Shown here: piece after piece, positions 1 through 64,000 of the stretch | Layout: the number at the start of each line of letters is the position of its first letter | Position numbering within the stretch: the stretch's first letter is position 1 | Sequence record: OR352940.1 | DNA length: 64,000 bases | Reading direction: 5' to 3' (one strand) | Origin: Escherichia phage AV110 | Program-made: the position numbers and the translations under genes | The notes under the pieces: model-generated | Databases searched by the model: none | Told to the model about the DNA's origin: nothing | Seen by the model: the letters and a program-made list of their open reading frames with translations, nothing else

Positions 1-96
1 AATCTTTACATATCTTTCACTAATTTCCATTATGTCATTAATGAAAGTTGTTTTACCAGCATTATCCGGGCCATCTACTAAAATAATTTTAGCCAT
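1..96 (-). CDS. P-loop NTPase/kinase-like protein, N-terminal fragment (gene runs off window start)
   Basis: Minus-strand ATG at 94-96; translated N-terminus MAKIILVDGPDNAGKTTFIN has a Walker A motif (GxxxxGKT). Not UvsX-like. Confidence 0.5.
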   Translation of the reverse strand, partial: MAKIILVDGPDNAGKTTFINDIMEISERYVKI

Positions 97-97
97 T

Positions 98-997
98 TTA
101 TTCCTCGATTACGACATCTTCATATTTAGGTATATTATACGGCGAAGAAATTAAAGCATTAAAGTAGATGAACTCACCAAGACCTGGATGGAATACTTCT
201 TCAGGATTTTCGAAATATTGAATTTTCGGACGCCCTTTAAGAATTTGATAGTACTCTGTTTTAGTTGGTTTAAAAATTCGAATCAGCGCTTCTTCAGGAT
301 ACTTATTTCTGTCGAAGCTATTATTTGGATCGGTTATATAAAGCGGTTGGCCTAATTGAATTGCACATTCAACCACTTGTTCAAAACGATAGCACGGGTC
401 ACTAATTCGAAATGGATGAAAAATACCATCTAGATAAATAGGAGCCAAATCACCTACAAGACGCTGCATGATGGAAGGACGTATAACTTTCTGCGTTACG
501 ATAATCTTATTACCATCTGCACCTGCGTTAACCAGCACTTCTTTTTGACGTTCATTCAACACAGTAGTTTGAAGTGAACGATTAACCGACAACATATCAG
601 TTTTTAAGAATTCATCAATATAAAAACGTGGTTTATTAGGGTCTGCAGTGATATTGAAATTGAATTCCACATCAAAAGCGCCGTCATATCCAGTGATATC
701 TGTGATTAGAAAATCACAGTCATAATAAGCAATTAATGAATCAACCACAAATCCATTTTCAGACCAGAAATATTTACGAGTGTTATACGCGTTATCTTTA
801 TACCATAATGGAACAAACTTAAATTCTGGAAAAAGACGTTCGCATTCTTTAATATCAGATGCATTACGTGGATATGTAATCACATCACCCGGATTAGCAC
901 GGTGCAAATGAAGTTGGAAGTTGCCATCCTTAAGGATAGCATACTGTCCAGTTTCATAAGACCGCATACTCAAGATTGGTACGCGGAAAATAGCCAT
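98..997 (-). CDS. hypothetical protein (299 aa); positional candidate for the hmC-DNA glycosyltransferase (T4 beta-gt slot)
   Basis: Long minus-strand ORF next to gene 42 homologue; no motif recognised; function inferred from synteny only. Confidence 0.55.
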   Translation of the reverse strand: MAIFRVPILSMRSYETGQYAILKDGNFQLHLHRANPGDVITYPRNASDIKECERLFPEFKFVPLWYKDNAYNTRKYFWSENGFVVDSLIAYYDCDFLITDITGYDGAFDVEFNFNITADPNKPRFYIDEFLKTDMLSVNRSLQTTVLNERQKEVLVNAGADGNKIIVTQKVIRPSIMQRLVGDLAPIYLDGIFHPFRISDPCYRFEQVVECAIQLGQPLYITDPNNSFDRNKYPEEALIRIFKPTKTEYYQILKGRPKIQYFENPEEVFHPGLGEFIYFNALISSPYNIPKYEDVVIEE

Positions 998-1713
998 TAG
1001 TCAAGGAATCCTTTAACATAATCAAAATCACGTTCAAACACATGGGCACTTACCATGGTATGAGTATAATCACCAACTTCTACACCGCATTCGTTAGCGA
1101 TATAATGAAGTAATTTTCCTTGGAGATAAAAATCCAACTGCATAACAACAGCACAGTTCTGAGAACGCATATGACAGTGGGTATAAAGCTTACCATCACG
1201 AATATAATAAGTCACTGAGTCAGTACATGGATATTCAAGTGTTTCGTCTGAATCAAGCAAAGCCTGATCAGAACTTTCTAGAATTTGGAACACAACTCTT
1301 CGGGAGTTAGGCTTCTCTTTAAGTTCTTTTAGAAGAGCTGGTAATTGAGCCGCAATGCGAGGACCATAGAAAGTGTTGAAGTTCGCCGGCAAAACATCTG
1401 ATTTTGGTTTAGAAATAAATTTAGCGACATTAGGATATGTCTTAAACGCTTCTTCTGCGTTGGTACCACCAGAAATCATAAACTTCCAGAAGTCTTCGGC
1501 ATATTCATAAGAGATGCGGTTAATACGTGGGTCGGTCATTTTGAATGATGATGGAGTGTCAACAACTACTGTCATAGACCCAATTTCATTACAACGTCCA
1601 ATACGAGAATCAGTTACGAATTCCGGGTTTTCTAAAATTTCACGATTGACTGCTTTAAATGCGGTTTGAAAATCTGCGGCTTTGATATATTTCATTGTGT
1701 TATGTTTTCCCAT
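997..1713 (-). CDS. 42: dCMP hydroxymethylase-like (thymidylate synthase superfamily)
   Basis: 238 aa; segment YPCTDSVTYYIRDGKLYTHCHMRSQNCAV resembles the T4 gp42 catalytic-Cys region as I recall it; sits upstream of gene 43 as in T4. Confidence 0.75.
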   Translation of the reverse strand: MGKHNTMKYIKAADFQTAFKAVNREILENPEFVTDSRIGRCNEIGSMTVVVDTPSSFKMTDPRINRISYEYAEDFWKFMISGGTNAEEAFKTYPNVAKFISKPKSDVLPANFNTFYGPRIAAQLPALLKELKEKPNSRRVVFQILESSDQALLDSDETLEYPCTDSVTYYIRDGKLYTHCHMRSQNCAVVMQLDFYLQGKLLHYIANECGVEVGDYTHTMVSAHVFERDFDYVKGFLD

Positions 1714-1755
1714 GTTTACCTCAATACAATTTATTATATACTCAATTCGTAAAGC

Positions 1756-1995
1756 TTATTTGAATTTCTTGACAATGTTGACATAACGTAAAGCTTCAGC
1801 ATCGATACTTCCAAGAACACTATGAAGAAATGCATCAGCGTAGTATTCCAATTGAACAGGTTCTTTAATCACTTTAGCCGCTTTAGTTTCAAACAGGCCC
1901 ATCAGGGCCTTTTTAAGAATTTGTTCATTAGTGTTCAGATTCATAGTCAAAATCTCTTCATTAAGTTGGTGGTTAAAAGTTTTTCTAGAAATCAT
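1756..1995 (-). CDS. hypothetical protein (79 aa)
   Basis: ORF in operon orientation; 4-nt overlap with next gene. Confidence 0.45.
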   Translation of the reverse strand: MISRKTFNHQLNEEILTMNLNTNEQILKKALMGLFETKAAKVIKEPVQLEYYADAFLHSVLGSIDAEALRYVNIVKKFK

Positions 1996-3152
1996 TCCGG
2001 GTACCTCAAAGCGTCATCAGAGTTAGTTATATCAATAATAGATATAGAGTTTTCTGCTAACCCGTTTTTAGATAATTGACGTTTATAATATCTTTCACAA
2101 TATGTACACGTCGTCCCGCAGATTTCATTAGCACAATCGAAATCTGGATGTCTGAACCACCTTTTTTCTAAAAAGCCATCTAACAAAGAGGTTTCAATAT
2201 TTACTGTATGTGAAAACTCAGTTTCGTTTTCAAGAGTGAAAATAGTCTCTAAAGGCTTCCACAGTTCTAACAAATTACCTTCAAACTTTTCAGAAGCGTA
2301 TGCTTCAAGAACTTTCAAAATGTAGTCTGTGCTACCTGTACGTCCTGAAACTTTGAATTGAGTGATACCAATATCATTATAAAGTTTCAAATCTTGAGGA
2401 CGAACAAAACGAGTTCTCAACCAGTTAAATGGGTCTGTATCACGAGCTTTAATACAGTGCTGCATAGGATATCCGTTTAAGGATTTAGCATCATCAGCTG
2501 TAACATCAGTACTATGGAAAATATAGCAAGAGTCACGATAGCTACAATGTGTTGTATACCCTTTACCAGCATTAGAACAGAACTCATTTACAAGAACTTC
2601 AAATATTATATTGTTCTTATTGCAAAACTCTGCTGCACGCTTCAGGAAAGAAACTGAACGGTTCTTATGAATTCCACAGCAGACCTTTTTGATATTATAT
2701 TGGTCATGCAAGTATTTGATTTGAGTTACAGCATCGACATGTAGAATTGTTGAAACTTCAATCTCAATGTCTTTATTGACTTCACGAACAATTTCCATAA
2801 CAACAGGGTTAGCGATAGTAATACGCCATACGCCTATTGACCAAAGATACTGAACATAATCCTGAATAGCTTTCTTCTTCCACTCAACTAGTTCTCTTTT
2901 TGAACCAGGATTTATCGTGTTGAGTGTATAGTTAAAGCAAATACCTAATTCGTTACAACGTTTAACGTAATCTTCTAACATCTTTTTGTCAACGTCAGGA
3001 AGCCTAAAATCAGGTCTGGCTGCTACAAAAGCCATTTCTCTTGTAGAGCCATATACTTCGTTTATCAAGCTATTAGGATAGGTTTTATTGAGCTCTACGA
3101 TTTTATCAAGAAGAGCTAAATCAAAATTTGTTCCGATTTTAAAAGTATTCAT
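1992..3152 (-). CDS. Cys-rich enzyme-like protein (386 aa) with C-terminal CxxxCxYC motif; function unknown
   Basis: Long ORF; C-terminal ...CANEICGTTCTYCERYY contains a CX3CX2C Fe-S-type motif with the aromatic residue typical of radical-SAM clusters, but at the C-terminus. Confidence 0.65.
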   Translation of the reverse strand: MNTFKIGTNFDLALLDKIVELNKTYPNSLINEVYGSTREMAFVAARPDFRLPDVDKKMLEDYVKRCNELGICFNYTLNTINPGSKRELVEWKKKAIQDYVQYLWSIGVWRITIANPVVMEIVREVNKDIEIEVSTILHVDAVTQIKYLHDQYNIKKVCCGIHKNRSVSFLKRAAEFCNKNNIIFEVLVNEFCSNAGKGYTTHCSYRDSCYIFHSTDVTADDAKSLNGYPMQHCIKARDTDPFNWLRTRFVRPQDLKLYNDIGITQFKVSGRTGSTDYILKVLEAYASEKFEGNLLELWKPLETIFTLENETEFSHTVNIETSLLDGFLEKRWFRHPDFDCANEICGTTCTYCERYYKRQLSKNGLAENSISIIDITNSDDALRYPE

Positions 3153-3211
3153 TTTTTTTGCATCTCACGTTAATTGATGCGATGGTTTTTTTGCAGGTCT
3201 TACTTAAATTA

Positions 3212-3613
3212 TTATAGATTCGGTTTATACGATTTAAATGTTTCGAATTCGCCTTTATTCATAAGAGCTTTGAATTCGTCAGGACGCATAGCTTTGTCGT
3301 CGATAATCCAATCATATACTGGTTTATGTGTTAGCAAATTATGGTACTTCAAGCCAATGTTTGCCAAGTTCTGAATCAGACTTGGGAGAATGTCAATTGC
3401 TATACGACCAGGACCTACTGACTTCATACCGCGAGCAGTGTAAAGCGTTATTGTATGCCCTGCATCATACAGAGCATTAATGGCAGACACCATTTCGACG
3501 TCCGGTTTGAAGTTCACATAATCACGATTGTTATTCCACTCTGTTATACAATCATCGACATCAAAACAAAGATTAAGCATGTTTTCTACACGGTGCATTA
3601 GATTCGTTCCCAT
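3212..3613 (-). CDS. small HAD-superfamily phosphatase-like protein (KdsC-like)
   Basis: 133 aa; motif FDVDDCIT matches HAD motif I (DxDx[T/V]). Confidence 0.6.
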   Translation of the reverse strand: MGTNLMHRVENMLNLCFDVDDCITEWNNNRDYVNFKPDVEMVSAINALYDAGHTITLYTARGMKSVGPGRIAIDILPSLIQNLANIGLKYHNLLTHKPVYDWIIDDKAMRPDEFKALMNKGEFETFKSYKPNL

Positions 3614-5283
3614 TGATGAGTGATATCGCCACCGATTGGACGATAAGAAACACCAGTTTCTTTATCAGTTAGTACCCATTTACCAGGATTTTTTGTAATC
3701 AGAGTAGCCGTTACAGGTTCTGCTACGTCATAACTAATAGAGCCGTCCTGAAGTACACGGCCCATGTTACGTAATTGCTTAGTCAGAAGTTCCATACCTT
3801 TATAATATGCGGCTACCGCTTTAAGTGGATTATTCTTGAAATAACCACCTAATGCAATCCAGATAATTGCTACAGCCAAATGATGATATTCATTAAACGA
3901 ACTCAGCTTTCCATATTTGTAAACTAATGGATTGATGTTAATAGTCACATTACAAGTTGTTTCATCAATAGTAAACTGTCCCCAGGTCGGATTAGCGTTG
4001 AATTCATCATAACCTGAAACAGCGTAAAGCACTTTAGCTTCGTCGTACAATTTCGGCCCGTAAATCTTGGTTTCGCCAAAATATCCACGAGGGTCGATAA
4101 ACTTGACTTCGCCGTTATCAGTAATCATAGTATTACTGAAGTTCGGGTCACCATGAATAACAGAGTACTGTCCCTGAGAACGGTTATGATAACGAATAAG
4201 GTGTTCTAAAGCTTGTTTCAGCATTGGCTTCAGACGTCCAATCTTAGTGTAGTTCACATGTGTGATTTTACCAAATGAATCAATCAATGGTTGAATGCTT
4301 TCACAACGATCAATAACTTTCGTATAGAATTCTTTAGTGAAATCACGACGAACAGTTTCAGGACTTACAAAATAAGTGTCTGCGCTGAATTTCAGTGCAT
4401 CTAAAATTGCATCAATAATTTGTGGACGAGCAAGACTTGATTTTGATTTAATATATTCAAATGCCGGCTTACCTTTAATGCGTTCCATTTCAAAGTTATT
4501 TTCATTAACAGAAACTAACTGAGGAACTGAATCTGATTTCACTTTCAAATACCACGAAATCTCATCTTTCTGAAGAGCTCGACCCTGTTCGGTTAATGCG
4601 AATTTAGTTACAGTTTCTTCGCCAATTTCAACTGCATTAAAACTACGGTTCAGTTCACGAACTTCATGGGCCTTTTCAAGTTTAGGCATATCACCAAGGT
4701 CGATGATATTCATAAGCTCTGATTTATTGAATGCGCCGCTGTAAAGGAATTCTACGAAATCACGTCCTTTGCAGTATTCATGAATTTCCTCATCGGTAGA
4801 ACCCATATAGAATTCCCAGTCTTTGAACTGATAAATTCCTACAACATTACCGCCTGTTTCACCTACATTAGTGATATTTTCACCATCGAAATTATACCGA
4901 CATTCATCACCCTTAACATAGATTGCGTTAACATTCCAAGACCAAGAACCAAAATCGGGAATAATATCACACCAGTTAACAATTACATTATGGCCGTCTA
5001 AATCTTTGTGTAATTTAGCAAGAGCATAAGCAGAACCATACGCTTCATCAACTGTACGAATAGTCACATTGAACCCTTCTTGCTCACAATAAGCTCGAAC
5101 AGTTTCAGCAAATTTTGAATGAACTACTACAATAATTTCATCTGCGCCAAGGTCAGAATAAATTGTATACAAATTGCTCAGAATAGTGTCTTGCTTATAG
5201 TTAACAAGCACCTTAGGAATATGATGCGTTATTGGATACAAACGAGTTGCCAGTCCAGCACCAAGAATAACAGCTTTTTTCAT
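3598..5283 (-). CDS. bifunctional sugar-1-phosphate nucleotidyltransferase / APH-ChoK-like kinase
   Basis: 561 aa; N-terminus MKKAVILGAGLATRLYPIT is the G-x-G-T-R-L NDP-sugar pyrophosphorylase signature; C-terminal half has HGDPNFSN...FIDPRGYFG (Brenner HGD kinase motif plus DFG-like). Confidence 0.8.
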   Translation of the reverse strand: MKKAVILGAGLATRLYPITHHIPKVLVNYKQDTILSNLYTIYSDLGADEIIVVVHSKFAETVRAYCEQEGFNVTIRTVDEAYGSAYALAKLHKDLDGHNVIVNWCDIIPDFGSWSWNVNAIYVKGDECRYNFDGENITNVGETGGNVVGIYQFKDWEFYMGSTDEEIHEYCKGRDFVEFLYSGAFNKSELMNIIDLGDMPKLEKAHEVRELNRSFNAVEIGEETVTKFALTEQGRALQKDEISWYLKVKSDSVPQLVSVNENNFEMERIKGKPAFEYIKSKSSLARPQIIDAILDALKFSADTYFVSPETVRRDFTKEFYTKVIDRCESIQPLIDSFGKITHVNYTKIGRLKPMLKQALEHLIRYHNRSQGQYSVIHGDPNFSNTMITDNGEVKFIDPRGYFGETKIYGPKLYDEAKVLYAVSGYDEFNANPTWGQFTIDETTCNVTININPLVYKYGKLSSFNEYHHLAVAIIWIALGGYFKNNPLKAVAAYYKGMELLTKQLRNMGRVLQDGSISYDVAEPVTATLITKNPGKWVLTDKETGVSYRPIGGDITHQWERI

Positions 5284-5324
5284 GTTGAAGTCCTCATTGG
5301 TAAGTAGGAGTATTGTACACTATT

Positions 5325-5468
5325 CTAGTTAAAGCATTCATACTTTGCCTGTAGACCAATCATAATCCATCCAATTACAAGTGTTGGAATCATTACCGGA
5401 GCCGTTAAGCTCCAGTAGATAGTCATGGCAAGCATCAATAGTAAAAGTCCTATTGTTATTGCTTTCAT
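5325..5468 (-). CDS. small hydrophobic membrane protein (47 aa), below ORF-track cutoff
   Basis: ATG overlaps stop of upstream SIS gene (ATGA); GAGG upstream; product MKAITIGLLLLMLAMTIYWSLTAPVMIPTLVIGWIMIGLQAKYECFN is a predicted TM peptide. Confidence 0.35.
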   Translation of the reverse strand: MKAITIGLLLLMLAMTIYWSLTAPVMIPTLVIGWIMIGLQAKYECFN

Positions 5469-6100
5469 TGTTCGCCTCGTAACATGGCACCTAGTGCACC
5501 ACCTGGATGGAACTTAAGGAAGTCATTAGAGGTAAATCCACGTTCAGACGAAAGGTTGATAGCGAACGTATCGATAAGCGCTAACAACAATGTAGTAGAC
5601 ATTGTCGGAGCTAAAGAGTTCTCGTCAACTTCTACCGCGATACCGGTACAGAACGTATAATCAAAAAGAGCTTCGTATTCTTGTGGAATGTCAGGGTTAC
5701 AATGTAACAGAATCTGTTTAACCTGAGGACGAATCATACGAAGATGTTTAGCAACACCTATCATTTCTTCAGTCTTACCAGAACGACTGATGTGAACTAA
5801 TACATCATTAGGTGCAATAAATCCTGCGTCACCATGAGAATAATGCCCAGTGTTCAAGTACATACTTGGGATACCGAGTGAAGCAAAAGTCTCGGAAGCT
5901 TTAGTTGCGATATTAGCGTTCTTACCAACACCTGTAATAATTACTCGGCTTTCATAATTACTAAGTCCCGGGCGTCGAAGAGTTTCTAGAATAGCATTAT
6001 AACGAGCAGGGTTTTGACTAATTACTTTAGCCATAGTGGCAAGAGATGAAGCTTGTTTTACGATTGCGTCAATAGCGATAGTGATTGGTGTAGTTTTCAT
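5465..6100 (-). CDS. SIS-domain sugar-phosphate isomerase, KdsD/GutQ (arabinose-5-phosphate isomerase)-like
   Basis: 211 aa; ITGVGKNANIATK and HYSHGDAGFI..ISRSGKTEE resemble KdsD SIS motifs; C-terminal FHPGGALG is KdsD-like; no CBS domains. Confidence 0.8.
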   Translation of the reverse strand: MKTTPITIAIDAIVKQASSLATMAKVISQNPARYNAILETLRRPGLSNYESRVIITGVGKNANIATKASETFASLGIPSMYLNTGHYSHGDAGFIAPNDVLVHISRSGKTEEMIGVAKHLRMIRPQVKQILLHCNPDIPQEYEALFDYTFCTGIAVEVDENSLAPTMSTTLLLALIDTFAINLSSERGFTSNDFLKFHPGGALGAMLRGEQ

Positions 6101-6140
6101 ATTTCTCTCATTTAATTAGTTGGCCGTCCTTGGCATTATA

Positions 6141-8852
6141 TCAAAAATCAAACATATCGAACAGAGATGCTTTCTTCTCGTAATCGAGTTTAGCTGCTGA
6201 TGTGAATCCTTCAAGTGGTTTAATAAATGTCTTCTCAAGGAGAACAGTGTAGTCCATCCAATGAAGTACGTCGTCTTTAATTAAATCTGTGATTTCAGTA
6301 CCAGAAGGCCATGCGATACATTTATCACCGAATGGGTTTCCTTCACGTAAAGGCAGAACATATACTTTTTCACCTTCTACAACTTGTGGTGCATCAATAT
6401 TACCTTTGATAGCTCGGTTATATGTCAGAATTCCACGAATATGGAACGGGCATTTAGGACCCGGGAATCCACCTACGTCATATTTAGCAATGTTATTCGC
6501 AGAAGATACCGACGCGATGCTAATATAATTCAATTGACGGAATTCTTTTTCAAACTCTTTAAAATATTCTTGTAATGATTCTTCACCTTCTTGAAGCATA
6601 CGACGAATACATTCTTTAAGAGCTTTCTGTACTGCTTTAGGAGTCGAAGATTTCTGAGTCTCTAGACCCATGATTTTGAGTTTAGGCTCAGCGTAACGAG
6701 TGCCTTCCATATCCCACACGTTTAATGCATAACGTTTCTTACCAGTCCAGAATCCACCAATACCTTTAGAACCGAGCGGAGGGCCAGCAATAGCTTCTCG
6801 GTCCATGAACATTAAGTGTTGTTTATTGTTCATGTATTCACACATTTCACGGAAACCTCTATCAATAGCAGGTTCCATACGTTCACGAGCGAACTTATCT
6901 AAGAAGTCTACCCAATGGTTGGTATCACGGAATTTAGATTCACCAACCTTATCGATAATTTTATCGGCAGATACGTAAATAGAGTCTGTATCACCATATA
7001 GAACGAAAGCTTCACCTTCTGTACCACAAACTTCATTCAGATATTCATTAACTTTACGTTCAATCCACTGTAAAGCCATTTGTCCGAATGTTGTGATTGC
7101 AGTAGCATTACGCAAATCATAATAACGGAACCAAACGTTGCCAAGTGCACCATAAAGTGAGTTGATAAGCAATTTACGGTTAATTTGTGCGGTCATACCT
7201 GCAACTTCAGTACGTTGAGCTCTAAACAACATTTCATTAAGAGATTTAGCAGACAACTTTTTAATCTTTTCTTTAATCTCATCACTGAAGTCGAAACGAT
7301 AATCAACATCTAATGGTTCGTCAACAGAAAGATTAGGATTATGCAATGCCTCTTTAATTATTTCACCATTACGTTGAGCTGCAAGCATATAACCTTTATG
7401 TTCTTTACGTTGATTAAAGACCTTAGTGATTTCAGTTGGAACTACACCATCACGGTCTTTATAATACATCATGCCGTTAGGAGAGCAACTGTACACATCT
7501 GAAGGACGTTCAGCGATTGCGTTAATATAATCATGCAATGGAGCTACTTTAAACGTTCCTGCTATTGTTTCCGGGCTAATATTCACTTGGCGAATAATAC
7601 TTGGATACAGAGATGTAAGGTCGAAACTCATTACATATTTGTATCGATTTGGAATAGGTTCCTTAACAAAAGCGCCAGGATAAGGTTGAACCGGGTGAGA
7701 ACGACCTTGTGGAATCACCTTGTTTTGTTCTTTAAGGCTATTAAAAATAATAGCATCCCAAGTTTTAATTGGACTGAACACAGATTGAATCTGAATTTTA
7801 GCATAATAACCCATGTCCAAGCTCAAGTTGATGAACTGACGCTTAGAATCAATTTGCAATACACGATACACGTCGATAATGTTATAAGAAATATATCGTT
7901 GGTGATTGCTTTCACGAAGCTTAGAAATAGGGCCGTCATATTTCAGTTTACCAACGTTCAATTCAAATTCTGAAATGTAATCCAGAGAATACGACGGTTG
8001 ATTGGTAAAAGAGAATTTTTTGTAAAGGTCAATGTAATCAAGAACAGAGATACCGAACAATGTAATGATTTCACGAGAACCATACATGTTTTCGATAACT
8101 TTAACACGAGTTTTACGATGCGGCGATAAACGTTTCGCAGTAGATTCGCCAAAAATATTCTTGATTCGGTTATACACATATGGAATATCAAATGACTCAA
8201 CGTTCCATCCAGTCAAAATGACAGGAGTTTTCTGTTGCCAGAAGTTGAGATATTCCATCAACAATTCTTTTTCGTTATCGAACGGCATATAAATGATTTT
8301 ATCGATAATTTCAGATGGAACTTCATCACCGCCTTGTTCTTGAAGCTTAGCAGCGATTTCAATAGACCATTCTTCTACATTACCATATGGAGAATTCAAT
8401 AGATCAAATACGTAGAACCTGTCGTCAATTGAGTCATAATGGGTGATAGCATCAATCGGATGTTTTGCTTGTGACGGCTCAGGGAACCCGTCCGGAGATG
8501 TTACTTCGATGTCGAAGTTAGCCACACGAATTTTTGTATGGTCGTATTTGATTTCATAGTTATAAGTGTCAGACAAATACGCCAATTTGAAATCGTCCAT
8601 GCCAAGTGCTTCAAGTCCGATATCTTCCATGCGTTTAATCCATTGGGAGGCATCACGCATATTAGCGAACAACTTACGAGTACACGGCTTACCGTAGATA
8701 TCGAAATATTTCGTAGCCTGACTTTCCGGACAATGAGCAAACAGTGATGGTTTATATTCTACTTCACGAGTACGTTCACGGCCATTAGAATCGATGTAAC
8801 GTTCAAAAATTGAATCACCAATCTGTTCAACCGTTAAGTAAAATTCTTTCAT
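6141..8852 (-). CDS. 43: DNA polymerase (family B), gp43
   Basis: 903 aa; exonuclease motifs (FDIEV, ..FDIPYVY), polymerase motifs (DxxSLYPS, YGDTDS); N-terminus MKEFYLTVEQIGDSIFERY matches RB69 gp43 as recalled. Confidence 0.97.
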   Translation of the reverse strand: MKEFYLTVEQIGDSIFERYIDSNGRERTREVEYKPSLFAHCPESQATKYFDIYGKPCTRKLFANMRDASQWIKRMEDIGLEALGMDDFKLAYLSDTYNYEIKYDHTKIRVANFDIEVTSPDGFPEPSQAKHPIDAITHYDSIDDRFYVFDLLNSPYGNVEEWSIEIAAKLQEQGGDEVPSEIIDKIIYMPFDNEKELLMEYLNFWQQKTPVILTGWNVESFDIPYVYNRIKNIFGESTAKRLSPHRKTRVKVIENMYGSREIITLFGISVLDYIDLYKKFSFTNQPSYSLDYISEFELNVGKLKYDGPISKLRESNHQRYISYNIIDVYRVLQIDSKRQFINLSLDMGYYAKIQIQSVFSPIKTWDAIIFNSLKEQNKVIPQGRSHPVQPYPGAFVKEPIPNRYKYVMSFDLTSLYPSIIRQVNISPETIAGTFKVAPLHDYINAIAERPSDVYSCSPNGMMYYKDRDGVVPTEITKVFNQRKEHKGYMLAAQRNGEIIKEALHNPNLSVDEPLDVDYRFDFSDEIKEKIKKLSAKSLNEMLFRAQRTEVAGMTAQINRKLLINSLYGALGNVWFRYYDLRNATAITTFGQMALQWIERKVNEYLNEVCGTEGEAFVLYGDTDSIYVSADKIIDKVGESKFRDTNHWVDFLDKFARERMEPAIDRGFREMCEYMNNKQHLMFMDREAIAGPPLGSKGIGGFWTGKKRYALNVWDMEGTRYAEPKLKIMGLETQKSSTPKAVQKALKECIRRMLQEGEESLQEYFKEFEKEFRQLNYISIASVSSANNIAKYDVGGFPGPKCPFHIRGILTYNRAIKGNIDAPQVVEGEKVYVLPLREGNPFGDKCIAWPSGTEITDLIKDDVLHWMDYTVLLEKTFIKPLEGFTSAAKLDYEKKASLFDMFDF

Positions 8853-8913
8853 TTAATTTCCTTTAGACGAGTTATTGTCTTTTGTTTGTTGATGAACTTA
8901 TTATACTCCAAAT

Positions 8914-8927
8914 GGGACCGAAGTCCC
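8914..8927 (-). promoter_or_regulatory. GGGAC-UUCG-GUCCC hairpin between regA and gene 43 (possible regA terminator / gp43 translational operator); TATAAT-like -10 just downstream
   Basis: Perfect 5-bp stem with UUCG tetraloop on the minus transcript, followed by AUUU; about 60 nt upstream of the gene 43 ATG. Confidence 0.35.
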
Positions 8928-8933
8928 ATTGCT

Positions 8934-9302
8934 TTAATTACCAATTGTATATTTTGCTTTCAAAGTCCAGTCATCTTTCTGTTTAAAAGAGATAACACGG
9001 AAGTTATTAGTCAGGCCAAACAGATCTTCACGAGCAGAGTCTTCAATAACAATCAAGCCCCAGTCTTCAAGCAACTGAGCAATCGAATCACGTCGCTGAT
9101 AGTCTTCACCATCAATATCAACCTGACGTCCGTCCATACGCAGCATTTCTTTAAAGTGGACGATGTAATATTTACCTTGCTTTTGGAGGATATGACAGGA
9201 CTGATAAAGAACTTTATCCTTGTTATTAGCGATGCCCATACGGGTCAGAGTCTCTTTGACTTTCAGAAAATCTTCGGGGTTCTTCAATTTAATTTCGATC
9301 AT
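8934..9302 (-). CDS. regA: translational repressor RegA
   Basis: Start moved to internal MIEIKLKNPEDFLKVKETLTRMGIANNKDKVLYQSCHILQ, which matches T4 RegA as recalled; synteny 43-regA-62. Confidence 0.85.
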   Translation of the reverse strand: MIEIKLKNPEDFLKVKETLTRMGIANNKDKVLYQSCHILQKQGKYYIVHFKEMLRMDGRQVDIDGEDYQRRDSIAQLLEDWGLIVIEDSAREDLFGLTNNFRVISFKQKDDWTLKAKYTIGN

Positions 9303-9304
9303 TT

Positions 9305-9868
9305 TTACCATTCCAATGCTAATTTTTTAAATTGTTTTTGTTCTTTCACATTTTTTGTAACTTCTTTGAGAAACTCATCAGTGACCATGGCCTTCAGTTC
9401 TTTAAGGACTATTGGCAACTTGTTATTTTTTTCAAGGAGCCGCTTATACTCGGTAGCATCATTCATGTTGATTGTGTAATGTTTCATCAACAGTTTGATA
9501 ACTAGTAACTCTGAAGTGTCTTCGACTAGTTTAGCCCATTTAGAGAATCGTCGGCCACGTGGAATTGCCGCCATCATATAGTTGAAGTGCGCTTCATCAC
9601 TTAATTCAGAACCGACTAAGTTCATCATGTAAACGGCTGGCATACATTCTGGGAACTGGGATAATGAGTTCTCAACCATAAATTTTGAGTAGTCGACCTG
9701 AGCAATTGACATAGATTTCTTTTCATTAATAGCATTAATGATTTTAAAGAATTCATTCTCAGGTTTTTCTTTAAACATGTCAGCACATTTTTGAATCGCA
9801 TCAGCGTCGTTAGACTTCCATGCAATTTGGTGCTCGTTAAGTTGGACGTCATCATCAAATAAGTTCAT
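9305..9868 (-). CDS. 62: clamp-loader subunit gp62
   Basis: 187 aa, same length and position as T4 gp62. Confidence 0.85.
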
Positions 9869-9869
9869 A

Positions 9870-10832
9870 TTATTTCCAAGTCAGTTCGCAGGTCAGTTGA
9901 AGAAGCATATACATAACATGTAATTCAATATTACTTGCTAATCCATGAAACTTATTATTTTCGCCTGCAATTTCATAAAGCGAAATAATACTTTTACCTG
10001 GTGCAACTTTGTCATAACACTCAGAAACTAATTTATCGATGAACCATGAATAATCAGCGGCATATTTTGGAGCTAACGCACGAAGCTGTTTGATATCTTT
10101 ATTTTTCATTGCTTCTATGACATCATCTACCGTGCCACGATCATTGGTTACAATCGACAAAATACCTGCATCAAGAACACCTTTAGACGAGTACTGGTCT
10201 AATTGACCAATTGTACGTCGAAAGTCCGGGAAGTTCTTTTTAACCAGAGCTGCAACAACTTTCATATCAGCGATTTCGATATTTTCGTTCTTACAGATTT
10301 CAACCATGCGATGAATCATTTTCTTCATCATTGAGATTTTATCTTCTTCGGTTGGACGTCCGAATTCGATAACTCGACAACGACTACGTAACGGTTCGAT
10401 AATTCCATCGATGTTGTTGGCAGTAATAATAATAGAACAGTTACTAGAGAATTCTTCCATGAATGTACGAAGGTGACGTTGTGATTCAGCGAGGCCACTA
10501 CGGTCAAATTCATCAATAACAATAACTTTAGGCTTGCCTTCCATTGAGACTGAACGAGCGAATGCAGTTAACGGACCACGCACAAAATCAATCTTACAAT
10601 CAGAACCGTTGACGAACATCATTTCGGCATTGATATCATTACATAATGCTTTTGCTACGGTTGTTTTACCGGTACCAGGAGATGGAGAGTGTAAAATAAT
10701 ATGAGGAAGTTTTCCTTTAGATACTAAAGACTTGAATGTTTCATGGTCATACGCAGGCAGAATACATTCGTCAATGGAAGAAGGACGATATTTCTGTTCT
10801 AGAATGTGTTCTTTGGAATTGATAGTAATCAT
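9870..10832 (-). CDS. 44: clamp-loader ATPase gp44 (AAA+)
   Basis: 320 aa; Walker [11 protein letters not shown], Walker B VIVIDEFD; near-identical to T4 gp44 as recalled. Confidence 0.95.
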
Positions 10833-10907
10833 GTAATTTTCCTCATTATCATTAAACTGGAGGATTTCTCCTCCATAATCGTATCACAATAAACGTAAAG
10901 CTTTGAC

Positions 10908-11594
10908 TTAGAAGTCGTGAGTAGAATCGGCTTCCATCGCAATAACATAACTTACTTGAGAGCTTTCAAACTTAGCTGCAACTTTATCACCAGCTCCCCA
11001 CAACATTACTTTATAGTTACCTGGCTGGATTTTCATATTAGCCATATTGATTACGAAGTTAAAGTTATTAGAACCGTCATAATCAGTAAGAGTCAAAGAA
11101 TACTTAGGACGAGTTAGTCCGGAATCTTCAACTTTATTATAGCCATTGATAACAATTTTACCATCTTTATTTGTAATAGCAATTGTATCAATCTGAAGTC
11201 CACGTGAAACTCGAAGCAATTGTTGAAGGTCTTCAGCTTTAATTTCAGTAATCACAGAAGCCACTGGGAATTGAATTGGCTTATTAGGAAAAACAATGGT
11301 GCTCTTGTCGGCAGCAGGCCAATAAACTGTGGAACGTGTATCTGCAATTTTAATATTGCCATCAGTATGCATTGAAATTTCGGCATCGTCAGACACTAGA
11401 CTCAAAATGCTTAAGAAGCTATTCAAATCATAAAGTGCTACGTCAAAATCAATTTCATCAGAGATATTTGCTTCCGCATAAGTGGTGCCATTAACTGCAC
11501 GAGTCATAATAAATTTACCTTGACTCAGCAGAATGCCAGAGTTAATAGAGGCAAAGTTTTTCAGAATAGCGATAGTATCTTTAGACAGTTTCAT
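10908..11594 (-). CDS. 45: sliding clamp gp45
   Basis: Start adjusted to MKLSKDT (228 aa); strong similarity to T4 gp45. Confidence 0.95.
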   Translation of the reverse strand: MKLSKDTIAILKNFASINSGILLSQGKFIMTRAVNGTTYAEANISDEIDFDVALYDLNSFLSILSLVSDDAEISMHTDGNIKIADTRSTVYWPAADKSTIVFPNKPIQFPVASVITEIKAEDLQQLLRVSRGLQIDTIAITNKDGKIVINGYNKVEDSGLTRPKYSLTLTDYDGSNNFNFVINMANMKIQPGNYKVMLWGAGDKVAAKFESSQVSYVIAMEADSTHDF

Positions 11595-11636
11595 TTTATT
11601 TCCTTTCAAGACAATTCAAAGTTTATAACAAATTTA

Positions 11637-12053
11637 TTATGCAGCAACCATCTGCTTTTTAATAGCTTCAGGCAGTGATTCAATATATTCTGGAATTTTA
11701 GAAGCAACAATTTCGCCAGCTGCAATTAGTTGTTCGTCGGCATCAACACAGTAAAAATCTTCAAGGCGTTCAGAACCGTCTTTATCAAGAACGATTTTAG
11801 CACCTGCTTCGATAGAATCTTTATAGTGCTTACGCATCAAATGAATCCACATATCAGACACATCGTTATCAATAAAACCATAAATCATAAAACGAGTTTC
11901 TTGTGGCAAAGATTGGAGTTTTTTAGCACTTGCGTCATCACAATGCAGGACCCATGCTTTACGAACACGATTATGGTTATGCGGGTTAGCGTCAGTACGG
12001 ATAGAAGTAACTTTCAGATCAGCAGCGGTAAAACCTTTAGCAGTAGTAAACAT
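11637..12053 (-). CDS. rpbA: RNA polymerase-binding protein RpbA-like
   Basis: 138 aa ORF at the T4 rpbA position between genes 45 and 46; synteny only. Confidence 0.55.
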   Translation of the reverse strand: MFTTAKGFTAADLKVTSIRTDANPHNHNRVRKAWVLHCDDASAKKLQSLPQETRFMIYGFIDNDVSDMWIHLMRKHYKDSIEAGAKIVLDKDGSERLEDFYCVDADEQLIAAGEIVASKIPEYIESLPEAIKKQMVAA

Positions 12054-12065
12054 ATTATTTCTCTC

Positions 12066-12266
12066 TTATTCGTAGAAGTCGGTAACTGTCCATGCGGAAT
12101 TGCGATTAGACATTATTTTATTATACTCATCTTTAAAAGCAGATTTGAGCATTTGTTCAGTAACAATATGTTCTTCACCTGAAAACGTATTGGTCAAAAC
12201 ATATTTTTTAATTTCAGGGACAACGAGAAGATGTTGTCCAGTTGAATACTCCATGTTGTTCTCCAT
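12066..12266 (-). CDS. hypothetical protein (66 aa; T4 45.2 position)
   Basis: ORF in operon orientation. Confidence 0.45.
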   Translation of the reverse strand: MENNMEYSTGQHLLVVPEIKKYVLTNTFSGEEHIVTEQMLKSAFKDEYNKIMSNRNSAWTVTDFYE

Positions 12267-12308
12267 TTAATTTGATGTGGTCATTATAACCACATCGTGT
12301 TAAAGCGT

Positions 12309-13997
12309 TTATGAAACAGTCATTACAGTAAATCGTCCAACTTTGCTCATTTGCAAATGTTGTCCATAACGTTGAGGGTCATGGTCCCTATGAGAAATAA
12401 TGAACACGTTAGTATTTTGTAAACTTCCAAGAATGGTATCTATAGCCTTAACAGCTTCAGAATCAACTGCCCCATCAAAAACCTCATCAAGAATCAGAGT
12501 GTTGATTTTAACACCAGAGACCTTTTCAGCAATATCTCGCCATGTAAACAACAACGCGATATCAATGCGTGCTTTTTCACCTTGACTAAATGAAGCATAA
12601 CTAAAATCTTCACGACCACGTGATTTTATAGATTCATTGAATTCTTCATCAATAGAAAACACGTAATCAGCTTCCATAATTTTAAGATAATGGTTAATCT
12701 GCTTGTTGAACAGAGGCACATATTTTTTAATGATAGCACCTTTAATACCAGAATCTTTTAACATATCTGTGATAATACCACGATGGTATTTTTCAAGAAC
12801 GATATCCGATTTTGTTTTAATGATTTTATCAAGTTCTTTTTGAAGCAAAGCTATCTCATCGGCATGGTCGATAAATTCTGCTGAGGCTTGCTCTATTGCA
12901 GCTTTAACTTTCTTAGCTTTATCAATAGTGGCAATCATTGCTTGTTTCTTGGTACGAATATCAGATGCAAGGTCCTGTTTAGTCTTAACATTAGCTCTAT
13001 ATTCGTCCACTAGGACACTCAGATTATCTCTGTGACATGTAAGTTGCTCGAATGAGTGATTACATTCATGAAGCTTATCGGTAATCTTAGAGACAATAGG
13101 ATCACCCTGGTGCAACTGTGATGCGCAAGTAGGACATGTACCGCCGTCATGATACATCTTAATAACTTTGTTGTATGAGTCAATTTTAGATTTAATCAAG
13201 AATGCTTCTTGTCCTATCTTGTTGAATGCCTCAGTAGGGTCTTCATCAAGAACGATATTAAGTAGTCGCTCATTAGCTTCTTCGATTTCTGCTTTTAATG
13301 AACGAGCTTCTTTGGCTAGGTCGTCATACATATTCTGTAGACGCGCTACATTATCACCAGATAATTTCTTTTGACGTTCGATATTCTCGTTATAAATCTT
13401 AATTTGTTGGATAACACCATCTTTCTTGGCATCGAGAACTTGTCCCTGAGAATTAAGTTCGCGAACTTGAGACTTATTGATTTTATCCATTTCAGCGAGT
13501 GTGCCGACTTCTAAAAGGTCTTCGACAAGTTTTCTACGAGCAGGGGTGCTAAGAGCCATGAAAGGGGTATACCCTGCCGTCCCAAGCACAACGATCTGTT
13601 TAAAAGACGCGTATGACATTCCGATGCTACGTTCAAATTCTTCTTGGAAGTCACGACTGCTGGCAGATTCATCGAGACGAACACCGTCAACGGAGATTTC
13701 GAAAATATTGGGCTTTTGGCCACGTTTAATGAAGTATTTTTTATCATCGAATTCCATCCAAAGCTCAACTAAGAGCTCTTTCTTGTTCGTGCTATTAATG
13801 ATTTGTCCTTTCTTAACATCACGAAATGGTTTACCGAAAAGTCCGAAAGTAATGGCTTCTAACATCGTAGATTTACCACCGCCATTTTTACCGGTGATTA
13901 AGGTCTTTTGGACTTTATCTAATTGGATATCGATAGGATTCCCACCTACCGACATGATGTTTTGATAACGAACACGATTTAATTTAAATGATTTCAT
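12309..13997 (-). CDS. 46: recombination endonuclease subunit gp46 (SbcC/Rad50-like ATPase)
   Basis: 562 aa; Walker A GKNGGGKST; coiled-coil middle; C-terminal LILDEVFDG signature/Walker B region. Confidence 0.92.
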   Translation of the reverse strand: MKSFKLNRVRYQNIMSVGGNPIDIQLDKVQKTLITGKNGGGKSTMLEAITFGLFGKPFRDVKKGQIINSTNKKELLVELWMEFDDKKYFIKRGQKPNIFEISVDGVRLDESASSRDFQEEFERSIGMSYASFKQIVVLGTAGYTPFMALSTPARRKLVEDLLEVGTLAEMDKINKSQVRELNSQGQVLDAKKDGVIQQIKIYNENIERQKKLSGDNVARLQNMYDDLAKEARSLKAEIEEANERLLNIVLDEDPTEAFNKIGQEAFLIKSKIDSYNKVIKMYHDGGTCPTCASQLHQGDPIVSKITDKLHECNHSFEQLTCHRDNLSVLVDEYRANVKTKQDLASDIRTKKQAMIATIDKAKKVKAAIEQASAEFIDHADEIALLQKELDKIIKTKSDIVLEKYHRGIITDMLKDSGIKGAIIKKYVPLFNKQINHYLKIMEADYVFSIDEEFNESIKSRGREDFSYASFSQGEKARIDIALLFTWRDIAEKVSGVKINTLILDEVFDGAVDSEAVKAIDTILGSLQNTNVFIISHRDHDPQRYGQHLQMSKVGRFTVMTVS

Positions 13998-14248
13998 ATG
14001 TATTCTCTTCGAATGAAGTCCTCTACATATTTTAACATGTCATCTCTATCAGCAAAATATTCATCTAGTTCTGCATACATAACAACACCTGGTGCATACT
14101 CACAGGTAACATACATTGTTCCAAAGAAACGAGGAGTTGATTCCTCGTAATTCTCAGTCCATTCAACGATACCAATATAACCGTCACCAATACTAAATTC
14201 ATGACGATGGATTTCATAATCAGTCTTCGTCATTATACGCATCCTCAA
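13994..14248 (-). CDS. hypothetical protein (84 aa)
   Basis: ORF between 46 and 47, overlapping start/stop. Confidence 0.5.
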   Translation of the reverse strand: MRMRIMTKTDYEIHRHEFSIGDGYIGIVEWTENYEESTPRFFGTMYVTCEYAPGVVMYAELDEYFADRDDMLKYVEDFIRREYI

Positions 14249-14477
14249 TACACGCTTCAGCCATTTTAAGAATAGAGCCGGGAGTATCGTTGTCCATTAT
14301 ATTAAAGCTAAATTCAATAGCCCAGTCGGTGCAGACATGAACTGCTTTAACTTCATTGCCTTCAACGCGTAATGGCTCAATCCAATACTTGATGGTGTTC
14401 TCGAATCCATCATCGTCTTTAACGTCTATTTCAACTTCAAGCCCGAGCCCAGCATTGTTAAATTCATCTAAAGTCAT
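14220..14477 (-). CDS. hypothetical acidic protein (85 aa)
   Basis: ORF between 46 and 47. Confidence 0.5.
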   Translation of the reverse strand: MTLDEFNNAGLGLEVEIDVKDDDGFENTIKYWIEPLRVEGNEVKAVHVCTDWAIEFSFNIMDNDTPGSILKMAEACIEDAYNDED

Positions 14478-15493
14478 TGTGTTGCCTCAATATAAAGTTC
14501 GTTGGAATATTTGACCAGCGCTTCTCTGTCTTCGTCTGAGATATCTGGAATCGCGTCAATATATTCTTTAATGATATCTTGAAGTGATTTAATCTCAATT
14601 TCCTGGTCATCATCAGATTCAACACTGTTATCAAATTTAGAAACCATACGAAGAGAGTGAACTACTTTTTCAAGTTCAGATTCAAACTTAGTCAACTCTG
14701 AATCAATTTCTGATACTATAACACGTACGGCTAGATTAGTATAATCAGAATAATTAATTTTGCCTTTAAACGGATAAGTGATTCGTCGATGCCATGTTGT
14801 TTCATTAGGAATAAATTCCATACGTTCAACATCAGTGTCAAATACCCAGAATCCGCGTGGGTCGTTCTCATCGCCTGCAGTAAGGGTCCATGGTGTCCCA
14901 ATATATTTGACGTTAGCAGCTTCAGAGATTGTGTGGAAGTGGCCGGACCAGACTTGTTTATAGGTCTTTAAGAAATCAGGTTCAAGCCCATGAGACTTCA
15001 TTCCTTTATAGAAATAAAAGCCATTTAATTCCCAGTGCCCAACACAATACGCGGCGGAAGAAGTCTTGATGTGCTCTAAGATTTCACCTGTATTTTCTTC
15101 ACACATCCATGGAACGATATCAATCAGACATCCGTCAAAATCTACAGTAGTCGGATGCTCGTAAATAGTAAAGTTTTCAAATTGAGTTAACAATTCAGAA
15201 ACAGTGTTAGGTGTTATTGTATTCTTAAACGCCATGTCATGGTTTCCTATCGTGACATGAACGTGAATGCCTGCTTTAGAAATCATATCAACGATTTCAC
15301 GATTGAATTCCATTGTACGATGTGTTATTGCTTTACGGACGTCAAACCAATCACCGTACTGAATCCAAGTTTTAATCCCGTGTTTCTTAGAGTATTCAAT
15401 TGCTTGTTGAATACCATCACGTTGAATATCTTGAACCCATGGGTCGTCTTGTTTGACTCCGATATGGAAGTCGCCTAAGTGCAAAATTTTCAT
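14474..15493 (-). CDS. 47: recombination nuclease subunit gp47 (Mre11/SbcD-like phosphoesterase)
   Basis: 339 aa; MKILHLGDFHIG... calcineurin-like phosphoesterase motifs (GDxH, GNHD). Confidence 0.92.
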   Translation of the reverse strand: MKILHLGDFHIGVKQDDPWVQDIQRDGIQQAIEYSKKHGIKTWIQYGDWFDVRKAITHRTMEFNREIVDMISKAGIHVHVTIGNHDMAFKNTITPNTVSELLTQFENFTIYEHPTTVDFDGCLIDIVPWMCEENTGEILEHIKTSSAAYCVGHWELNGFYFYKGMKSHGLEPDFLKTYKQVWSGHFHTISEAANVKYIGTPWTLTAGDENDPRGFWVFDTDVERMEFIPNETTWHRRITYPFKGKINYSDYTNLAVRVIVSEIDSELTKFESELEKVVHSLRMVSKFDNSVESDDDQEIEIKSLQDIIKEYIDAIPDISDEDREALVKYSNELYIEATQ

Positions 15494-15539
15494 ATTATTT
15501 CCTCATTAGTTAATTCATTTTATCATCCGTTTATAAAGC

Positions 15540-15563
15540 AAAAAAGGAACTCCGAAGAGTTCC
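15540..15563 (-). terminator. intrinsic terminator upstream of gene 47 (minus strand)
   Basis: GGAACUC-UUCG-GAGUUCC stem-loop followed by U6 on the minus transcript. Confidence 0.55.
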
Positions 15564-15775
15564 TATCCACATAGTACACCGTACAGAGGCTCATTTGAAC
15601 TTTTAAATCGAATGGGCTTGTACGTAATAGTTCCTTCGGCAGAAGCTTTATCATAAGACTCTTTAAAACGTCTCATTCTTTCTGCTTTGCCTTTACGGAT
15701 TTTATCGAAATTTTCAGAAGTCGGGATGTTCGTCATGCATAATCACCTCTCAGAAAATACCTAAACCGATTTCTC

Positions 15776-15997
15776 TCATCGTTTCCACCATTTCTTAACT
15801 TGAAATGAATCGACCCACACGAGTTGTTTTGGGTCTGCCTTTACAATAGGCGGACAAATTTCTGTAATAGAACCGTCGTGATATTCCTTTTCAGAAATTT
15901 TAACACAAAGAGGACCTCCCAATTTAAGGGTGAACCCTGCGTTCAGCTTCAGATGTTTAAACTTTGTTTGAACTAGCGCCATTAATGATGTCCTCAA
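15776..15997 (-). CDS. hypothetical protein (73 aa)
   Basis: ORF; start uncertain. Confidence 0.4.
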   Translation of the reverse strand: MRTSLMALVQTKFKHLKLNAGFTLKLGGPLCVKISEKEYHDGSITEICPPIVKADPKQLVWVDSFQVKKWWKR

Positions 15998-16280
15998 TAG
16001 CCTGACGAGTAGTAACCCACTGGATTTTAATTAACTTGTCATTGTATGGTTGTCGTAGAATATCCCGAGATTTCTTAATAGCATATTCGTAAGCTTCGAA
16101 GTTGTTTTGAATTGCTGCTTCTTGAGCATGTGCATAAAGACGGTTTAGTTCAAAACGATTCTTTTTAAGAATCTTTTCGGATTTTTTACGTGCTTCAGCT
16201 TCATTTTTCTTTTGGATTTCTTGTAGCATTTTAGCTACTGCATCTTCTGCTTCTTTATTTTCAATAATCTCGGTAGTCAT
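15957..16280 (-). CDS. hypothetical coiled-coil protein (107 aa)
   Basis: ORF occupying the interval where T4 carries alpha-gt. Confidence 0.5.
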   Translation of the reverse strand: MTTEIIENKEAEDAVAKMLQEIQKKNEAEARKKSEKILKKNRFELNRLYAHAQEAAIQNNFEAYEYAIKKSRDILRQPYNDKLIKIQWVTTRQAIEDIINGASSNKV

Positions 16281-16281
16281 A

Positions 16282-16491
16282 TTATCTCATTAAATTAAAA
16301 TAAAAACGTCCGTCCTCTTCAATACAGAACTCGTACTCAACTGGAGTTCCATTTATCGAAAATGACACGTCATGTGGGTTCAAAGGGTCGATGTCAAAAT
16401 TAATTTTAAATTCTCGACCCAACAGTTTTACCAAATAAGGGATTGCTTCGTCAAAAGGTTCTTCTAAGTAGTTAGAGATGTCAATTGTCAT
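16282..16491 (-). CDS. hypothetical protein (start trimmed to internal Met)
   Basis: ORF-track N-terminus overlaps gene 55 by ~95 nt; likely starts at MTIDIS. Confidence 0.4.
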
Positions 16492-17056
16492 CCTCATATA
16501 AAAAATCCAAACTAGGCGAATCGCTAACAACTTCCTTCTTTTCAGCCCCAGGAGCTTTATAAGCGGATTCTTCATAATGCGTCATTTTATCGTAGATGTC
16601 TTGAATAAACGTTTCATCTACCAACGCTACCATATCATCGTCATGACTGTCGTAGACATTATGAACGAAGTAACTATATTTCTTTGCAACTTCCTTACGT
16701 TCTTTTTTGATACGTTGGACAAAAGCATTAAAACAAGCTCGAGTTATGTATGCATGTGGGTTATTGTACTTAGTTTCGTCGAAATTATGAAGTCCCTTAA
16801 TAGAGGCTTCAATCCCATCTGCAATCATCTCCTGCTTCCAAGACTGGGTATATCCTGAAAAGTTGAAACGTTTGGACAGGCCTTCGGCGATAAGCATAAT
16901 TGCTAAACCGATAGTATCATTCTGACGAATAATTTTGTTTGGGTCTTTATTATTTAAGAGCTCCTTTTTCCACTCGATTATAGCGGCGAGAAGCTCTTTA
17001 TTATTCACATAGTTATTTTTAGGTTTTTGTTCAGTCATAAGTACCTCTTGGCTCAA
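16481..17056 (-). CDS. 55: late-transcription sigma factor gp55
   Basis: 191 aa; [27 protein letters not shown]...[35 protein letters not shown] matches T4 gp55 as recalled; exact start (M1 vs M7) uncertain. Confidence 0.9.
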
Positions 17057-17110
17057 TTCATAGGTCTATTATATCATAATATTTAGAGACCTATCTTAAA
17101 GCACGAGATA

Positions 17111-17380
17111 CTATCGGAGCAAACAATAAGCCTGAAACACTTTTTCCATTAAACGTTTGAACTCATGGATATCGATATAAAGCTCAGTAAGACCGGCATT
17201 ATAAAGAAAATCTAAAAAGTTCTCATGTGTTTCGTTATAGTCGCCTTCGTTTAATTGAGATACATGAGTTTCCCAAAAACCAACACCTTTAACGAATGGA
17301 AAATACGTGACTTTCATGTATTCGTCAACATAAAATTCGCCAAGCTTTTCTTCAGTTATACTGATTCGAGTTAATTTCAT
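17111..17380 (-). CDS. hypothetical protein (89 aa)
   Basis: ORF in operon. Confidence 0.5.
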   Translation of the reverse strand: MKLTRISITEEKLGEFYVDEYMKVTYFPFVKGVGFWETHVSQLNEGDYNETHENFLDFLYNAGLTELYIDIHEFKRLMEKVFQAYCLLR

Positions 17381-17604
17381 TCTAGTTCCTTTGCTGCTTC
17401 AAGAGCAGCATCCAGCGAGTCAAATTGGTCAACGAAATCAATATTCAACGCATCGTCAACCGTAGCATATAACCACCATTGTTTGAATTCGTATTCTAGA
17501 ATAAATCCAGGACCTTCAATCTGAGGAAGACCTAGGCTATTTGTACCAACTTCGTAACCAGCTAGATGCAGGTCATTAATCAAAATTTCTGTTAATACGC
17601 TCAT
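17377..17604 (-). CDS. hypothetical protein (75 aa)
   Basis: ORF, 4-nt overlaps with neighbours. Confidence 0.5.
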   Translation of the reverse strand: MSVLTEILINDLHLAGYEVGTNSLGLPQIEGPGFILEYEFKQWWLYATVDDALNIDFVDQFDSLDAALEAAKELE

Positions 17605-17981
17605 TTTACCGCCTTAACAATTTTCAAGTCAGCGAATTTTTTCTTACGTTGATTTTTCATACGACGGATAGTTTTTTCAGAGATTTCATGTTTCTGATAA
17701 GCTTTAGATTCAACACCAAATGCAGCAACGTCAAATTCAGAAAGAATATATTGTACTAGAATTTCGCGAATAGAATTACGTCCAATTTTCTGGTCGTGTT
17801 TTTGCATGATTTCATAAAGACGGAATTCCCACGCGTCAAGAACTTGAGGAGTAACAATATTGCCGGATTCCAGAAGAGCAACAACTTTATCGAAAGCGAA
17901 AGAATTAACTACGTTTTTGATTTTAGTAGACATATTATTTTCCTCGGTTATTTTATTATCCAACGAGAGAATTATACTCAT
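17601..17981 (-). CDS. hypothetical protein (126 aa)
   Basis: ORF; early promoter-like element upstream (~17985-18000). Confidence 0.5.
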   Translation of the reverse strand: MSIILSLDNKITEENNMSTKIKNVVNSFAFDKVVALLESGNIVTPQVLDAWEFRLYEIMQKHDQKIGRNSIREILVQYILSEFDVAAFGVESKAYQKHEISEKTIRRMKNQRKKKFADLKIVKAVK

Positions 17982-17999
17982 CTCTCAAGAGTTTGTATA

Positions 18000-18239
18000 C
18001 TATTTTTTAAGCATGAAAAGTAAGTAATTTGTATCACGTGGAGTAATATCAACACCCATATCAAAGATGCCTTTATAGATTGGGTATTTGTTTTCGGTTG
18101 TATCGAAGCTGAAACTATTTCCATCACAACTAACAGTAATAGCATCTGTTAAAATGTCATACTCAATCCTAACAATTGAATCCCCAATTTTAACGTCTAG
18201 GTGTTTTTTGAATTTGATAAAATCTAATTCTTGGGCCAT
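18000..18239 (-). CDS. hypothetical protein (79 aa)
   Basis: ORF. Confidence 0.5.
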   Translation of the reverse strand: MAQELDFIKFKKHLDVKIGDSIVRIEYDILTDAITVSCDGNSFSFDTTENKYPIYKGIFDMGVDITPRDTNYLLFMLKK

Positions 18240-18302
18240 GATATTTTCCTCATTTTAAGACGATAGGAAGATAATAACATGTCTTCCTATCGTTGTACAT
18301 TA

Positions 18303-18515
18303 TTAACCGAACTTTTTAGCGCCTTTCCAGCCTTCGTACATAACTGCGCAAGTCAGTAGTACAGCGTGCTGGCATTCTTTGTATTTGTAAATCCAGAACC
18401 AGCGTAAGAAGTCTTCGTCCTCAACACCGTTGAGTTTCATATTGGCAAAGAATTCGGCCCGTTCTTCACGAAGCTTTTGCGATAACATAGATTCAGGATT
18501 CATTTTGTGTTCCAC
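18303..18515 (-). CDS. hypothetical protein (70 aa)
   Basis: ORF. Confidence 0.45.
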   Translation of the reverse strand: MEHKMNPESMLSQKLREERAEFFANMKLNGVEDEDFLRWFWIYKYKECQHAVLLTCAVMYEGWKGAKKFG

Positions 18516-18641
18516 ACCCCATTTTCATCGATGAACTTAATCCAGTCATTTACAGACCATTTAGTTGTATCACCCTTTGGATTAACATTTAAAGTATATA
18601 ATCCCTGCTTAAAAAGCATTCGTTTGATATTCATAATTTCC

Positions 18642-18962
18642 TCAACTGTAACGATAACATTCGTTAGCTTTACGTTTGGCTTCAGTATGAGAAGTATTAT
18701 AATCATAATCTTCTTTACTGTAAACATCTTTTTTCAACTTACGAACTTCTTTGCGGAGTTGTCGATTCATTTCATTCTTGACTTCAGAATCAACGCCTTT
18801 CATACGTTTCCATTTATCTGAGCGGAAAATGTTTTCAACCATGACTTTGTGGCTAACACCGTCAGGAGCTTTACGCTTACCAAAATAGTCGTAATCGCGA
18901 ACTTTCAAATCTTTACGACGATATGTTTTACCCATAAGTACCTCAGAGGTTGATTGATACAA
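18642..18962 (-). CDS. hypothetical highly basic protein (106 aa)
   Basis: ORF rich in K/R. Confidence 0.45.
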   Translation of the reverse strand: MYQSTSEVLMGKTYRRKDLKVRDYDYFGKRKAPDGVSHKVMVENIFRSDKWKRMKGVDSEVKNEMNRQLRKEVRKLKKDVYSKEDYDYNTSHTEAKRKANECYRYS

Positions 18963-19191
18963 TGCGTTTGATAAAATTCACTTCACTTACTGAAAGGTCT
19001 TTAAGACCGATTGATTCTAAACGCTGAGTAAGCGTCAACATTGGGATATAATCCCAATGAGTTTTATTTGCTTGATAAGTACGAACGCCATTAGCAATTT
19101 CAACATACAAATCGGAAATGGTAACGAATACCGGTCGCTCGTTATTTACATTAAGAGATAGAACAACTTTCTTTGAATCTAAACTAATCAT
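18943..19191 (-). CDS. hypothetical protein (82 aa)
   Basis: ORF. Confidence 0.45.
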   Translation of the reverse strand: MISLDSKKVVLSLNVNNERPVFVTISDLYVEIANGVRTYQANKTHWDYIPMLTLTQRLESIGLKDLSVSEVNFIKRIVSINL

Positions 19192-19370
19192 GGCTTAATT
19201 TCCTTCGCAATTGAACAGAAGATACCACGGTCACAAAGCATTTCACCAATTTCTGGATATTTGATTGAACGGTACCAAACATCCAGGTTTGAAACTTTGG
19301 TTATCTGTACTGCATTACCGTTGACAGAATAGTACTGGTCAACCTTAATTTCTTTATCTTCAATTGTCAT
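19188..19370 (-). CDS. hypothetical protein (start trimmed to MTIEDKEIK)
   Basis: ORF-track N-terminal extension contains a promoter-like GTTTAC-N17-TAAGAT element (~19390-19430), so is probably non-coding. Confidence 0.4.
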   Translation of the reverse strand: MTIEDKEIKVDQYYSVNGNAVQITKVSNLDVWYRSIKYPEIGEMLCDRGIFCSIAKEIKP

Positions 19371-19536
19371 TTTATTTTCCTCTATAGTAGATGGTTTAAT
19401 CTTAACACATTTATTGAGGATGTAAACTGTTTTATGAAAATATTTTTTGATTTGAGAGGGGCACAAGGAGATAGTGAAGTGAAGATTCCAATGGATTATA
19501 TTAGAAATGAGATAAAGAAGACCAGGCGGCACCTGG

Positions 19537-19908
19537 TCAATCTTCTATGATATCAGAGTCATATCCTAATGAAATCAAGGACTTTTTAAACTCTGCAATA
19601 TTCTTTTGTTTCTTATCATTTAAAAATATGACAGGATAACGAATATTAAGTGAAGTGAATCCTGCACGTTTAGCAAGAGATACGATTAAAGGACGGTCAT
19701 ATTCAATCTTACCATTGTTAGTGAGGACTTTATAAAATGTATAAGGAGCATTGAGCTCCTTTAAAAGTTTTGTAACAGTATAACATCCTGGACAACGTCC
19801 AACTTCTTCAGGGATGCCATAAACTTCAATTTTATTCTTTGGGTTCGAGTTTTGTTCCACGAGAAATAATTCCTTGATAAGCCCAGTACGGCGGGTTAAC
19901 AGAATCAT
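19537..19908 (-). CDS. glutaredoxin/thioredoxin-like protein (CPGC active site), NrdH-like
   Basis: Contains ...GRCPGCYTVTKLL...; ORF-track N-terminus overlaps upstream ORF, so true start is uncertain. Confidence 0.45.
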   Translation of the reverse strand: MILLTRRTGLIKELFLVEQNSNPKNKIEVYGIPEEVGRCPGCYTVTKLLKELNAPYTFYKVLTNNGKIEYDRPLIVSLAKRAGFTSLNIRYPVIFLNDKKQKNIAEFKKSLISLGYDSDIIED

Positions 19909-20143
19909 CACCAGAATTTTCTTCAGGGAAATAAACCTGAATAACGAATCCGGATTCGTCAAAGGTAAAATACACTGTAGGCAGTTCACCAAGCAATTCG
20001 GAACGAGCGTTAATTTCTTCGAGGTCTTGCTCACGTCCAGCCCAAAAACTAGGATTTAAACTACATTCGTAAAAATAATAGTCATTACCAAACATATCAA
20101 AACCCTTCCAACTCTCTACCACGTACCGCTCAAAACTAATCAT
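19832..20143 (-). CDS. hypothetical acidic protein (103 aa)
   Basis: ORF. Confidence 0.5.
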   Translation of the reverse strand: MISFERYVVESWKGFDMFGNDYYFYECSLNPSFWAGREQDLEEINARSELLGELPTVYFTFDESGFVIQVYFPEENSGDDSVNPPYWAYQGIISRGTKLEPKE

Positions 20144-20145
20144 AA

Positions 20146-20361
20146 TTAAGCCTTTTTATCAAGAACAGAATTCAGTTTATTAGTAATTTTGTCCAAACGT
20201 TCATTGAATTCGCTGGAGGATAAACCCTTTTCCGGAGAAATTAAACTAATCACGAAAAATACACCAGTAAAAGGAATAAGAAAAATAGCTCCAACTGCCA
20301 TAAACAAAAAGAACGTTACAGTTGTAAGAAAATCAGCTAAACCTTTACGAAATTTATACAT
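20146..20361 (-). CDS. small membrane protein (71 aa)
   Basis: Predicted TM helix (FFLFMAVGAIFLIPFTGVFFVISLI). Confidence 0.5.
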   Translation of the reverse strand: MYKFRKGLADFLTTVTFFLFMAVGAIFLIPFTGVFFVISLISPEKGLSSSEFNERLDKITNKLNSVLDKKA

Positions 20362-20471
20362 ATTTACCCTTAATTAACTAAGCATTGATAAGCATTAAAC
20401 TATATTGCGAATAAAATTCTGGACCAAAATTAAAAATCATATCATTTATAGTATCCATAATGTAATTCAAT

Positions 20472-20942
20472 TTAATCATGTTTCCACACCCCATCGGTAT
20501 TTGACCAAAGTCGCTGGTTATCTGATCCTCGCCACAGTTTTTTGGTCGGAAGATTTTTCTCATACTTCCCATCAATAATAACATCAACATATTTAAGCAT
20601 TTCTAGTTGTTTAATATCTTCAAACTTATATCCTGTCCACAACCAAATGCTTTTATTTGGATAAAGATTTTTTACTGTTTGAACAATGCAATGAATAACA
20701 TCTCGGTTATCAGGATAGAGAGGGTCACCTCCGGTTATAGTCAATCCTTCTATATAATCATTATTCAAACATTCAATTAATTGTTCTAGTGTTTCGCCAG
20801 TGAATGGAATACCATTTCTAGCATTCCATGTTGATTTATTATAACACCCTTCACATTTATGCAAACAACCTGTAACGAAAAGAACGACCCTGCAACCAGG
20901 GCCATTCACAAAATCGCAAGGATAAAATCTATCATAATTCAT
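20472..20942 (-). CDS. nrdG: anaerobic ribonucleotide reductase activating protein NrdG (radical SAM)
   Basis: 156 aa; CLHKCEGC cluster motif; overlaps nrdD stop. Confidence 0.9.
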   Translation of the reverse strand: MNYDRFYPCDFVNGPGCRVVLFVTGCLHKCEGCYNKSTWNARNGIPFTGETLEQLIECLNNDYIEGLTITGGDPLYPDNRDVIHCIVQTVKNLYPNKSIWLWTGYKFEDIKQLEMLKYVDVIIDGKYEKNLPTKKLWRGSDNQRLWSNTDGVWKHD

Positions 20943-22756
20943 TGGTGTTTAACCCTATGCATGATTTCTTTATTTTTACCGAGATTAAATCCGCGTTCGT
21001 TCGGATTTCCCAAATAACCACAAGTTCTTCTTATTGTGTTCATCTTTTTAGGATCAGTTTCTCCGCAAACTGAACAAACAAATCCATTTTCAGTAGGAGT
21101 CATTTCATGAGTACTTCCGCATGTAAAACATTTATCTACTGGCATATTAACACCAAAATAATCTAAATGTTGTGCAGCATAATCCCATACAGCCTCAAGT
21201 CCCTTTAAATTGTTTTTCATATCTGGAAGTTCAACATAAGAAATGTGACCGCCTGTCGCAATGAAATGATACGGCGCTTCACGAGAAATCTTTTCAAACG
21301 GAGTAATATTTTCTTCTACTGAAACATGGAAACTATTAGTGTACCAGCCTTTATCTGTAACATCTTTTACACTTCCATATTTTTCTGTGTCGAGTTTACA
21401 AAAGCGATAACAAAGGTTTTCAGCAGGAGTAGAATATAAACTAAAAGCAAATCCGGTTCTTTCAGTCCACTGTTTAAGATGAGCATTCATTTTAGTTAAA
21501 ATTTCTTGTCCAATATCACGACCGACAAGAATATTCAATTCGTGAATACCAATGTATCCCAAAGACACTGAACTTCTACCGTTTTTAAATAACTCAATTA
21601 TATCGTCATCAGGTTTAAGACGAACCCCAAATGCACCTTCTTGGTAAAGAATAGGAGCAACAGTCGCTTTAACTCCTTTTAAGGAACTAATTCTACACAT
21701 CAAAGCTTCAAAACACAGGTCCATTCGTTCGTTAAATAGCTCAACAAATTTCTGTTCATTGAACTGTGTTCCAATATAAGAATCTAACGCAATACGAGGA
21801 AGATTCAGTGTTACAACACCAAGATTATTACGTCCATCAAGAATTTCATTACCAGTCGAATCTTTCCATACGCTCAAGAAACTACGGCAACCCATCGGAG
21901 AAACAGGAACTGAAGAACCGGTAATAGCTTTATTATTCTTAACCGAAATAATGTCAGGATACATTCTTTTGCTTGCACATTCTAACGCAAGTTGTTTAAT
22001 ATCATAGTTCGGATCGTCTTTATAAAGATTAACACCTTCTTCAACGAACATAACAAGCTTAGGGAAAATAGGAGTTATTCCATCACGACCAAGACCTTTA
22101 ATGCGGTTTTTAAGAATTGCCTTCTGAATCATTCGTTCAGTCCAATCGGTTCCCGTACCAAATGTAATTGTTACAAAAGGAGTTTGTCCGTTTGAACTAA
22201 AGAGAGTATTTACTTCATATTCATAAGCTTGGAATGCGTCATAGACATCTTTTTCTGTTTTAGATTGAGCATAATTCAGAATGTCTGGTATTTGCCATTT
22301 TTCTGCATCTTCAACATGTTTAGCGTATGTACGTTTAACATAAGGAGAAAGAACTTTATCGACATTCGCAAATGTAGTTCCGCCATACTGATGTGAAGCA
22401 ACCTGTGCAGTAATTTGTGCCATAATTGCAGTAGCAACGCCAATAGATTTAGGCGTTTCAATTTGAGCATTGCCTAATTTAAATCCATTCTCAAGCATCC
22501 CCTTTAAATCGACTAAACAGCAATTGGTAAACGGAAGAGCAGGAGAATAATCAATATCATGCATGTGAATGATTCCGCTTTCATGCGCATTCATAATAAA
22601 AGACGGGACCATATTTTTGGCAATGTGCTTAGACACAATACCAGCCATAAGGTCCCGTTGAGTTGGAAAAACACGAGAATCTTTATTAGCATTCTCGTTT
22701 AAAAGGTCTTTATTAGTTTTATGAATTAATCCTTCAATTTCTTTTTCAATTTTCAT
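20939..22756 (-). CDS. nrdD: anaerobic (class III) ribonucleotide reductase NrdD
   Basis: 605 aa, uninterrupted (no intron); C-terminal Zn-ribbon CxxC..CxxC and glycyl-radical motif RRTCGYLG. Confidence 0.95.
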   Translation of the reverse strand: MKIEKEIEGLIHKTNKDLLNENANKDSRVFPTQRDLMAGIVSKHIAKNMVPSFIMNAHESGIIHMHDIDYSPALPFTNCCLVDLKGMLENGFKLGNAQIETPKSIGVATAIMAQITAQVASHQYGGTTFANVDKVLSPYVKRTYAKHVEDAEKWQIPDILNYAQSKTEKDVYDAFQAYEYEVNTLFSSNGQTPFVTITFGTGTDWTERMIQKAILKNRIKGLGRDGITPIFPKLVMFVEEGVNLYKDDPNYDIKQLALECASKRMYPDIISVKNNKAITGSSVPVSPMGCRSFLSVWKDSTGNEILDGRNNLGVVTLNLPRIALDSYIGTQFNEQKFVELFNERMDLCFEALMCRISSLKGVKATVAPILYQEGAFGVRLKPDDDIIELFKNGRSSVSLGYIGIHELNILVGRDIGQEILTKMNAHLKQWTERTGFAFSLYSTPAENLCYRFCKLDTEKYGSVKDVTDKGWYTNSFHVSVEENITPFEKISREAPYHFIATGGHISYVELPDMKNNLKGLEAVWDYAAQHLDYFGVNMPVDKCFTCGSTHEMTPTENGFVCSVCGETDPKKMNTIRRTCGYLGNPNERGFNLGKNKEIMHRVKHQ

Positions 22757-23226
22757 TTTAAACTCTTTCTAAGCTGCTTTTTGAATGAAGCTATTAATTG
22801 TGTTTTAGTATCTGATTCATTATATTCAAATCCTCTTTGAAGCATCTCGGTCATCATTTCCTCTTTACCTAGTCTTGAGAACTCTTTAGTTTTGTCTGGA
22901 ACAAAATTAGGATGGATATTATTATCAGAATAATCTTGTTTCAAATAAGCGAGAAGAGCTTCAAGCCATTCTAGGTAGTCGACATCACGGCCTTTAAGAC
23001 CAGAACGGTTGAACTTATGCTTCATTTGACCTTCTGCTGCGTTGCACAGAGAACAGAGTAATCCACGAACTCTACCGGCTTTTGGCCCGTTTAATTCATG
23101 GTCGTGGTCAAGATGGTTACCTTGAACATCAGGGTCTAATTCACGGTGGCAAATAGGACACTTACCGTTCTGTGCATCATAAAATTTTTGTTTTTCTTCT
23201 TTATATTTTGCGCCTGATAATAACAT
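22753..23226 (-). CDS. 49: endonuclease VII (Holliday-junction resolvase) gp49
   Basis: 157 aa; MLLSGAKYKEEKQKFYDAQNGKCPICHREL... near-identical to T4 endo VII as recalled. Confidence 0.92.
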   Translation of the reverse strand: MLLSGAKYKEEKQKFYDAQNGKCPICHRELDPDVQGNHLDHDHELNGPKAGRVRGLLCSLCNAAEGQMKHKFNRSGLKGRDVDYLEWLEALLAYLKQDYSDNNIHPNFVPDKTKEFSRLGKEEMMTEMLQRGFEYNESDTKTQLIASFKKQLRKSLK

Positions 23227-23261
23227 GATAAACCCTTACCTTAAATAGATAAGGGTATTTA

Positions 23262-23675
23262 TTAACTTAAACGTCTTTCTAAATATTCAATGTATTCTGC
23301 GGCTGCTTGCATCAGGTTACCTTCATAGCCGTCGTTATTTTCTTGTCCGGCTAATTTAGCTAAAGCATAAGAAATACGTTCACCTTCGAATTCGCCAAGT
23401 CCACCATCACAAACTACTTGGTCAATTTCTTCGAGTTCATCTATTGAATGGGATTCCCAGAAGCACCAAAGAGAAGTATCACGGTCATAGATGCAAAGTT
23501 TCTCACCTGTGTTCAACAACACTTCGATAATGCCATGGTCGCCATAACCATCTTCGGTAGTAGTACCAATTACCTTGATGATCGTATCTTTCTTTAATTC
23601 AGGAAACTTGACTTGTAGTTCTTCATCTTCTTTAACAATCTTGAACCATTTACCGCGAGTTTCAGAAATATTCAT
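23262..23675 (-). CDS. hypothetical acidic protein (T4 pin region)
   Basis: ORF trimmed to internal Met MNISETRGKW; upstream extension overlaps another ORF. Confidence 0.4.
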   Translation of the reverse strand: MNISETRGKWFKIVKEDEELQVKFPELKKDTIIKVIGTTTEDGYGDHGIIEVLLNTGEKLCIYDRDTSLWCFWESHSIDELEEIDQVVCDGGLGEFEGERISYALAKLAGQENNDGYEGNLMQAAAEYIEYLERRLS

Positions 23676-23975
23676 ATCAATATTCTCTATAAAAGTTACG
23701 ATGAGAACGTTTAGCTTTGCGAAGCTGACGTTTAGTAGGACGAACTGTAAATGGTTGTCCAGAGAAAAAATTCGGATCGGTTTTAATAAGCAAATACCAA
23801 TCATGTTTACCATTTTTTAATAAACGGTACAATAATTTAACTTGCATAATAATCTCTTCCCATTTCCATATCAATTAATTCATTTATTGAAGGTTCATCA
23901 TAACATGGTTCTTCGTCGTTGTAAACCGTTTTGACGTCTGGCTCGACAGTCTCCCATCGAGCAGAATACCACGGT

Positions 23976-24332
23976 TTAACCCCGGAGTTTATTGAGCTCT
24001 TCATAATCAATCCAGGATTCTAGCCCTGACGGCAGGTCACATTCAATGTTCCACAGAAGCTCTTCAATGGCTTGCAGGCGATTATATTCTTCAACGGTAA
24101 TGGTAACCATTGGTGCAACCGGTTCTGCCTTTTTAACCATCATATCGTTCATCAGGACGTAAAGGTCATCACGAACGACAGTGTCGTTCCAACCCCATGA
24201 TTTGGCTTCGTAAGCTAATGATGAAGGGAGCACATTTAAAACTTCAATAATAGTTGGAGCATCAGGACCAAGTTCATTGGCACAAACTTCGTATACATCT
24301 TGGAAATCTTTAAGATTTAATGAATATGTCAT
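23976..24332 (-). CDS. hypothetical protein (118 aa)
   Basis: ORF. Confidence 0.5.
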   Translation of the reverse strand: MTYSLNLKDFQDVYEVCANELGPDAPTIIEVLNVLPSSLAYEAKSWGWNDTVVRDDLYVLMNDMMVKKAEPVAPMVTITVEEYNRLQAIEELLWNIECDLPSGLESWIDYEELNKLRG

Positions 24333-24592
24333 TTAAAATATTCTCGTAGTTGGTCAAAGCCACCGATCGAAGTTCCATCAGGAGCAAACACTTGAGGCAT
24401 AGTCAATCCGACTTGTGATTCACGTCCAAGCTTAGTCAGAAGCTCAGCAATTTTTTCTTCATCGAATACACCTTTTTCTGGCATAACATTAATGAATTCG
24501 AACGGCTGTTTCTTAACAGTCAGCAATCGTTTCGCATTATCACAATAAATGCATTTATGAATAGTAGAGTCATACCCGTACACTTTAAACAT
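24329..24592 (-). CDS. nrdC: glutaredoxin/thioredoxin NrdC
   Basis: Start at MFKVYGYD; CIYC active site; near-identical to T4 NrdC as recalled. Confidence 0.9.
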   Translation of the reverse strand: MFKVYGYDSTIHKCIYCDNAKRLLTVKKQPFEFINVMPEKGVFDEEKIAELLTKLGRESQVGLTMPQVFAPDGTSIGGFDQLREYFK

Positions 24593-24998
24593 TATTTTTC
24601 CTTTCATCGATTAAATATGCAATGCCAAATACAATACATGTAATAAAACCTGTGATACAGATAGAAACCAACAACACCGTACCAAAGAACCAAATCAAGT
24701 TATCTTTAGTAGTTTGTTTGATATCCATCTCACGAATTTCTATAGCTATCGTATCACCTTTATTCAGAAGCGTATAAAATGATGGAGATACACGCCTGTC
24801 AAAAACTCGTCCTTGCTCATCTTTATAAACTGCAATAAATTCTAATTTAGAATATTTTCCTGTAGATTGACCTGAAATTAATTCCACTACCTCCACAGGA
24901 ATTACTTTAGTTTCCATGTAAGTATTCTGGCTGTTCCAAATGAATGGAATGATGGCAAAAACTAAAGCTGCGATAAAACAACGAAGGCTATATCTCAT
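24585..24998 (-). CDS. membrane protein (137 aa, two TM segments)
   Basis: Hydrophobic N- and C-terminal segments. Confidence 0.5.
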   Translation of the reverse strand: MRYSLRCFIAALVFAIIPFIWNSQNTYMETKVIPVEVVELISGQSTGKYSKLEFIAVYKDEQGRVFDRRVSPSFYTLLNKGDTIAIEIREMDIKQTTKDNLIWFFGTVLLVSICITGFITCIVFGIAYLIDERKNNV

Positions 24999-25303
24999 TA
25001 TAATGTTCTCTCAAATTTATGGAAGCATTTACGGCATTTCAATTTCAAGTTATCAGTGGTCCAGTTAACCAGTTGGACTTGGATAGTTCCACATTCCGGG
25101 CATGGATGTTTTGCTGCCGATTTGGCAGCATTTTCACGTCGTTCAACCATTTTCATTATTTCGTTCCATGCCGGAGGAACGAACTCTTCTTCACCGTGGA
25201 TTTTATCTCGCTGAACAAATTCGATCTTTGAACTATCGTCAATAAACTTAACCAAGCCATGATTAGTGCTCATATCAATATCCTCTAAAAGACGTAGTTT
25301 CAT
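24998..25303 (-). CDS. Zn-ribbon protein (101 aa)
   Basis: CPECG...CRKC pair of CxxC motifs. Confidence 0.5.
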   Translation of the reverse strand: MKLRLLEDIDMSTNHGLVKFIDDSSKIEFVQRDKIHGEEEFVPPAWNEIMKMVERRENAAKSAAKHPCPECGTIQVQLVNWTTDNLKLKCRKCFHKFERTL

Positions 25304-26253
25304 TATAACACCTCAATGGCATTTCGTAAACCATCCGCTTTCGCATTCAGAGCTTTTAACGATTTAGTTTGTTCTGCAATCTGGGCTTCGACTTCTTTCA
25401 GACGAGATTTGAGATATTCGCGTTCTTCTCTTAAGTTATCAACTTTTTCTGCTTTAGGCTCTTTAATAGGCTTAGGCTTATACTCGTTAGGGTTCTTCAA
25501 CTTAATTTGAATGCGAGAACTGTATAACATTGAACCATTAGCTTCGGTTTCATCATACATTTCTACCACGTCCATGATTCTTAACATCATGCGAAGTTTA
25601 TAAGACAGCGAACGAACGGTTTTGTTGCGCTTATTAATTTCTTCGGCTTTCATGGTACCGAGATTACGTGAGTAGTAATAAGGAACCTGGATATCAATTG
25701 ATAATGATGCGTTACCATTACCGGTTGGTTTGAATACTGCAGTAACCCAATCTTTAACATGAACTTTATTTGTACGATCATCGCCGCCTGTGAATAATTT
25801 ACGAGAATGTTTAAAAAGCATATTCACTTGGTTATTGAATTCACAAGCAAATTTATCAGCAAATTTAGTTTCAGGAATGGTAGATAACCAATCAGCCAAA
25901 TGAGTCTTTTTAACATCATTAACAATAGTGAATTCAACCAAATCGGTTTTAGATGTCACAGATTTAATAAAGCTCGGCTTCATAAAGTTTTTAATGTTAT
26001 CGCGAGCTACAGTAGAAGATAATAAACGAGAACGTTTAAACCATTGAAGCAACGTCCCTAACGAATGAGAATACGCATTTTGAGTATCTTTACAGATATG
26101 ATTTTCTTGGCCTATGTATGTACCAAAATCGCGAAGAATACCACTTACTACATCTCGGTGTGGAACATCAAATCCTAGTGCACCAGAAGCACGTTGGGCA
26201 TGAACGTTAGCGATAAGACCTGCAAAGTATTCAATGTAATGTGAACGTGTCAT
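25303..26253 (-). CDS. hypothetical protein (316 aa) with C-terminal coiled coil
   Basis: Long ORF; no motif recognised. Confidence 0.6.
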   Translation of the reverse strand: MTRSHYIEYFAGLIANVHAQRASGALGFDVPHRDVVSGILRDFGTYIGQENHICKDTQNAYSHSLGTLLQWFKRSRLLSSTVARDNIKNFMKPSFIKSVTSKTDLVEFTIVNDVKKTHLADWLSTIPETKFADKFACEFNNQVNMLFKHSRKLFTGGDDRTNKVHVKDWVTAVFKPTGNGNASLSIDIQVPYYYSRNLGTMKAEEINKRNKTVRSLSYKLRMMLRIMDVVEMYDETEANGSMLYSSRIQIKLKNPNEYKPKPIKEPKAEKVDNLREEREYLKSRLKEVEAQIAEQTKSLKALNAKADGLRNAIEVL

Positions 26254-26310
26254 AATATTTTCCTCTCGTTAAGATAGATTCATTATACTCCAACCATCCT
26301 TGGTTGTACA

Positions 26311-27306
26311 TCATTCCTTAAGAAGTTTTACTACTTGAATAAGATTAGCTCGTTCTGTTTTATTTTTACCATTTAAGCCTGCTAATCGTGAGATTTCATC
26401 GTCGGTCTGTTGAATAGTTACATTAAGTTCGTTAATCAAAGCTTCAAAGTATTTGATTTGCTCAGCATGTTTTGATTCAAATTTCTGAACAGGAATAACG
26501 TCTTGGTTTAGTTCATCAATAAGGTCTTTAAGAGCATCTTCTTGGTTGATATCATATTCAACTTCTTTTATTTCTTCAACGAGCTCGTCTTTATATCTAA
26601 CGTCTTTTAGTCCTGGTGCTGGTCCTGAAATCTCTTCTTTAAGAGTACAAACATACCCAATACGGTATCCAATGCCGTCTCGCTTGATATCAACTTCGTC
26701 GATAAATCCACAATGTTTAAGACCAGAGCCGATTAGGTCAAAATATCCTTGACGTCGTCCTTCAAACGTTACACGAACTACTAAGACAGTTTTGCCACCA
26801 ACCTTTTGAAGCTCACATTTATAAAAGTCTGTTGAACCTGAATAACTTGGATGAGTTTTAAAGTTCATCTGACGATCTAGGCCCATTTGTAAACGTGCTG
26901 TTACGGCCATAAAACGTGTTTGGTTCTCGTTAAGATGAGCAACAATCCATTTCAAAGGCATTTTACACTGTTCACGACCGAACAAATCGGTACGTCCTAG
27001 ATTACGCAGGATGTTGTTAGAGTTAATCATCGACAGAACGTTAAGTTTATTCAGCGCGCTGAAGATTCCATCAGCCATTGATTTTCCATAACCTTTACAC
27101 GCTTTAATAAGTGCTCGCGGCAGATTAGTATAGATTTCAGACGGCATATGAAAATCAAATTTACTAGTCAGTAATTGATGAACTTGGATAGCAATTTGCT
27201 CATAATTAAGTGCTCTGCGATCGTTATGGTCTTTAAACCACACTTTAATCTGTGAAGCACATAAACCGTTAATTTCATGTTTTACCGCATCAGATGTAAT
27301 GCTCAT
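26311..27306 (-). CDS. hypothetical protein (331 aa) with C-terminal coiled coil
   Basis: Long ORF; architecture resembles the upstream 316-aa ORF. Confidence 0.6.
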   Translation of the reverse strand: MSITSDAVKHEINGLCASQIKVWFKDHNDRRALNYEQIAIQVHQLLTSKFDFHMPSEIYTNLPRALIKACKGYGKSMADGIFSALNKLNVLSMINSNNILRNLGRTDLFGREQCKMPLKWIVAHLNENQTRFMAVTARLQMGLDRQMNFKTHPSYSGSTDFYKCELQKVGGKTVLVVRVTFEGRRQGYFDLIGSGLKHCGFIDEVDIKRDGIGYRIGYVCTLKEEISGPAPGLKDVRYKDELVEEIKEVEYDINQEDALKDLIDELNQDVIPVQKFESKHAEQIKYFEALINELNVTIQQTDDEISRLAGLNGKNKTERANLIQVVKLLKE

Positions 27307-27368
27307 AACTATTTCCTCAGATTGAATTGGAACTCAAAACCATTATAACCCGTCCTTGGGTAAAGCGT

Positions 27369-27896
27369 TTATGCGTGAACCGTCTTTAAACGTTCTTCAA
27401 ATTTCCGAAGAGTACTAATACGTTCTGCTTTCTGTTTTGTATAGTTTGCAATACGTTCTGAAGTGAGAGCGTATCGTTCGTTTACTGTTTCTTTCATGAA
27501 GTCAGGGATTTCACGAGAAGCTTTAATTTCATCAAACTTATCGAGTACTGCCTGGTCTTCAGCGATTAAATTTTCATACATCTCGATATCTTTCTTGATA
27601 AACTCGATATCTTCCTGGGTTACTTTGGATAAACGAGATGCTTTATCCTTTTTGTACTGCTCGTTAGTTTCACGAGACCAGAATAATGTACGTTTTTTGT
27701 TAGTGTTTTTGTAGACTTCCGCAATTCCAACTGAATCGATGATAACAATCCAATTCCAGCGAGATTTGAAAATCTGACCTCCGTCTACGGTAATCTCGTT
27801 ACCATAAGCAACGTCATTAAAGAACTTGCTTTGTGCTTCAGATTTAAATTTTCCGTCGTTATAATTTACCAGGTTGAAAATATCTTTAGCGTTCAT
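27369..27896 (-). CDS. hypothetical protein (175 aa)
   Basis: ORF preceded by an early promoter. Confidence 0.55.
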   Translation of the reverse strand: MNAKDIFNLVNYNDGKFKSEAQSKFFNDVAYGNEITVDGGQIFKSRWNWIVIIDSVGIAEVYKNTNKKRTLFWSRETNEQYKKDKASRLSKVTQEDIEFIKKDIEMYENLIAEDQAVLDKFDEIKASREIPDFMKETVNERYALTSERIANYTKQKAERISTLRKFEERLKTVHA

Positions 27897-27923
27897 GTTT
27901 TACCTCCAGTAGTTGATAGGTCT

Positions 27924-27952
27924 ATAATAACATAACTATAGACCTTGTAAAC
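27924..27952 (-). promoter_or_regulatory. sigma70-type early promoter (GTTTAC-N17-TATTAT on minus strand)
   Basis: rc of gtaaac at ~27947-27952 and of ataata at ~27924-27929; inside ATAGGTCT..AGACCTAT-like palindrome. Confidence 0.45.
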
Positions 27953-27954
27953 AA

Positions 27955-28242
27955 CTAAAAGAAACTTTTTTCGGTATTTTTTCCACTGAACCAAACAGAC
28001 TTCGGGATTTTTTGTAATTTTTCAGATTTAAGTTTCTCTTCCTGTTCTTTCTTATATACACCCTTGTCGTACTGGAGCATCTCTATGGCATTCTTTTGCA
28101 AACGATCTAAGGTAATTAAGGCTTTAGTTTTTCCTTTCAAGGAAGAGTCCTGGCGAACCTCCTCACTATATTGCATCGTAGAACTAACCATACGATGAGC
28201 ATACAGTTCGACTGCGGCTTTATTTTTTTGCATAAAATCCAT
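27955..28242 (-). CDS. hypothetical protein (95 aa)
   Basis: ORF. Confidence 0.45.
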   Translation of the reverse strand: MDFMQKNKAAVELYAHRMVSSTMQYSEEVRQDSSLKGKTKALITLDRLQKNAIEMLQYDKGVYKKEQEEKLKSEKLQKIPKSVWFSGKNTEKSFF

Positions 28243-28379
28243 AACATATCCTCTTTGATTTGTACATCATTATTTTAAATATTTCTATGCCCTCAGTAGG
28301 TTCCTGGTGTCCTTCTTTGAGGTAAGCCATATGATTATTCATCTTTATGGCTTTTGTTACCTCAGAACTTCCTATAAGC

Positions 28380-29381
28380 TTATTTCAGTAAAGTTACTTC
28401 AGAGATTTCCTCCCAACCATCTTTATCAGTTGAAATAAAATCTGCTACATAAAGAGCGGTACGTAATGATACATTGCGAAGACGAGATACATTAGCCTTC
28501 ATCCAGGACAATGCTTTATACGTTTCTGCATCAGTCAGACCACGTTTCTGCATCATGTCAGTAGATAATATTACATCTTCAACTCGAACCATAATCTCTT
28601 CATTAGAGTGTACTCCAAGGTCGAGATACACTGAGCGAGATACTAAAGCTTGAAGGTGTGGAGCAAGTTTCGAACCGCGTTCTAACTCTTTATCGATATC
28701 AACGTTTGTAATGAAAACGATAGTACCTTCAAACTCAAATTCTTTATCAATACCCTTATCATCGAGATAAGATGACGCAGTGCTCCAACAAACTTTGCGT
28801 TTATCTCCAGTATCTAATGCTGCTTTAAGAAGATTCAAGATGTCCATATCTGAGAATACGTCAACGTCATCGATTAAGAGAACGCTGTCTGCATCACGGT
28901 TGAGCCAAAGTTGTTCGTAAAGGCCAATACCAGAGATTTTACCATTAATGCTTTTGTATTTGATGAAACCATTATCATTAGCATTATTAAGTGCTTTATC
29001 CAGAGAATACGTCTTACCAATACCGGCTGCACCTGAAATAATGAGTGAACGAATTTTGCCATCGATAATGCCATTCGTCATCATGTTCATTACTTTAAAG
29101 CGTTTGTTGATACGAGTTTTCATATCTTCAGTGCTTTCAACAACTGCAACTGGTGATGTCTCAACTCCTTCCATTACGATGTCTGATTTGAAGACCCATA
29201 CTCCACGTTCAGAACCATCAATCATAACGAAAATTTTACCGTCACCTAAGTGGGAACATTCAGGATTAAGCTTTGCTGGGAACCAGGTCTTTGTGGCAAC
29301 ATAAGAACCAGAGATTTCGTTATTACGATAGATACCTTTTTTGATTTGAACGTTGAACATTTTATTCTCCAATTTACTCAT
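28380..29381 (-). CDS. P-loop ATPase (333 aa)
   Basis: Walker A GAAGIGKTY, Walker B LLIDDVD. Confidence 0.65.
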   Translation of the reverse strand: MSKLENKMFNVQIKKGIYRNNEISGSYVATKTWFPAKLNPECSHLGDGKIFVMIDGSERGVWVFKSDIVMEGVETSPVAVVESTEDMKTRINKRFKVMNMMTNGIIDGKIRSLIISGAAGIGKTYSLDKALNNANDNGFIKYKSINGKISGIGLYEQLWLNRDADSVLLIDDVDVFSDMDILNLLKAALDTGDKRKVCWSTASSYLDDKGIDKEFEFEGTIVFITNVDIDKELERGSKLAPHLQALVSRSVYLDLGVHSNEEIMVRVEDVILSTDMMQKRGLTDAETYKALSWMKANVSRLRNVSLRTALYVADFISTDKDGWEEISEVTLLK

Positions 29382-29477
29382 TTCGTTTCGATAGGTCTAT
29401 AATAACATATCCTAAAAGCATGTACACTACTTTTTTAAATATTTTAACCCCCTAAAGGGACCCGAAGGTCCCCACAT

Positions 29478-29759
29478 TTACTTATCGCACTTAGCAACAT
29501 AATTAGGCATATCACAGAATACAGAGCGAGTAACTACTCGGCCCTTTGTCCATGCTTCAGTCGCTTGTCCGGCCGTGCTATTAATATAGCTTGATTTAAT
29601 GTTCTCAATACCTTGAGAATGTGATGCATTTACCGAACCATTGGAAGGCCCAGAAGACTGGTTACCACCAGCTCCTGCACTACCGCTGGCTGCACCCGTG
29701 GTAGCACCAACAGAGAATGTCATCATTACTGCGAATAAACCAATTGCTAATTTTTTCAT
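29478..29759 (-). CDS. secreted Gly/Ser-rich protein (93 aa) with signal peptide
   Basis: N-terminal MKKLAIGLFAVMMTFSVGA; late-promoter motif directly upstream. Confidence 0.55.
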   Translation of the reverse strand: MKKLAIGLFAVMMTFSVGATTGAASGSAGAGGNQSSGPSNGSVNASHSQGIENIKSSYINSTAGQATEAWTKGRVVTRSVFCDMPNYVAKCDK

Positions 29760-29790
29760 ATTTACCTCAAGTTAAGGGTTATTTATCTAC

Positions 29791-30780
29791 TTATTTATAG
29801 TAAGAATTATGATTTTCGAGATAGACTTGCTCAAGGAAATCATCCCAGAAACTCATATCTACTTTTTGTTGCATACCATTCTTGGCAGCTTGTTCTGACG
29901 CATGTTCAACTTGGTCAACGATATCTTCTAGGAATTCTTGTACAGTTTTAAACGTATGTTTACCAAGCTTAACATCGAGAATAAATGGAGCATCCTGAAG
30001 TGGGTAAACCAGGTCGCCGGTTTTGTAAATTTCTAATAGTTGAAGTCCACCACGACATGCATGACTCAATGCTTTCCAGTCAATACCTTCGTTAGCTTCT
30101 GCCTTACGAGCACGTTCACCGTAGTTCTCTTCCAGTTTAACCAGGATGGCATTGAACTCTTTATTGGTTAACGTATCTTGGAATTTACGGTCTAACAGAT
30201 TATAGAATGTTTGCTTACCTGTTTTCTCGTTTTCGGTTTCAACCCACGAAGCAAATTCACCTACAGGCAGAACATTCTTCATATGTGATAAACGAATTAC
30301 TGCACCATTATCAAAGTATTGTCCCCATTCATTAGAACGTTTAAGGGCTTGACGAAGAACAGCCAGTCGAGAACCCTTGACACCGTATTTAGAAGCTTGC
30401 TTACGGACATACCCTAAATAAGATTTCATGTTAGTGGTATAGAAGCGAGACCTGTTATCTTGAATATACTTCCATACATCAGGCAAATCAGATTTAACTA
30501 CTAGACTTTGCGGAGTGTGAAGCATATCTAATGCGACGGTTTCACCATCCGCAGCTAGTTTAAAGAAATATTTGAGACTATACAATTCATGGTCTACGTC
30601 GTCTTTTGTGTTCTTAGAAGATGTGTTATTCGTGTTCTTGCTCATGTGTTCTTTAACGTTACCGGTCAAAATATCACGAGCATGAGGGATATAAATTTCT
30701 TTAAAATCTACGTCAGATTCAGGAGTAGACGTTCCATAAAGGTGGCTACCAAAGTAGCCTTTCATAATTGTTTTCATCAT
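29791..30780 (-). CDS. Pol-beta-superfamily nucleotidyltransferase-fold protein (329 aa)
   Basis: N-terminal GYFGSHLYGTSTPESDVDF fits the GS-x9-13-DxD NTase signature; helical C-terminal region. Confidence 0.6.
   Translation of the reverse strand: MMKTIMKGYFGSHLYGTSTPESDVDFKEIYIPHARDILTGNVKEHMSKNTNNTSSKNTKDDVDHELYSLKYFFKLAADGETVALDMLHTPQSLVVKSDLPDVWKYIQDNRSRFYTTNMKSYLGYVRKQASKYGVKGSRLAVLRQALKRSNEWGQYFDNGAVIRLSHMKNVLPVGEFASWVETENEKTGKQTFYNLLDRKFQDTLTNKEFNAILVKLEENYGERARKAEANEGIDWKALSHACRGGLQLLEIYKTGDLVYPLQDAPFILDVKLGKHTFKTVQEFLEDIVDQVEHASEQAAKNGMQQKVDMSFWDDFLEQVYLENHNSYYK
29792..29799 (-). promoter_or_regulatory. T4-type late promoter (TATAAATA on minus strand)
   Basis: Plus-strand TATTTATA about 33 nt upstream of the 29759 start; GAGG SD between. 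Confidence 0.45.
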
Positions 30781-31250
30781 TTAGCCTTATATTCAAGAGT
30801 AGGACAGACTTTTTCTTTACGAGCTTTAAGGTATTCACCTATTAATGATTTCTTACGTTCAATAGGCTCAAGTCCATTTTTAATTCGTTCTTGGTTTTGT
30901 GCAATGAGCTCAACTTCTTTATAATACTTCCGCTCTCTGTATAAGTCGATTAGCCACGGTATGCCTAATACTAAAACTATAGAAATACCAACACATAATG
31001 CAATGAATAAAACACCTACACCAATTGAGGCCGGAACTAATGTCCATAAACTACTAAAGACAAAGAATTTAGTTAAAATTTCCTGGCCAACGATTGTGGC
31101 CGCTGCTAAAATCGCAAATCCAATAATCGAAACAAACAATACCGGGAGAAACGTTTTCCAAAAATAAGCACACAACGTTTTCGGGCGATTCCATGTACTA
31201 TTAAACGCGGTATAAATTTTAAAGTGCCAAGAGTTTTCATTGATAATCAT
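30777..31250 (-). CDS. integral membrane protein (157 aa)
   Basis: Multiple hydrophobic segments; stop overlaps the NTase start (ATGA). Confidence 0.55.
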   Translation of the reverse strand: MIINENSWHFKIYTAFNSTWNRPKTLCAYFWKTFLPVLFVSIIGFAILAAATIVGQEILTKFFVFSSLWTLVPASIGVGVLFIALCVGISIVLVLGIPWLIDLYRERKYYKEVELIAQNQERIKNGLEPIERKKSLIGEYLKARKEKVCPTLEYKAK

Positions 31251-31259
31251 AATAATTCC

Positions 31260-31802
31260 TTATTTCAAAGTTGGGATAATAGAATCGAGATAAGCTTTAA
31301 GAGCAACTGCCTCATCTTTGTCTAATGTAATGATATGTTGACGAAGGTCATCAATTTGGCGAATAACTACGACATCACCGTCTTCATAAGAAGGATTAAC
31401 GCCTAGGACTGTTGTATAGTCAGGGCGGTCCTGATTTGTAATAAAAGCATTACGGCATTTAGCCCATTGAAGTTTGGCCTTTTTGGCTGTTTCAGATTCC
31501 ATTAATTCTTTCACCTTATTGACAAATGTTTTCCAATTATTAATAGAAAAACATTCGTCTTCAGTTTCGATATTAACCCCACTATAAAGTCCGTGATAAA
31601 AACGAACTTGAAGGTCTTCATCAATGTTAATTACAGATGCATGGCCGGGTGGATTGAGTTTCAAAATCTTGTCCAGTTCCATAGGAAGAATAGTAGCAGC
31701 ATCATCTTCTTGTGTCAGAACATACACATAACCACGTTTTTCGATACATAAATCACCAAACAACTCGGTTGTTTCAATTACAGTTTTCATATTATTCACC
31801 AA
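31260..31802 (-). CDS. hypothetical protein (180 aa)
   Basis: ORF. Confidence 0.55.
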   Translation of the reverse strand: MVNNMKTVIETTELFGDLCIEKRGYVYVLTQEDDAATILPMELDKILKLNPPGHASVINIDEDLQVRFYHGLYSGVNIETEDECFSINNWKTFVNKVKELMESETAKKAKLQWAKCRNAFITNQDRPDYTTVLGVNPSYEDGDVVVIRQIDDLRQHIITLDKDEAVALKAYLDSIIPTLK

Positions 31803-31973
31803 TTAAAGTTTCAACAAAATTCACCAAATCATTCAGACAAGCATCAACCTGTTTTTCATAAAAGTCTTCGTTATCATTTACTGCATGATAAGCTACATCA
31901 TTCAAATCTGAATCGGCTTCACGTAAGTCACGGATAAGGTCCATCAATTTATTAGCTTGTTCACGGGTCATTT
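31797..31973 (-). CDS. small hypothetical protein (~59 aa), below ORF-track cutoff
   Basis: MTREQANKLMDLIRDLREADSDLNDV...; downstream of early promoter at 32107-32136. Confidence 0.3.
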
Positions 31974-32106
31974 TACCATACTCGTTTCAATAAGATTCAC
32001 TATGCCGTTTACCATGTTATAAGTAAACATCGGATAATTATATTGTACTACAACATAAGCGATAAGCAAAAGTTTCATTTTGGTCTCCGTTCGTTTTGAT
32101 AGGACC

Positions 32107-32136
32107 ACTATAACATAGTCCTATCAAGATGTAAAC
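32107..32136 (-). promoter_or_regulatory. sigma70-type early promoter (GTTTAC-N18-TATAGT) inside conserved palindrome cassette
   Basis: rc of gtaaac 32131-32136 and actata 32107-32112; cassette ATAGGACCACTATAACATAGTCCTAT. Confidence 0.5.
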
Positions 32137-32351
32137 TACCGATTATGTTTTAAAATACTATAAAGAGCTTCTACTTGGCTTGCATCCAGGTAAATAACAT
32201 CATCATCTTGCTCAATGGAAATTCCGCCAGTATTACCTTCAACGAAATTACATTCGCATACTTCAACAGTGCGATATACATCACCAACTGGATGCTCAGG
32301 CTCCAGAACAATCACACCATCTTCAGAACAACCGCTTGGGTCATATAACAT
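32136..32351 (-). CDS. small acidic protein, MLYD paralogue 1
   Basis: Start trimmed to MLYDPSGCSEDGV; paralogous to 32443-32637. Confidence 0.45.
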   Translation of the reverse strand: MLYDPSGCSEDGVIVLEPEHPVGDVYRTVEVCECNFVEGNTGGISIEQDDDVIYLDASQVEALYSILKHNR

Positions 32352-32442
32352 TACAGTTTCCTCGCTAACCATGAAAAGAATAAACCAATTAAAACAGGTC
32401 CTACAGCCATTGTTAACCAAGCCCAAGGTTCAAGATAATAAA

Positions 32443-32637
32443 TCATCTCATGCTCCTGTGCCAACAGTTTCTTGGTTCACGTTTAAAAATTTCATCATGC
32501 ATTGATTGACAACCAACACAATATATCACCACCGTATCGTCATCTTCAGCGCTTTCAGGTAAAAGTTCAAGTACACCGTCTTCAGATTTTCCAGTATAAT
32601 CGTAAAGCATAATATCCTCACATAATCTCGTTAACAT
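32443..32637 (-). CDS. small acidic protein, MLYD paralogue 2
   Basis: MLYDYTGKSEDGVLELLPE...CVGC. Confidence 0.45.
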   Translation of the reverse strand: MLTRLCEDIMLYDYTGKSEDGVLELLPESAEDDDTVVIYCVGCQSMHDEIFKREPRNCWHRSMR

Positions 32638-32866
32638 ACATTTGCAATTCGGTGTGGGCGTCAGCCATCTTTTTCATAGCTCTGTTAATGTCGATGTCTC
32701 CATCTTCGCAACCATGAGCATTTTCCCAATCAGATACCGCATTAGCGTACTCTTCAATCAAAAACATTAACTTAGAAATTTTTTCTTTACGTGACATAAC
32801 GTTCTCCTCTAGTAAGTAAAGTTTACTATAACACAACCTGAGGAGAAGTAAACTGATAGATGCCAA
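32618..32866 (-). CDS. hypothetical protein (82 aa)
   Basis: ORF immediately downstream of terminator. Confidence 0.45.
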   Translation of the reverse strand: MASISLLLLRLCYSKLYLLEENVMSRKEKISKLMFLIEEYANAVSDWENAHGCEDGDIDINRAMKKMADAHTELQMYVNEIM

Positions 32867-32891
32867 AAAGCCCCAACCATAAGGAAGGGGC
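32865..32891 (-). terminator. intrinsic terminator (conserved GCCCC..GGGGC hairpin + U-tract)
   Basis: Plus-strand AAAAAGCCCCAACCATAAGGAAGGGGC; on the minus transcript a GC hairpin followed by U5. Confidence 0.6.
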
Positions 32892-32898
32892 TAGTAAA

Positions 32899-33201
32899 TT
32901 AGATAGATGTAGGCTCTAATTTTATTTTCATGAACTCGGCAAATTGTCTGGCAGTTTTTATGCCTTGTTCATGACATTCAAATGCATCATCACAGGGGCT
33001 ATTTTTGTAATGCTTTGCCATATACTTATAGAATTTTTCAGAATTCTCGACATTTTGAATTTCAAACAAAGTATATACGTTTTTAATCCCTGATTCCATA
33101 AAGTTATCAAAATATGGGTCAACATATGCAGTGCCAACAATAGGAGTTGTTGCTGCAAAAAACCCCAGCATCGCCATGACAGCTATCGCTCTTAAGGCCA
33201 T
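32899..33201 (-). CDS. secreted/periplasmic protein (100 aa) with signal peptide
   Basis: MALRAIAVMAMLGFFAATTPIVGTA. Confidence 0.5.
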   Translation of the reverse strand: MALRAIAVMAMLGFFAATTPIVGTAYVDPYFDNFMESGIKNVYTLFEIQNVENSEKFYKYMAKHYKNSPCDDAFECHEQGIKTARQFAEFMKIKLEPTSI

Positions 33202-33213
33202 ATAGGCCTCCTG

Positions 33214-33426
33214 TTAATTTTGGCCAGTATTTATTTTTCGCCTTTGGACGGCCTTAACATCTGTGAGGTATTTTTCCAGCTTGCGCTTGCGTGTATAATC
33301 AGCTTTAGAACCAGTTTGACGGATATCCTCGTTTAAATGAGAAATAGAATGTCCTAATTCTCTTCGGATTTCATCCAATTGGGTTACAGTAAGATTACGA
33401 AGTTGTCTTTCGTTTAATTGCTGCAT
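33214..33426 (-). CDS. hypothetical protein (70 aa)
   Basis: ORF. Confidence 0.45.
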
Positions 33427-33453
33427 ATATACCTCTTGGTTAGATATTAGTAT

Positions 33454-34035
33454 TTATAACAACCCTGTCAAATCATTCCAATGCTTCCGGCATAATGACA
33501 CATATCTATCGGTATCACCAATTTCAATTTGACTGCCATCTGTAATTGGAAGTCCGTCTTCCGTGACTCTAGCTACCATTGTGGCCTTTTTACCACAATG
33601 ACAGACACCTTTAAGTTCAACAAGCTTATCAGCAATAGCCATTAATGCTTGAGAACCTTCAAATAGATTACCTTTAAAATCTGTTCGTAGTCCATATGCC
33701 ATTACCGGCACATTGTATACGTCAACAATACGACTAAGTTGATACACCTTTTCAGTAGTTAAGAACTGAGCTTCGTCAACAAATACACAATGAATATCCT
33801 TTTGTGCTGCAGCCCATTTATAGAATTCAAAGATATCCATGTCTTTTGTAATTATATTGGCATCCTGACGAATACCAATACGAGAGACTATTTCACCTTT
33901 TGAATCACGAGTATCAATAGCCGGTTTAAGAACTAATACACCCATGCCACGTTCTTTATAGTTATGTGCGGCAGTAAGTAATGAAGCAGACTTACCAGCA
34001 TTCATAGCGGCATATGTAAAAATTAAACTAGCCAT
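33454..34035 (-). CDS. tk: thymidine kinase
   Basis: 193 aa; Walker A MNAGKS; C-terminal CHCGKKA...CRKH zinc site; TK1-family layout. Confidence 0.9.
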   Translation of the reverse strand: MASLIFTYAAMNAGKSASLLTAAHNYKERGMGVLVLKPAIDTRDSKGEIVSRIGIRQDANIITKDMDIFEFYKWAAAQKDIHCVFVDEAQFLTTEKVYQLSRIVDVYNVPVMAYGLRTDFKGNLFEGSQALMAIADKLVELKGVCHCGKKATMVARVTEDGLPITDGSQIEIGDTDRYVSLCRKHWNDLTGLL

Positions 34036-34044
34036 AAGAGTCCC

Positions 34045-34227
34045 TTATAGTGAATTCACGTAGTCAATGAGTTCTTGTTCTTTCCTGTCAAATGATTCCA
34101 TCAATGCTTGATATTCTTCATCTGTTAAAGGAGCATATTCATCGTACGCATTGGTGGCTGCTTGCTCGTCCAATAGGTCATGGATAAGTTCGAACAGTTT
34201 AGTTTTCTCTTCTTTAGTCAATTTCAT
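34045..34227 (-). CDS. small acidic protein (60 aa)
   Basis: ORF. Confidence 0.4.
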   Translation of the reverse strand: MKLTKEEKTKLFELIHDLLDEQAATNAYDEYAPLTDEEYQALMESFDRKEQELIDYVNSL

Positions 34228-34451
34228 TTAGGTTCACCTTCTTTAACGAAATCCGGGTAAGGGTAAAATCCTGAGTAAAACCCTTCACCTTTATGATTGC
34301 TACAACCTTTGTTCGAACAGTAACACCAATAATCAAAATCACAAGCCATTTCGTCATTGCATAAAGCAAAAACTACAGGCCATTCGCATTTTTCGCATTT
34401 AGCACCTGTAAGAATTTTTGTTTGACTCATAGCCATGTCACCTTTAAGCAA
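34224..34451 (-). CDS. Cys-rich small protein (75 aa)
   Basis: CEKCEW...CNDEMACDFDYWCYCSNKGC. Confidence 0.45.
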   Translation of the reverse strand: MLKGDMAMSQTKILTGAKCEKCEWPVVFALCNDEMACDFDYWCYCSNKGCSNHKGEGFYSGFYPYPDFVKEGEPK

Positions 34452-34654
34452 TATTCTTCTACATGTTGTTTACGGCCTTTCTTATCAATAAAGGTATATT
34501 CAACGAATGTTCCAATGTAGTCTTTATCTACATCATGTGGACTATTAATTGGACATTTGGTACGACAAATGCGTTCCCATTGACGAATAATTACTGCCTT
34601 ATTCTTTGGGTCATATGGATGTGGATAATGTATATTCATAATAATGGTTCCCAA
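34427..34654 (-). CDS. hypothetical protein (75 aa)
   Basis: ORF. Confidence 0.45.
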   Translation of the reverse strand: MGTIIMNIHYPHPYDPKNKAVIIRQWERICRTKCPINSPHDVDKDYIGTFVEYTFIDKKGRKQHVEEYCLKVTWL

Positions 34655-35133
34655 TCAACAATCACAATTTCTAGTTTAGTGGAATACGTATCTAAAATCT
34701 CTTCGATGACATCCCAGTTTCCACCACCAATACCTGCACCAATTCTTGGCATATAAATTACAGGCTTTGTTATCTTATTCTTTCCGAATTCATTTAATTC
34801 TATTATACAATTCATTAAAGCAGAGTACTCAAAATTAGGTCCAGGCTCAAACTGCGTATAAAGATTAAAGCAATAAGCTTTATGGGTCTTAAAATATTTT
34901 TCATAAACCGAATAAGACCCGAGTTTAGACTCGTCTCCGAATTCGGTTTGAAGTTTATCGGCTTCTAAAATTTTTGGATAAGCCTTTGCTAATTGGCCTG
35001 CTACACCGGCGCCCATTGTATGAAAACAATTACACCCATGAGCAATATTATTACCTTTAGAAAACAGGGCGACAATATCGCCCTTGATATAGTTTTTAAT
35101 CACTTGCTGCAAGTCCTCTATTATAAGAGTCAA
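34636..35133 (-). CDS. macro-domain-like protein (ADP-ribose binding/processing fold)
   Basis: GDIVALFSKGNNIAHGCNCFHTMGAGVAGQLAKAYP and PRIGAGIGGGNWD parallel the two glycine-rich macro-domain motifs. Confidence 0.55.
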   Translation of the reverse strand: MTLIIEDLQQVIKNYIKGDIVALFSKGNNIAHGCNCFHTMGAGVAGQLAKAYPKILEADKLQTEFGDESKLGSYSVYEKYFKTHKAYCFNLYTQFEPGPNFEYSALMNCIIELNEFGKNKITKPVIYMPRIGAGIGGGNWDVIEEILDTYSTKLEIVIVDWEPLL

Positions 35134-35443
35134 CTAGACGGTCCACCATAGAATTGCATGCTGCCTTATCTTTAGGTTCCGCCACCGAGCATTCTAATAT
35201 TTGCCATTTTTTATAGTATCTTTTAATTAAGGTAGACGCCTTGAACCTACTAGACGCCCCATCTTTTTCTCCGTCTTTATACGCATATAACAATTTTTGT
35301 GAAAAATCTACTTTACACTCTTGACTTTTACCACAATAATCAGACGCCGTTCTGTTTGTATACTCCGTTACATCAGTATATGTAGTATTAGCAAGAGCGT
35401 TAAATGAAACCAAGCCAACTATTAAAGCCAACATTTTGGTCAT
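35096..35443 (-). CDS. secreted protein (115 aa) with signal peptide
   Basis: MTKMLALIVGLVSFNALA. Confidence 0.5.
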   Translation of the reverse strand: MTKMLALIVGLVSFNALANTTYTDVTEYTNRTASDYCGKSQECKVDFSQKLLYAYKDGEKDGASSRFKASTLIKRYYKKWQILECSVAEPKDKAACNSMVDRLVDSYNRGLAASD

Positions 35444-35982
35444 TCTTTTATTTCCAGTAGTTTATTTGATTTAAGGTAATTAGCCTTTTCTAGGACTTCA
35501 GAAGCATATTTACTTCCAGCACTTGTCTTCCATCCCGCATTATATGAGGATATAGCTTTTCTTATATCCCCGTTATGTATATTTAACCAATAAGAAAATT
35601 CAATATAAGCCCATCTGGCTGAATTAGACCGCTTAGATAGCATTTTCTTAATTTGGGCATCAGTCATATTATAACCAAGCTGGTTAATTCTTGCCCTCAT
35701 TGTTGGTAGATAATTTTGGAACATTCCATACGCATGGTGACCTTTCTTATCTTTAAGATTAATACCGGCAGATGATTCCTGCCATAGTATGGCGGCCATT
35801 ATGTATCCAAGTCCTTTCTTATGCATATTTTCATGCGTTTTAAATTTTCCGTCCTTAGAAAACTGTTCCCCAAACTGATAAGCATAATTCAAGTTATCGA
35901 GTTGGACATTACTAAAAGTATGCTCGGAGCTATGTGCTGATAACGAAAGAGCAAATAGACCAGCGAGTAGTGCTTTTCTCAT
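35440..35982 (-). CDS. secreted lytic transglycosylase-like protein (SLT domain) with signal peptide
   Basis: MRKALLAGLFALSLSAHS; SLT-like motifs LWQESS (catalytic Glu), YGMFQ, YNAGW. Confidence 0.6.
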   Translation of the reverse strand: MRKALLAGLFALSLSAHSSEHTFSNVQLDNLNYAYQFGEQFSKDGKFKTHENMHKKGLGYIMAAILWQESSAGINLKDKKGHHAYGMFQNYLPTMRARINQLGYNMTDAQIKKMLSKRSNSARWAYIEFSYWLNIHNGDIRKAISSYNAGWKTSAGSKYASEVLEKANYLKSNKLLEIKE

Positions 35983-35990
35983 GTTTACCT

Positions 35991-36449
35991 CTAGATTTTA
36001 ATCACTGCTTTAGAAGCTTTTCCTGGTAGTCGTTTACTGTTAATAATAGCCATTCTGCATTGAAGAGTCTTCATTTTGAATGCTGGATTTTCACGACAAA
36101 CTGTAAGACCTAACCAAAGATTTCCATCAGTTATTTCTAAACGGCCTGGGCGATATTCGACACCTTCGACAAAATCTTCATCAACATCTGGACGTGCCGG
36201 CATTGATAAAAATTCTGCAACTTCTTTAACATGATTTTTTACTTTATGAAATAATTCAAAAACGTAATTCTCATCTATTTCTCTCTGGATGGCACGATCT
36301 AAGAGATGTTGAGAATACTTGATATGAAAGCCTGGTAGTCCAAGAGACTTTGCAGCATCTTTTATACCGGCATTTATTTTGCGGAACTCCGTTTCAAAGA
36401 TTCGACGGAGTTTATTACGGCGGATAAAAACGTCTGAATTGATAGTCAT
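35991..36449 (-). CDS. regB: endoribonuclease RegB
   Basis: Start at MTINSDVFIRRNKLRR; 153 aa; closely matches T4 RegB as recalled. Confidence 0.85.
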   Translation of the reverse strand: MTINSDVFIRRNKLRRIFETEFRKINAGIKDAAKSLGLPGFHIKYSQHLLDRAIQREIDENYVFELFHKVKNHVKEVAEFLSMPARPDVDEDFVEGVEYRPGRLEITDGNLWLGLTVCRENPAFKMKTLQCRMAIINSKRLPGKASKAVIKI

Positions 36450-36510
36450 TTTGATTTCTCCTCTAGTTGTCATGTCTATAGTAACACAACTAGAGGAGAA
36501 GTAAACTACT

Positions 36511-36768
36511 TTATTGATAAAATGGAGTTAAAGCCCAAGATTCTTTAGATACCATATTGGCGAAATGCCTCATCTCTTCGATTTGGCGACGACGCTGGTC
36601 AGCATAGTCTTCTTCGCCTTCTTCCTTACAATCTTCAAGGTCTTCTTCAAGATACTTTAAGTATTCACTACAAATTTTGTTGACCTTTTCTTGAAAGTCC
36701 AATAACCCAGTAATAGTAGAAGCCATTAGTATTTTTCCTCGGGTCGAAATACTGCACGACAGGCCCAC
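36511..36768 (-). CDS. hypothetical acidic protein (85 aa)
   Basis: ORF. Confidence 0.45.
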   Translation of the reverse strand: MGLSCSISTRGKILMASTITGLLDFQEKVNKICSEYLKYLEEDLEDCKEEGEEDYADQRRRQIEEMRHFANMVSKESWALTPFYQ

Positions 36769-36992
36769 ATGCTGGCTTCTTTTAGATGTTGCTTAGCGTA
36801 CTTAAGAGCCTGCACTACATCCATATCTTCTTTGGTTTGTTGCTCTGTTTCATTTTCTTTCAAGATATATGCTTCTTCAATCAGAGCATCAAACATCAAT
36901 CCAAGACGGACTTCGGCATCTTTAATAGCGTTCACTTTGCCGATTTTGTCATCGGTGTGCGGTTTGTAACCTTTAATATCTTCAATCGACAT
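36726..36992 (-). CDS. hypothetical protein (start trimmed)
   Basis: ORF-track N-terminus overlaps upstream ORF; likely starts at MSIEDIKGYK. Confidence 0.4.
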   Translation of the reverse strand: MSIEDIKGYKPHTDDKIGKVNAIKDAEVRLGLMFDALIEEAYILKENETEQQTKEDMDVVQALKYAKQHLKEASMWACRAVFRPEEKY

Positions 36993-37206
36993 AAGGAATT
37001 TCCTCATCGGTGGCAAGGTCATATTCGACCAATTGGATAGGCTCATTAATACCATATCCACGCACAGTGATATCAGTTGTCGGATAGTTTCCGGTAATAT
37101 CACCCATTCTAAATGCTTCAGTGAATGATTGCTCGCCTGAGCAACTAAACCAGGCGGCAAAACATTTTAAAACATCTTCAGACCCTTCTATAATCAATTT
37201 AGCCAT
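36982..37206 (-). CDS. hypothetical protein (74 aa)
   Basis: ORF. Confidence 0.45.
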   Translation of the reverse strand: MAKLIIEGSEDVLKCFAAWFSCSGEQSFTEAFRMGDITGNYPTTDITVRGYGINEPIQLVEYDLATDEEIPYVD

Positions 37207-37568
37207 TATAGACTCTCAGTAAAGGTACGAGCGATAACGTCGCGCTGCTGTTCTGGAGTCAGAGAGTTAAAGCGAACTGCATAACCGGATACACGAATGG
37301 TCAGCTGAGGATATTTTTCCGGATGCTTAACTGCATCTTCCAGAGTTTCACGACGCAGAACGTTAACGTTCAGGTGTTGACCACCTTCAATTTTAACTTT
37401 AGGTTGATGTTCAATTTCAATTTCACGGGCATTCAAACCGTAGAAAATTTCCGGGTCTACAATAGCGTCTTCTTTAAAAGTCTTAGAGACAATAATCCGG
37501 GCCTGAGTACCGTCTTCAAAATAAATAGTGCCTTTATGCGCACCTTCAAGAATTTGATATGCTTTCAT
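37206..37568 (-). CDS. autonomous glycyl-radical cofactor GrcA/YfiD-like protein
   Basis: 120 aa; C-terminus ...[33 protein letters not shown] carries the glycyl-radical signature RVSGYAV; resembles E. coli GrcA as recalled. Confidence 0.8.
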
Positions 37569-37574
37569 ATAACC

Positions 37575-37883
37575 TCAATTAGAAAATAAATTTATCCAAG
37601 TTTTTTCTTTAATCAAAAATGGGACGGAATTAAACGCCATTAAACTTTGAGTGATTAATCCCTTAAACGGCCCATCAATAAATTCCATTTTGAAATGCGG
37701 AATACTAGTCATCAACCGTGCATTAGGAGCAGTACAAAGAACCTGCTGACCTGCGAACGGGCCTTTAGTCAAACGATATCGTTTAGGTTTAAAATGGTAG
37801 ATCTCGTAATTTTCTACAAGAGCCCTTTTATTGCATACTGGACTGTTATAACAATATTCAAAAACTTCAATAGTGGTCATCAT
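37575..37883 (-). CDS. hypothetical Cys-containing protein (start trimmed to MMTTIEV)
   Basis: ATG overlaps stop of upstream P-loop ORF (ATGA coupling). Confidence 0.4.
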   Translation of the reverse strand: MMTTIEVFEYCYNSPVCNKRALVENYEIYHFKPKRYRLTKGPFAGQQVLCTAPNARLMTSIPHFKMEFIDGPFKGLITQSLMAFNSVPFLIKEKTWINLFSN

Positions 37884-38419
37884 TGCATTCCAATCACAAA
37901 AAATTGAGGACGAGCAATACCGCCGCTGCAATATTTGCTTTTGCAACAGTGTTGGACTGTTTTGATATGGATGTCGTAAATCTTATCCATATCAGGAGCT
38001 TTAATAGGCTCGTCAATTATGTACAGAATACGAGAAAGCGTTAATCCACGGAATTTATATCCTTCATTACCAATAAAACTACGGACAGAATCAGTAAATA
38101 AACGGAATCGAATATCATCGCTAGAATAACGAGAAAATTCTTTTTCAATGTTGCCAGCAGAAATTTTAGAATAAGCTGAAGTATTAGAAAGAACAATAAC
38201 TGTTCCACCGTCATACAGCCAATTAACAGCAAAATTAGTTACTGCGGTCGATTTACCTGATTGTCTGCCGCCGTCTAAACGAAGTGTACAGTACTGCTTG
38301 AGTACGTCTTCAAATGGTGGGGCATAACCGTTCTTACAAATTTCTTCTACTCTAGCATCAGAATGGTGTGTAAAAGCATTCATCAGGGATAGATAAGGTC
38401 CAGTTAAAAATGTTCTCAT
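37880..38419 (-). CDS. small P-loop NTPase (179 aa)
   Basis: Walker A GGRQSGKST; Walker B-like LYIIDEP. Confidence 0.55.
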   Translation of the reverse strand: MRTFLTGPYLSLMNAFTHHSDARVEEICKNGYAPPFEDVLKQYCTLRLDGGRQSGKSTAVTNFAVNWLYDGGTVIVLSNTSAYSKISAGNIEKEFSRYSSDDIRFRLFTDSVRSFIGNEGYKFRGLTLSRILYIIDEPIKAPDMDKIYDIHIKTVQHCCKSKYCSGGIARPQFFVIGMQ

Positions 38420-38747
38420 ATTATTTCTCTTAAGGTTGGGGCCATTCCATGGCGCATGAATTGTCCATTTCTGTATTTACCCATTACCGCACTTGGGCTC
38501 GACCTTATTACAGGTTGGCGGGAATCCCTCATAGAATCATGAGGTCCAGGTTGTTCCCATTTTATTTGAATGTAAATATTTTTGCCACGCGTTTACGAAT
38601 TATACCAAAAAACACGTGGCAATTCACAGTATTCGGCGATTAAATGTTGATCAGCAAATTTAGATACTAAAGTCAAATTAATATAAGTCATTTACCCATC
38701 CAAGTAATTATGAATATACTATCACAATTCTAGGAGAAAGTAAACTG

Positions 38748-39050
38748 TTATTTACCTTTAATTACTTTAGCTGCTTCGATAGCCGCTTGCTGAAGGTCAT
38801 CCATAGACATACCGAATTTAGAAGCAAAGTTATCAATTTTCTTTTCGACAGCATTCAAAGGCTTGGCCTGTTTACCTTCATTAGCGCCAGGAAGAGCGAG
38901 AATACGCTCTTTGTCAATATAAAGGCTTACAAGTTTCTTACGGTCTTTATCGGACAAATCATGAAATGAATGGGCCTTTTTATTTATAGCGGCTTCTAAT
39001 TTACCTGCACTCACTCGAGCTTCAGTAATAAATTCTTGATATGTTTTCAT
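38748..39050 (-). CDS. capsid-targeted internal protein (IPII/IPIII-like)
   Basis: N-terminal capsid-targeting sequence MKTYQEFITE (T4 IP consensus MKTYQEFIAE, cleaved by prohead protease after Glu). Confidence 0.65.
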   Translation of the reverse strand: MKTYQEFITEARVSAGKLEAAINKKAHSFHDLSDKDRKKLVSLYIDKERILALPGANEGKQAKPLNAVEKKIDNFASKFGMSMDDLQQAAIEAAKVIKGK

Positions 39051-39076
39051 TTTTGTTCCTATTGTTTTAATTTATG

Positions 39077-39391
39077 TTATTCTTTAGGGAAGTTTTTAGA
39101 GTATGCGTCATAAAGTTTATTACCGATGCGACGGAAAACTTTAGCTGCAAAACGGTTTTCAGGGTTTTTAATCATGATTTGCATCATGTAAGTTCCTGCA
39201 TCCGAAAGAGCTTCTTCATAGTACCCATTAATTTCTTTAAGAGTCCTACGTTTACCACCAGGACCATCGACAGTAATTTTCCATTTACCTGTAGAAGTGC
39301 GGCTCGGTGGCTCAACTTGTTCAATCCAAATATAACCACCTTCAACGCGTTGGTTGGCGGATTCTGCAATAAATTCTTTATACGTTTTCAT
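39077..39391 (-). CDS. capsid-targeted internal protein
   Basis: N-terminal MKTYKEFIAE CTS. Confidence 0.65.
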   Translation of the reverse strand: MKTYKEFIAESANQRVEGGYIWIEQVEPPSRTSTGKWKITVDGPGGKRRTLKEINGYYEEALSDAGTYMMQIMIKNPENRFAAKVFRRIGNKLYDAYSKNFPKE

Positions 39392-39454
39392 TTTTGTTTC
39401 CTTGTTTGTTTTGATAGAGTAATTATACCATATTAATACTTAAGCGTAAACAAT

Positions 39455-39715
39455 TTAAGCTTTACCGCCAGAAATAATTCCGAAGTTGTTAAAATCGTAT
39501 CCAATATCGTCAACATCTACTTTAGGACTTGCTACAACATAAGCAATTTCACTACGTTTTGCATAGGTGTTGATTTCTTTACCATCGCCACCTAAGAAAG
39601 AATACCCATTACGTTTTAATGAGCCAAAGTCTTCCGCATCACCAATGAAAGCTTTAACTTTAAATTTAGGACCTTTGGCATCTGCTTCAGCGATAAATTC
39701 TTGATACATTTTCAT
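39455..39715 (-). CDS. capsid-targeted internal protein
   Basis: N-terminal MKMYQEFIAE CTS. Confidence 0.6.
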   Translation of the reverse strand: MKMYQEFIAEADAKGPKFKVKAFIGDAEDFGSLKRNGYSFLGGDGKEINTYAKRSEIAYVVASPKVDVDDIGYDFNNFGIISGGKA

Positions 39716-39721
39716 TTTTCC

Positions 39722-40135
39722 TTAGTAAATTGATTTACCATAGTATTTGTACCAAGTCGGACGTTGAGCAATTTTTTCATCTAAGCGTGCTTGACTTATC
39801 GCAATGGACGCTTCGGACGGGACATAATTATTACGAAATTCGGCAGGGATGTCGGAAATATCCTGGACAGTCGTGTCCTTGATTTTGAAACCACGTTTCA
39901 AGCATTCAGCGATTAGCTCGATTTGTCGTAAACGTAAAAATTCGAGTTTGTCGTAAAAGAATGTTACGTGACCTGTGCCTAAGATAAATGTTGGAGAGAT
40001 TTTAAAATCCTTTACACGTTTACCGTTTTGAACATGTTTACGGACTGCACCAAATACGCGTGGTAATTCACGATACTCAGCCATAAGATGTTGGTCGGCC
40101 AGTTCAGAAACAAGTGTTAAATTGATACGGGTCAT
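39722..40135 (-). CDS. denV: endonuclease V (pyrimidine-dimer DNA glycosylase) DenV
   Basis: Start at [35 protein letters not shown]; near-identical to T4 DenV as recalled. Confidence 0.92.
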
Positions 40136-40193
40136 AATTTCCTCCAAGTAGTTGATGAATGTATAGTATCAAAACCCTTGGAGGAAGTAAACA

Positions 40194-40475
40194 CTATTTT
40201 TCTGAAGCGCCTGAAATATATTTTTCAAGACGTTGTTTCATTAGCGAGCCGTTCTTAGCGATTTCTTCCGGTTTATCGCACATACGCAACAAGGCTTCAA
40301 GCTTAGCGATATCGCTGGTACGTTCAAATTTGCGAGTATCTATCTTACTAGCAAGTTCAGAAATACGTGCTAATAGACTTTCGGCTTCAACCAAAGCTGC
40401 ACCTAGCTTAGTTGCAAATGTGTCAGTAGCTTCGTTAAGAATAGATTCTGATAAAAATTCACTATATGTTTTCAT
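40194..40475 (-). CDS. capsid-targeted internal protein
   Basis: Start trimmed to [13 protein letters not shown]; ATG overlaps lysozyme stop. Confidence 0.6.
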
Positions 40476-40960
40476 ATATACGCTTTCCAAGTTCCTGTTT
40501 TAAATGTTGAGATTACTCGTTTCGCGCGATTAGGTGTCTGACGATACCATTTAGATTGGGCTAGATTTACTGCCGCTTCATCCCAACGTTTCTGTTGAAG
40601 CATACGAAGAGAATTAGTAAAACCGGCGACGCCTGCTACACCCATTTGGAAGACCATATTGACCAATGCACAACGACGAACTGCATCTAAAGAATCATAC
40701 ACCGGTTTAAGTTTAGCATTACCCAAGATTCCGCGAACGGCTTTATCAACGTCTTCATTAAATAGCTTTTCAGCCTCATCAAGGGTAATTGTACCGTTGC
40801 ATTTACGGCCGATCATTCTGTCAAGTTCAGCTTTAGCTACGGCTAAAGACGGGTTCTTTGTTACTAAATGGCCAATGCCAATCGTCCAAAAGCCTTCAGT
40901 GTCTTTGTATAAAGTCAGTCTAAGACCTTCGTCATTACGAAGCATTTCAAATATATTCAT
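40472..40960 (-). CDS. e: endolysin (T4 lysozyme e homologue)
   Basis: Start at [32 protein letters not shown]; catalytic Glu/Asp context; close to T4 lysozyme. Confidence 0.93.
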
Positions 40961-40994
40961 AATACCTCCCACGTTTATAGGAGGTATTTATTAC

Positions 40995-41453
40995 TTATAG
41001 GAGTTTAGTGAGCACCTTATATAATGATTTGCCCATTACATATTCCCATTGAGAAGGTTTAATTAAAGCGAATGCATCAAATTCAGGAATCTGTCGTCCG
41101 TCCGGGAATGTATGATAGGAATTACAAACACTGTTTCTGAATTGCTCGTGCTCTACAGGGATGGTATATTGGAACAGATGAATATTCTTATTGTCTGAGT
41201 AATGATGTTCGCCTAGGTCTTTCAGGAAGGCAGGGTCATATTGTGTAAACCCAGTTTCTTCTTCGCATTCACGAATAGCGGCTTCGATAGGAGATTCGCC
41301 AGGTTCGACACGGCCTTTAGGAATATCCCACCGATGAGCTAATGCACCTTTAGGACGAGAACCAGTTACACGCCCCATGAATAATTCTTTATCTTCGGTA
41401 AGGAAAATAATACCGGCTGATAGTTCTTTCACTTTATTTTTCTTACTCATCAT
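40995..41453 (-). CDS. nudE: Nudix hydrolase NudE
   Basis: Nudix box GRVEPGESPIEAAIRECEEETG. Confidence 0.85.
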   Translation of the reverse strand: MMSKKNKVKELSAGIIFLTEDKELFMGRVTGSRPKGALAHRWDIPKGRVEPGESPIEAAIRECEEETGFTQYDPAFLKDLGEHHYSDNKNIHLFQYTIPVEHEQFRNSVCNSYHTFPDGRQIPEFDAFALIKPSQWEYVMGKSLYKVLTKLL

Positions 41454-41694
41454 CTCGGTCCCATGATTTGGCCATTAATTCGGACATAAATTCTTCAATG
41501 CGCGTTTCTTTAGATGGACTTTCACTATTAGAGACCGCAAGTTTGTAATCTGCAATAGGACAGAACATATCAAGGTCCATATTAAGGACGTCTTTGATTT
41601 TTTCTTCTGACACATCTTTATCGTATGTGTACAGATAACTATCACATGATTCTGATTTAATGTAAATTGCTATACTCATCTCAAATTCCTGCAT
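41443..41694 (-). CDS. hypothetical acidic protein (83 aa)
   Basis: ORF. Confidence 0.45.
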   Translation of the reverse strand: MQEFEMSIAIYIKSESCDSYLYTYDKDVSEEKIKDVLNMDLDMFCPIADYKLAVSNSESPSKETRIEEFMSELMAKSWDRDDE

Positions 41695-42167
41695 TCGGTA
41701 ATAAAACGTTCAACTTCATTATTCTTGGCTTTTATCTTGTCTTTATGTTCTTGTAAACTACTTTTAATAAGATTAATAATGATGGCGGCGGTACCGCCGC
41801 CAATGATGCCACCAACAACACTTATTATACTAGATGCTAATAAGATAGCAATAATATCAACAAAACCGAAAGAACTCACCTTAGTACTAAAAAACCATAC
41901 CGACGGTACAAATATAATCCATCCTGTTATCCATTGGCACTTATTGAAAAACTTTTCAAGCTCAGCTTGAGTTGTTCGTATTACTTCATCGATAGGTTGA
42001 TATCCATTAATGTATCTGTTCACAATAATACCTGCTGGCTGGTCGATTTTAAATTCTTGGCAAATATGTTTCACTAAGTAGAATGGACAGGATGTCCATT
42101 CTACTGAATAGTATGAAATACCTTCGTTGCCATCGTCTATATTAGACCAATATGTTTTGTTAATCAT
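41676..42167 (-). CDS. membrane protein, FIKECR-tail family member
   Basis: TM and glycine-zipper segment; C-terminus ...ERFITECRNLR. Confidence 0.5.
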   Translation of the reverse strand: MINKTYWSNIDDGNEGISYYSVEWTSCPFYLVKHICQEFKIDQPAGIIVNRYINGYQPIDEVIRTTQAELEKFFNKCQWITGWIIFVPSVWFFSTKVSSFGFVDIIAILLASSIISVVGGIIGGGTAAIIINLIKSSLQEHKDKIKAKNNEVERFITECRNLR

Positions 42168-42853
42168 TACCAGCCTTCCATAGGGAATTCCAGATAAACT
42201 TGGGCATTGACACGAATTTCATTGGTAATCTTTTTAACTCGGTCTGTATTACGAGATACACGTCCGAACCAACGCCATCCATTACTAATTGCACGAGAAC
42301 CAGTGTGCCATGTTTGCCAATCAAACTGAAGAAGAGTACGATCTGGAGCTTCCCATTTCTCTAGTTCACCTTTTTCGATTTTTTCGAGGACTTCTTTGTG
42401 CCACTGGCGATAGATAAGTTCGCCATCAGGAATCTGACTGAACTCTGCAGTTCCTGTTGCAAAATGAGTAGGACACACATCAGCGTTAACAAGACCAAGA
42501 ATGTGTTCAGACAAATAGCGAGGATTGTCATAGTCAGGTTGTCCTGCAGTAATAAAGTGTTGACCAACTGGAATATCCGGGCGTGGTACATCGTCATGGT
42601 GATAACCTGGGATAGCAGGGTACCAACCAGGCATCAGCATGTGGACTCGTGAATCAAATACAACCTGGTCGGTGTTCCAATCATCTGGCAAGTTCATGAT
42701 GAAGCTGCGAGTAATAGGACCGCCGTTATTATAAGCAAATTCTAAACTACAGTTGAAGAACATAGGTTCGTTTTTAATCTGGTCGTTTTTAATCGCATGA
42801 GCAAAACCACCTACTGCACGAGCTTGACTATTAAACACTTTAGAACTATTCAT
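42167..42853 (-). CDS. hypothetical protein (228 aa)
   Basis: Long ORF; His/Asp-rich stretch GYHHDDVPRP; no family assigned. Confidence 0.55.
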   Translation of the reverse strand: MNSSKVFNSQARAVGGFAHAIKNDQIKNEPMFFNCSLEFAYNNGGPITRSFIMNLPDDWNTDQVVFDSRVHMLMPGWYPAIPGYHHDDVPRPDIPVGQHFITAGQPDYDNPRYLSEHILGLVNADVCPTHFATGTAEFSQIPDGELIYRQWHKEVLEKIEKGELEKWEAPDRTLLQFDWQTWHTGSRAISNGWRWFGRVSRNTDRVKKITNEIRVNAQVYLEFPMEGW

Positions 42854-42854
42854 A

Positions 42855-43160
42855 TTATTTTCCTCGACATTCTTTAATGAAATTTTCTAGATTGGTAGAT
42901 TCAATAGCTTTTTTACGAGCTTCTGCGTGTTCTTCTTCGGACAATTTACGTTTATAATTGACCCAGACATTATTGTCGAAACCAGACGTGGCATATAATA
43001 ACAAAGCTCCAACGAATAGCAAAAATGGTGATAAAAATATACAACCAGGAACACCATCCATACTGTAAGCCTTTTGTAATACTGCAACAGAAAGAGTTGC
43101 GTAAAAAGGTGATGCAAGTATTGTTAAAAGACCAATTCGATTGGTTTCTGTTAATTTCAT
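42855..43160 (-). CDS. membrane protein, FIKECR-tail family member
   Basis: Two TM segments; C-terminus ...ENFIKECRGK. Confidence 0.5.
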   Translation of the reverse strand: MKLTETNRIGLLTILASPFYATLSVAVLQKAYSMDGVPGCIFLSPFLLFVGALLLYATSGFDNNVWVNYKRKLSEEEHAEARKKAIESTNLENFIKECRGK

Positions 43161-43188
43161 AATATTCTCCTCATGTTTTAATAGGACT

Positions 43189-43218
43189 ACTATAACATAG
43201 TCCTATAATTGTGTAAAC
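43189..43218 (-). promoter_or_regulatory. sigma70-type early promoter (GTTTAC-N18-TATAGT) in conserved palindrome cassette
   Basis: ATAGGACTACTATAACATAGTCCTAT cassette; rc gtaaac at 43213-43218. Confidence 0.5.
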
Positions 43219-43230
43219 AGTTTTGTGAAG

Positions 43231-44187
43231 TTATTTGAAAGGTTTTACCATATGGAAATTTTGTTTGAAACGTTTTACGTAATCGTCATGTCCTAAGCTT
43301 TGGTACATACTTACAACTTTGCTGTAGTTTTCCCAGGCGTATTCACGGAACCAACCGGAGGTGATGCTTGTGCAGACTTTTTCTAATGCCATCATGAAAC
43401 TGGCTTCAGGGTTAATTTTAAAGTCATTAGGAATCTGAGAACGTTCTAATGCTAGTACACATGATTCTTCATATACACCGGCCAATTTGACCATTTCTGG
43501 TAACGATTCGAACTTCTCGCGTGAGGTCATGACTTCAGAACCGTCTTTCATATAAAATGTATACGCTGGGCGGTCTGTTAGCGCAATGGCTTCGTGAATA
43601 GTATCATGGTCATATGTATAGATGTCATCTTTAAAGAACGCACTTTTAGAAGTGTCAAGAACTGGGTGAGCATAGTTCAAGGTTTCTTTCTGGCGTTTCA
43701 GCATAATTTCAGTAAGTTCATCGTTCAGTGTAACACCTTTACCACGAAGATACTGAATATGGTTCATAGTCTTTAAAAAGAATGGATTATTTTTCTTGAA
43801 ACGATGAGACATCTTAATTGCAAGACATATCTCAGGAGTTGCCCAGTAAAACCCGTTCAAACGGTCTTTAGACAAATTTTTCTCGGCGTATTTTAAAAGG
43901 TCATAAGAAGACGTGAAATCTTCAGGAGTGAGTTCACCGACTAATTCACGGACATTAGTGATTGCCGGAACAATATATGCTTCAAAATGAGTTTCGCGTC
44001 CATTATGGAAGCATTTGAAAACTTGGACATCAGGGTTATCTTGGTGAACATATACACCCATCATTTGATTTTTGAATGCATTCCAAGAACATTGGTCCGC
44101 AATAAAGTCCCAATCACTATTTTTGATAGCGCTAGAATCAATAAGACCGTGATAGTGAAGCGCACGAGAACCAATAACTAACATCAT
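43231..44187 (-). CDS. hypothetical protein (318 aa)
   Basis: Long ORF; no motif recognised. Confidence 0.55.
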   Translation of the reverse strand: MMLVIGSRALHYHGLIDSSAIKNSDWDFIADQCSWNAFKNQMMGVYVHQDNPDVQVFKCFHNGRETHFEAYIVPAITNVRELVGELTPEDFTSSYDLLKYAEKNLSKDRLNGFYWATPEICLAIKMSHRFKKNNPFFLKTMNHIQYLRGKGVTLNDELTEIMLKRQKETLNYAHPVLDTSKSAFFKDDIYTYDHDTIHEAIALTDRPAYTFYMKDGSEVMTSREKFESLPEMVKLAGVYEESCVLALERSQIPNDFKINPEASFMMALEKVCTSITSGWFREYAWENYSKVVSMYQSLGHDDYVKRFKQNFHMVKPFK

Positions 44188-44215
44188 AATATTTTCCTCG
44201 GATTAATTCATTAAC

Positions 44216-44467
44216 TTAAATTTCACGACATGCGATATCATATTCATCCCAGAGGTCGTCATGTGAAGCCTCTACCAATGGAACGATTGTACCGTTTATG
44301 TCTTCATTATAAGGACAAATTGTACAGTGCGCATCTTCGAATCGGATGCCTTTGTGTTCAGATTTTTTATAACGCATATCGAATATCTTTGCAAACTTTT
44401 CACGAGTAATAGTTTTAGCAACTACTTCGGTTCCGATACTTTCGTAATAAATCATTGTGGACTCCAT
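44216..44467 (-). CDS. hypothetical protein (83 aa)
   Basis: ORF downstream of early promoter. Confidence 0.45.
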   Translation of the reverse strand: MESTMIYYESIGTEVVAKTITREKFAKIFDMRYKKSEHKGIRFEDAHCTICPYNEDINGTIVPLVEASHDDLWDEYDIACREI

Positions 44468-44483
44468 TTGTTTTGATAGGACT

Positions 44484-44513
44484 ACTATAACATAGCCCTA
44501 TCTTGTTGTAAAC
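44484..44513 (-). promoter_or_regulatory. sigma70-type early promoter in conserved palindrome cassette
   Basis: ATAGGACTACTATAACATAGCCCTAT; rc gtaaac 44508-44513, actata 44484-44489. Confidence 0.5.
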
Positions 44514-44517
44514 TGTT

Positions 44518-44715
44518 TTAGCAAGAATAACTAGATGATACCCAGCCTTGAACAGTGATACTATTGTGGGATAATGAGATCGCGTCCTGGATATTCAGAC
44601 CTGCGTTATCTTCAATCCATAATGTAACTTCTTCGCGTTCTTCTGTTGCAATTTGGAACAGGTTTTCCAGGGCAGCTACTGCCGTACGTACAGCACAATC
44701 TAATTCACGAGACAT
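44518..44715 (-). CDS. small protein, GWVSSSxxC-tail family member A
   Basis: C-terminus ...VQGWVSSSYSC. Confidence 0.45.
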   Translation of the reverse strand: MSRELDCAVRTAVAALENLFQIATEEREEVTLWIEDNAGLNIQDAISLSHNSITVQGWVSSSYSC

Positions 44716-44724
44716 ATTGTTTCC

Positions 44725-44997
44725 TTAGCAAGTGTGAGAAGATGCAACCCAACCACCAGTTTCGAGGCTCAGGTTGTAGTCGTATTGGTAAACGTCAGCC
44801 CATTCAGCATAGCCATTTTTTGTACAACGTTCAAGATCGGCTTTAAGATGTCCGGGTGAATGATAGGTTCCACCCATACCATAAGCTGGGTACAAGTTGA
44901 ATGTTGTGTTTTGTTTATCAGCAATTTCTTTGGCAGCCTCAATAGCTGCATAGATTTTTGCTACAGCTTCAGCCAGTTCGGTTTGTTCTTTAGACAT
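44725..44997 (-). CDS. small protein, GWVSSSxxC-tail family member B
   Basis: C-terminus ...GGWVASSHTC; shares YG.G.TY.(S/P)(P/K)G with member C. Confidence 0.5.
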   Translation of the reverse strand: MSKEQTELAEAVAKIYAAIEAAKEIADKQNTTFNLYPAYGMGGTYHSPGHLKADLERCTKNGYAEWADVYQYDYNLSLETGGWVASSHTC

Positions 44998-45006
44998 AAT
45001 GATTCC

Positions 45007-45312
45007 TTAGCACAACGCAGAAGACGAAACCCAAGCACCTTCAGTAATAACGTATCCATTACCTTCACGCTTAACATCGCCGCCATTATTTTCAATTTCA
45101 TCTTTCATCCACTGGGATACGATTTCACCCTTAGGATAATAAGTACGACCGCTACCATAATCACCTACAGAAAATGATACGGCATATTGGTCTGCGATCT
45201 TTGTTGCTTCTTCTTCGATACGTTCAGCTTGATTCAGAAGTTTATAAATTGCATCTGAAGCGGATTTGGCATCATTAAACTCTGGTACTTTAATTTCAAT
45301 AATCTTACTCAT
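45007..45312 (-). CDS. small protein, GWVSSSxxC-tail family member C
   Basis: C-terminus ...EGAWVSSSALC. Confidence 0.5.
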   Translation of the reverse strand: MSKIIEIKVPEFNDAKSASDAIYKLLNQAERIEEEATKIADQYAVSFSVGDYGSGRTYYPKGEIVSQWMKDEIENNGGDVKREGNGYVITEGAWVSSSALC

Positions 45313-45668
45313 TTTCTACATTCCTTAATAAAGTTTTCGATTGTTTCATTTTCACGTCTAGCTAGGAGTTCATTATAACTAATCATTTGAGAAGCGTAAA
45401 CCTTTTTATTTTTCTTGTTGTGGTTTATAAAACCGTAGTAAAAATAGACTACAGTACAAAATGATGCGATGGATGCAAAGGCTTGGGTATACCGTAAGTC
45501 CTGCCATTGGTCTGTGAATCCACCAGTGTTCCCTATAAATCCTAACACAACGCCGTCAATAAGAAATCCAACTAATCCAAAGGCAAATCCCATGCCAATA
45601 CTCATAATAAAAATTAGAATGTTCTCACCAAGAGAAGGCCATACGGTTAAGAGTTGTGGCTTTTGCAT
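45309..45668 (-). CDS. membrane protein, FIKECR-tail family member
   Basis: TM segments; C-terminus ...ENFIKECRK. Confidence 0.5.
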   Translation of the reverse strand: MQKPQLLTVWPSLGENILIFIMSIGMGFAFGLVGFLIDGVVLGFIGNTGGFTDQWQDLRYTQAFASIASFCTVVYFYYGFINHNKKNKKVYASQMISYNELLARRENETIENFIKECRK

Positions 45669-46072
45669 CTTATCTCCTTAACGAATTCCATAGCTTCTTC
45701 ATATTCATACTTTTTAACAGCTTCATCATACTGAGCTTGGGCTTTTGCGCACTGAACTTTCCACTCACGAACTCGAGCTCTGTGATGACGGCCTTGGTGC
45801 CAATATCCTACCCAATTAATAGGCATTAATAAAAACGGTACAATAAGTGGTGCGACGAACATTAATGAAAACGCTGCATCGGACGATATAACTTTATTGG
45901 AATCTAAAACAGCTCCTATAATCATAAAGATTAAAAATGCTAAAGCTAAAATAGGGCCAAATAGTACTTCGTTTGGGATTAATTTACGTTTGTATTCGTA
46001 TGCCCAGGGCTTACTTGGCATGTATAGGGTTGGCTTTGACATATTCTCTACATTCCATAATAAATTGCTCAA
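45647..46072 (-). CDS. membrane protein, FIKECR-like tail
   Basis: TM segments; C-terminus ...MEFVKEIRCKSHNS. Confidence 0.45.
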   Translation of the reverse strand: MSNLLWNVENMSKPTLYMPSKPWAYEYKRKLIPNEVLFGPILALAFLIFMIIGAVLDSNKVISSDAAFSLMFVAPLIVPFLLMPINWVGYWHQGRHHRARVREWKVQCAKAQAQYDEAVKKYEYEEAMEFVKEIRCKSHNS

Positions 46073-46634
46073 GGATTAAATTGTTAGTGAAATTAGGACT
46101 AACAACCATAGTTTCATAAAGCGCATCAATAGCACTTAAAGCATCAACTCTTTTAAGCAAAGGCTTGCCTTCATACATAGTTTCAGAATCGACGATTAAA
46201 GTGAAGTAGTATTTTTTATTATTGACCAGAACTTCTGTATCAATATAAAACATGTTAGACCTTAAAAGCTTATCTCTAAAACCATAATAATCTTTAGAGC
46301 GTTCGCTGATATATTCCCATTCGGTGTTTAAACAACAAACAGACCATGTAGGAGCAACGAAATCGGTGAATCTAATATCATGGTCTGCAACTAGTTTAGC
46401 AATAGCTCCGATATCATGAATCATAATACCTGGGGCTAATAAAGATTTTCTGCTATGGCTAGCTGTTTTCTCAGTAGTCTCATAAGAAGACGACCAGTAC
46501 CATTTACGCCCAGTTGCAACATATCGTAATGAATCAACTAAAGACGTAGGTGGATTTACCTTATCTCGGAACTCTTCGAACATTGAGTCAATATCATTAT
46601 TTTGGTTTCGCATGTTAACTCCTTTATTATCCAA
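46011..46634 (-). CDS. hypothetical protein (207 aa) with FIMECR motif near C-terminus
   Basis: ...LILEQFIMECREYVKANPIHAK. Confidence 0.5.
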   Translation of the reverse strand: MDNKGVNMRNQNNDIDSMFEEFRDKVNPPTSLVDSLRYVATGRKWYWSSSYETTEKTASHSRKSLLAPGIMIHDIGAIAKLVADHDIRFTDFVAPTWSVCCLNTEWEYISERSKDYYGFRDKLLRSNMFYIDTEVLVNNKKYYFTLIVDSETMYEGKPLLKRVDALSAIDALYETMVVSPNFTNNLILEQFIMECREYVKANPIHAK

Positions 46635-46662
46635 AAGGAGGACCGGAGTCCTCCGTATTATT

Positions 46663-47271
46663 TTATTTCAAAGAGTTAATATATTCTTGTACATCAGCAG
46701 AAGTGGTTTCAACGCCGGCTGGAGTGCCATTGAACGTTTCAACACGAGTCAGAGTGTCTTCGATATCAACCTTAGTCAGTGCAGCGATTTCAATTACATC
46801 ATCGGCCGTAGAGATACCAAGGGCATTGGCTGCTCGAGTTTCACGAATGTATTCGAGTTTGATTGCCAGGTTCTGACGAGCATCGTCAAGTTCAACCACC
46901 TTACGAGCAATTTCAATTCGCATAGCGGCATACCCGTCAGCTTTTGTATTAAGTTGTTCGGCAGTTCGACGATACAGAAGACCAAGCTTAGCATGCATGG
47001 TAACATCTTGTCCTTCAGCCAGGAGCTTACGAATTTCACGTTCCTTAGAAGCGGCTTGCTTGTTCTTTTCATTAACAAGTTCGCGAATACGTTTTTCTTC
47101 ATTAATAGATTTAACAGAAGCCGTTTTTAGTTCTTTGATTTGGGTAATCAACTTATCTGCAGCTGCGTTATACTGTTCTTCGACAGTCAGATTTTTAGCC
47201 ATAGCAGTACCCAGTTTAGTGCGGATGAATTCAACAAGTTTCTTCAGTGTGTTCATATTATTACCTTTCAA
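46663..47271 (-). CDS. coiled-coil protein (possibly PspA/IM30-like)
   Basis: ~200 aa, largely helical/coiled-coil composition; family assignment tentative. Confidence 0.5.
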
Positions 47272-47326
47272 TTGGTGGTTTATTATCCAACGAGAGCATT
47301 ATACTCTGCTCTCAAGAGTTTGTAAA

Positions 47327-47554
47327 TTATTTTTTAATCAAATTGACATAAAACTTGGCGTCTTCGGGGTGCATGCCTTCGCAGTATTCTTCAACCATGA
47401 ACTTCTTAACAGCTTCATAAGGACCACTCAGATTAAGCTCAGTTGCCCAGAACTTGGAATCTTGGACTGAATCGATACGAACTTCGGGGTGGCGGTTGCG
47501 AATAACTTCTTCTGTGTATTCATAATCAACGACATCAATATTAACTTTAGCCAT
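47327..47554 (-). CDS. hypothetical protein (75 aa)
   Basis: ORF downstream of early promoter. Confidence 0.45.
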   Translation of the reverse strand: MAKVNIDVVDYEYTEEVIRNRHPEVRIDSVQDSKFWATELNLSGPYEAVKKFMVEEYCEGMHPEDAKFYVNLIKK

Positions 47555-47582
47555 TTTGTTTTCCTCTTGATTTGATAGGACT

Positions 47583-47612
47583 ACTATAACATAAACTTAC
47601 TTAGATGTAAAT
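47583..47612 (-). promoter_or_regulatory. sigma70-type early promoter in conserved palindrome cassette
   Basis: GATAGGACTACTATAACATAAAC...; rc gtaaat 47607-47612, actata 47583-47588. Confidence 0.45.
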
Positions 47613-56340: not shown

Positions 56341-58073
56341 TGGAAATGATTAGCAGTAGCCTTAATTGGTTCGTGGGTGTTGTCGAGGACAGAATGGACC
56401 CATTAAAACAAGGGCGAGTTCGAGTGCGAGTAGTTGGACTTCATCCCGCACAGAGAGTACAAGGCGACGTGCAGGGTATTCCTACAGAAAAACTTCCATG
56501 GATGACTGTTATTCAACCTATTACGTCTGCATCAATGTCAGGTATTGGTGGTTCTGTTACAGGTCCTGTTGAAGGAACTCGAGTATATGGTCATTTCTTA
56601 GACAAATGGAAAACAAACGGGATTGTACTTGGTACATATGGTGGAATCGTACGTGAAAAGCCTAATAGACTTGAAGGTTTTTCAGACCCGACAGGTCAGT
56701 ATCCGCGTCGTTTAGGTAATGATACGAACGTATTAAACCAAGGTGGTGAAGCTGGTTATTATTCGAACTCTAACGTAATTCAAGATAACAACTTGGATTA
56801 TGGTATAAACCCAGATGATACAGATTTAGCAAATATTCCAGAAGATGATGACCCTAATTTTACAATAACAGAAATGTTACGTCGTGATGAAGGTCTTCGT
56901 GATAAAGTGTATTGGGACCATCTCGGGTATCCTACAGTAGGTATTGGACACCTTATCGTAATGGAAAAGACCCGAGATATGTCTCGAATTAATAAATTGT
57001 TATCTGATCAAGTAGGGCGTGAAGTAACAGGAAATCCGGGAACTATTACATTAGAAGAAGCAACAGCGTTATTTGAGAAGGACCTTGCTAAGATGCAGAA
57101 AGACATTCGTTCTAATTCTAAAGTGGGTCCTGTTTATGCTAAAATGAACAGATCTCGCCAAATGGCATTAGAAAACATGTGCTTCCAAATGGGCGTTGGT
57201 GGTGTAGCAAAATTCAATACTATGCTTAAAGCAATGGCCGAAGGTGATTGGAAAACTGCATACAAATCTGGGCGCGATTCATTATGGTTCCAACAGACTA
57301 AAGGACGCGCTTCACGTGTAACAACAATTATTTTAACCGGTAACATGGAATCATACGGTGTTCCTGTTAAAACACCGCCTTCACCAGGAGTTGGTGCCGA
57401 TTTAGTTACTAGAAATACTGATTCAGAAGACCCGGCTGGTCCTCCTGTTCCATTAGATTCACGCATCCTTTTTAAAGAACCGGAATCAAGTTATCGTGGT
57501 GAGTATCCATATGTTCATGCTATGGAAACAGAAAGCGGTCATATCCAAGAATTTGATGACACTCCAGGTAATGAACGTTATCGTTTAGTTCATCCAACAG
57601 GGTCATATGAGGAAGTTTCTCCGTCTGGGCGTCGTACTCGTAAAACTGTAGAAGACCTTTTTGACATCACTAATGGTGATGGGAACTTCTTGATTTCTGG
57701 CGATAAGCTTGTTAACGTTGGTGCTAATGAAATATATTATAACATGGCAGACCGCCTCCATCAAATAGACGGCAATGACACAATCTTTATTCGTGGTAAC
57801 CAATCTAAAACTGTTGAAGGCGATGGAACTCTTTACGTTAAGGGTAATATCAAAATAGTTGTTGACGGAAATGCAGATATTCTTGTTAAAGGTGATGCTA
57901 AAACTCAGGTCGAAGGGAATCATGATTACACCGTCAACGGAAACGTTAAATGGACCGTTAATGGTAATGTTGATATGACTGTTGCCGGGGATTGGGCAGA
58001 AACAATGTCTACAATGAGCTCAGTAGCTTCAGGACAATACACTGTTGACGGATCTCGTATTGATATTGGGTAA
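56340..58073 (+). CDS. 5: baseplate hub / tail-associated lysozyme gp5
   Basis: 577 aa; OB-fold N-terminus, central lysozyme domain (TEMLRRDEGLRDKVYWDHLGYPTVGIGHL), C-terminal VxGxxxxx beta-helix repeats. Confidence 0.95.
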   Translation: MEMISSSLNWFVGVVEDRMDPLKQGRVRVRVVGLHPAQRVQGDVQGIPTEKLPWMTVIQPITSASMSGIGGSVTGPVEGTRVYGHFLDKWKTNGIVLGTYGGIVREKPNRLEGFSDPTGQYPRRLGNDTNVLNQGGEAGYYSNSNVIQDNNLDYGINPDDTDLANIPEDDDPNFTITEMLRRDEGLRDKVYWDHLGYPTVGIGHLIVMEKTRDMSRINKLLSDQVGREVTGNPGTITLEEATALFEKDLAKMQKDIRSNSKVGPVYAKMNRSRQMALENMCFQMGVGGVAKFNTMLKAMAEGDWKTAYKSGRDSLWFQQTKGRASRVTTIILTGNMESYGVPVKTPPSPGVGADLVTRNTDSEDPAGPPVPLDSRILFKEPESSYRGEYPYVHAMETESGHIQEFDDTPGNERYRLVHPTGSYEEVSPSGRRTRKTVEDLFDITNGDGNFLISGDKLVNVGANEIYYNMADRLHQIDGNDTIFIRGNQSKTVEGDGTLYVKGNIKIVVDGNADILVKGDAKTQVEGNHDYTVNGNVKWTVNGNVDMTVAGDWAETMSTMSSVASGQYTVDGSRIDIG

Positions 58074-58076
58074 TAT

Positions 58077-58592
58077 ATGGCACAAATACTTCCTTTAAAT
58101 ACCGACTTAGGAGAAGACATGGAAGGGGCGTCTATTGACGTCCTTTTTACTCCACAGTTAGAAACAACCGAAACTTTAGTGTCAATAAATATAACAGATT
58201 ATGAACCGACACAAGGCATTACGGTAGATGGTAATCGTTTATATGGAACATATGAAAGTGTGTTTAGCTTTTCTTCGGATGCATTGAAATACCGATTAAA
58301 TGATGATTTTGAAACCGCATCTTCATGGGATGATTTACCAAAAGATGAATCCACACAGTTATATTTGTGGAGAGCTCCTCAGAATCTTCGTAAAGTGTTT
58401 AGTTATACGGTTGAAATGATTTATAACTACCAAGAAGAAAGTTCATCGGGCGGTTCTAGAAGTGACTCTGGTACAGAACCTCCACCGGCTCCAGTACAAA
58501 AAACTCTTACTAAGGTTTATACAAAAACTATAGTAGGAAATTGGAGCAAATGGGCTCATCAATTAAGAAACTATGTTTATGCGAGGCCGTGA
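58077..58592 (+). CDS. 5.1: gp5.1-like protein
   Basis: 171 aa ORF following gene 5. Confidence 0.6.
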
Positions 58593-58594
58593 AA

Positions 58595-58888
58595 ATGTCT
58601 GGCTTAAGTTACGACAAGTGCGTTACAACAGGTCATGAAGCATGGCCTCCTACTGTAATAAATGCTTCCCAATCTAAAGTGTTCACCGGCGGTATTCCTG
58701 TTCTTGTGGCAGGAGACCAAATAACACCTCATACAGAAATTAAAAAACCATACGAGACTCATGGAGGTGTTACTGAACCTCGTACATCTAAAGTATACGT
58801 CACCGGTAAAAAGGCCGTTCAAATGGCCGACCCAATTTCATGCGGGGATACTGTTTCTCAGGCCTCGTCAAAAGTCTTTATAAAATAG
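58595..58888 (+). CDS. 5.4: PAAR-repeat spike-tip protein gp5.4
   Basis: Start trimmed to [17 protein letters not shown]; close to T4 gp5.4 as recalled. Confidence 0.85.
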
Positions 58889-58896
58889 GAATTAAA

Positions 58897-60870
58897 ATGG
58901 CAAACACTCCTGTAAATTATCAATTAACCCGAACAGCGAATGCTATTCCCGAGATTTTTATCGGGGGCACATTTGCCGAAATCAAACAGAACATTATCGA
59001 ATGGCTTAATGGGCAGAATGAATTTCTTGATTATGATTTTGAAGGTTCACGCTTAAACGTATTGTGCGACCTTTTAGCATATAACACTCTTTACATCCAA
59101 CAGTTCAGTAATAGTGCAGTGTATGAAAGTTTTATGCGTACTGCAAACTTGCGTAGTTCTGTTGTACAAGCGGCTCAAGATAACGGATATCTGCCTTCAT
59201 CTAAATCAGCAGCACAAACAGAAATTATGCTCACATGTACGGATGCATTAAATAGAAACTATATCACCATTCCACGTGGCACTCGTTTCTTAGCATACGC
59301 TAAAGATACTTCTGTTAACCCGTATAACTTTGTTTCTACTGAAGACGTCATTGTAGTTAAAGACAAAAATAACCAATATTTCCCACGTCTTCGATTAGCT
59401 CAGGGTCGTATTGTTCGCACTGAATTAACATTTGATAGATTAAAACCTATCATTATTCGTGATAAGAATATTGACCGTAATTTGGTTAAGTTGTATGTTG
59501 ATGGAGCAGAATGGATTAACTGGACTCGTAAGTCGATGGTTCACGCTGGTTCTACGTCAACAATCTATTATATGCGTGAAACAGTTGATGGGAACACCGA
59601 ATTTTATTTTGGTGAAGGCGAAATCTCTATTAACACATCAGAAGGTGCGTTAACATCTAACTATATTGGTGGCCTTAAACCTGTTCAGGGTTCTAAAATC
59701 GTAATTGAGTATATTTCTACTAATGGCGCAGATGCTAACGGTGCTGTAGGATTTTCTTATGCTGATACATTAGCTAATATCACGGTAATCGATATTAACG
59801 AGAACCCTAGCAATAACCCAGACTTTGTCGGGGCCGATGGTGGTGGTGACCCTGAAGATATTGAACGTATCCGCGAATTAGGCACAATTAAACGCGAAAC
59901 TCAACAACGTTGTGTAACCGCTTCCGACTATGACACATTCGTCTCTGAGCGGTTTGGTTCTATTATTCAAGCGGTTCAGACGTTCACTGATTCTACTAAA
60001 CCCGGTTATGCATTTATTGCTGCTAAACCTAAATCAGGTCTGTATTTAACTTCTGTCCAACGCGATGATATCAAAAACTATTTAAATGATTATAACTTAG
60101 GGACTATTACACCTGTTGTTATTTCGCCTGATTATTTGTTTATCAAAATGAATATCAAGGTTACATACGCGTTGAATAAACTCCAAGAATCAGAACAATA
60201 TCTTGAAGGGCAGATTATTAATAAAATAGACCGATATTATATCGAAGATGTAGAAATTTTTAACTCATCGTTTGCAAAATCTAAAATGCTAACTTATGTC
60301 GATGATGCAGATATTTCTATTATTGGTTCTTCAGCTACTATTCAAATGGTTCGCGAAGTACAAAACTTCTATAAAACGCCTGAGGCCGGTATTAAATACA
60401 ATAATCAGATTAAAGATAGATCGATGGAATCTAATATATTCTCGTTTGATTCGCACAGACCTAATCCAGAAAATGCAAACGAAACTATTAAATACGGTGT
60501 TCGCATAGTATCTTCTGACCGTAATGACCGTGGCATAGGTCAAGTTATTATTGGTCCATTTGCAGACGGTGATGTTGTTGAAAACGAAAATATACAACCT
60601 TATACAGGTAATGATTTTAATAAACTTACTGTTACTGACGGACGAAACAAATACTATTCAATTGGTGAAGTGAATTATCCTGCCGATTCGATTTATTGGA
60701 ACATTGCTAAAATTGACCTCACTTCAGACCGTTTTGAAGTTCAAACAATTGAACTTTATTCAGACCCTGCAGATGATATTATTTTTACAAAGGACGGTTC
60801 TTTAATCGTATTCGAAAATGACTTACGTCCTCAGTACTTAACTATAGATTTGGAGCCTATTTCACAATGA
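58897..60870 (+). CDS. 6: baseplate wedge protein gp6
   Basis: Start at MANTPVNYQLTRTANAIPEIF (T4 gp6 N-terminus as recalled). Confidence 0.93.
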   Translation: MANTPVNYQLTRTANAIPEIFIGGTFAEIKQNIIEWLNGQNEFLDYDFEGSRLNVLCDLLAYNTLYIQQFSNSAVYESFMRTANLRSSVVQAAQDNGYLPSSKSAAQTEIMLTCTDALNRNYITIPRGTRFLAYAKDTSVNPYNFVSTEDVIVVKDKNNQYFPRLRLAQGRIVRTELTFDRLKPIIIRDKNIDRNLVKLYVDGAEWINWTRKSMVHAGSTSTIYYMRETVDGNTEFYFGEGEISINTSEGALTSNYIGGLKPVQGSKIVIEYISTNGADANGAVGFSYADTLANITVIDINENPSNNPDFVGADGGGDPEDIERIRELGTIKRETQQRCVTASDYDTFVSERFGSIIQAVQTFTDSTKPGYAFIAAKPKSGLYLTSVQRDDIKNYLNDYNLGTITPVVISPDYLFIKMNIKVTYALNKLQESEQYLEGQIINKIDRYYIEDVEIFNSSFAKSKMLTYVDDADISIIGSSATIQMVREVQNFYKTPEAGIKYNNQIKDRSMESNIFSFDSHRPNPENANETIKYGVRIVSSDRNDRGIGQVIIGPFADGDVVENENIQPYTGNDFNKLTVTDGRNKYYSIGEVNYPADSIYWNIAKIDLTSDRFEVQTIELYSDPADDIIFTKDGSLIVFENDLRPQYLTIDLEPISQ

Positions 60871-63800
60871 CAGTAAAAGCGCCAGCAGTCACAAGTCTCA
60901 GAATATCCAAGTTGTCCGCTAACCAAGTTCAAATACGCTGGGATGACGTTGGTGCTAATTTCTACTATTTCGTAGAAATCGCTGAGACTAAAACGGCAGA
61001 CGGTGGAATAATTCCCCCTGCCAGCTACAGATGGATAAATTTAGGATATACTCCTAATAGCAACTGGTTCGAAAATAGCTTAGACCCATTAACTTCTTAT
61101 ATTATTCGTGTATCAACTGCCGCCGAAGGCTTTGAGAGATCTGATTGGGTATATACCGAAATATTTGAATCATTTCAGACTAACGCGTATACATTTCAAC
61201 ATATGATTGAAATGCAATTGGCTAACACTTTTATTAGAGAAAAATTTACAAATAACAACATGGCTTATGTCGATTTTAATAACGACACTATAATGGCAGC
61301 TCTAATGAATGAATCGTTCCAATTTAGCCCTGCTTATGCGGATATTTCATCTATTAAAAATTTCATTATTGGCGAAAATGAGTATCATGAAATTCAAGGT
61401 TCGATTCAACAGGTGTGTCATGATATAAACCGTGTTTATTTGATGGAATCCGAAGGAATTCTTTATTTGTTTGAACGGTATCAGCCTGTGGTTAAAGTCT
61501 CTAATGATAAGGGACAAACCTGGAAATCGGTTAAATTGTTTAATGACCGTGTAGGGTATCCTGTATCAAGAACAGTGTATTACCAGACAGATTACACCAC
61601 GTATGTTCTTGGGTACGATAAATTATTTTACGGCCGTAAATCAACTGACGTTCGTTGGTCTGCTGATGATGTGAGATTTAGTTCTCAAGATATAACATTT
61701 GCTAAAATTGGTGACCAGTTAAATTTAGGATATGATGTAGAAATATTTGGTAACTATGCATCATTACCTGCTAACGTATCACGTATTGCAGAAGCTATCG
61801 TTTGCAATGACGATTATGTATACGTTGCTGCTCGAGATAAAGTTCGTTTTATTAAAACTAGTAATGCCCCTATTGATTCAGACCCGTTATCTCCGACATA
61901 TTCCGAACGTTTGTTTGAACAAGAAACATTTAACATCACAGGTAACCCTAAGGCAGTTTGCTATAAAATGGATTCTGTCGGTGGTAAAATATTTGCACTG
62001 ATTATCGGTGAAGTTGTTAATCTTAATGACGACCCGAGGACCACTCCTATTGTTGATTCTGCTGATAAGGGTGTTTACGTTCTAGACCATGATGCTGGCA
62101 CATTTAAACGTGTGTTTGGTAATACTGAAGAAGAACGCCGTCGTATTGAACCTGGGTACACCAGTATGTCTACTGATGGTGTTGAGTTATCTATTTCATC
62201 TAGTAATTTTAAATTTTTAGAATCAGATATTGTTGATGACCCAAAAACACAAATCAAGTACGGTTTAATCGGTGCTGTTAAATATGAGTATCCTCGCGAA
62301 TGGTTGGCTGATAAACATTATCATATGATGGCATTTATTTCAACTGAAGACTCTCAATGGGAATCGTTCACTCCTCAACCAATGGAATACTATGCTGAGC
62401 CATTCTTTAGTTATTCTAGAAAGTCTGGTACTCGTTGTTGGATTAATAACTCAGACAAGGCCGTTGTAATTTATTCTGATTTACTTTACACTAAGGTTAT
62501 TGAGAATCATCCACTTAGTTCTTCAGACCGTGAAGTTCATGAATATTGGAAGGACGGTGACTGTACAATAGTGATGCCTAACGTAGATTTCACCGGATTT
62601 AAAAAATATGCATCAGGCATGATTTTCTATAAATCATCAGGTGAGATTATTTCTTATTATGATTTTAGTTATCGTGTTAGAGATAATGTTTCTATAATTT
62701 GGAAGCCTACTAATATATTCTTAACAGCATCGTTACAAAACCAAGAAAAAGATACCACATGGACTCCTGTAGAAGAGAATGGTATTGCAGACCCAGATTT
62801 ACGACCATTGCTCACTACAATGATGCCGGAGTCTTATCTTTTAGATAATTCAAACTTCGAAGCATTCTGTGAGGCTTATATTCAGTATCTTTCTGACGGC
62901 TATGGGACCCATTATAACAACCTTTTAAATCTTATTAAAAATCAATATCCGCGAGAAGAACATGCGTGGGAATATTTATGGTCCGAGATTTATAAACGAA
63001 ACATTTATTTAAACGCCGAAAAACGCGATTTAGTGTCTCGTTTCTTTGAATCAAGAAGTTATGACTTCTATTCAACTAAAGGAACTGAAGCATCATATAA
63101 ATTCTTGTTTAAAGTGCTTTATAACGAAGATGTTGAAATTGAAATTGAATCTAGCTCCGGGACCGAATATGATATCATCATTGAATCTGATTCGTTGACA
63201 GAAGATTTGGTCGGACAAACCATATACACCGCGACAGGACGTTGTAATGTGACGTATATCGAGAGAAGTTACTCTAAAGGTAAATTACAATGGACTGTAA
63301 CAATTCACAACCTCTTAGGACGTTTAATCCAAGGACAGGAAGTTAAAGCTGAAAGACTCCCTGGTTTTGAAGGTGAAATTGTTCGTGGTATTAAAGGTAA
63401 AGAGCTTTCTCAGAACAACATCGATTACATAAATCGTGGTAGAGCATACTACGTAATGAAGATTAAATCTAAACTTCCATCATCTCGTTGGAAATCAGAC
63501 GTATTACGGTTTGTTCATCCGGTTGGATTTGGATTTATCGCAATTACCCTTCTCACAATGTTTATTAACACCGGATTAACACTTAAACATGTTGAAACCG
63601 TTATTAATAAATACAAAAACTATAAGTGGGATTCTGGATTACCGACTAAATATGCAGACCGAGTGGCTAAATTAGACCCACAAGGAAATGTTGAGTTTGA
63701 CCCTATTACAGGTAAAGCGATATATGAAATAGGCCCTATGGCTGGTCAAGATTATCCATTACCTGAAGATTATAACGCTGAAAACAATAACTCCATATTT

Positions 63801-63965
63801 CAAGGTCAACTTCCATCGGAACGACGTAAACTGATGAGCCCATTATTTGATGCGTCCGGAACAACATTCTCTAAATTTAGAGATTTGGTTGAACAGCGGT
63901 TAATCGATAATGTAGGAAATCCAAGAGACCCCGTGAATCCACCACAGGTTAAATTAGATGAATGA
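60867..63965 (+). CDS. 7: baseplate wedge protein gp7
   Basis: 1032 aa, same length as T4 gp7; overlaps gp6 stop. Confidence 0.93.
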   Translation: MTVKAPAVTSLRISKLSANQVQIRWDDVGANFYYFVEIAETKTADGGIIPPASYRWINLGYTPNSNWFENSLDPLTSYIIRVSTAAEGFERSDWVYTEIFESFQTNAYTFQHMIEMQLANTFIREKFTNNNMAYVDFNNDTIMAALMNESFQFSPAYADISSIKNFIIGENEYHEIQGSIQQVCHDINRVYLMESEGILYLFERYQPVVKVSNDKGQTWKSVKLFNDRVGYPVSRTVYYQTDYTTYVLGYDKLFYGRKSTDVRWSADDVRFSSQDITFAKIGDQLNLGYDVEIFGNYASLPANVSRIAEAIVCNDDYVYVAARDKVRFIKTSNAPIDSDPLSPTYSERLFEQETFNITGNPKAVCYKMDSVGGKIFALIIGEVVNLNDDPRTTPIVDSADKGVYVLDHDAGTFKRVFGNTEEERRRIEPGYTSMSTDGVELSISSSNFKFLESDIVDDPKTQIKYGLIGAVKYEYPREWLADKHYHMMAFISTEDSQWESFTPQPMEYYAEPFFSYSRKSGTRCWINNSDKAVVIYSDLLYTKVIENHPLSSSDREVHEYWKDGDCTIVMPNVDFTGFKKYASGMIFYKSSGEIISYYDFSYRVRDNVSIIWKPTNIFLTASLQNQEKDTTWTPVEENGIADPDLRPLLTTMMPESYLLDNSNFEAFCEAYIQYLSDGYGTHYNNLLNLIKNQYPREEHAWEYLWSEIYKRNIYLNAEKRDLVSRFFESRSYDFYSTKGTEASYKFLFKVLYNEDVEIEIESSSGTEYDIIIESDSLTEDLVGQTIYTATGRCNVTYIERSYSKGKLQWTVTIHNLLGRLIQGQEVKAERLPGFEGEIVRGIKGKELSQNNIDYINRGRAYYVMKIKSKLPSSRWKSDVLRFVHPVGFGFIAITLLTMFINTGLTLKHVETVINKYKNYKWDSGLPTKYADRVAKLDPQGNVEFDPITGKAIYEIGPMAGQDYPLPEDYNAENNNSIFQGQLPSERRKLMSPLFDASGTTFSKFRDLVEQRLIDNVGNPRDPVNPPQVKLDE

Positions 63966-64000
63966 TTCAAGTGTTATCTATCGTGCAATAGTTACATCAA
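63958..64000 (+). CDS. 8: baseplate wedge protein gp8, N-terminal fragment (runs off window end)
   Basis: ATG overlapping gp7 stop; translated MNDSSVIYRAIVTS matches T4 gp8 N-terminus as recalled. Confidence 0.8.
   Translation, partial: MNDSSVIYRAIVTS

Follow-up and report, generated by a model that had tools for sequence, protein, structure and literature searches.

The closest described system is that of phages RB69, HY126 and Bas46-47 (RB69 gp45-gp55; the 'Afh' genes of HY126), which shares genus, gene order and proteins with the locus analysed here. Arabinosyl-5-hydroxymethylcytosine (ara-hmC) was reported first for RB69 (Thomas 2018). NMR and MS place 5-hydroxycytosine as the acceptor base in RB69 DNA, with the sugar joined directly to C5 via oxygen (Lee 2026, PMC13326640), HPLC/MS finds the same acceptor in phage NP, and the Durham study on NP calls the hmC assignment erroneous (PMC13390438). 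Both 5-arabinosyl- and di-arabinosyl-5-hydroxy-dC occur in virion DNA of RB69 (PMC13326640) and NP (PMC13390438), and the DNA of Acinetobacter phage DLP3 carries tri-arabinosyl-5hoC (Lee 2026, PMC13326640). Expression experiments and 18O2 labelling showed that RB69 gp48 is the C5 hydroxylase (Lee 2026, PMC13326640). The T4 system shares the slot beside gene 43 and likewise combines TS-family dCMP modification, incorporation by kinase and polymerase, and GT-B enzymes using a UDP-sugar.

Proteins of the U32 family provide a second point of comparison. RlhA makes 5-hydroxycytidine (ho5C2501 of 23S rRNA) and requires prephenate and Fe-S, prephenate is the oxygen donor for UbiU/V (anaerobic ubiquinone), and E. 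coli tRNA ho5U34 is formed by redundant routes, TrhP using prephenate and TrhO using O2, offering a precedent for parallel O2-independent and O2-dependent routes. RlhA and TrhP perform pyrimidine C5 hydroxylation, the reaction that the AV110 cluster needs; no U32 protein has yet been shown to hydroxylate in vitro.

The window analysed, 64,000 nt of Escherichia phage AV110 (OR352940.1), belongs to an RB69-like Mosigvirus with 98-99% identity to sequenced phages. The cluster occupies positions 1-6100, entirely on the minus strand, and is followed by the DNA polymerase gene gp43 at 6141-8852. Nucleotide identity of this region is 98.8% to Mosigvirus genomes, with at least 80% of it covered by 152 records, and 98.5% to phage NP. 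Set against the T4 order 43-imm.1-imm-42-b-gt-segA-uvsX, the AV110 slot contains a SIS protein, a 47-aa ORF, an NTase-kinase, a HAD protein, a U32 protein, p79, a TS homologue, a glycosyltransferase (GT) and a kinase. This gene-order comparison bears out the placement in the T4 beta-gt/imm slot proposed in the earlier note, whose ORFs and motifs are all present on the minus strand as described; its remark that alpha-gt is missing from the interval bounded by gene 47 (14474-15493) and gene 55 (at about 16480-17056) also stands, all ORFs there being at most 107 aa. GC content of the cluster (0.35-0.41) is similar to that of the flanks, with no compositional island, and a promoter and terminator scan of 1-6300 returned signals not above shuffled expectation.

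The cluster is the published arabinosyl-5-hydroxycytosine cluster of RB69-type phages (Thomas 2018; Mahler 2025; He 2026; Lee 2026). Papers from 2018 to 2026 cover essentially all of its pathway, which justifies the doubt expressed earlier over how much was already known. The RB69 record splits the GT and the bifunctional enzyme, whereas AV110 has intact ORFs of 299 and 561 aa; the second GT (gp3), dNMP kinase and dCTPase of the RB69 system lie outside the AV110 window. It is highly probable that the cluster makes 5-O-arabinosyl-5-hydroxycytosine DNA in this RB69-like Mosigvirus. The new lead beyond the published cluster is the U32 protein gp50, which, by analogy with its family, looks like a candidate O2-independent back-up hydroxylase.

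The TS homologue (238 aa, 997-1713, minus strand; RB69 gp48) matches Pfam Thymidylat_synt (PF00303) at 2.4e-15 and shares about 97% identity over 238 aa with PDB 9IQC and 9IR2 (9IQC, E 2.9e-160). It carries the catalytic C163 together with E160, N186 and D194, corresponding to L143E, D169N and N177D in E. coli ThyA numbering, so that all the residues defining a hydroxylase-type TS homologue (catalytic Cys, N177D, L143E, D169N) are present. Position 169 is Asp in T4 gp42, and D169N is the published predictive signature of the hydroxylase type. Judged by its sequence, the protein is a flavin/O2-dependent 5-hydroxy-dCMP (5hodCMP) synthase. Following the literature on near-identical proteins, it would hydroxylate dCMP at C5 with flavin and O2, and dNMP kinases and the polymerase would then place 5hodC into DNA. 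T4 installs a hydroxymethyl group, whereas AV110 would install a hydroxyl group, with flavin and O2 and with Asn in place of Asp169; a gp42 with Asp169 and orthologues of alpha-gt and beta-gt, which characterise the T4 type, are absent from the AV110 loci compared (the cluster and the interval between genes 47 and 55).

The earlier note had taken the same gene for a gene 42 (dCMP hydroxymethylase) orthologue making 5-hydroxymethyl-dCMP, leading to ara-hmC through free arabinose and transfer by the 299- and/or 386-aa proteins. The TS homologue does occupy the gene 42 slot, it resembles T4 gp42 in the Asp at ThyA position 177 and in an acidic residue at 143, and Thomas 2018 described ara-hmC. 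Nonetheless, published nucleoside chemistry refutes this account for RB69 and NP, RB69 gp48 incorporates 18O2, the Durham study (PMC13390438) rejects its hmC assignment, and Asn rather than Asp stands at position 169. The statement that RB69-type phages carry arabinosyl-hmC is thus right about the arabinosyl part and wrong about the base, the acceptor being 5-hydroxycytosine.

T4 uses glucose, whereas AV110 would use arabinofuranose and hence has to synthesise the sugar nucleotide itself; by domain and profile matches, the UDP-arabinofuranose branch (isomerase, kinase/nucleotidyltransferase and HAD protein) appears complete. The SIS-domain D-arabinose-5-phosphate isomerase (211 aa, 5465-6100, minus strand; RB69 gp55; motifs GVGKNANIA and FHPGGALG) matches Pfam SIS (8.2e-10), NCBIfam KpsF/GutQ (8.8e-32) and KdsD (3.8e-30), and PDB 3etn (1e-24) and 2xhz (2e-18), differing from KdsD in having no CBS domains. 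The bifunctional NTase-kinase (561 aa, 3598-5283, minus strand; RB69 gp52:53, HY126 AfhE type) joins an N-terminal domain (GAGLATRLYP) matching Pfam NTP_transferase (8.8e-10) and NCBIfam sugar-1-P NTases to an APH/choline-kinase-like C-terminal domain (HGDPNFSN...FIDPRG), with weak Pfam kinase-family matches over residues 308-409 and PDB 1jyk at 2e-5. The HAD-family phosphatase (133 aa, DVDDC, 3212-3613, minus strand; RB69 gp51, HY126 AfhF type) is near-identical to PDB 9IQW (E 7.8e-88), with further matches to 1xpj (5e-10) and the NCBIfam EcbF-BcbF capsule phosphatase family TIGR01689 (4e-13); translation likely begins at the Met at 3598, for a protein of 128 aa, and JK45 annotates the shorter form. 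These matches support the enzyme classes first suggested for the three proteins, and the proposal that the module makes NDP-arabinose and glycosylates phage DNA is upheld.

The order of the steps differs from that first proposed, in which the phosphatase precedes the kinase and releases free arabinose. That order finds an echo in Table 1 of Lee 2026 (PMC13326640), where gp51 is listed as 'dephosphorylates Araf5p to Ara', and is contradicted by a summary of He 2026, in which Ara5P passes to Ara-1,5-P2 (kinase domain), then to Ara1P (HAD phosphatase) and UDP-Araf, with no free arabinose. In AV110, the SIS isomerase would convert ribulose-5-P to arabinose-5-P, as described for near-identical proteins. 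Following that summary, the kinase part of the 561-aa enzyme would form arabinose-1,5-bisphosphate, the HAD phosphatase would strip the 5-phosphate, and the nucleotidyltransferase domain would yield UDP-arabinofuranose. The 386-aa protein has a U32 TIM-barrel fold rather than a GT fold. The ara-hmC account as a whole is very improbable.

The 299-aa protein (98-997, minus strand; RB69 gp46:47), the proposed first DNA arabinosyltransferase, has a GT-B fold and lies in the beta-gt position; a sequence search against PDB chains, T4 GTs included, gave no match. Its fold, the synteny and what the literature proposes lead us to infer that it adds the first arabinose to the 5-hydroxyl and that a second GT, encoded outside the window, adds the second. 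Single GTs were inactive on 5hoC DNA in Lee 2026 (PMC13326640). Of the two proteins put forward earlier as transferases, the 299-aa one is retained for its GT-B fold, and the 386-aa one is a U32 TIM-barrel/Cys-cluster protein.

This U32-family protein (386 aa, 13 Cys, 1992-3152, minus strand) is 99.5% identical to RB69 gp50 and matches Pfam PF01136 Peptidase_U32 at 7.3e-11, above the gathering threshold; a PDB sequence search with it returned no match. It is 99-100% conserved over about 150 Mosigvirus genomes and 80-89% in other genera, and 88 positions are at least 95% conserved among 121 homologues, ten invariant Cys among them. Such conservation argues against a collagenase-like peptidase or a non-functional passenger, readings that draw on the database names 'peptidase' and 'collagenase-like protease'; hydroxylase evidence has superseded the peptidase assignment of the family, and we consider this explanation as improbable as the ara-hmC account. 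With RlhA, TrhP and UbiU/V the protein shares PF01136 and the U32 fold. Two of its conserved Cys align with two of the four 4Fe-4S ligands of UbiU: C169 and C176 of UbiU correspond to the invariant C192 and C209, and C193 and C232 have no aligned partner. Further Cys invariant in the phage clade are C203, C233 and those of a C-terminal CX4CX3CX2C. This Cys pattern (C192/C203/C209/C233 plus CX4CX3CX2C), the weak profile scores (phage-clade HMM, 15 bits for TrhP, 9 for RlhA and 6 for UbiU) and a presumed deoxynucleotide or DNA substrate set it apart from the E. coli paralogues; on profile comparison, the phage clade is a distinct subfamily distantly related to RlhA, TrhP and UbiU.

We propose, with a probability of roughly 55% and by analogy with these relatives, that the U32 protein acts as an additional hydroxylase, independent of O2 and dependent on prephenate and Fe-S, for 5-hydroxy-dC nucleotides. 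Prephenate would donate the oxygen and Fe-S clusters would be used, as in RlhA, TrhP and UbiU/V, so that the phage could form these nucleotides in the gut under anoxia, which stops the flavin/O2 enzyme. AV110 encodes the anaerobic ribonucleotide reductase NrdD/NrdG; the phage carries both aerobic and anaerobic ribonucleotide reductases, and dual hydroxylases, if real, would parallel them. Table 1 of Lee 2026 (PMC13326640) labels gp50 'sugar or heterocycle reductase'; the literature covered leaves the protein without an assignment and mentions neither chorismate mutase nor prephenate in connection with it.

The genomic neighbourhood links phage U32 relatives to prephenate synthesis. In sister genera, 51 phage records have an AroQ chorismate mutase that separates U32 from the TS homologue, and in the rearranged Thanatos cluster it still directly follows U32. 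NCBIfam profiles found no chorismate mutase in the AV110 cluster, where p79 (79 aa, 1756-1995, minus strand; RB69 gp49) fills that slot, its start overlapping the U32 stop at 1992-1995. Outside the Straboviridae, 41 loci carry a U32 orthologue with 40-58% identity, and 13 of them have a DAHP synthase, a DAHPS-chorismate-mutase fusion or a chorismate mutase alongside. A homologue of the 299-aa GT occurs in the flanks of 22 of the 41, directly adjacent in 11, and a hydroxylase-type TS homologue occurs in none within the flanks of roughly 10 kb (about 20 kb per locus) that were covered. A phage chorismate mutase or DAHP synthase beside the U32-GT pair would boost prephenate. A broader proposal, that two unrelated enzymes serve one step and that the U32-plus-GT pair forms a more widespread, TS-independent module for 5-hydroxypyrimidine DNA glycosylation, is held tentatively, at a little under even odds. 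Many uncultured phages, some of them jumbo phages, carry the pair.

Prephenate linkage fits equally well with hydroxylation of RNA (host or phage tRNA U34, or rRNA C2501), which would make U32 a translation-tuning gene like TrhP or RlhA that just happens to lie in the cluster, and every nucleic-acid substrate characterised so far for U32 proteins is an RNA. The neighbours point elsewhere: in unrelated phages the U32 orthologue is tightly, often overlappingly, linked to the DNA-GT family, dNMP-kinase-like genes and the replicative polymerase, and on a bacterial-looking contig it lies among NT5C, dNK, a PnuC-like transporter and a nucleoside deoxyribosyltransferase. It is also short, with 386 aa against 453 in TrhP and 653 in RlhA, and nothing in it aligns with their C-terminal regions. 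An RNA substrate is judged unlikely, at about one-fifth the weight of the nucleotide hydroxylase.

A role in the sugar branch, as 'sugar or heterocycle reductase' or in donor tailoring and with no base hydroxylation, would agree with the Lee 2026 Table 1 label, with the location of U32 between the HAD and TS-homologue genes, and with ten metagenomic loci in which it follows a GT-SIS-NTase-kinase block. In eleven other loci, however, U32 directly adjoins the GT without SIS or NTase-kinase, the repeated linkage to chorismate mutase and DAHP synthase would serve no purpose in pentose chemistry, and sugars are not known as substrates of any U32 member. The clusters of DLP3 and the E. coli Dhakaviruses share with AV110 the SIS, NTase-kinase, HAD, hydroxylase-type TS, 299-aa GT-family and nucleotide kinase genes, and have no U32, p79 or chorismate mutase; two additional GTs in DLP3 account for tri-arabinosylation. 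Both thus have a complete sugar branch without U32, and because DLP3 DNA is fully tri-arabinosylated in its absence, U32 is unneeded for the sugar pathway. The sugar-branch role is unlikely, if marginally less so than an RNA substrate. Returning to the O2-independent hydroxylase, its association with facultatively anaerobic hosts is imperfect, because the E. coli Dhakaviruses have the cluster without U32.

If the U32 protein is such a hydroxylase, it would account for a gut phage without ordinary cytosine replicating in the absence of O2, add DNA precursors to the RNA and quinone substrates of prephenate-dependent hydroxylation, and offer work on U32 proteins a small, soluble enzyme that acts on a mononucleotide. 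Uncultured phages with U32 and GT and without a TS homologue would then be likely carriers of glycosylated 5-hydroxypyrimidine DNA, a modification that bears on restriction and CRISPR evasion and on phage therapy.

As to the small ORFs, p79 is present in 162 phage records and has no Pfam or NCBIfam match. It was considered as a divergent chorismate mutase and rejected, having no match to chorismate mutase families and an hhalign probability of 0.1% against phage chorismate mutases; TG1 and PM2 carry p79 and chorismate mutase together. Two further features were overlooked in the earlier note. At 1-96 (minus strand), the first 32 codons of a thymidylate-kinase-like nucleotide kinase, homologous to RB69 gp45, encode a P-loop N-terminus (MAKIILVDGPDNAGKT...) truncated by the window edge; the full-length equivalent in JK45 is annotated 'thymidylate kinase' and lies directly downstream of the GT. 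At 5325-5468 (minus strand), in the RB69 gp54 position, a strongly hydrophobic 47-aa ORF is conserved in the cluster of related phages, with equivalent small ORFs annotated in JK45, TG1 and PM2.

The nine-gene cluster of this phage occupies the slot that T4 fills with 43-imm.1-imm-42-b-gt-segA-uvsX, in agreement with the synteny claimed in the earlier note. ORF translation places on the minus strand a 299-aa ORF (98-997), a 238-aa thymidylate-synthase (TS) homologue (997-1713), a 79-aa ORF termed p79 (RB69 gp49; 1756-1995), a 386-aa Cys-rich ORF (1992-3152), a 133-aa HAD protein (3212-3613), a 561-aa fusion protein (3598-5283), a 211-aa SIS protein (5465-6100) and DNA polymerase gp43 (6141-8852). 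The genes listed in that note were exactly those found, all on the minus strand; every motif it quoted recurs in the translations, its domain calls are backed by Pfam and NCBIfam, and its statement that alpha-gt is absent holds for the interval between genes 47 and 55, because only small ORFs lie there. It had overlooked the translated P-loop N-terminus of a nucleotide kinase, truncated by the window edge (1-96), and a 47-aa hydrophobic ORF (5325-5468, minus strand). The latter is very hydrophobic (MKAITIGLLLLMLAMTIYWSLTAPVMIPTLVIGWIMIGLQAKYECFN), is flanked by the SIS isomerase and NTase-kinase genes, its start overlapping the SIS stop, and would be a membrane peptide amid a soluble nucleotide-sugar pathway; comparable small ORFs are annotated in the same position in the related phages JK45, TG1 and PM2. 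The 299-aa (98-997) and 561-aa (3598-5283) genes are each intact as a single ORF in the window, and each is divided in the RB69 reference record (ORFs 46/47 and 52/53), a splitting that Lee 2026 (PMC13326640) blames on sequencing errors, consistent with the intact ORFs here.

Arabinosylation of RB69 DNA was reported by Thomas et al. 2018, and Lee et al. 2026 (PMC13326640) demonstrated mono- and di-arabinosylated 5-hydroxycytosine in it by MS and NMR, with the sugar attached at C5 via an ether oxygen. The Durham Collection paper (PMC13390438) found 5-ara-dC and 5-ara-ara-dC in DNA of phage NP (vB_Eco_NicPhage) and termed the prior hmC assignment erroneous; the acceptor base is 5-hydroxycytosine in both phages, not the 5-hmC proposed from the sequence. 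In PMC13326640, the TS homologue gp48 binds flavin, incorporates 18O from 18O2 and yields 5-hydroxy-dCMP, gp55 is assigned as arabinose-5-P isomerase, gp51 as HAD phosphatase, gp52:53 as bifunctional kinase/UDP-sugar pyrophosphorylase, and gp46:47 and gp3 as the arabinosyltransferases. The idea of phage-made NDP-arabinose feeding DNA glycosylation was right in outline and reasonable from sequence alone, and the published RB69/HY126 assignments concur with it. Free arabinose drops out as an intermediate, the order reported for AfhE and AfhF of phage HY126 (He et al. 2026, as relayed in PMC13326640) being Ara5P to Ara-1,5-P2 to Ara1P to UDP-Araf. Because all of the pathway is published, the module is already known. 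At least 80% of the 6.1-kb region is covered in 152 phage records, with 98-99% identity to many Mosigvirus (RB69-like) genomes; the 152 include vB_Eco_NicPhage, 98.5% identical and with chemically analysed virion DNA, and the window is simply one more Mosigvirus copy of the known module.

The gene 42 homologue, previously taken for a hydroxymethylase, is a hydroxylase instead, as judged from its identity of about 97% over the full length to PDB 9IQC/9IR2 and from Asn at a diagnostic position. Aligned with E. coli ThyA and T4 gp42, its catalytic Cys is C163, and ThyA L143, D169 and N177 correspond to E160, N186 and D194. Asp at ThyA position 169 is retained in T4 gp42, and Asn there is common to all six other arabinosylating-phage homologues aligned; this residue signature is the one proposed for 5hodCMP synthases in PMC13326640. 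The HAD protein matches PDB 9IQW (E 7.8e-88), and the SIS protein matches KdsD/KpsF-type isomerases. The 386-aa protein (RB69 gp50), once a candidate transferase, belongs to the U32 family.

The cluster requires hydroxylation of cytosine at C5, and the known phage enzyme for this step needs O2. The window also encodes, by profile match, the anaerobic ribonucleotide reductase pair NrdD/NrdG (20472-22756, minus strand), comprising a 605-aa NrdD (PF13597, E 2.5e-171) and a 156-aa radical-SAM activase NrdG, so the phage is equipped for DNA synthesis without oxygen. The simplest reading, to which we give a probability of roughly 0.55, is that gp50 may serve as a second, oxygen-independent hydroxylase for the step of gp48. 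It would draw its oxygen from prephenate, the supply of which would be raised by the phages' own chorismate mutase or DAHP synthase (DAHPS) in sister genera and many unrelated phages; where only kinase, glycosyltransferase (GT) and U32 genes occur, the hydroxyl handle would come from U32 alone, and such a set would mirror the hydroxymethylase, kinase and GT of T4. This proposal is specific, cheap to test and concerns the cluster's unassigned gene, and it bears on the mechanism of U32 hydroxylases, none of which is known to have been reconstituted in vitro.

U32 proteins are currently viewed as hydroxylases that depend on Fe-S and prephenate but not on O2: RlhA produces 5-hydroxycytidine in 23S rRNA, TrhP and the O2-dependent TrhO provide parallel routes to 5-hydroxyuridine in tRNA, and prephenate is the oxygen donor of UbiU/V. 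PMC13326640 labels gp50 only a 'sugar or heterocycle reductase', never names U32, chorismate or prephenate in its main text, and cites the RlhA paper as an unrelated route of pyrimidine hydroxylation. The literature search, with He 2026 and Mahler 2025 lying outside it, found no paper combining chorismate mutase, phage and hydroxycytosine. Across 121 aligned homologues of the phage protein, conservation reaches at least 95% at 88 positions, of which ten are Cys (C158, C177, C192, C203, C209, C233 and a C-terminal C340-X4-C345-X3-C349-X2-C352); C192 and C209 are the aligned counterparts of C169 and C176, two cluster ligands of UbiU. The hydroxylase reading is tempered by the canonical Cys motif, only half of which aligns, and by the remoteness of the phage clade from RlhA, TrhP and UbiU.

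Between its U32 and TS-homologue genes, Kanagawavirus Entb_45 has a 79-aa gene that NCBIfam identifies as an AroQ chorismate mutase (E about 3e-9), a name also given by PGAP. Searching by tblastn with this type of mutase gave 51 phage records, from phages of Klebsiella, Serratia (including LC53 and 92A1), Yersinia, Enterobacter, Edwardsiella, Erwinia, Pectobacterium, Shewanella and others, and among the matches listed the mutase adjoins the TS homologue and/or the U32 gene. Even in Shewanella phage Thanatos-2, with a rearranged cluster, U32 and mutase genes remain adjacent and overlapping. No chorismate mutase was found in the Mosigvirus window, which has the unrelated p79 instead, and this absence too tempers the hydroxylase reading; profile comparison ruled out p79 as a mutase. 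This protein, translationally coupled to U32 and devoid of Cys, has the conserved motif Y[Y/F][A/S]DAFxHS. It is shared by Mosigvirus, Tegunavirus and Mosugukvirus, is missing from genera keeping chorismate mutase only, and may assist U32 as an accessory factor.

Phage records with the 299-aa GT family number 342, including 57 from Acinetobacter phages, and those with U32 number 221, all from Enterobacterales or Shewanella phages among the matches listed. U32, p79 and mutase are all missing from the clusters of Acinetobacter phage DLP3, whose DNA carries tri-arabinosyl-5hoC (PMC13326640), and E. coli Dhakavirus QL01, so arabinosylation as such does not require U32; the existence of E. coli Dhakaviruses without U32 also weighs against the anaerobic-hydroxylase reading. 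The QL01 locus is arranged as SIS-like/NTK/HAD/kinase/TS/GT. In an IMG/VR contig of 168,532 bp (L025), U32 is 89% identical, the kinase is relocated upstream of it, the TS homologue directly follows it, and neither p79 nor chorismate mutase is present.

Unrelated, uncultured phages whose replication modules are of the PolIII-alpha type carry U32 orthologues, 40-58% identical, on contigs of up to 466 kb. Profile HMMs were used to scan 41 loci from such phages, covering about 20 kb around each metagenomic U32 gene. Of the 41, 22 hold a homologue of the 299-aa GT, which lies immediately upstream of U32 in 11 loci; ten show the block GT-SIS-NTase/kinase-(DAHPS)-U32, and in 13 U32 adjoins a type I-beta DAHPS, a DAHPS fused to chorismate mutase, or chorismate mutase by itself. 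No hydroxylase-type TS homologue was detected by the HMMs in these 20-kb neighbourhoods; the sole TS-family gene, in locus L040, is a canonical ThyA (L143, D169, N177). At five loci (L049, L050, L052, L053 and L063) the U32-adjacent gene is a type I-beta DAHPS fused to a C-terminal AroQ chorismate mutase. The phage-borne shikimate-entry enzymes appear auxiliary to a DNA-modification enzyme rather than to amino-acid synthesis.

The U32 orthologue of L003, a bacterial-looking contig with GH43/dockerin, glutamate-cysteine ligase and MarR genes nearby, sits in a nucleoside-salvage-like block (8001-15428) with a 5'-nucleotidase NT5C, a PnuC-like transporter, a deoxynucleoside kinase dNK, a radical-SAM protein, a second U32-like gene and a nucleoside deoxyribosyltransferase. 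This neighbourhood points to small nucleotide or nucleoside substrates, and because of this block the U32 family may also act on cellular deoxynucleosides in anaerobes. PolIII-alpha-type phage contigs repeatedly encode a radical-SAM/SPASM protein immediately upstream of the GT-U32 pair (L021, 7972-9000; L022, 7980-9011; L002, 1-249), and one is also encoded in L003 (12160-13185), where its gene adjoins the second, divergent U32-like gene (13227-14360); this recurrence hints at a further, uncharacterised modification step.

Follow-up and report, generated by a model that had tools for sequence, protein, structure and literature searches.

A peptidase-U32 family protein of an RB69-like phage is a candidate oxygen-independent, prephenate-dependent dCMP 5-hydroxylase

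The product of the gene at 1992..3152 of the Escherichia phage AV110 sequence belongs, as a divergent member, to the peptidase-U32 family, which comprises iron-sulfur enzymes with a TIM barrel. Sequence comparison and gene context suggest that this protein is an O2-independent, prephenate-dependent dCMP 5-hydroxylase, a reading to which we assign a probability of roughly 0.58. O2-independent hydroxylation with an oxygen atom taken from prephenate is the activity of the family members RlhA, TrhP and UbiU/UbiV. By this reading, the U32 protein would hydroxylate dCMP at C5 without O2, and the resulting 5-hydroxy-dCMP would be the precursor of the arabinosyl-5-hydroxycytosine DNA of the phage; the protein would thus be the anaerobic twin of a ThyA-like FMN/O2 synthase whose gene lies two positions away. 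Possible substrates are dCMP, dCTP, DNA and RNA; relative to dCMP, another cytosine deoxynucleotide or cytosine in DNA is considered less likely. The stretch analysed (64,000 nucleotides of record OR352940.1, hereafter the window) belongs to an RB69-like Mosigvirus, a group whose DNA contains arabosylated 5-hydroxycytosine (5hoC), and the following features are relevant to the argument:

98..997, minus strand: DNA arabinosyltransferase 1, acceptor the 5-OH group; PHROG 3891, RB69 gp46:47 family (Lee et al. 2026, Table 1, PMC13326640)
997..1713, minus strand: ThyA-like 5-hydroxy-dCMP synthase (FMN- and O2-dependent), 235/238 (99%) identity to RB69 gp48; two genes from the U32 gene
1756..1995, minus strand: orf79 (RB69 ORF049c), a short gene whose translation is coupled to that of U32 through an ATGA overlap
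1992..3152, minus strand: U32 gene
2097..2135, minus strand: codons of the C-terminal four-cysteine knuckle, C340-x4-C345-x3-C349-x2-C352, the motif flagged in the original prediction
2454..2579, minus strand: codons of the predicted U32-type [4Fe-4S] site (C192, C203, C209 and C233, with H213), from alignment and conservation
3212..3613, minus strand: HAD phosphatase (AfhF-like), NDP-arabinose synthesis
3598..5283, minus strand: bifunctional sugar kinase/nucleotidyltransferase (AfhE-like)
5465..6100, minus strand: arabinose-5-phosphate isomerase (SIS domain)
20472..20942: NrdG, a radical-SAM enzyme

The open reading frame encodes exactly 386 amino acids, as originally predicted, and its product is the ortholog of RB69 gp50 (RB69p050). 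Residues 94-286 match the Pfam family Peptidase_U32 (PF01136) at 42.2 bits, against a gathering score of 22.4, and hhalign comparison of the phage family with an alignment in which TrhP, RlhA, UbiU and UbiV were combined with four remote U32 proteins of viral origin returned a probability of 99.1% (E 8e-19). No useful hit came from searching PDB sequences with the protein, its family profile or TrhP; fold comparison of the predicted structure, on the other hand, revealed a TIM barrel, as in the solved U32 protein Mk0906 (PDB 5D88), a 247 aa protein of no assigned function that matches at 11-14% identity and is devoid of the C-terminal extension. The notion of a glycosyltransferase of unusual fold, put forward in the original prediction, is contradicted by this barrel and by the lack of any match to a glycosyltransferase profile, the glycosyltransferase of the cluster being the neighbour at 98..997. 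The other suggestion, an Fe-S enzyme that modifies either sugar or base, was broadly right in that characterised peptidase-U32 members are [4Fe-4S] proteins (Pelosi 2019), while the context points to the base. Within the family, the phage proteins form a separate subfamily of 454 clusters (E<=1e-30), for whose HMM TrhP is the best-scoring E. coli U32 protein. The NCBIfam TrhP and UbiU models score far under their cutoffs (UbiU 18.5 bits on the phage protein, cutoff 440), with no match to the phage protein from the TrhP and RlhA models. Neither of the accessory domains Peptidase_U32_C and DUF3656 was matched in the phage protein, which argues that it is not a TrhP, RlhA or UbiU equivalog.

The cysteines of the barrel indicate how a cluster might be bound. 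The original prediction regarded the C-terminal cysteines as the only cluster; however, the protein contains 13 cysteines, and a second set (C192, C203, C209 and C233, together with C158 and H213) is equally invariant. C192 aligns with C169 of RlhA, C170 of TrhP and C169 of UbiU, C209 with C176 of RlhA, C177 of TrhP and C180 of UbiV, and C233 with C197 of TrhP. In the canonical U32 pattern CX6CX15CX3/4C, these three residues occupy positions 1, 2 and 4, and position 3 is Gly227. The invariant extra cysteine, C203, sits in a family-specific 10-residue hairpin (β-hairpin 193-202) that places C192 and C203 together, and it probably substitutes for the third canonical cysteine. C192, C203 and C233 are kept in at least 130 of 131 aligned cluster representatives; at position 209, 76 of these have Cys and 54 have His. 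Furthermore, the mutagenesis-essential RlhA residues E161, C169 and C176 correspond to E185, C192 and C209 of the phage protein, and 90% or more of the close family retain E185.

The gene had originally been placed in an hmC-sugar module, a view that does not hold, since the adjacent ThyA-like protein is nearly identical to RB69 gp48, a 5-hydroxy-dCMP maker, and the sugars are on 5-hydroxycytosine, not hydroxymethylcytosine. RB69 gp48 binds FMN and makes 5-hydroxy-dCMP with O2, for which 18O2 labelling was used (Lee et al. 2026, PMC13326640), and the same report lists the RB69 U32 gene as a "sugar or heterocycle reductase". The part of the literature covered by our search contains no paper linking U32 or chorismate mutase to phage 5hoC, and a transposon study of LC53 and Bas46 reports nothing on these genes. 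Remote homologs of DNA arabinosyltransferase 1 adjoin U32 genes in unrelated phages. A module composed of a MazG-like dNTPase, a Tmk-like kinase, a glycosyltransferase and U32 also recurs without sugar-activation genes, an organisation of T4-like logic in which U32 holds the place of the base-modifying enzyme. Genes for anaerobic dNTP synthesis are also found in the window: NrdD, NrdG and a GrcA-like protein.

A connection to prephenate is suggested by the gene adjoining U32: three phage architectures that are unrelated to one another have there either a chorismate mutase or a DAHP synthase fused to one. Chorismate mutase makes prephenate. In Straboviridae the order is U32-(orf79)-chorismate mutase-ThyA-like, in jumbo-phage contigs U32-chorismate mutase-GT-AfhE, and in other contigs GT-SIS-AfhE-[DAHP synthase fused to chorismate mutase]-U32; even in the rearranged Thanatos cluster, U32 and chorismate mutase are still adjacent. 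The Straboviridae gene of Entb_45 matches Pfam CM_2 (2.4e-10), its homologs occur in 51 phage records plus Proteus phages, and the active-site residues R11, R28, K39, E52, S84 and Q88 are retained. Chorismate mutase is present in 12 of 20 U32-positive loci versus 0 of 15 U32-negative loci, counts that ignore phylogeny. Prephenate is needed both by RlhA, which makes 5-hydroxycytidine, and by TrhP, which makes 5-hydroxyuridine, and a chorismate-mutase domain alone is enough to supply it to these two enzymes. The DAHP-synthase-family neighbour was also considered as a KDO-8-P synthase, which would imply a sugar role, and this was rejected on scores of 237 bits for DAHPS versus 63 bits for KDO8PS and on the fused chorismate-mutase domain of several copies.

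A phage-encoded chorismate mutase adjoins U32 in most related phages; the window contains none, nor is one detectable beside U32 in Mosigvirus and in the Marfa/Clarke-like Klebsiella phages. This absence counts against the prephenate-hydroxylase reading for the phage studied here, in which prephenate would have to be host-made, by PheA and TyrA. The small gene orf79 occurs only beside U32, near the slot where related phages have chorismate mutase. Its interpretation as a diverged chorismate mutase was dismissed: the hhalign probability is 0.2%, PM2, TG1 and fHe-Yen9-01 have orf79 alongside a genuine chorismate mutase, and its AF2 model is of low confidence with helix lengths unlike AroQ.

The U32 gene and the ThyA-like gene are complementary in their distribution. 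All 35 informative loci anchored on a 5hoC-type glycosyltransferase contain a ThyA-like gene, a U32 gene or both (both in 15, ThyA-like only in 15, U32 only in 5, neither in 0). Outside the Straboviridae, 22 of 23 U32 loci with such a glycosyltransferase have no ThyA-like gene within ±10 kb. Matches to the U32 gene in anaerobe genomes (Romboutsia, Oscillospiraceae, Erysipelotrichales, Tannerella and Phocaeicola) are likewise all without a ThyA-like gene in ±10 kb, although the host-lifestyle association, like that with chorismate mutase, consists of raw counts in which phylogeny is ignored, and it is uncertain to which MAGs the phage contigs belong. Phages of Acinetobacter, a strict aerobe, have nothing in the U32/chorismate-mutase slot. 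The Dhakaviruses, which have E. coli hosts, possess the ThyA-like gene and lack U32, implying that not every phage of enteric hosts needs U32.

The same neighbourhoods could be taken to mean that the protein tailors the sugar, as a reductase, epimerase or ring-form isomerase acting on arabinose-5-phosphate or NDP-arabinose. Indeed, the Straboviridae gene lies between the HAD phosphatase and the base genes, U32 follows SIS and AfhE-like genes in many metagenomic loci, and an epimerase-like gene adjoins it in some. We nevertheless regard this as unlikely, as the same sugar genes are found in Acinetobacter phages and in Dhakaviruses, which have no U32, and U32 occurs in the MazG-Tmk-GT-U32 modules and in bacterial nucleotide-kinase/nucleotidase operons that have no sugar-activation genes. 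A role on the sugar would also leave the adjacent chorismate mutase, or its fusion to DAHP synthase, unexplained, and we know of no U32 enzyme that acts on a sugar. Finally, DLP3 makes arabinosyl-5hoC without U32, and UDP-arabinose synthesis has been attributed to the isomerase, AfhE and AfhF (summarised in Lee et al. 2026, PMC13326640).

Since the known U32 pyrimidine hydroxylases act only on RNA and T4-like phages encode tRNAs, the protein might instead resemble TrhP or RlhA in function and form ho5U or ho5C in tRNA or rRNA of the phage or its host, thereby tuning translation in infection. This is improbable in view of the missing RNA-binding C-terminal domains of TrhP and RlhA, the distribution of U32, which complements that of the ThyA-like dCMP hydroxylase, and its constant company of DNA-modification genes (GT, Tmk-like kinase, dNTPase and dCMP deaminase) across very different phages.

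RlhA (YdcP), the 23S rRNA 5-hydroxycytidine C2501 synthase, is among the closest known systems for the proposed dCMP 5-hydroxylase. RlhA and the phage protein share the superfamily and the TIM-barrel domain, RlhA modifies C5 of cytosine, the same atom and base as proposed here, and it depends on prephenate and on Fe-S cluster biogenesis. In contrast, RlhA is a 653 aa protein with a DUF3656 domain that binds 50S precursors, while the phage protein has 386 aa and no such domain; the similarity is seen by profile methods only, the third canonical cysteine is missing from the phage protein and the 10-residue hairpin with C203 is inserted, and rRNA is replaced by a proposed deoxynucleotide substrate.

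The C-terminal motif was correctly located in the original prediction: the CxxxCxYC string is present as DFDC340ANEIC345GTTC349TYC352, in which C345-x3-C349-x-Y-C352 has the radical-SAM spacing and aromatic residue. It is, however, a four-cysteine rather than a three-cysteine unit, C-x4-C-x3-C-x2-C. C340, C345, C349 and C352 are all invariant in 121 homologs with identities down to 46%, and the corresponding positions are Cys in 122-124 of the 131 aligned representatives, so the motif is under selection. By chance, about 0.014 CX3CXYC-type motifs are expected at the cysteine content of the protein. The C-terminal 92 aa have no Pfam match at E<=10, so that no known Fe-S or zinc domain was identified. 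RlhA likewise has extra cysteines in its C-terminal region, C580 and C611, which are essential (Kimura 2017), and given this precedent the knuckle probably constitutes a second Fe-S (or metal) site, as predicted from sequence conservation.

The segment C345GTTC349TYC352 has the radical-SAM CX3CX2C arrangement with the aromatic residue directly before the last cysteine, it is invariant in the close family, and position 351 is often aromatic or His among the 131 representatives. One might therefore envisage a non-canonical radical-SAM enzyme in which this triad binds SAM for radical chemistry on the base or the sugar. ThiC, in which a TIM barrel is combined with a C-terminal cluster, provides a precedent. 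We consider such an enzyme very improbable, and the original description of the motif as radical-SAM-style is not supported beyond the string that it has in common with that superfamily (e.g. NrdG). The invariant fourth cysteine, C340, would complete the ligation of a cluster, and the motif follows a complete U32 barrel instead of the first strand. The knuckle spacing differs among relatives (3-2-2, 4-3-2, 3-3-2 and 4-2-2), meaning that the CX3CXYC triad is not conserved as such. No match to Radical_SAM (PF04055) was obtained with the whole protein or with the C-terminal 92 aa, even at E<=10 on the fragment, whereas NrdG, the true radical-SAM enzyme of the window, is readily detected. Structure prediction and fold search, recommended with the original prediction, returned the TIM barrel and no radical-SAM structure among the top 50-60 matches. 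That the protein is a genuine protease of the collagenase-like PrtC kind is hardly credible, despite the names "peptidase" and "collagenase-like protease" on most records and reports of collagenolytic U32 proteins, given two invariant cysteine clusters typical of Fe-S enzymes, a nucleotide/DNA-modification context in every lineage, the linkage to chorismate mutase, no evident secretion signal and no known catalytic mechanism for U32 proteolysis.

For the dCMP 5-hydroxylase, a scheme may be drawn by analogy with that of Ferizhendi et al. 2024. A two-electron oxidation of the pyrimidine ring would come first, the electrons passing from the U32 [4Fe-4S] cluster (C192, C203, C209 and C233) to the C-terminal four-cysteine site (C340, C345, C349 and C352). 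Prephenate would then be decarboxylated, delivering hydroxide to C5 and leaving phenylpyruvate, after which the product would be phosphorylated, incorporated into DNA and arabinosylated. Hydroxylation in vitro has been shown for no U32 enzyme so far.

The proposed pairing of an O2-dependent with an O2-independent enzyme would parallel TrhP/TrhO, UbiUV/UbiIHF and the phage's own NrdDG/NrdAB. TrhP (YegQ) and TrhO set the precedent of one organism obtaining one product, tRNA ho5U34, by a U32/prephenate route and a separate O2 route; aerobes keep only the O2-dependent route and anaerobes only U32. Unlike the phage protein, TrhP has a Peptidase_U32_C domain and a tRNA uridine substrate, and its O2-dependent partner is a rhodanese (TrhO) rather than a ThyA-like flavoenzyme. 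UbiU and UbiV, which under anaerobiosis take the part of flavin monooxygenases, each use four cysteines to bind a [4Fe-4S] cluster, and their oxygen donor is prephenate, as determined by 18O-shikimate labelling; they differ from the phage protein in forming a heterodimer, in their lipid substrate, in the accessory factor UbiT and in having no C-terminal four-cysteine knuckle. RB69 gp48 and DLP3 gp80, whose product and pathway are those proposed for the U32 protein, have an unrelated fold and cofactor and require O2.

The tested 5-hydroxy-dCMP synthase needs O2, yet these phages prey on gut enterobacteria and have anaerobic ribonucleotide reductase genes; a prephenate-dependent U32 hydroxylase, if confirmed, would explain DNA hypermodification without oxygen. 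We tentatively extend this, at somewhat below even odds, to the proposal that U32 and chorismate mutase (or its DAHP-synthase fusion) form a self-contained viral module for O2-free C5 hydroxylation of pyrimidine deoxynucleotides with prephenate. A large number of uncultivated phages that infect obligate anaerobes would depend on this module as their only hydroxylase for O-glycosylated 5-hydroxypyrimidine DNA, the RB69-like phages would retain two routes, with and without O2, to cope with the gut oxygen gradient, and the C-terminal four cysteines would hold a second cluster that removes two electrons. If so, this would be the first use of prephenate-donor hydroxylation for DNA, and the first in a virus; it would add DNA precursors to the RNA and quinones on which the newly recognised "organic oxygen donor" chemistry acts, and would give a reason for chorismate mutase and DAHP synthase genes in phages. 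A soluble, single-subunit U32 enzyme with a small substrate might also offer the in vitro system that the U32 field still needs. Furthermore, phage resistance to restriction and CRISPR would be predicted to vary with oxygen, which is relevant to the choice of phages for gut therapy.

With regard to expression signals, a leader hairpin 5' of the U32 start codon is no better than shuffled sequence (z -0.18), and promoter and terminator scans gave background scores. The gene itself is under purifying selection, with 180 synonymous versus 55 nonsynonymous codon differences relative to Klebsiella phage F48.

Over its first 6.2 kb the window shares 98-99% identity with RB69-like Mosigviruses. Along the minus strand, DNA polymerase is followed by arabinose-5-P isomerase, a bifunctional kinase/nucleotidyltransferase, HAD phosphatase, the gene under study, an ORF of 79 aa, a ThyA-like gene, the PHROG 3891 glycosyltransferase and a Tmk-like kinase. 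The gene under study and its small neighbour are:

1992..3152, minus strand, U32-family gene, 386 aa
1756..1995, minus strand, orf79 (RB69 ORF049c), its start inside the U32 stop codon (ATGA)

The original prediction placed the first of these in an hmC-sugar module, the older published view of the RB69-like cluster (Thomas 2018). This view has been superseded: the arabinose of RB69 DNA is attached to 5-hydroxycytosine, and RB69 gp48, a ThyA-like, FMN-binding protein that takes its oxygen from 18O2, produces 5-hydroxy-dCMP (Lee et al. 2026, PMC13326640). The ThyA-like protein of the window is identical to gp48 at 235 of 238 positions. The U32 gene is RB69 gp50, which that study carries only as a table entry ("sugar or heterocycle reductase", fold match 5D88), with neither an experiment nor an assigned place in the pathway. 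We favour, at a probability of roughly 0.58, the reading that gp50 is an O2-independent, prephenate-dependent 5-hydroxylase of dCMP (or of cytosine in another form), an anaerobic duplicate of the O2-dependent synthase next door. The analysis establishes the family, the fold and the conserved residues of the protein and the linkage and distribution of its gene; metal content, substrate, use of prephenate and an oxygen-based division of labour are inferred. The ORF is already well known; a literature search, its coverage ending short of He et al. 2026 and Mahler et al. 2025, found no proposal of this role. The proposed role turns an open question into a concrete one that experiments can address directly.

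Shigella phage JK45 (NC_054940.1), filed as Tequatrovirus in its own record, shares 98.6% identity with the window across 6.2 kb and has the Mosigvirus-type 5-hydroxycytosine cluster. In that record the ThyA-like gene is labelled "dCMP hydroxymethylase", whereas "thymidylate synthase" is the name in many related records; each label is probably out of date.

In metagenomic phages with a ~50% identical U32 protein, the gene lies inside the replication and nucleotide module, near dCMP deaminase, a Tmk-like kinase, MazG- or dUTPase-like genes, UDG and Pol III alpha; in several such loci the gene immediately upstream encodes a remote homolog of the arabinosyltransferase in the window. The recurrent module (MazG-like, Tmk-like, glycosyltransferase, U32, Pol III alpha) contains no sugar-activation genes and, by analogy with the T4 scheme of dCTPase, base-modifying enzyme, dNMP kinase and glycosyltransferase, U32 would fill the base-modifying slot. 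Set beside a module of this composition, tailoring of the sugar, a role that would also suit the neighbours in the window, appears unlikely. Furthermore, a ThyA-like gene is missing within 10 kb at 22 of the 23 non-Straboviridae U32 loci with a 5-hydroxycytosine-type glycosyltransferase. Within a glycosyltransferase-anchored set of 36 loci (including one truncated contig), 15 carry both ThyA-like and U32 genes, 15 the ThyA-like gene only and five U32 only, and every informative locus has at least one of the two. Such an either/or/both pattern would be expected if two analogous enzymes fed one acceptor.

An operon of GP88, a nucleotide-kinase-methyltransferase, an unknown gene and U32 occurs on the Phocaeicola faecalis chromosome and on Bacillota contigs, and radical-SAM/SPASM genes recur within 10 kb of U32-family genes at several non-Straboviridae phage and bacterial loci:

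L120:3044-7137 and L009:7135-17428, P. faecalis and Bacillota operon: GP88, guanylate-kinase/SAM-methyltransferase, ~265-aa protein, U32
L008:1314-2249, L009:14160-15185, L016:5972-7000, and loci L112, L114 and L117: radical-SAM/SPASM gene near U32

The Bacillota operon further holds a 5'-nucleotidase, a PnuC-like transporter, a deoxynucleoside kinase, a radical-SAM/SPASM gene, a second paralog of U32 and a nucleoside deoxyribosyltransferase. The operon resembles a pathway for hydroxylation and O-methylation of nucleosides or nucleotides; its chemistry is again at the nucleotide level, and one of its enzymes could target a new hydroxyl group. The radical-SAM/SPASM neighbour could be a maturase or belong to a separate pathway.

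Characterized U32 proteins provide the model for the proposed chemistry. UbiU and UbiV each hold one [4Fe-4S] cluster through four Cys ligands (Pelosi 2019); they hydroxylate without O2, with prephenate as the oxygen donor, and for its supply the PheA chorismate-mutase domain is enough (Ferizhendi 2024). The 5-hydroxycytidine of 23S rRNA requires RlhA, which depends on prephenate, on Fe-S biogenesis, on C169 and C176 of the U32 motif and on the C-terminal C580 and C611 (Kimura 2017), and tRNA ho5U arises by a prephenate route through TrhP and a parallel O2-dependent route through TrhO (Sakai 2019). Hydroxylation of RNA, as by RlhA and TrhP, is an improbable role for a phage gene found in nucleotide modules. 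In alignment, RlhA C169, C176 and E161 correspond to C192, C209 and E185 of the phage protein, and TrhP C197 to C233, whereas the canonical third U32 Cys is Gly227. C203 ends a family-specific 10-residue β-hairpin that begins directly after C192. Among 130 full-length sequences representing the wider subfamily, C192, C203 and C233 are essentially invariant and residue 209 is Cys in 76 and His in 54, the pattern to be expected of four ligands to one cluster. The subfamily, though small, is a distinct one (454 clusters at E<=1e-30 in a set of 1.84 billion representatives), and the protein is strongly conserved, with 180 synonymous and 55 nonsynonymous codon differences from a Klebsiella phage copy. 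The RB69 ortholog RB69p050 (L018:4492-5661) is annotated in RefSeq with 389 aa, its N-terminus three codons longer than our first-start ORF, and the 386-aa start is provisional.

Both the 386-aa ORF and its CX3CXYC string (C345-GTT-C349-TY-C352, with C340 upstream) are present as first described. The claim that this is the only cysteine cluster fails: the protein has 13 cysteines, and two sets (C158, C192, C203, C209 and C233 with H213; C340, C345, C349 and C352) are invariant across 121 homologs whose identity goes down to 46%. Chance alone would give about 0.014 CX3CX2C strings at this composition; it is its conservation, rather than the string as such, that shows the motif to be important. 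Cys occupies the four C-terminal columns in 122-124 of the 131 representatives, with spacings of 3-2-2 (28), 4-3-2 (27), 3-3-2 (25) and 4-2-2 (22); a paralog at 22% identity has CX5CX3CX2C, and distant viral U32 proteins carry CX3CX2CX2C. Since the spacing varies, the conserved unit is a compact four-Cys knuckle and not the radical-SAM-style triad proposed originally, and a non-canonical radical-SAM enzyme is very unlikely. No Pfam domain matched the C-terminal segment. The knuckle is a predicted second Fe-S (or metal) site. It would have its counterpart in the C-terminal cysteines on which RlhA depends, and it might relay electrons. The "peptidase" in the U32 name is a misnomer, and a protease hardly merits consideration. 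A more distant viral U32 group on IMG/VR contigs (L071-L074; ~25% identity) also ends in CX3CX2CX2C; no panel genes were found near it, and it may have a separate function.

The prephenate dependence of the favoured hydroxylase is suggested by gene linkage. In Enterobacter phage Entb_45, the U32 stop codon is overlapped by a gene with a chorismate-mutase annotation (Pfam CM_2, 2.4e-10), homologs of which are present in 51 phage records, every time beside U32 and ThyA-like genes; Proteus phages have a more divergent copy. Of the eight active-site residues of E. coli chorismate mutase, these phage proteins retain six. Rearrangement of the cluster in Shewanella phage Thanatos has left U32 and chorismate mutase an overlapping pair. 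An IMG/VR scan (52 U32 loci) found chorismate mutase in 13 of 15 Straboviridae loci, a stand-alone copy directly after U32 on six jumbo-phage contigs, and a fusion on five others:

L048, L050, L051, L052 and L062, viral contigs: DAHP synthase-chorismate mutase fusion next to U32, a shikimate-pathway auxiliary gene

Hence, a prephenate-pathway gene adjoins U32 in three unrelated architectures. At L011 and L037, DAHP synthase has no detected chorismate-mutase domain; a further copy was rejected as KDO-8-P synthase (237 bits to DAHP synthase versus 63). In the glycosyltransferase-anchored set, chorismate mutase tracks U32, with 12 of 20 U32 loci against none of 15 ThyA-like-only loci (Fisher p 1.8e-4, uncorrected for relatedness). 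The window itself lacks chorismate mutase, and host PheA and TyrA would have to be its prephenate source. Orf79 is not a chorismate mutase and in some genera coexists with one; it occurs only beside Straboviridae U32 genes (Mosigvirus, PM2, TG1, fHe-Yen9-01), its AF2 model has three helices at low confidence, and an accessory role to U32 is possible. In the Marfavirus-like clusters of Klebsiella phages F48 and Clarke_MM3, a SIS-type arabinose-5-P isomerase is missing from the stretch between DNA polymerase and the AfhE-like (sugar kinase/nucleotidyltransferase) gene; Clarke_MM3 and Marfa keep U32 and lack chorismate mutase.

The aerobic synthase gp48 needs O2 (Lee et al. 2026, PMC13326640), and elsewhere the window encodes:

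20472..20942, minus strand, NrdG (radical-SAM activase)
20939..22756, minus strand, NrdD (anaerobic ribonucleotide reductase, intact)
37209..37568, minus strand, GrcA-like protein, a glycyl-radical spare part

The phage is therefore equipped to replicate without oxygen, and gp48 and gp50 would divide their labour according to oxygen. In JK45, nrdD is interrupted by a homing endonuclease. The U32 gene is present in 221 cultured-phage records, whose hosts are all Enterobacterales or Shewanella with no Acinetobacter phage among them, whereas 57 of the 345 records with the ThyA-like gene are Acinetobacter phages; in one, Apostate, the cluster is collinear and the U32/chorismate-mutase slot empty. 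As a counter-example, E. coli Dhakaviruses carry the ThyA-like gene without U32, which is therefore accessory and non-essential for modification as such. U32 has ten hits among GTDB genomes (Romboutsia, Oscillospiraceae, Erysipelotrichales, Tannerella, Phocaeicola and a few uncultured lineages); a nearby ThyA-like gene is missing in every case, and in Romboutsia the arrangement is U32-chorismate mutase-glycosyltransferase-AfhE.

What the first reader, a model, noticed from the sequence alone, without database searches (positions are those of the whole stretch)
3598..5283. Fused sugar-1-phosphate nucleotidyltransferase / anomeric-kinase-like protein
A single polypeptide combines the G-x-G-T-R-L pyrophosphorylase signature with an HGD/DFG-type small-molecule kinase domain. 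This recalls bifunctional salvage enzymes such as fucokinase/GDP-fucose pyrophosphorylase. In a phage it would allow one-protein activation of a free sugar to an NDP-sugar donor. Nucleotide specificity (UDP/CDP/GDP/dTDP) cannot be read from the sequence.
Basis: partly seen in the sequence, partly recalled or inferred. Interest (0 to 1): 0.6.

Follow-up and report, generated by a model that had tools for sequence, protein, structure and literature searches.

The report
Phage UDP-arabinose synthesis enzyme (AfhE-like)
This is a real two-domain phage enzyme (a sugar kinase fused to a sugar-nucleotide-forming enzyme) that helps make the UDP-arabinose used to decorate the phage's DNA cytosines, but it is already described in RB69-type phages and, according to a 2026 paper, biochemically characterised in a phage that appears to be a close relative.

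Summary

The window is a Mosigvirus (RB69-like T4-type phage). The gene is RB69 ORF53_52c / gp52:53, proposed in 2018 as a UDP-arabinose synthesis candidate. A 2026 NAR paper equates it with AfhE of phage HY126, reported as a D-arabinose-5-phosphate kinase plus UDP-D-arabinose pyrophosphorylase.

It is a kinase/pyrophosphorylase fusion, but not a fucokinase/GDP-fucose-pyrophosphorylase relative, because the kinase fold differs. It is also most likely not a free-sugar salvage enzyme.

With its neighbours it forms a de novo route:
- the SIS isomerase converts ribulose-5-P to arabinose-5-P;
- the kinase domain makes arabinofuranose-1,5-bisphosphate;
- the HAD phosphatase makes arabinofuranose-1-P;
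- the nucleotidyltransferase domain makes UDP-Araf.

UDP-Araf then feeds arabinosylation of 5-hydroxycytosine in the DNA. The finding is already known and of low interest. Minor leads are listed separately.

The parts
3598..5283 (-). Whole gene: 561-aa bifunctional kinase/nucleotidyltransferase. It is equivalent to RB69 ORF53_52c / gp52:53 and is AfhE-like.
   Evidence: ORF call. 99% identical over full length to protein cluster P0001 (230 member sequences). 98.9% amino-acid identity to Bas46 bas46_0146. 98.4% to RB69, where it is split in two by a known sequencing error (PMC6024577).
4669..5283 (-). N-terminal sugar-1-phosphate nucleotidyltransferase domain (about aa 1-205).
5212..5262 (-). 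NTP-binding signature loop GAGLATRLYPITHHIPK (aa 8-24).
   Evidence: Aligns to the LicC loop AAGLGTRLRPLTENTPK. G10, R14, L15 and K24 are invariant in 42 homologs. Translation verified.
3769..4656 (-). C-terminal small-molecule kinase domain of the choline-kinase/APH fold (about aa 210-505).
4132..4155 (-). Kinase catalytic loop HGDPNFSN (H377-N384).
   Evidence: H377, G378, D379, S383 and N384 are invariant. Translation verified. It corresponds to the HxDxxxxN motif of APH/choline kinases (general knowledge).
4084..4095 (-). Metal-binding motif D397-P-R-G400 (the DFG equivalent).
   Evidence: I396, D397, P398, R399 and G400 are invariant. Translation verified.
3601..3768 (-). C-terminal tail of about 55 aa (aa 506-561), present in the closer homologs aligned (36-75% identity, including the T4-like phages) and absent from the more distant ones. 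Function unknown.
   Evidence: Alignment columns 690-751 are occupied only by the closer group of homologs. Modelled with small strands at pLDDT 79-89.
3212..3613 (-). HAD-superfamily phosphatase (AfhF-like), translationally coupled to the target. It is proposed to remove the 5-phosphate from arabinofuranose-1,5-bisphosphate.
   Evidence: 100% identical over aa 5-133 to PDB 9iqw. NCBIfam TIGR01689 capsule biosynthesis phosphatase E 4e-13, below that family's curated cut-off. The target's stop codon overlaps the ATG of MHRVENML (TAATG at 3596..3600). Role as summarised in PMC13326640.
5465..6100 (-). SIS-domain arabinose-5-phosphate isomerase (KpsF/GutQ/KdsD-like, without CBS domains).
   Evidence: Pfam SIS E 8e-10. 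NCBIfam kpsF E 9e-32 and KdsD E 4e-30, both below the curated cut-offs. phrog_5670 'arabinose 5-phosphate isomerase' E 2e-116. 32% identical (E 1e-28) to the SIS domain that is fused to homologs of the target.
997..1713 (-). Thymidylate-synthase-like enzyme. It is usually annotated as dCMP hydroxymethylase but is reported to be a dCMP 5-hydroxylase. It makes the acceptor base.
   Evidence: Pfam Thymidylat_synt E 2e-15. About 97.5% identical to PDB 9iqc/9ir2/9iqu. RB69 gp48 was shown to give 5-hydroxy-dC in vivo (PMC13326640).
98..997 (-). Candidate first DNA arabinosyltransferase (equivalent to RB69 gp46:47), the consumer of the NDP-arabinose.
   Evidence: No Pfam hit. phrog_3891, function unknown. 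Conserved next to the TS homolog in JS10 (68%) and DLP2 (46%). Role proposed in PMC13326640.

Best explanation
The gene encodes an AfhE-type bifunctional enzyme of the phage pathway that makes UDP-D-arabinofuranose for arabinosylation of 5-hydroxycytosine in phage DNA.

Proposed route:
1. The neighbouring SIS isomerase converts host ribulose-5-phosphate to D-arabinose-5-phosphate.
2. The C-terminal choline-kinase/APH-fold domain uses ATP to phosphorylate the anomeric hydroxyl, giving arabinofuranose-1,5-bisphosphate.
3. The translationally coupled HAD phosphatase removes the 5-phosphate, giving arabinofuranose-1-phosphate.
4. The N-terminal nucleotidyltransferase domain condenses this with UTP to give UDP-Araf and pyrophosphate.
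5. Phage glycosyltransferases transfer the arabinose onto 5-hydroxycytosine, which is made by the adjacent thymidylate-synthase-like hydroxylase.

Shown here: the two domains and their intact catalytic motifs, the conserved and fused gene context, and the near-identity to phages whose DNA carries the modification.

Taken from the literature, second-hand: the A5P-kinase and UDP-arabinose pyrophosphorylase activities, and the phosphatase step.

My inference: keeping the 5-phosphate on during anomeric phosphorylation locks the pentose in the furanose ring. This would explain how a furanosyl donor is made without a mutase.
For: Domains and motifs:
- Pfam NTP_transferase E 8.8e-10. APH family in 20 of 42 homologs.
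- Invariant G10/R14/L15/K24/D106/D195/D198 and K227/E241/H377-G-D379/N384/D397.
- AF2 model pLDDT 93.9.

Gene context:
- The SIS gene has KpsF/KdsD-level hits of E 1e-30 to 1e-32.
- The HAD gene is coupled to the target by a TAATG overlap.
- The TS homolog and a glycosyltransferase lie in the same minus-strand block.
- The SIS-fusion-HAD order is kept in Acinetobacter phage DLP2 (57/56/59% identity) and in cyanophage S-SRM01.

Fusion ('Rosetta stone') evidence: proteins of 890-955 aa carry HAD, SIS, nucleotidyltransferase and kinase domains in one chain. Their SIS part is 32% identical (E 1e-28) to this window's SIS gene.

Link to experiments:
- 98.9% amino-acid identity to Bas46 and 98.9% nucleotide identity to NicPhage. 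Both have DNA reported to carry arabinosylated 5-hydroxy-dC (PMC13326640; PMC13390438).
- RB69 ORF53_52c expresses as a single band of about 64 kDa (PMC6024577).
- UDP-Araf serves as donor for the DLP3 glycosyltransferases in vitro.
- PDB 9iqw is 100% identical to this window's HAD protein, and 9iqc/9ir2/9iqu are about 97.5% identical to its TS homolog. Proteins essentially identical to this phage's have therefore been crystallised. I infer, without proof, that these are the HY126 entries.
Against: - I could not read the primary biochemical paper (He et al.) or Mahler et al.. The kinase substrate, the order of steps and the UTP specificity therefore rest on one secondary summary.
- That same paper's Table 1 still labels the HAD protein 'dephosphorylates Araf5p to Ara' and the kinase 'Phosphorylates Ara to Araf1p'. 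The alternative order has thus been entertained by specialists.
- The sequence of HY126 AfhE was not available, so identity to the characterised enzyme is inferred, not measured.
- The window protein's own kinase-family Pfam hits are all below threshold.
- No base-specifying residue for UTP could be identified from the alignment.
- Dhakavirus JS10 keeps the fusion, HAD, TS homolog and GT genes but has no SIS gene in the locus. The phage isomerase is therefore dispensable or replaced by a host enzyme there.
Confidence: 0.85

Rival explanations
1. Free-sugar salvage order. The HAD phosphatase first makes free D-arabinose from arabinose-5-phosphate, or arabinose is scavenged. The kinase domain then phosphorylates the anomeric hydroxyl of the free sugar, and the nucleotidyltransferase domain makes NDP-arabinose.
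Against: The main text of PMC13326640, citing He et al., states that AfhE phosphorylates Araf5P to the 1,5-bisphosphate and that AfhF then dephosphorylates it. Free D-arabinose is mainly in the pyranose form (general chemistry), whereas NMR of the DNA sugar shows the furanose form. The bisphosphate route gives the furanose directly. The SIS-kinase-HAD-transferase logic also mirrors the heptose pathway, in which the kinase acts on the sugar phosphate (general knowledge). HddC is the best profile match in the PDB.
Confidence: 0.1
2. The chemistry is the same, but the nucleotide or the sugar differs. The enzyme would make CDP-, GDP-, ADP- or dTDP-arabinose, or activate another pentose or alcohol phosphate, as the LicA/LicC pair does for CDP-choline.
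For: The top structural matches include CTP-, dTTP-, UTP- and GTP-using enzymes with similar scores: LicC 20.8, RmlA 20.6, GalU 19.4, GMPPB 18.7, HddC 17.8. No conserved base-reading residue could be assigned. The best matches for the two domains include the LicC/LicA pair of the phosphocholine pathway.
Against: AfhE is reported as a UDP-D-arabinose pyrophosphorylase, and UDP-Araf works as donor for the related DLP3 arabinosyltransferases in vitro. Arabinose is the sugar found in the DNA of near-identical phages. The linked SIS gene is of the arabinose-5-phosphate isomerase type.
Confidence: 0.04
3. The C-terminal domain is an antibiotic phosphotransferase or protein kinase unrelated to sugar activation, fused to a nucleotidyltransferase by accident. 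Alternatively, the protein is a GlmU, as many GenBank records annotate it.
Confidence: 0.01

Closest known systems
AfhE of E. coli phage HY126 (He et al., Nat Chem Biol 2026), also known as RB69 ORF53_52c / gp52:53 (Thomas et al. 2018; PMC13326640) and DLP3 gp82
   Same: Same architecture: N-terminal nucleotidyltransferase and C-terminal kinase, 561 aa in RB69. Same neighbours: SIS isomerase, HAD phosphatase (AfhF), TS-like hydroxylase and glycosyltransferase. Same phage genus as RB69. 98.4% identical to the RB69 protein. The neighbouring proteins are 100% and about 97.5% identical to crystallised proteins 9iqw and 9iqc.
   Different: Nothing of substance was found.
HldE / HddA+HddC with GmhA and GmhB (ADP- and GDP-heptose pathways)
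   Different: From general knowledge, the HldE kinase has the PfkB/ribokinase fold and its transferase is of the cytidylyltransferase type. Here the kinase has the choline-kinase/APH fold and the transferase is RmlA/LicC-like. The sugar is a pentose, not a heptose. The product feeds DNA modification, not LPS.
AmgK/MurU (MurNAc recycling) and LicA/LicC (phosphocholine) enzyme pairs
   Different: Those are separate proteins acting on an unphosphorylated substrate, with no phosphatase step in between. Here the two are fused, the nucleotidyltransferase comes first in the chain, and the kinase substrate is reported to be a sugar 5-phosphate.
   Same: A bifunctional kinase plus pyrophosphorylase in one chain, with the pyrophosphorylase domain at the N terminus, yielding an NDP-sugar.
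   Different: FKP uses a GHMP-fold kinase, salvages a free sugar and makes a GDP-sugar (general knowledge). None of these applies here.

Membership tests
AfhE-type bifunctional arabinose-5-phosphate kinase / UDP-arabinose pyrophosphorylase (phage 5-arabinosyl-hydroxycytosine pathway) | N-terminal RmlA/LicC-like nucleotidyltransferase domain with an intact G-x-x-x-R-L...P-K loop and acidic metal ligands | tested here: met
AfhE-type bifunctional arabinose-5-phosphate kinase / UDP-arabinose pyrophosphorylase (phage 5-arabinosyl-hydroxycytosine pathway) | C-terminal choline-kinase/APH-fold kinase domain with the catalytic HxD...N loop, metal-binding Asp, and Lys/Glu pair | tested here: met
AfhE-type bifunctional arabinose-5-phosphate kinase / UDP-arabinose pyrophosphorylase (phage 5-arabinosyl-hydroxycytosine pathway) | Encoded next to an AfhF-type HAD phosphatase and an arabinose-5-phosphate isomerase, in a phage that also has a TS-like dCMP hydroxylase and DNA arabinosyltransferase(s) | tested here: met
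   for the gene assignments. The HAD protein is 100% identical to PDB 9iqw and the TS homolog about 97.5% to 9iqc. Synteny is kept in DLP2, JS10 and S-SRM01.
AfhE-type bifunctional arabinose-5-phosphate kinase / UDP-arabinose pyrophosphorylase (phage 5-arabinosyl-hydroxycytosine pathway) | Close sequence identity to a member named in the literature | tested here: met
   98.4% to RB69 gp52:53, 98.9% to Bas46, and about 56% to the DLP2 protein, a Lazarusvirus relative of DLP3. Identity to HY126 AfhE itself was not measurable because the sequence is not held.
AfhE-type bifunctional arabinose-5-phosphate kinase / UDP-arabinose pyrophosphorylase (phage 5-arabinosyl-hydroxycytosine pathway) | Enzymatic activities: A5P 1-kinase, and Ara-1-P + UTP -> UDP-Araf | not testable with these tools
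   Known only from the summary of He et al. 2026 in PMC13326640. The primary paper is not held.
FKP (L-fucokinase/GDP-L-fucose pyrophosphorylase) | GHMP-superfamily kinase domain | tested here: not met
HldE (heptose 7-phosphate kinase / heptose 1-phosphate adenylyltransferase) | PfkB/ribokinase-fold kinase plus cytidylyltransferase-fold (CTP_transf_like) adenylyltransferase | tested here: not met
   No PfkB or CTP_transf_like hits. The folds found are APH-like and RmlA-like. The resemblance is in pathway logic only.
GlmU (a common database annotation for this gene) | C-terminal left-handed beta-helix acetyltransferase domain; equivalog-level score | tested here: not met
   NCBIfam glmU models score about 22 bits against cut-offs of 367-505, and only over aa 3-106. 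The C-terminal half is a kinase fold.
Aminoglycoside phosphotransferases (APH, antibiotic resistance) | APH fold | tested here: met
Aminoglycoside phosphotransferases (APH, antibiotic resistance) | Stand-alone resistance enzyme acting on an antibiotic | tested here: not met
   The domain is always fused to a nucleotidyltransferase and linked or fused to SIS and HAD sugar-phosphate enzymes. Antibiotic activity itself cannot be tested here.

The most novel reading that the evidence does not exclude
The enzyme family may reach well beyond DNA arabinosylation in T4-like phages. Cyanophage S-SRM01 places the SIS-fusion-HAD triad among epimerases, a NodZ-like fucosyltransferase and GT2 enzymes, with no TS-like hydroxylase in the locus. 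Giant-virus-like contigs, and one eukaryote transcript, carry all four activities (HAD+SIS+NT+kinase) in a single chain of about 900-950 aa. These could make a furanosyl pentose nucleotide, or a different sugar nucleotide, for virion or cell-surface glycans rather than for DNA. Within this window, the roughly 55-aa C-terminal tail that only the closer homologs have might dock the HAD phosphatase and channel the bisphosphate intermediate.
Probability: 0.25. Interest if true: 0.45.

Novelty: already known. Interest (0 to 1): 0.15.

Why it matters
This enzyme supplies the activated arabinose that Mosigvirus phages attach to 5-hydroxycytosine. The modification is reported to block several restriction enzymes, and related cytosine hypermodifications protect phage DNA from CRISPR-Cas targeting (PMC13326640). 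It is also recognised by some type IV restriction systems such as BrxU (PMC13390438). Because the gene, its pathway role and its biochemistry are already published, the practical value here is annotation. Public phage records mostly call it 'hypothetical protein', 'bifunctional protein GlmU' or 'nucleotidyl transferase'. PHROGs lists its family as unknown function, and NCBIfam has no model that reaches threshold. These entries could be corrected to AfhE-like arabinose-5-phosphate kinase / UDP-arabinose pyrophosphorylase.

Tried and rejected
1. Reading the primary papers. He et al. (Nat Chem Biol 2026) and Mahler et al. (Cell Host Microbe 2025) are not held. Searches for 'AfhE', 'HY126', 'UDP-arabinofuranose' and similar terms returned only PMC13326640. 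One search failed on term syntax.
2. Confirming that PDB 9iqw/9iqc are the HY126 structures. No held paper cites these codes. I modelled the HAD protein from a single sequence in order to read the entry title through Foldseek, but the model was poor (pLDDT 43.5) and the matches were meaningless (best E about 1). The link remains an inference from 100% and about 97.5% sequence identity.
3. Looking for a solved AfhE structure. None is in the PDB sequence copy, with either the single sequence (best hit LicC, E 2e-5) or the family profile.
4. Sequence similarity between the window's small HAD protein and the HAD_2 domain of the four-domain fusions. None was detectable by BLASTP. They belong to different HAD subfamilies, so that part of the fusion argument rests on function class only.
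5. Promoter and terminator scan of 1..9000. Counts were at or below the shuffled expectation (27 against 32.4; 4 against 5.2), so no operon boundaries can be claimed.
6. Reading nucleotide specificity from the alignment. The position five residues before the invariant G83, where from memory UTP/dTTP enzymes have a Gln, is variable in this family. No call was made.
7. Rejected interpretations: GlmU, FKP, HldE, antibiotic kinase and protein kinase (see the membership tests).
8. My first tblastn script found nothing because all loci are stored in one file. It was rerun correctly.
Full report
**What is there.** Window 3598..5283 is a single 561-aa ORF on the minus strand. It lies in a tightly packed minus-strand block:
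- gp43 DNA polymerase (6141..8852)
- a SIS-domain protein (5465..6100)
- a 47-codon hydrophobic ORF (5325..5468)
- the target
- a 133-aa HAD-like protein (3212..3613)
- a U32-peptidase-like protein (1992..3152)
- a 79-aa ORF
- a thymidylate-synthase homolog (997..1713)
- a 299-aa protein (98..997)

The flanking genes (gp43, RegA, gp62/44, gp45) and megablast identify the window as a Mosigvirus, that is, an RB69-like T4-type coliphage. The target is 95-99% identical in nucleotide sequence in 147 records, with best hits Shigella phage JK36 and Escherichia phage NicPhage at 98.9%.

**Checking the observation.** The fusion is real.
- The N-terminal ~100 residues reach Pfam's curated threshold for NTP_transferase (E 8.8e-10).
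- The window protein's own kinase hits (Fructosamin_kin, EcKL, RIO1) are below threshold. Across 42 homologs, however, 20 hit Pfam APH (best E 6e-10).
- In an alignment spanning 29-75% identity to the query, the expected catalytic residues of both halves are invariant (coordinates verified). These are G10, R14, L15, K24, D106, D195 and D198 in the transferase half, and K227, E241, H377-G-D379, N384 and D397-P-R-G400 in the kinase half.
- An AlphaFold2 model built on that alignment is confident (pLDDT 93.9, pTM 0.90).

The P-loop-like signature reads G-L-A-T-R-L, not G-x-G-T-R-L. The 'DFG' is D-P-R-G.

**What it is.** The gene has a publication history.
- Thomas et al. 2018 (PMC6024577) showed that RB69 ORF053c and ORF052c are one 561-aa gene split by a sequencing error. 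They expressed it as a single band of about 64 kDa and proposed it, together with the SIS gene ORF055c, as a candidate for UDP-arabinose synthesis. My tblastn sees the same two-piece match to the RB69 reference at 98.4%.
- The BASEL phage Bas46 record annotates the ortholog as 'putative enzyme involved in UDP-arabinose biosynthesis'. It is 98.9% identical in amino-acid sequence.
- A 2026 NAR paper (PMC13326640) revised the modification to arabinosylated 5-hydroxycytosine, with alpha- and beta-D-arabinofuranose shown by NMR. It showed that the TS homolog makes 5-hydroxy-dCMP. It also equates RB69 gp52:53 with AfhE of phage HY126.
- Citing He et al. [quoted passage not shown] It describes the HAD protein AfhF as a Mg-dependent phosphatase that converts the 1,5-bisphosphate to arabinofuranose-1-phosphate.
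- A third paper shows that NicPhage DNA carries mono- and di-arabinosyl-dC (PMC13390438).

I could not read He et al. or Mahler et al. 2025. The enzymology is therefore second-hand.

**Independent support gathered here.**
1. Solved structures. The PDB holds a 134-aa 'Capsule biosynthesis protein' (9iqw) that is 100% identical to this window's HAD protein over aa 5-133. It also holds 'Thymidylate synthase' entries 9iqc/9ir2/9iqu with six differences in 238 residues from this window's TS homolog. The 9iqw construct starts at MHRVENML, exactly the ATG that overlaps the target's stop codon (TAATG). I infer that these are the He et al. HY126 structures, which would make HY126 a near-twin of this phage. 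I could not confirm the entry titles.
2. Gene neighbourhood. The SIS-fusion-HAD order is kept in Acinetobacter phage DLP2 (57/56/59% identity, followed by the TS homolog and a GT) and in cyanophage S-SRM01 (30/27% identity; the HAD gene is annotated as a 3'-phosphatase).
3. Fusions. Proteins of about 890-955 aa carry HAD_2 + SIS + nucleotidyltransferase + kinase in a single chain. Their SIS part is 32% identical (E 1e-28) to this window's SIS gene. This ties the four activities into one pathway.
4. Isomerase type. The SIS protein scores E 1e-30 to 1e-32 against the KpsF/KdsD arabinose-5-phosphate isomerase models, though below their curated cut-offs.

**How it most likely works.**
1. Ribulose-5-P is converted to arabinose-5-P by the SIS isomerase.
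2. Arabinose-5-P is converted to arabinofuranose-1,5-bisphosphate by the kinase domain, using ATP.
3. The bisphosphate is converted to arabinofuranose-1-P by the HAD phosphatase.
4. Arabinofuranose-1-P is converted to UDP-Araf by the transferase domain, using UTP.
5. Arabinose is transferred to 5-hydroxycytosine in DNA.

Steps 2-4 are literature claims. Steps 1 and 5 are proposals by the authors of PMC13326640, supported by my domain assignments.

With O5 phosphorylated, the pentose can only close as a furanose. The anomeric phosphate then fixes that ring before the 5-phosphate is removed. This would explain how a furanosyl donor is made without a pyranose-furanose mutase.

The logic is the same as in the heptose pathway: GmhA isomerase, HldE/HddA kinase, GmhB HAD phosphatase, HldE/HddC transferase (general knowledge). 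HddC is the best profile match in the PDB. The folds differ from HldE, however. In fold terms the closest analogues are the LicA/LicC and AmgK/MurU pairs.

- Right: a bifunctional kinase/pyrophosphorylase that makes an NDP-sugar donor in a phage, with arabinose among the candidate sugars.
- Wrong or unsupported: the FKP analogy as kinship, since FKP's kinase is GHMP-fold and none appears; a free sugar as substrate; and 'one-protein' activation, since a phosphatase acts between the two half-reactions.

**Novelty and score.** The gene, its fused architecture, its pathway role and, reportedly, its biochemistry are already published. A specialist would not be surprised. What remains is mostly annotation hygiene. 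Most records call it hypothetical, GlmU or nucleotidyl transferase. Its PHROG family is 'unknown function'. Interest 0.15; novelty 'already known'.

Residual leads:
- the C-terminal tail that only the closer homologs have;
- the much more diverged copy in Dhakavirus JS10, which has no SIS gene in the locus;
- the cyanophage and giant-virus-like relatives, whose product and acceptor are unknown;
- the U32-family gene in the same block.

Noticed in passing
window 1992..3152 (-): A 386-aa U32-peptidase-family protein (Pfam PF01136 E 7e-11; weak NCBIfam hit to UbiU) sits inside the modification gene block. From general knowledge, the U32 family includes the O2-independent hydroxylation factors UbiU/UbiV, RlhA (5-hydroxycytidine in 23S rRNA) and TrhP (5-hydroxyuridine in tRNA). 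The TS-like hydroxylase is reported to need O2, so this protein could give the phage an anaerobic route to 5-hydroxycytosine in the gut. PMC13326640 lists it only as 'sugar or heterocycle reductase'. A homolog was found in the Mosigvirus locus only, not in the JS10 or DLP2 loci.
   Followed up: partly
window 5325..5468 (-): A 47-codon, strongly hydrophobic ORF (MKAITIGLLLLMLAMTIYWSLTAPVMIPTLVIGWIMIGLQAKYECFN, GRAVY 1.31) lies between the SIS gene and the target. Its ATG overlaps the SIS stop codon (ATGA). It is annotated in Bas46 (bas46_0147) and is 55% conserved in JS10. Function unknown; probably a small membrane peptide.
   Followed up: partly
L002 6001..8781 (NCBI GCA_013558355.1 contig JACCDH010973257.1); also P0088, P0089, P0091, P0094: Single-chain HAD_2 + SIS + nucleotidyltransferase + kinase proteins (890-955 aa) are about 31-35% identical to the target. 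The P0084 copies sit in giant-virus-like contexts: a MutS protein with an HNH domain, an RNA polymerase Rpb2 of 1290 aa, and compact genes. One member comes from a eukaryote transcriptome. This suggests a complete ribulose-5-P to NDP-pentose pathway in one polypeptide outside phages.
   Followed up: partly
L005 (Escherichia phage JS10, Dhakavirus) 4971..9175: JS10 keeps the fusion, HAD, TS homolog and GT genes but has no SIS gene in the locus. Its fusion protein is only 42% identical to the window's, while its neighbours are 62-80% identical. It may rely on the host KdsD/GutQ isomerases, or it may activate a different sugar.
   Followed up: partly
L006 (Synechococcus phage S-SRM01) 4411..6823 and flanks: The SIS-fusion-HAD triad occurs in a cyanophage among two nucleotide-sugar epimerases, a NodZ-like fucosyltransferase, GT2 enzymes and a methyltransferase, with no TS-like hydroxylase nearby. 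The product may serve something other than 5-hydroxycytosine arabinosylation.
   Followed up: no
window 3596..3613 (-): The longest HAD ORF starts at 3613 (MGTNLMHRV...). The crystallised construct, PDB 9iqw, starts at the second ATG (3598..3596), which overlaps the target's TAA stop as TAATG. The shorter, translationally coupled start is probably the real one.
   Followed up: yes
window 3601..3768 (-), aa 506-561 of the target: A C-terminal tail of about 55 aa (…ITKNPGKWVLTDKETGVSYRPIGGDITHQWERI) is present in the closer homologs aligned, which include the T4-like phages, and is absent from the more distant ones. It is modelled at moderate confidence (pLDDT 79-89). No function is assigned in the papers I could read.
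   Followed up: partly
window 997..1713 (-): This gene is annotated as 'dCMP hydroxymethylase' in Bas46 and falls in PHROG 'thymidylate synthase' families. The RB69 ortholog is reported to be a dCMP 5-hydroxylase with a probable flavin cofactor (PMC13326640). PDB 9iqc/9ir2/9iqu are about 97.5% identical. The database annotation is probably out of date.
   Followed up: partly

Follow-up and report, generated by a model that had tools for sequence, protein, structure and literature searches.

Phage T4 carries its alpha-glucosyltransferase gene, a-gt, between the genes 47 and 55, the complete order of this locus being 55, a-gt.5, a-gt.4, a-gt.3, a-gt.2, mobB, a-gt, 47.1, 47. Is this gene actually absent from the corresponding interval of Escherichia phage AV110 (sequence record OR352940.1) and, if so, what became of it and how is the DNA of the phage modified in place of glucosylation? 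We addressed these questions in a stretch of 64,000 nucleotides of this genome, referred to as the window throughout. All genes around the interval are located on the minus strand. Those which delimit and fill it, as well as two associated signals, are the following (percentages denote identity):

14474-15493, minus strand: gene 47, SbcD-like recombination endonuclease subunit and lower boundary of the interval, 339 aa; 75.8% to T4 gp47, 99.4% to RB69 gp47
15517-15540, minus strand: middle-promoter-like motif upstream of gene 47, composed of TGCTTTA at 15534-15540 (MotA-box-like), an 11-nt spacer and TAAAAT at 15517-15522
15545-15564, minus strand: Rho-independent terminator hairpin with an 8-bp stem, a UUCG loop and a U6 tail (terminator scan and RNA fold)
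15563-15736, minus strand: a-gt.2 orthologue, 57 aa; 74% to T4 a-gt.2 (E 5e-29), 93% to RB69; phrog_2140
15776-15982, minus strand: a-gt.3 orthologue, 68 aa; 69% to T4 a-gt.3 (E 3e-34), 98.5% to RB69; phrog_1648
15957-16280, minus strand: a-gt.4 orthologue, 107 aa; 58% to T4 a-gt.4 (E 3e-38), Pfam DUF2654 (E 1e-27), 100% to RB69
16282-16497, minus strand: a-gt.5 orthologue, 71 aa; 47% to T4 a-gt.5 (E 9e-19), Pfam DUF5491, 100% to RB69 over 69 aa
16481-17038, minus strand: gene 55, late sigma factor and upper boundary of the interval; about 89.2-90.7% to T4 gp55, 99.5% to RB69 gp55

That the four small genes are orthologous to a-gt.2 through a-gt.5 was established by pairwise BLASTP against T4 with E values between 9e-19 and 3e-38. 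A preliminary description of the sequence had listed three ORFs of 73, 107 and 97 aa together with a terminator. While the terminator is clearly present, the ORF inventory has to be revised to four genes, as the 57-aa ORF at 15563-15736, i.e. the a-gt.2 orthologue, had been overlooked. In addition, the supposed 73-aa ORF, which starts from a TTG, gives way to the 68-aa a-gt.3 gene starting at the ATG at 15982, shorter models being likewise used in the annotations of Bas47 and RB69. The supposed 97-aa ORF runs too far into gene 55, since both the homology to T4 a-gt.5 and the annotations of RB69 and Bas47 define a gene of 71 aa at 16282-16497. The latter shares 17 nt with the 3' end of gene 55, and the true gap between the genes 47 and 55 extends from 15494 to 16480 instead of from 15494 to 16575. 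None of the four small genes has a function assigned in PHROGs, and a full-text literature search returned no study addressing what a-gt.2 to a-gt.5 do.

The a-gt slot itself, delimited by the start codon of gene 47 at 15493 and by a-gt.2, amounts to a 69-nt intergenic region. The terminator hairpin, which overlaps the stop codon of a-gt.2, folds with -13.9 kcal/mol (z = -3.43), a value reached by none of 200 shuffled sequences. The established pattern of T4 middle promoters consists of a MotA box and a -10 element, and the motif read from the sequence at 15517-15540 conforms to this consensus to an extent which makes it a candidate middle promoter. A sigma-70 promoter scan returned 7 sites against 6.4 expected from shuffles and hence no enrichment; therefore, the middle-promoter reading stands on the MotA-box pattern and not on the scan. 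An Rfam scan of positions 15300-16800 (E <= 1) detected no RNA family, and the repeat scan of the 47-55 interval yielded short two-copy matches only, none of which is noteworthy.

Comparison with T4 reveals how little separates the two loci. The genes 47 and 55 and the four a-gt.x genes of T4 are orthologous to those of the window at 47-91% amino-acid identity, and T4 also possesses the equivalent hairpin 3' of its a-gt.2 as well as the TGCTTTA promoter-like motif. According to BLASTN, the homology to T4 is continuous over the interval except for one position, where 34 nt of the window (15496-15529) replace 2,252 nt of T4. All that is absent from the interval compared with T4 is mobB, a-gt and 47.1 (about 2.25 kb). 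No remnant of an a-gt pseudogene is present in the gap between 47 and 55, the 34-nt junction constituting the only break in T4 homology. The claim that a-gt is missing between 47 and 55 is thereby confirmed, as there is no such gene in the interval and no credible tblastn match of T4 a-gt within the 64 kb. Elsewhere, imm and imm.1 are relocated relative to the T4 gene order.

Going by its sequence, the phage is a member of Mosigvirus, i.e. an RB69-like T-even phage. A nucleotide search with the 2.8 kb surrounding the 47-55 interval matched 749 phage records, among which the closest are Mosigvirus, namely the mar005P1 strains (99.3% identity) and JK45, NBG1 and Bas47/AlbertHofmann (98.6-98.9%). 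Over the 47-55 interval the DNA of RB69 is 98.3% identical to that of the window, and the proteins gp47, a-gt.2, a-gt.3, a-gt.4, a-gt.5 and gp55 share 93-100% identity with their RB69 counterparts. In the RefSeq record of RB69 the gene order reads 47, a-gt.2, a-gt.3, a-gt.4, a-gt.5, 55 with no a-gt annotated, so that both regions agree in gene order and in lacking a-gt, and exhibit point differences only. It is practically inconceivable that a faulty assembly or a deletion acquired in the laboratory accounts for the missing gene in this one isolate, a reading in favour of which nothing was found. The uninterrupted layout of 47, a-gt.2-5 and 55 is found in 146 independent phage records, each of which covers at least 80% of the query in one continuous match, and 135 of all matching records are at least 95% identical. 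Moreover, RB69, Bas47, JK45 and the mar005P1 strains, which share this layout, stem from different laboratories and countries. The absence of a-gt at this position is correct but ordinary and has been known since the description of the RB69 genome. The papers covering RB69 and the genus (PMC6024577, PMC8594841, PMC13326640, PMC13390438) already report it, together with the lack of b-gt, the arabinose cluster and the revision of the base to 5-hydroxycytosine.

The search for glucosyltransferase genes was extended to two proxies of the whole genome. One combines the window with positions 42001-150000 of mar005P1 (the complementary 104 kb), the overlaps at both ends of the window being 99.0-99.6% identical; the other is the entire genome of Bas47. 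In both of them, tblastn produced no match at E <= 0.1 for T4 b-gt, mobB, 47.1 and segA, no match for the beta-alpha-gt of RB14 (best E 0.85), and no credible match for T4 a-gt, for which a single match of about 29 bits occurred in a 207-aa ORF without any Pfam domain. A more sensitive tblastn search of the window (word size 2, E up to 100), with T4 a-gt and b-gt as queries, returned nothing beyond noise. Two weak matches at 28995-29234 and 46347-46526 were considered as possible remnants of a-gt and rejected (about 29 bits, E about 0.01-0.06, with best values of 0.011 and 0.015), as the respective ORFs contain no glycosyltransferase Pfam domain; one of them shows a weak AAA/STAND-NTPase and HTH assignment, the other no Pfam domain at all. 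The curated annotation of Bas47 lists no glucosyltransferase, its sole transferase being a "putative hmC-arabinosyltransferase" between rIIA.1 and gene 39. In RB69, as reported by Thomas et al. 2018 (PMC6024577), BLASTP detects no counterpart of T4 a-gt, T4 b-gt or T2 ba-gt. The whole-genome check for glucosyltransferases, performed on these proxies, thus yields no orthologue of a-gt, b-gt or beta-alpha-gt. The preliminary description had regarded an a-gt or b-gt homologue elsewhere in the genome as contradicting its view. Taken literally, such homologues do exist, yet solely in the form of remote GT-B relatives which are candidates for arabinosyltransferases.

These candidates lead to the beginning of the window, where genes for cytosine modification and, by prediction, for the supply of UDP-arabinose are found:

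98-997, minus strand: glycosyltransferase of GT-B fold, occupying the position of beta-gt in T4, 299 aa; intact homologue of RB69 gp46:47
997-1713, minus strand: enzyme of the thymidylate synthase family at the place of gene 42; Pfam Thymidylat_synt (E 2.4e-15), homologue of RB69 gp48
1992-3152, minus strand: U32-like protein; Pfam Peptidase_U32, homologue of RB69 gp50
3212-3613, minus strand: HAD-type phosphatase; homologue of RB69 gp51
3598-5283, minus strand: nucleotidyltransferase and kinase fusion; Pfam NTP_transferase and weak kinase matches, homologue of RB69 gp52:53
5465-6100, minus strand: SIS arabinose-5-phosphate isomerase; Pfam SIS, homologue of RB69 gp55

The proteins encoded from 1992 to 6100 share 97-99% identity with RB69 gp50, gp51, gp52:53 and gp55. 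The HAD phosphatase, the nucleotidyltransferase-kinase and the SIS isomerase have been proposed to constitute a pathway to UDP-arabinofuranose (PMC13326640, PMC6024577). This resemblance supports the assignment of positions 1-6100 as the cytosine modification cluster responsible. The earlier expectation that any decoration of the base originates from this region holds for the cluster, which is 92-99% identical to RB69 gp46-gp55, while a second transferase is located outside of it, near rIIA. This putative arabinosyltransferase, the homologue of RB69 gp3/ORF003c between rIIA.1 and gene 39, is found with 99.5% identity in mar005P1 and with 97.8% in Bas47 and, going by these two genomes, is very probably encoded in the AV110 genome beyond the window.

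Regarding the beta-gt slot, the gene had been described as missing. Indeed, tblastn reveals no homologue of b-gt, and the slot between uvsX and gene 42 accommodates neither b-gt nor ba-gt; it is, however, not vacant but taken by the gene of the 299-aa GT-B transferase (98-997), which adjoins the synthase gene at 997-1713, and by a thymidylate-kinase-like gene. The transferase is to be compared with GT4-like retaining GT-B enzymes (MshA, 3c4q; sucrose-phosphate synthase, 6kih; the glycosyltransferase of phage HY126, 9iqz), to which its sequence identity amounts to only 7-12%. Its length of 299 aa is below that of typical GT-B enzymes, and the protein gives no match to a Pfam glycosyltransferase. 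Lee et al. 2026 (PMC13326640) proposed RB69 gp46:47 to be the first DNA arabinosyltransferase, and reported that purified single glycosyltransferases of DLP3 are inactive on 5hoC DNA. We propose the 98-997 protein as a candidate for the first arabinosyltransferase and not as an orthologue of a-gt or b-gt. Both this transferase and the nucleotidyltransferase-kinase (561 aa) are unsplit ORFs in the window, whereas each of them is halved in the RefSeq record of RB69, a splitting of gp46:47 and gp52:53 which Lee et al. 2026 put down to sequencing errors (PMC13326640). The window thus adds one more member of the genus in which these two genes are intact.

Two readings of the modification have to be weighed against that of an arabinosylated 5-hydroxycytosine. 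One of them holds that the base is arabinosyl-hydroxymethylcytosine and, accordingly, that 997-1713 encodes an ordinary dCMP hydroxymethylase. This is how Thomas et al. 2018 read their results (PMC6024577), the name "dCMP hydroxymethylase" appears in the GenBank annotations of relatives, and the protein does belong to the thymidylate synthase family. Nevertheless, this reading is highly unlikely. The 997-1713 protein shares merely 24.8% identity with T4 gp42, compared to 68-91% for the neighbouring core genes, and 98.7% with RB69 gp48. For the latter, LC-MS against a 5hodC standard, incorporation of 18O2 and the presence of a bound flavin demonstrated that it makes 5-hydroxy-dCMP and not 5-hydroxymethyl-dCMP (PMC13326640). 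The DNA of RB69, analysed by LC-MS and NMR, carries mono- and di-arabosyl groups which are ether-linked to 5-hydroxycytosine (PMC13326640). In the DNA of the Mosigvirus NP, a relative of Bas47, LC-MS revealed 5-ara-dC and 5-ara-ara-dC at 1:4, and the authors of that independent study call the former hmC assignment erroneous (PMC13390438). The preliminary description, which had spoken of a decoration of hmC, requires correction in this respect: going by the near-identity of the enzyme in the gene 42 position to RB69 gp48, the modified base of AV110 is probably not hmC.

According to the other reading, a-gt or b-gt has moved to a place beyond the 64-kb window, from where it would still provide for glucosylation of the DNA. 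The search of the other approximately 104 kb did make use of proxy genomes, and the gene order departs from that of T4 in places, as exemplified by imm and imm.1. Still, we regard such a relocation as extremely improbable, since neither the 104 kb of mar005P1 nor Bas47 gives a tblastn match for a-gt, b-gt or ba-gt, RB69 contains none of these genes according to Thomas et al. (PMC6024577), and LC-MS of the DNA of RB69 and NP detected arabinosylated cytosines only (PMC13326640, PMC13390438), arabinosyl-5-hydroxycytosine being cited for Bas46 and Bas47, too. The assertion that phages of this type do not glucosylate their DNA is supported, all three T-even glucosyltransferase families (T4 a-gt, T4 b-gt and the RB14/T2-type beta-alpha-gt) being unmatched in the proxies; for AV110 itself, the modification is deduced from relatives of 97-99% identity. 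While T4 DNA contains glucosyl-hmC, Mosigvirus DNA is reported to contain arabinosyl-5-hydroxycytosine. Carrying arabinose instead of glucose alters the range of defences (restriction, type IV and CRISPR) to which the DNA is exposed, and explains the inability of RB69 to exchange genes with T4. Arabinosylated DNA is cleaved by BrxU according to published data (PMC13390438). For the sequence at hand, the main value lies in the corrected annotation, comprising the four small genes, the GT-B transferase in the beta-gt slot and a 5-hydroxy-dCMP synthase in place of a dCMP hydroxymethylase.

Taken together, AV110 is a Mosigvirus whose a-gt slot is empty; very likely, its DNA contains arabinosyl-5-hydroxycytosine in place of a glucosylated base, and its lineage has lost the a-gt cassette. 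In this genus no gene separates a-gt.2 from gene 47, where T4 and at least two other genera of the Tevenvirinae carry a-gt; a-gt.2 to a-gt.5 are kept, and one single module of terminator and middle-promoter-like motif links a-gt.2 directly to gene 47. Relying on another hypermodification of its cytosines, the phage would need neither a-gt nor b-gt: the divergent thymidylate-synthase homologue (997-1713) is predicted to provide 5-hydroxy-dCMP, the cluster at 1992-6100 would supply UDP-arabinose, and the GT-B transferase at 98-997, together with the second transferase near rIIA, would attach one or two arabinoses.

As to the direction of the change, two more distant genera are informative. Klebsiella phage Roth79 (66.8% identity to T4 a-gt) and Erwinia phage Cronus (Roskildevirus; 57.3%) both carry a-gt in exactly this slot, with the last small ORF on one side and gene 47 on the other, and mobB and 47.1 are absent from both. 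Among the four taxa, T4 and the window are closest to each other (gp46 82.5%, gp47 75.8%, gp55 89.2%), while Roth79 and Cronus share 65-79% identity with either of them in these three proteins. Since a-gt is present in T4 as well as in the two more distant genera, a loss in the Mosigvirus lineage would be the most parsimonious history. We infer this direction from the identities of three genes among four taxa, within a group of T4-like genomes which swap modules often. The converse history, in which the empty site is ancestral and the a-gt cassette a mobile module that inserted in other lineages and never in Mosigvirus, appears unlikely. It would be in line with T4 a-gt adjoining mobB, a gene for an HNH homing endonuclease, and with the repeated terminator/promoter modules around a-gt, which could mediate insertion of the cassette. 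Roth79 and Cronus, however, have a-gt in the slot without mobB, and the divergence of a-gt (57-67% identity) follows that of the flanking core genes. Furthermore, the outgroups bearing a-gt are more distant from both T4 and the window than these two are from one another, so that an ancestrally empty site would call for a minimum of two independent insertions at one and the same position.

Loss of the cassette from the Mosigvirus lineage may plausibly have taken place via recombination between the near-identical terminator/promoter modules which flank a-gt elsewhere. Both in T4 and in Roth79, either flank of a-gt displays a CUUCGG hairpin followed by (T/A)GCT(T/A)T, and in three of these four flanks a -10-like TAAAAT or TATAAT is situated 11-12 nt past the box. 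Judged from the four-taxon comparison, it is plausible that recombination between two such modules would delete a-gt cleanly, and the repeats bracketing the gene in other genera would offer a simple route for its loss. We tentatively put forward, as a possibility somewhat short of even, that the hairpin and MotA-box module of the window might be what remained after the a-gt cassette had been excised precisely by recombination between the bracketing modules as they are seen in T4, Roth79 and partly in Cronus. The regulatory modules may then have served as break-and-join points when an ancestor with glucosyl-hmC switched to arabinosyl-5-hydroxycytosine. The window contains one such module, consisting of the hairpin, TGCTTTA and the -10-like element. 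Its 5' part is closest to the T4 copy proximal to a-gt.2, and its 3' part (CGGATGATAAAATGA) can be aligned to those copies which precede T4 47.1 and Roth79 47.

Two genes of the arabinosylation cluster are each encoded by one uninterrupted ORF in the window, namely the GT-B fold glycosyltransferase gene (98-997; 299 aa) and the gene of the nucleotidyltransferase-kinase fusion (3598-5283; 561 aa). In the RB69 RefSeq record, in contrast, their counterparts are each present in two pieces, annotated as p046/p047 and p052/p053, respectively. Lee et al. (PMC13326640) attribute these splits to sequencing errors. Since both reading frames are unsplit in the window, their comparison with RB69 independently supports this statement. 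Within the same cluster, positions 1992-3152 encode a U32-peptidase-like protein (Pfam E 7e-11) which shares 99% identity with RB69 gp50. The published pathway assigns no step to this protein, for which Lee et al. give just the label “sugar or heterocycle reductase” (PMC13326640). An ORF of 79 aa (1756-1995) adjoins the U32-like gene.

In T4, imm and imm.1 are located between genes 42 and 43 (12374-13014 of the T4 record L002), whereas in RB69-type phages this space is filled by arabinose-supply genes (window 1756-6100). In the latter phages imm/imm.1 instead adjoin sp and the 61.x genes, as seen in Bas47 (L004 39793-40471).

At the junction between a-gt.2 and gene 47, the place homologous to the start codon of T4 47.1 harbours merely a two-codon mini-ORF, ATG AAT TAA (15506-15514); gene 47.1, encoding a membrane protein of 46 aa, is thus missing, as is a-gt. 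A repeat scan revealed that the junction motif GCTTTATAAACGGAT (15525-15539) recurs as an inverted 15-nt copy, matching at 14 of 15 bases, at 16554-16568. This copy is on the opposite strand, within the 3'-terminal part of gene 55, and may have arisen by chance.

The nrdC-tk variable region contains two ORFs of about 330 aa each (28380-29381 and 29791-30780), both of which are annotated as “hypothetical” in Bas47. While one of them yields weak AAA/STAND-NTPase and HTH matches, all under the Pfam cut-offs, the other contains an RlaP domain (RNA-repair-pathway nucleotidyltransferase; E 6e-13).

Outside the window, Bas47 carries a “putative aldolase” gene directly downstream of the dCMP deaminase gene (L003 35550-36542), which the annotation of mar005P1 lacks at the equivalent position (L010 47297-48114). 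Judged from these records, the gene appears to be a variable insertion inside Mosigvirus.

Follow-up and report, generated by a model that had tools for sequence, protein, structure and literature searches.

Orthologues of T4 accessory genes between nrdC and tk of Escherichia phage AV110, with a probable inhibitor of Druantia type III defence

Do the large early genes that lie between nrdC and tk in Escherichia phage AV110 work together as one functional unit, or are they accessory genes that act independently of each other? The window, i.e., the whole 64,000-nt stretch of DNA that was analysed (sequence record OR352940.1), belongs to a Mosigvirus-like phage, and the interval lies, as proposed in the initial annotation, between nrdC (24329–24607) and tk (33457–34035). 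The four ORFs reported earlier for this interval (316, 331, 175 and 333 aa) were all confirmed on the minus strand. A fifth one of 95 aa had been overlooked, and therefore the interval contains five genes, not four. The features referred to below are as follows:

24998–25303, minus strand: w101, NrdC.2 orthologue, a 101-aa zinc-ribbon protein just outside the interval
25303–26253, minus strand: w316, NrdC.3 orthologue (PHROG 1435, E-value 1e-105)
26254–26310, minus strand: spacer upstream of w316, with an early-promoter-like TGTACA-N17-TATAAT at 26310–26282 and an RBS
26311–27306, minus strand: w331, NrdC.6-family protein (PHROG 2257, E-value 1e-127)
27369–27896, minus strand: w175, NrdC.8 orthologue (83% identity to T4 NrdC.8)
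27924–27951, minus strand: early-promoter-like site upstream of w175, TTTACA-N16-TATTAT with TG (sequence match)
27955–28242, minus strand: w95, NrdC.9/DUF7203 protein of 95 aa (Pfam DUF7203, E-value 2.3e-22)
28380–29360, minus strand: w333, NrdC.10 AAA+ ATPase (326 aa when read from its probable start; 333-aa ORF reaching 29381)
29399–29473, minus strand: hairpin and early-promoter-like site upstream of w333 (sequence match)

Gene content of the interval

All five genes of the interval are orthologues of T4 accessory genes: w316, w331, w175, w95 and w333 match T4 NrdC.3, NrdC.6, NrdC.8, NrdC.9 and NrdC.10, respectively. The earlier statement that none of the ORFs could be assigned to a family no longer holds, as every ORF matches both a PHROG (E-values from 1e-105 to 1e-161, and 2.7e-25 for the 95-aa ORF) and a T4 nrdC.x protein. 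The 95-aa protein w95 shares 31% identity with T4 NrdC.9, and its C-terminal motif (S/V)(A/S/V)WF.G...(F/Y)(F/Y/H) recurs in T4 NrdC.9 and in nine other T4-like loci inspected.

The description of these genes as early-type, non-structural and mostly of unknown function, located in a plastic region, is supported by the analysis. The initial annotation had also set its reading against clear homology to T4 nrdC.x proteins with a housekeeping function. Homology to T4 nrdC.x proteins is evident, but these are non-essential rather than housekeeping proteins, and those that have been characterised are anti-defence factors. According to published data, none of the nrdC.1–.11 genes is essential, and nrdC.1–6 can be deleted in T4. 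Anti-defence genes are numerous in the island around the interval: NrdC.1 counters Septu (doi 10.1101/2025.11.20.689424), and OLD is countered by Gp49.2. Functions for NrdC.8, NrdC.5, NrdC.1 and gp49.2, as well as the non-essentiality, are taken from the literature, and those suggested below for w316, w331 and w333 are proposed here.

Candidate anti-defence proteins

Over all of its 175 residues, w175 is 83% identical to T4 NrdC.8 and 83.4% identical to Bas37_0203, both of the same length, and its C-terminal half is helical and coiled-coil-like. In the nrdC.3–nrdC.10 array the gene follows NrdC.9 and NrdC.10 directly on their downstream side, as it does in T4 and Bas37. The bas37_0203 gene, confirmed here as the 175-aa NrdC.8 gene, has a log2FC of −5.80 (padj 0) on host CFE303 in the HIDEN-SEQ table, and on the same host insertions in the Bas37 orthologues of NrdC.3,.6,.9,.10 and.11 were neutral (doi 10.1101/2025.11.20.689424). 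The NrdC.8 orthologue is the only gene of the cluster depleted on this Druantia III host, which carries DruH and DruE. The function of NrdC.8 comes from one source, the 2025 HIDEN-SEQ preprint, in which Bas37_0203 is called a bona fide Druantia III inhibitor (doi 10.1101/2025.11.20.689424). By orthology, w175 is a probable protein inhibitor of Druantia type III (DruH sensor plus DruE helicase-nuclease), and we infer that it might bind DruH or DruE directly. It should be considered that w175 differs from Bas37_0203 at 17% of residues and comes from a Mosigvirus-like phage, whereas T4 NrdC.8 and Bas37_0203 are from Tequatrovirus; specificity can change at such a divergence, since the Alt proteins of T4 and Bas37 are not interchangeable (doi 10.1101/2025.11.20.689424).

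The 316- and 331-aa proteins had been described as sharing an architecture, namely a globular N-terminal domain followed by a C-terminal coiled coil. In the case of w316, which consists of a helical N-terminal region, a small alpha/beta domain, a linker and a coiled coil of ~42 residues (275–316), this is borne out by clearly regular heptads and by a single long helix predicted at 275–315. For w331, with a non-coiled N-terminal region (~1–235), an acidic helical segment and a C-terminal coiled coil (~275–331), the support comes from a heptad heuristic and weak coiled-coil Pfam matches. The layout is thus common to both, but direct profile comparison of the two families by hhalign (probability ≤4%) detected no homology, and an HMM of the tail alone retrieved none of the other coiled-coil families (E > 1). 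Profile links among the latter are collinear but marginal (55–73%); NrdC.3/4 versus NrdC.5 gave 55%, NrdC.6 versus NrdC.5 gave 1%, and the shared mid-protein motif was noticed post hoc.

Both proteins are T-even-restricted orphans. As a full-length member of the uncharacterised NrdC.3 family, w316 shares 56% identity with T4 NrdC.3 and 77% with Bas37_0198, and is homologous to NrdC.4 (hhalign 97.9%, E-value 5e-13; alignment A3), with invariant residues common to NrdC.3 and NrdC.4. Only five representatives of its family are present among 1.84 billion proteins, and its homologues carry the precomputed Pfam tag PF26897. The AF2 model of w316 is poor (pLDDT 58), so that the fold evidence is weak; its BFVD matches below an E-value of 1e-3 are four proteins of 308–370 aa, two of them from named T4-like phages and the other two without a name in the tables. 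The w331 protein is a full-length but divergent member of the likewise uncharacterised NrdC.6 family (homologues tagged PF26899). Its identity is only 29% with T4 NrdC.6 and 34% with Bas37_0201 over full length, and it differs from the Tequatrovirus proteins by the additional acidic helical segment. Among 5.8 billion proteins, its family forms only four clusters at 90% identity, and tblastn found it in 741 phage records, 587 of these at <60% identity. In comparison with T4, w316 (56%) and w331 (29%) diverge faster than NrdC, gp49, tk, NrdC.10 and NrdC.11 (78–90%).

The proteins w316 and w331 may act on proteins of host immunity or host range, either as stoichiometric inhibitors or as decoys; their fast-diverging head of 230–270 residues would then confer target specificity, and the heptad coiled coil would mediate oligomerisation. 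Anti-defence roles are likely for both: their layout recurs in T4 NrdC.4 and NrdC.5, which are encoded in the same tandem array of promoter-headed cassettes, and NrdC.5 counteracts the SIR2 defence protein Dsr1 (eLife 2022, PMC9391042). Like w316 and w331, NrdC.5 is encoded in this tandem array behind its own early-promoter spacer, is of similar size (340 aa) and has an N-terminal head; its C-terminal heptad coiled coil closes with ...L..AL.AL. Its sequence homology to w316 or w331 is marginal or absent, and, unlike T4, the window has no NrdC.5 homologue. In Bas37, the orthologues of NrdC.3, NrdC.6 and NrdC.10 gave no significant phenotype on hosts CFT073, CFE303 and CFE331; if they have targets, none is present in these three hosts.

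The start of w101 (51% identity to T4 NrdC.2; PHROG 1474, E-value 2e-38; CPxC...CxxC motif) overlaps the stop of w316, which makes this zinc-ribbon protein a probable, translationally coupled partner of w316. The overlap with an upstream coiled-coil gene is kept in T4 and in three further genera (loci L010, L013 and L017). Such conservation would fit a two-gene module with a phage-internal instead of an anti-defence role, e.g., in nucleic-acid binding or regulation, from which NrdC.4,.5 and.6 would be offshoots with new functions, and 11 of 26 NrdC.3 homologues match the DNA-binding domain Phage_int_SAM_1 weakly (best E-value 0.051), with a weak tyrosine-recombinase N-terminal match as well. 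We regard this explanation as unlikely: no match reaches its family threshold and all stem from sequences that are closely related, PDB and profile comparisons gave no support, NrdC.2 and NrdC.3 belong to the dispensable genes, and both proteins diverge quickly from their T4 counterparts.

Spacers, cassette turnover and gene distribution

Spacers of 57–116 nt, each with a T4-early-promoter-like element (GTTTAC or TGTACA, then TATAAT or TATTAT), precede w316, w331, w175 and w333. The T4 spacer before nrdC.8 contains the counterpart GTTTACA...TACTAT. Upstream of w333, the hairpin GGGGACC-UUCG-GGUCCCU (29473–29456) is followed by TGTACA-N16-TATTAT (29426–29399), and together they appear to mark a transcription-unit boundary; the folding energy of the hairpin is not exceptional (z = −1.08), and in T4 this position is occupied by a stronger terminator together with a GTTTACA promoter.

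The set of genes between nrdC and nrdC.10 varies from one T4-like genus to another, and phages with 98% identical DNA can still differ in it. Of the 25 best DNA matches, 22 have ~1 kb extra, and in near-identical phages a 319-aa NrdC.5-like gene, flanked by a ~30-bp repeat, sits exactly between w331 and w316. At this place the window has the single spacer 26254–26310 with one copy of the repeat. The spacer is a recombinant junction: its left half corresponds to the spacer upstream of the 319-aa gene in locus L002, and its right half to the downstream one. Of the nine loci listed from other genera, eight have one coiled-coil protein upstream of NrdC.2, and the ninth has it without direct adjacency; natural deletions leave remnants. 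Cassettes would be gained and lost by recombination between repeated promoter spacers.

The phyletic ranges of the genes are unequal as well. NrdC.10 is found in every T4-like locus examined, and only phages of the Tequatro, Mosig and Dhaka types have NrdC.3, NrdC.6 and NrdC.8. The operon-like functional unit suggested initially is unsupported, because most genes have their own early-promoter-like spacers, phyletic ranges differ and transposon phenotypes are separated. The interval is best explained, with a probability of about 60%, as a series of accessory early-gene cassettes that act independently of each other within the T-even nrdC–tk anti-defence island; w175 would act against Druantia III, w316 and w331 would be inhibitors or decoys, and w333 would be an unrelated AAA+ ATPase.

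A single functional unit that comprises both coiled-coil proteins as well as the 175-aa protein and the ATPase, e.g., with adaptors bringing substrate to an AAA+ motor, is considered highly improbable. In its favour, the genes lie side by side on one strand and are expressed early; NrdC.10 is present in every T4-like enterobacterial locus examined, and a coiled-coil-tailed protein is likewise encoded by eight of the nine loci listed from other genera. The w316 tail, nearly invariant between orthologues only 57% identical overall, suggests a specific partner. On the other hand, most of the genes have promoter-like spacers between them, NrdC.10 occurs in ~73 distant loci devoid of NrdC.8, NrdC.9, NrdC.2 or NrdC.11 as tested by HMM, the NrdC.3 and w331 families are restricted to T-even-type phages, and BLAST finds neither NrdC.3 nor NrdC.6 nor NrdC.8 in loci L010–L020, which retain NrdC.10. 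Moreover, only the NrdC.8 orthologue matters on the Druantia host, insertions in the orthologues of NrdC.10,.3 and.6 being neutral. A third possibility, that w316 and w331 are mere filler, decaying or selfish and under no current selection for a function, is scarcely credible. Although natural deletions and remnants are frequent, both genes are non-essential and three clinical hosts showed no phenotype, the ORFs are intact and full-length in 650–740 phage genomes, residues are invariant across NrdC.3 and NrdC.4, the tail is nearly so, and each gene has its own promoter-like element and RBS.

The AAA+ ATPase

The Walker motifs reported earlier for the 333-aa ORF are present (Walker A, GAAGIGKT; Walker B, LLIDDVD), together with sensor 1, an Arg finger and sensor 2, and all of these motifs are invariant in 32 homologues. 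The AlphaFold model (pLDDT 89) has an AAA+ fold. An N-terminal beta domain (1–63) leads into the AAA+ core, which contains an insert ahead of sensor 1 and is followed by a lid of helices. As predicted from fold and motifs, w333, which is 77.5% identical to T4 NrdC.10, is a catalytically complete AAA+ ATPase. Among known proteins it comes closest to the MoxR-type ATPases NorQ and CbbQ (PDB 9qh4, 6l1q) and to other AAA+ proteins with a hairpin before sensor 1, namely sigma-54 activators, HslU and midasin. The protein is probably ring-forming, belongs to the AAA+ clade whose members carry a beta-hairpin insert ahead of sensor 1, and is unrelated to the other genes of the interval.

NrdC.10 was found in >575 viral contigs (IMG/VR). 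In distant relatives it adjoins uvsW and uvsY, with uvsX also among the neighbours, and w333 might serve to remodel a substrate, perhaps during recombination or replication; the uvsW neighbourhood could be explained by conserved synteny among related phages alone.

The ORF opens at 29381, as annotated initially, but its probable start is the second ATG, located 21 nt downstream at 29360 and preceded by GGAG 8 nt upstream. Nearly all of the 120 homologues listed (mostly 321–335 aa) use this start, and the closest of them is 100% identical and 326 aa long; for these reasons, the w333 protein is probably 326 aa in length.

Gene content of the interval

The 4079-base interval (25303-29381) matches 151 phage records at 95–99% DNA identity, including those of APCEc01, vB_Eco_mar005P1 (in a record named Mosigvirus mar005p1) and JS09, and the window is that of a T4-type phage. 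T4 counterparts were assigned by BLASTP against the T4 proteins translated from NC_000866; ORFs of the window are named here by their length in amino acids (w316 to w101).

Genes of the interval and its flanks, with T4 counterparts and amino acid identities
25303-26253, minus strand: w316, NrdC.3 (56% identity)
26311-27306, minus strand: w331, NrdC.6 (29% identity)
27369-27896, minus strand: w175, NrdC.8 (83% identity)
27955-28242, minus strand: w95, NrdC.9 (31% identity; Pfam DUF7203, E-value 2e-22)
28380-29381, minus strand: w333, NrdC.10 (77.5% identity)
24329-24607: nrdC, flanking gene
24998-25303: w101, NrdC.2, flanking gene
NrdC.7-like membrane protein, flanking gene
29791-30780: NrdC.11, RlaP-type nucleotidyltransferase, flanking gene
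33457-34035: tk, flanking gene

The interval genes add new members to accessory families known from T4, and comprise one gene with a recently reported anti-defence function (w175), two good candidates for such a function (w316 and w331) and one independent AAA+ ATPase (w333). The initial annotation had described the interval mostly correctly: all of the ORFs it named are present on the minus strand, while w95 had been overlooked. The C-terminal motif of w95, (S/V)(A/S/V)WF.G...(F/Y)(F/Y/H), recurs in T4 NrdC.9 and in nine other T4-like loci inspected. Scans of all proteins against Pfam, NCBIfam and PADLOC gave nothing above threshold except for DUF7203 (w95) and RlaP (NrdC.11), and no RNA family was found by Rfam over 23000-32000. 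A further ORF of 93 aa with a signal-peptide-like N-terminus (29478-29759) lies between NrdC.10 and NrdC.11; it has a weak YbgS-like match (E-value, 1.3e-4; PHROG 2243), and T4 has no gene at that position.

Homologues of NrdC.3, NrdC.6, NrdC.8 and NrdC.10 are labelled "thioredoxin" in many GenBank phage records, but none of them resembles thioredoxin, and the label is an artefact of the propagated "nrdC.x" gene names. In a similar mislabelling, nrdC.8 was treated as a nucleotide reductase in a 2026 paper. The NrdC.6 of the T4 reference locus (L001, 12067-12894) has 275 aa and an atypical end, whereas those of the Tequatrovirus phage Bas37 (L024, 5034-5921) and T4D have 295–296 aa and the usual ...KLIKIVDLLKS tail; a frameshift or truncation at the 3' end of the T4 reference entry is the probable reason.

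The NrdC.8 orthologue w175 and the proposed single unit

The product of w175 is 83.4% identical to Bas37_0203 over 175/175 residues and 82.9% identical to T4 NrdC.8, and it matches PHROG 2274 over the whole profile (E-value, 1e-105). Translation of bas37_0203 from the Bas37 genome (MZ501089) yielded a 175-aa product that is 98.3% identical to T4 NrdC.8 and is encoded in the same gene order as w175. The order NrdC.10–NrdC.9–NrdC.8 is common to the window, T4, Bas37 and loci L002 and L003; no NrdC.9 was detected in L004–L008. T4 and Bas37 differ from the window in having an NrdC.7-like gene between NrdC.8 and NrdC.6. By full-length orthology and conserved position, w175 thus falls into the NrdC.8/Bas37_0203 family. 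In the HIDEN-SEQ preprint, bas37_0203 was depleted on the clinical host CFE303 (log2FC, −5.80; padj, 0), and it is for Bas37 that relief of Druantia type III was reported (doi 10.1101/2025.11.20.689424); CFE303 carries both DruH and DruE. Given the orthology to Bas37_0203, the full-length identity and the same gene order, w175 is very probably an anti-Druantia III protein; since alleles may vary in specificity, we put the probability near 0.7. The C-terminal half of w175 is helical and resembles a coiled coil, unlike the non-coiled N-terminal half; sequence and profile searches of the PDB with w175 gave nothing at an E-value below 0.25.

The interval had also been proposed to form a single functional unit or operon. 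This proposal is not supported, because the genes have separate spacers, differ in phyletic range and part company in published transposon data. A spacer of 57–116 nt precedes each of w316, w331, w175 and w333, and every one of these spacers contains a ribosome-binding site and a GTTTAC/TGTACA ... TATAAT or TATTAT element, the T4 early-promoter consensus, conserved with the matching T4 spacers. Upstream of w333, a GC hairpin is followed by a promoter-like site, at the place where T4 has a strong terminator. The total number of promoter-like sites (34 found against 30.9 expected) is not above chance, and such sites are informative only in that they sit in intergenic spacers and are conserved with T4. 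As to phyletic range, NrdC.10 was present in all of an initial set of 20 T4-like loci, with 386 homologues in the database and matches to more than 575 IMG/VR stretches, while NrdC.3, NrdC.6 and NrdC.8 were found in Tequatro-, Mosig- and Dhaka-type phages only.

According to the same preprint, T4 nrdC.1–.11 and Bas37 genes 0196–0206 are all non-essential on K-12 (doi 10.1101/2025.11.20.689424). On CFE303, the orthologues of NrdC.3 (−0.21), NrdC.6 (+0.68), NrdC.9 (−0.21), NrdC.10 (−0.08) and NrdC.11 (+0.43) were neutral, as they were on a further host, CFE331, and they were not significant on CFT073 (doi 10.1101/2025.11.20.689424). Only the NrdC.8 orthologue is conditionally essential on CFE303 among those of the interval, and the co-inheritance and shared phenotype of a single module were not found.

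A smaller unit, w316 together with w101, is more credible than the block proposed initially, because the coiled-coil gene adjoins the NrdC.2 gene in most other-genus loci, several times with overlap. The w316 stop codon and the start of the zinc-ribbon gene, NrdC.2, overlap (25303-26253 and 24998-25303, respectively), and the same overlap is found in T4 and three other T4-like genera. Eight of the nine other-genus loci listed encode one coiled-coil-tailed protein of 337–366 aa immediately upstream of the NrdC.2 gene, and in several of these pairs the stop and start codons overlap; in the ninth, the two are not directly adjacent. The overlap, kept across genera, suggests a coupled two-gene module.

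The coiled-coil proteins w316 and w331

The T-even nrdC–tk region is emerging as an anti-defence island, in which Gp49.2 inhibits OLD (PMC13096335), NrdC.1 inhibits Septu (doi 10.1101/2025.11.20.689424), NrdC.5 restores growth on Dsr1-bearing cells (PMC9391042), and NrdC.8 acts against Druantia III; it is this frame that gives w175 a concrete function to test. T4 NrdC.5 resembles w316 and w331 in layout and is part of the same array, and nrdC.1–6 can be deleted from T4 (PMC9825161). Identity to T4 is 56% for w316 and 29% for w331, as against 78–90% for the neighbouring enzymes. The layout and array shared with NrdC.5, the precedents of NrdC.1 and Gp49.2, the deletability of nrdC.1–6 and the fast divergence support w316 and w331, by context, as good anti-defence candidates, and as priority candidates for new immune antagonists they may be of use in host-range prediction and in the choice of therapy phages. 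No homologue of T4 Gp49.2, NrdC.1, NrdC.4 or NrdC.5 was detected in the window by tblastn, and its counter-defence repertoire is therefore unlike that of T4.

Neither protein had been placed in a recognised family by the initial annotation. Both are orphans that match PHROGs of uncharacterised function and no other library family, and neither a PDB relative by sequence nor a cellular homologue was found. Along its full length, w316 matches PHROG 1435 (E-value, 1e-105) and belongs to the NrdC.3/NrdC.4 family; 33/33 of its homologues are tagged PF26897. Full-length matching of w331 to PHROG 2257 (E-value, 1e-127) places it in the NrdC.6 family (PF26899 on homologues), although it is only 29–34% identical to T4 and Bas37 NrdC.6 over 80–92% of the length and has just four clusters at 90% identity. 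A HMMER profile of the NrdC.3 family run against 1.84 billion representatives returned five matches, all of them NrdC.3 or NrdC.4, and no cellular relatives. Sequence and profile searches of the PDB with w316 (A2, and the NrdC.3 plus NrdC.4 alignment A3) and w331 gave nothing at an E-value below 0.25.

The architecture that w316 and w331 had been said to share, a globular N-terminal domain followed by a C-terminal coiled coil, is supported. The heptad tail of w316, EEREYLKSRLKEVEAQIAEQTKSLKALNAKADGLRNAIEVL, follows the textbook pattern and is almost invariant between orthologues that are only 57% identical; AlphaFold predicts it as one helix (275–315), which scores best in a model that is poor elsewhere (pLDDT 58). 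In w331, the coiled-coil score extends over roughly 275–311, preceded by a weaker helical acidic segment. NrdC.3 and NrdC.4 appear as clear paralogues in profile comparison (hhalign, 97.9%; E-value, 5e-13; full-length alignment A3), with invariant columns that include T2, R3, Y6, FK.SR.LS and GD.R. Collinear but marginal links (55–73%) were obtained to the families of NrdC.5 and NrdC.6 and to the other-genus equivalents. Against NrdC.5, NrdC.3 alone scored 12%, NrdC.3 plus NrdC.4 scored 55% (221 collinear columns), and NrdC.6 scored 1%. When the w316 and w331 families were compared directly, the score was 4% or less. Iterative HMM searches from NrdC.3 converged on NrdC.3 and NrdC.4 with no other families, and homology of the tails is not claimed because an HMM built on the final 48 residues of NrdC.3/4 picked up none of the tails of NrdC.5, NrdC.6 or the other genera (E-value above 1). 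A motif near residues 55–100, K/R-x-x-h-L/I/T-S/T...I/L..N-F/Y, had 13 of its 14 matches among 2193 ORFs in family members, but was derived post hoc from the same sequences. The BFVD matches of the w316 model below an E-value of 1e-3 are all proteins of 308–370 aa, two of them from named T4-like phages; given the poor model and TM-scores that are low apart from that of the orthologue, they are at best suggestive. Judged from these comparisons, w316 and w331 have an architecture in common, and homology between them is not confirmed.

The array itself shows signs of turnover. Of the 25 best DNA matches, 22 have about 1 kb more in this region, where a 319-aa NrdC.5-like gene separates w331 from w316. 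Comparison with the spacers of one such relative (L002, 9795-9849 and 10810-10871) revealed that the left part of the window spacer 26254-26310 is identical to the spacer upstream of the 319-aa gene and the right part to the spacer downstream; the two L002 spacers share a repeat of about 30 bp, TACAACCAAGGA(T/C)GGTTGGAGTATAAT. This hybrid spacer is consistent with deletion or insertion of a cassette by recombination between such repeated promoter spacers, which would offer a simple route for the gain and loss of cassettes. In ACG-C40 (L021, 6001-6138) and Pinarejo (L022, 6001-6135), unannotated remnants encode the C-terminal tails of NrdC.3 and NrdC.6 but no other part of these proteins, and are scars of natural deletions inside the array.

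A wider proposal is that NrdC.3, NrdC.4, NrdC.5, NrdC.6 and the single 337–366-aa coiled-coil-tailed proteins of other T4-like genera make up one ancient, fast-diversifying family of modular immune antagonists, in which a conserved stalk for oligomerisation carries a variable head that binds the target. Their promoter-headed cassettes would be shuffled, gained and lost by recombination between repeated promoter spacers. We regard the proposal as speculative and rather unlikely; if it were true, w316 and w331 would each disarm a further host defence system.

The AAA+ ATPase w333

The eighth codon of w333, a second ATG at 29360 with GGAG 8 nt upstream, corresponds to the start of nearly every homologue of the ATPase, and because of these starts and the GGAG placement the real gene is probably 28380-29360 (326 aa). 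Alignment of 32 homologues revealed invariant Walker A (GAAGIGKT), Walker B (LLIDDVD), sensor 1 (FITN), SRS Arg finger and LR..SLR sensor 2 motifs. In the model (pLDDT 89), a beta domain of five strands (1–63) forms the N-terminus, the AAA+ core has two short extra strands ahead of sensor 1, and the third part is a helical lid. With these motifs, the alpha/beta core and the lid, w333 belongs to the AAA+ superfamily. It is a widely conserved gene that is independent of the others in the interval, and NrdC.10, conserved across T4-like phages, is set apart from the anti-defence genes.

Assignment to the clamp-loader (gp44/RFC) clade, for which a profile match and a C-terminal collar domain were looked for, is not supported. 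Nor is membership of the MoxR subfamily: Pfam gave no MoxR-type matches, only sub-threshold AAA_22, AAA_16 and AAA_14, no VWA gene was found among the neighbours, and the structural lead of MoxR over other clades is small. A tie to the NrdC.11 nucleotidyltransferase is not borne out either, since adjacency of the two genes is limited to T4-like phages of the enterobacterial group and their close relatives. In about 73 distant IMG/VR loci of T4-like environmental phages (L031–L103, 31–43% identity), NrdC.10 is adjacent to neither NrdC.9 nor NrdC.11, and in two of them NrdC.11 lies within 10 kb. A UvsW-like helicase gene is directly downstream in 43 of the distant loci, and UvsY-like and UvsX-like genes are upstream in 20 and 15, respectively. 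These neighbours provide a lead towards recombination or replication, which inherited synteny could also explain.
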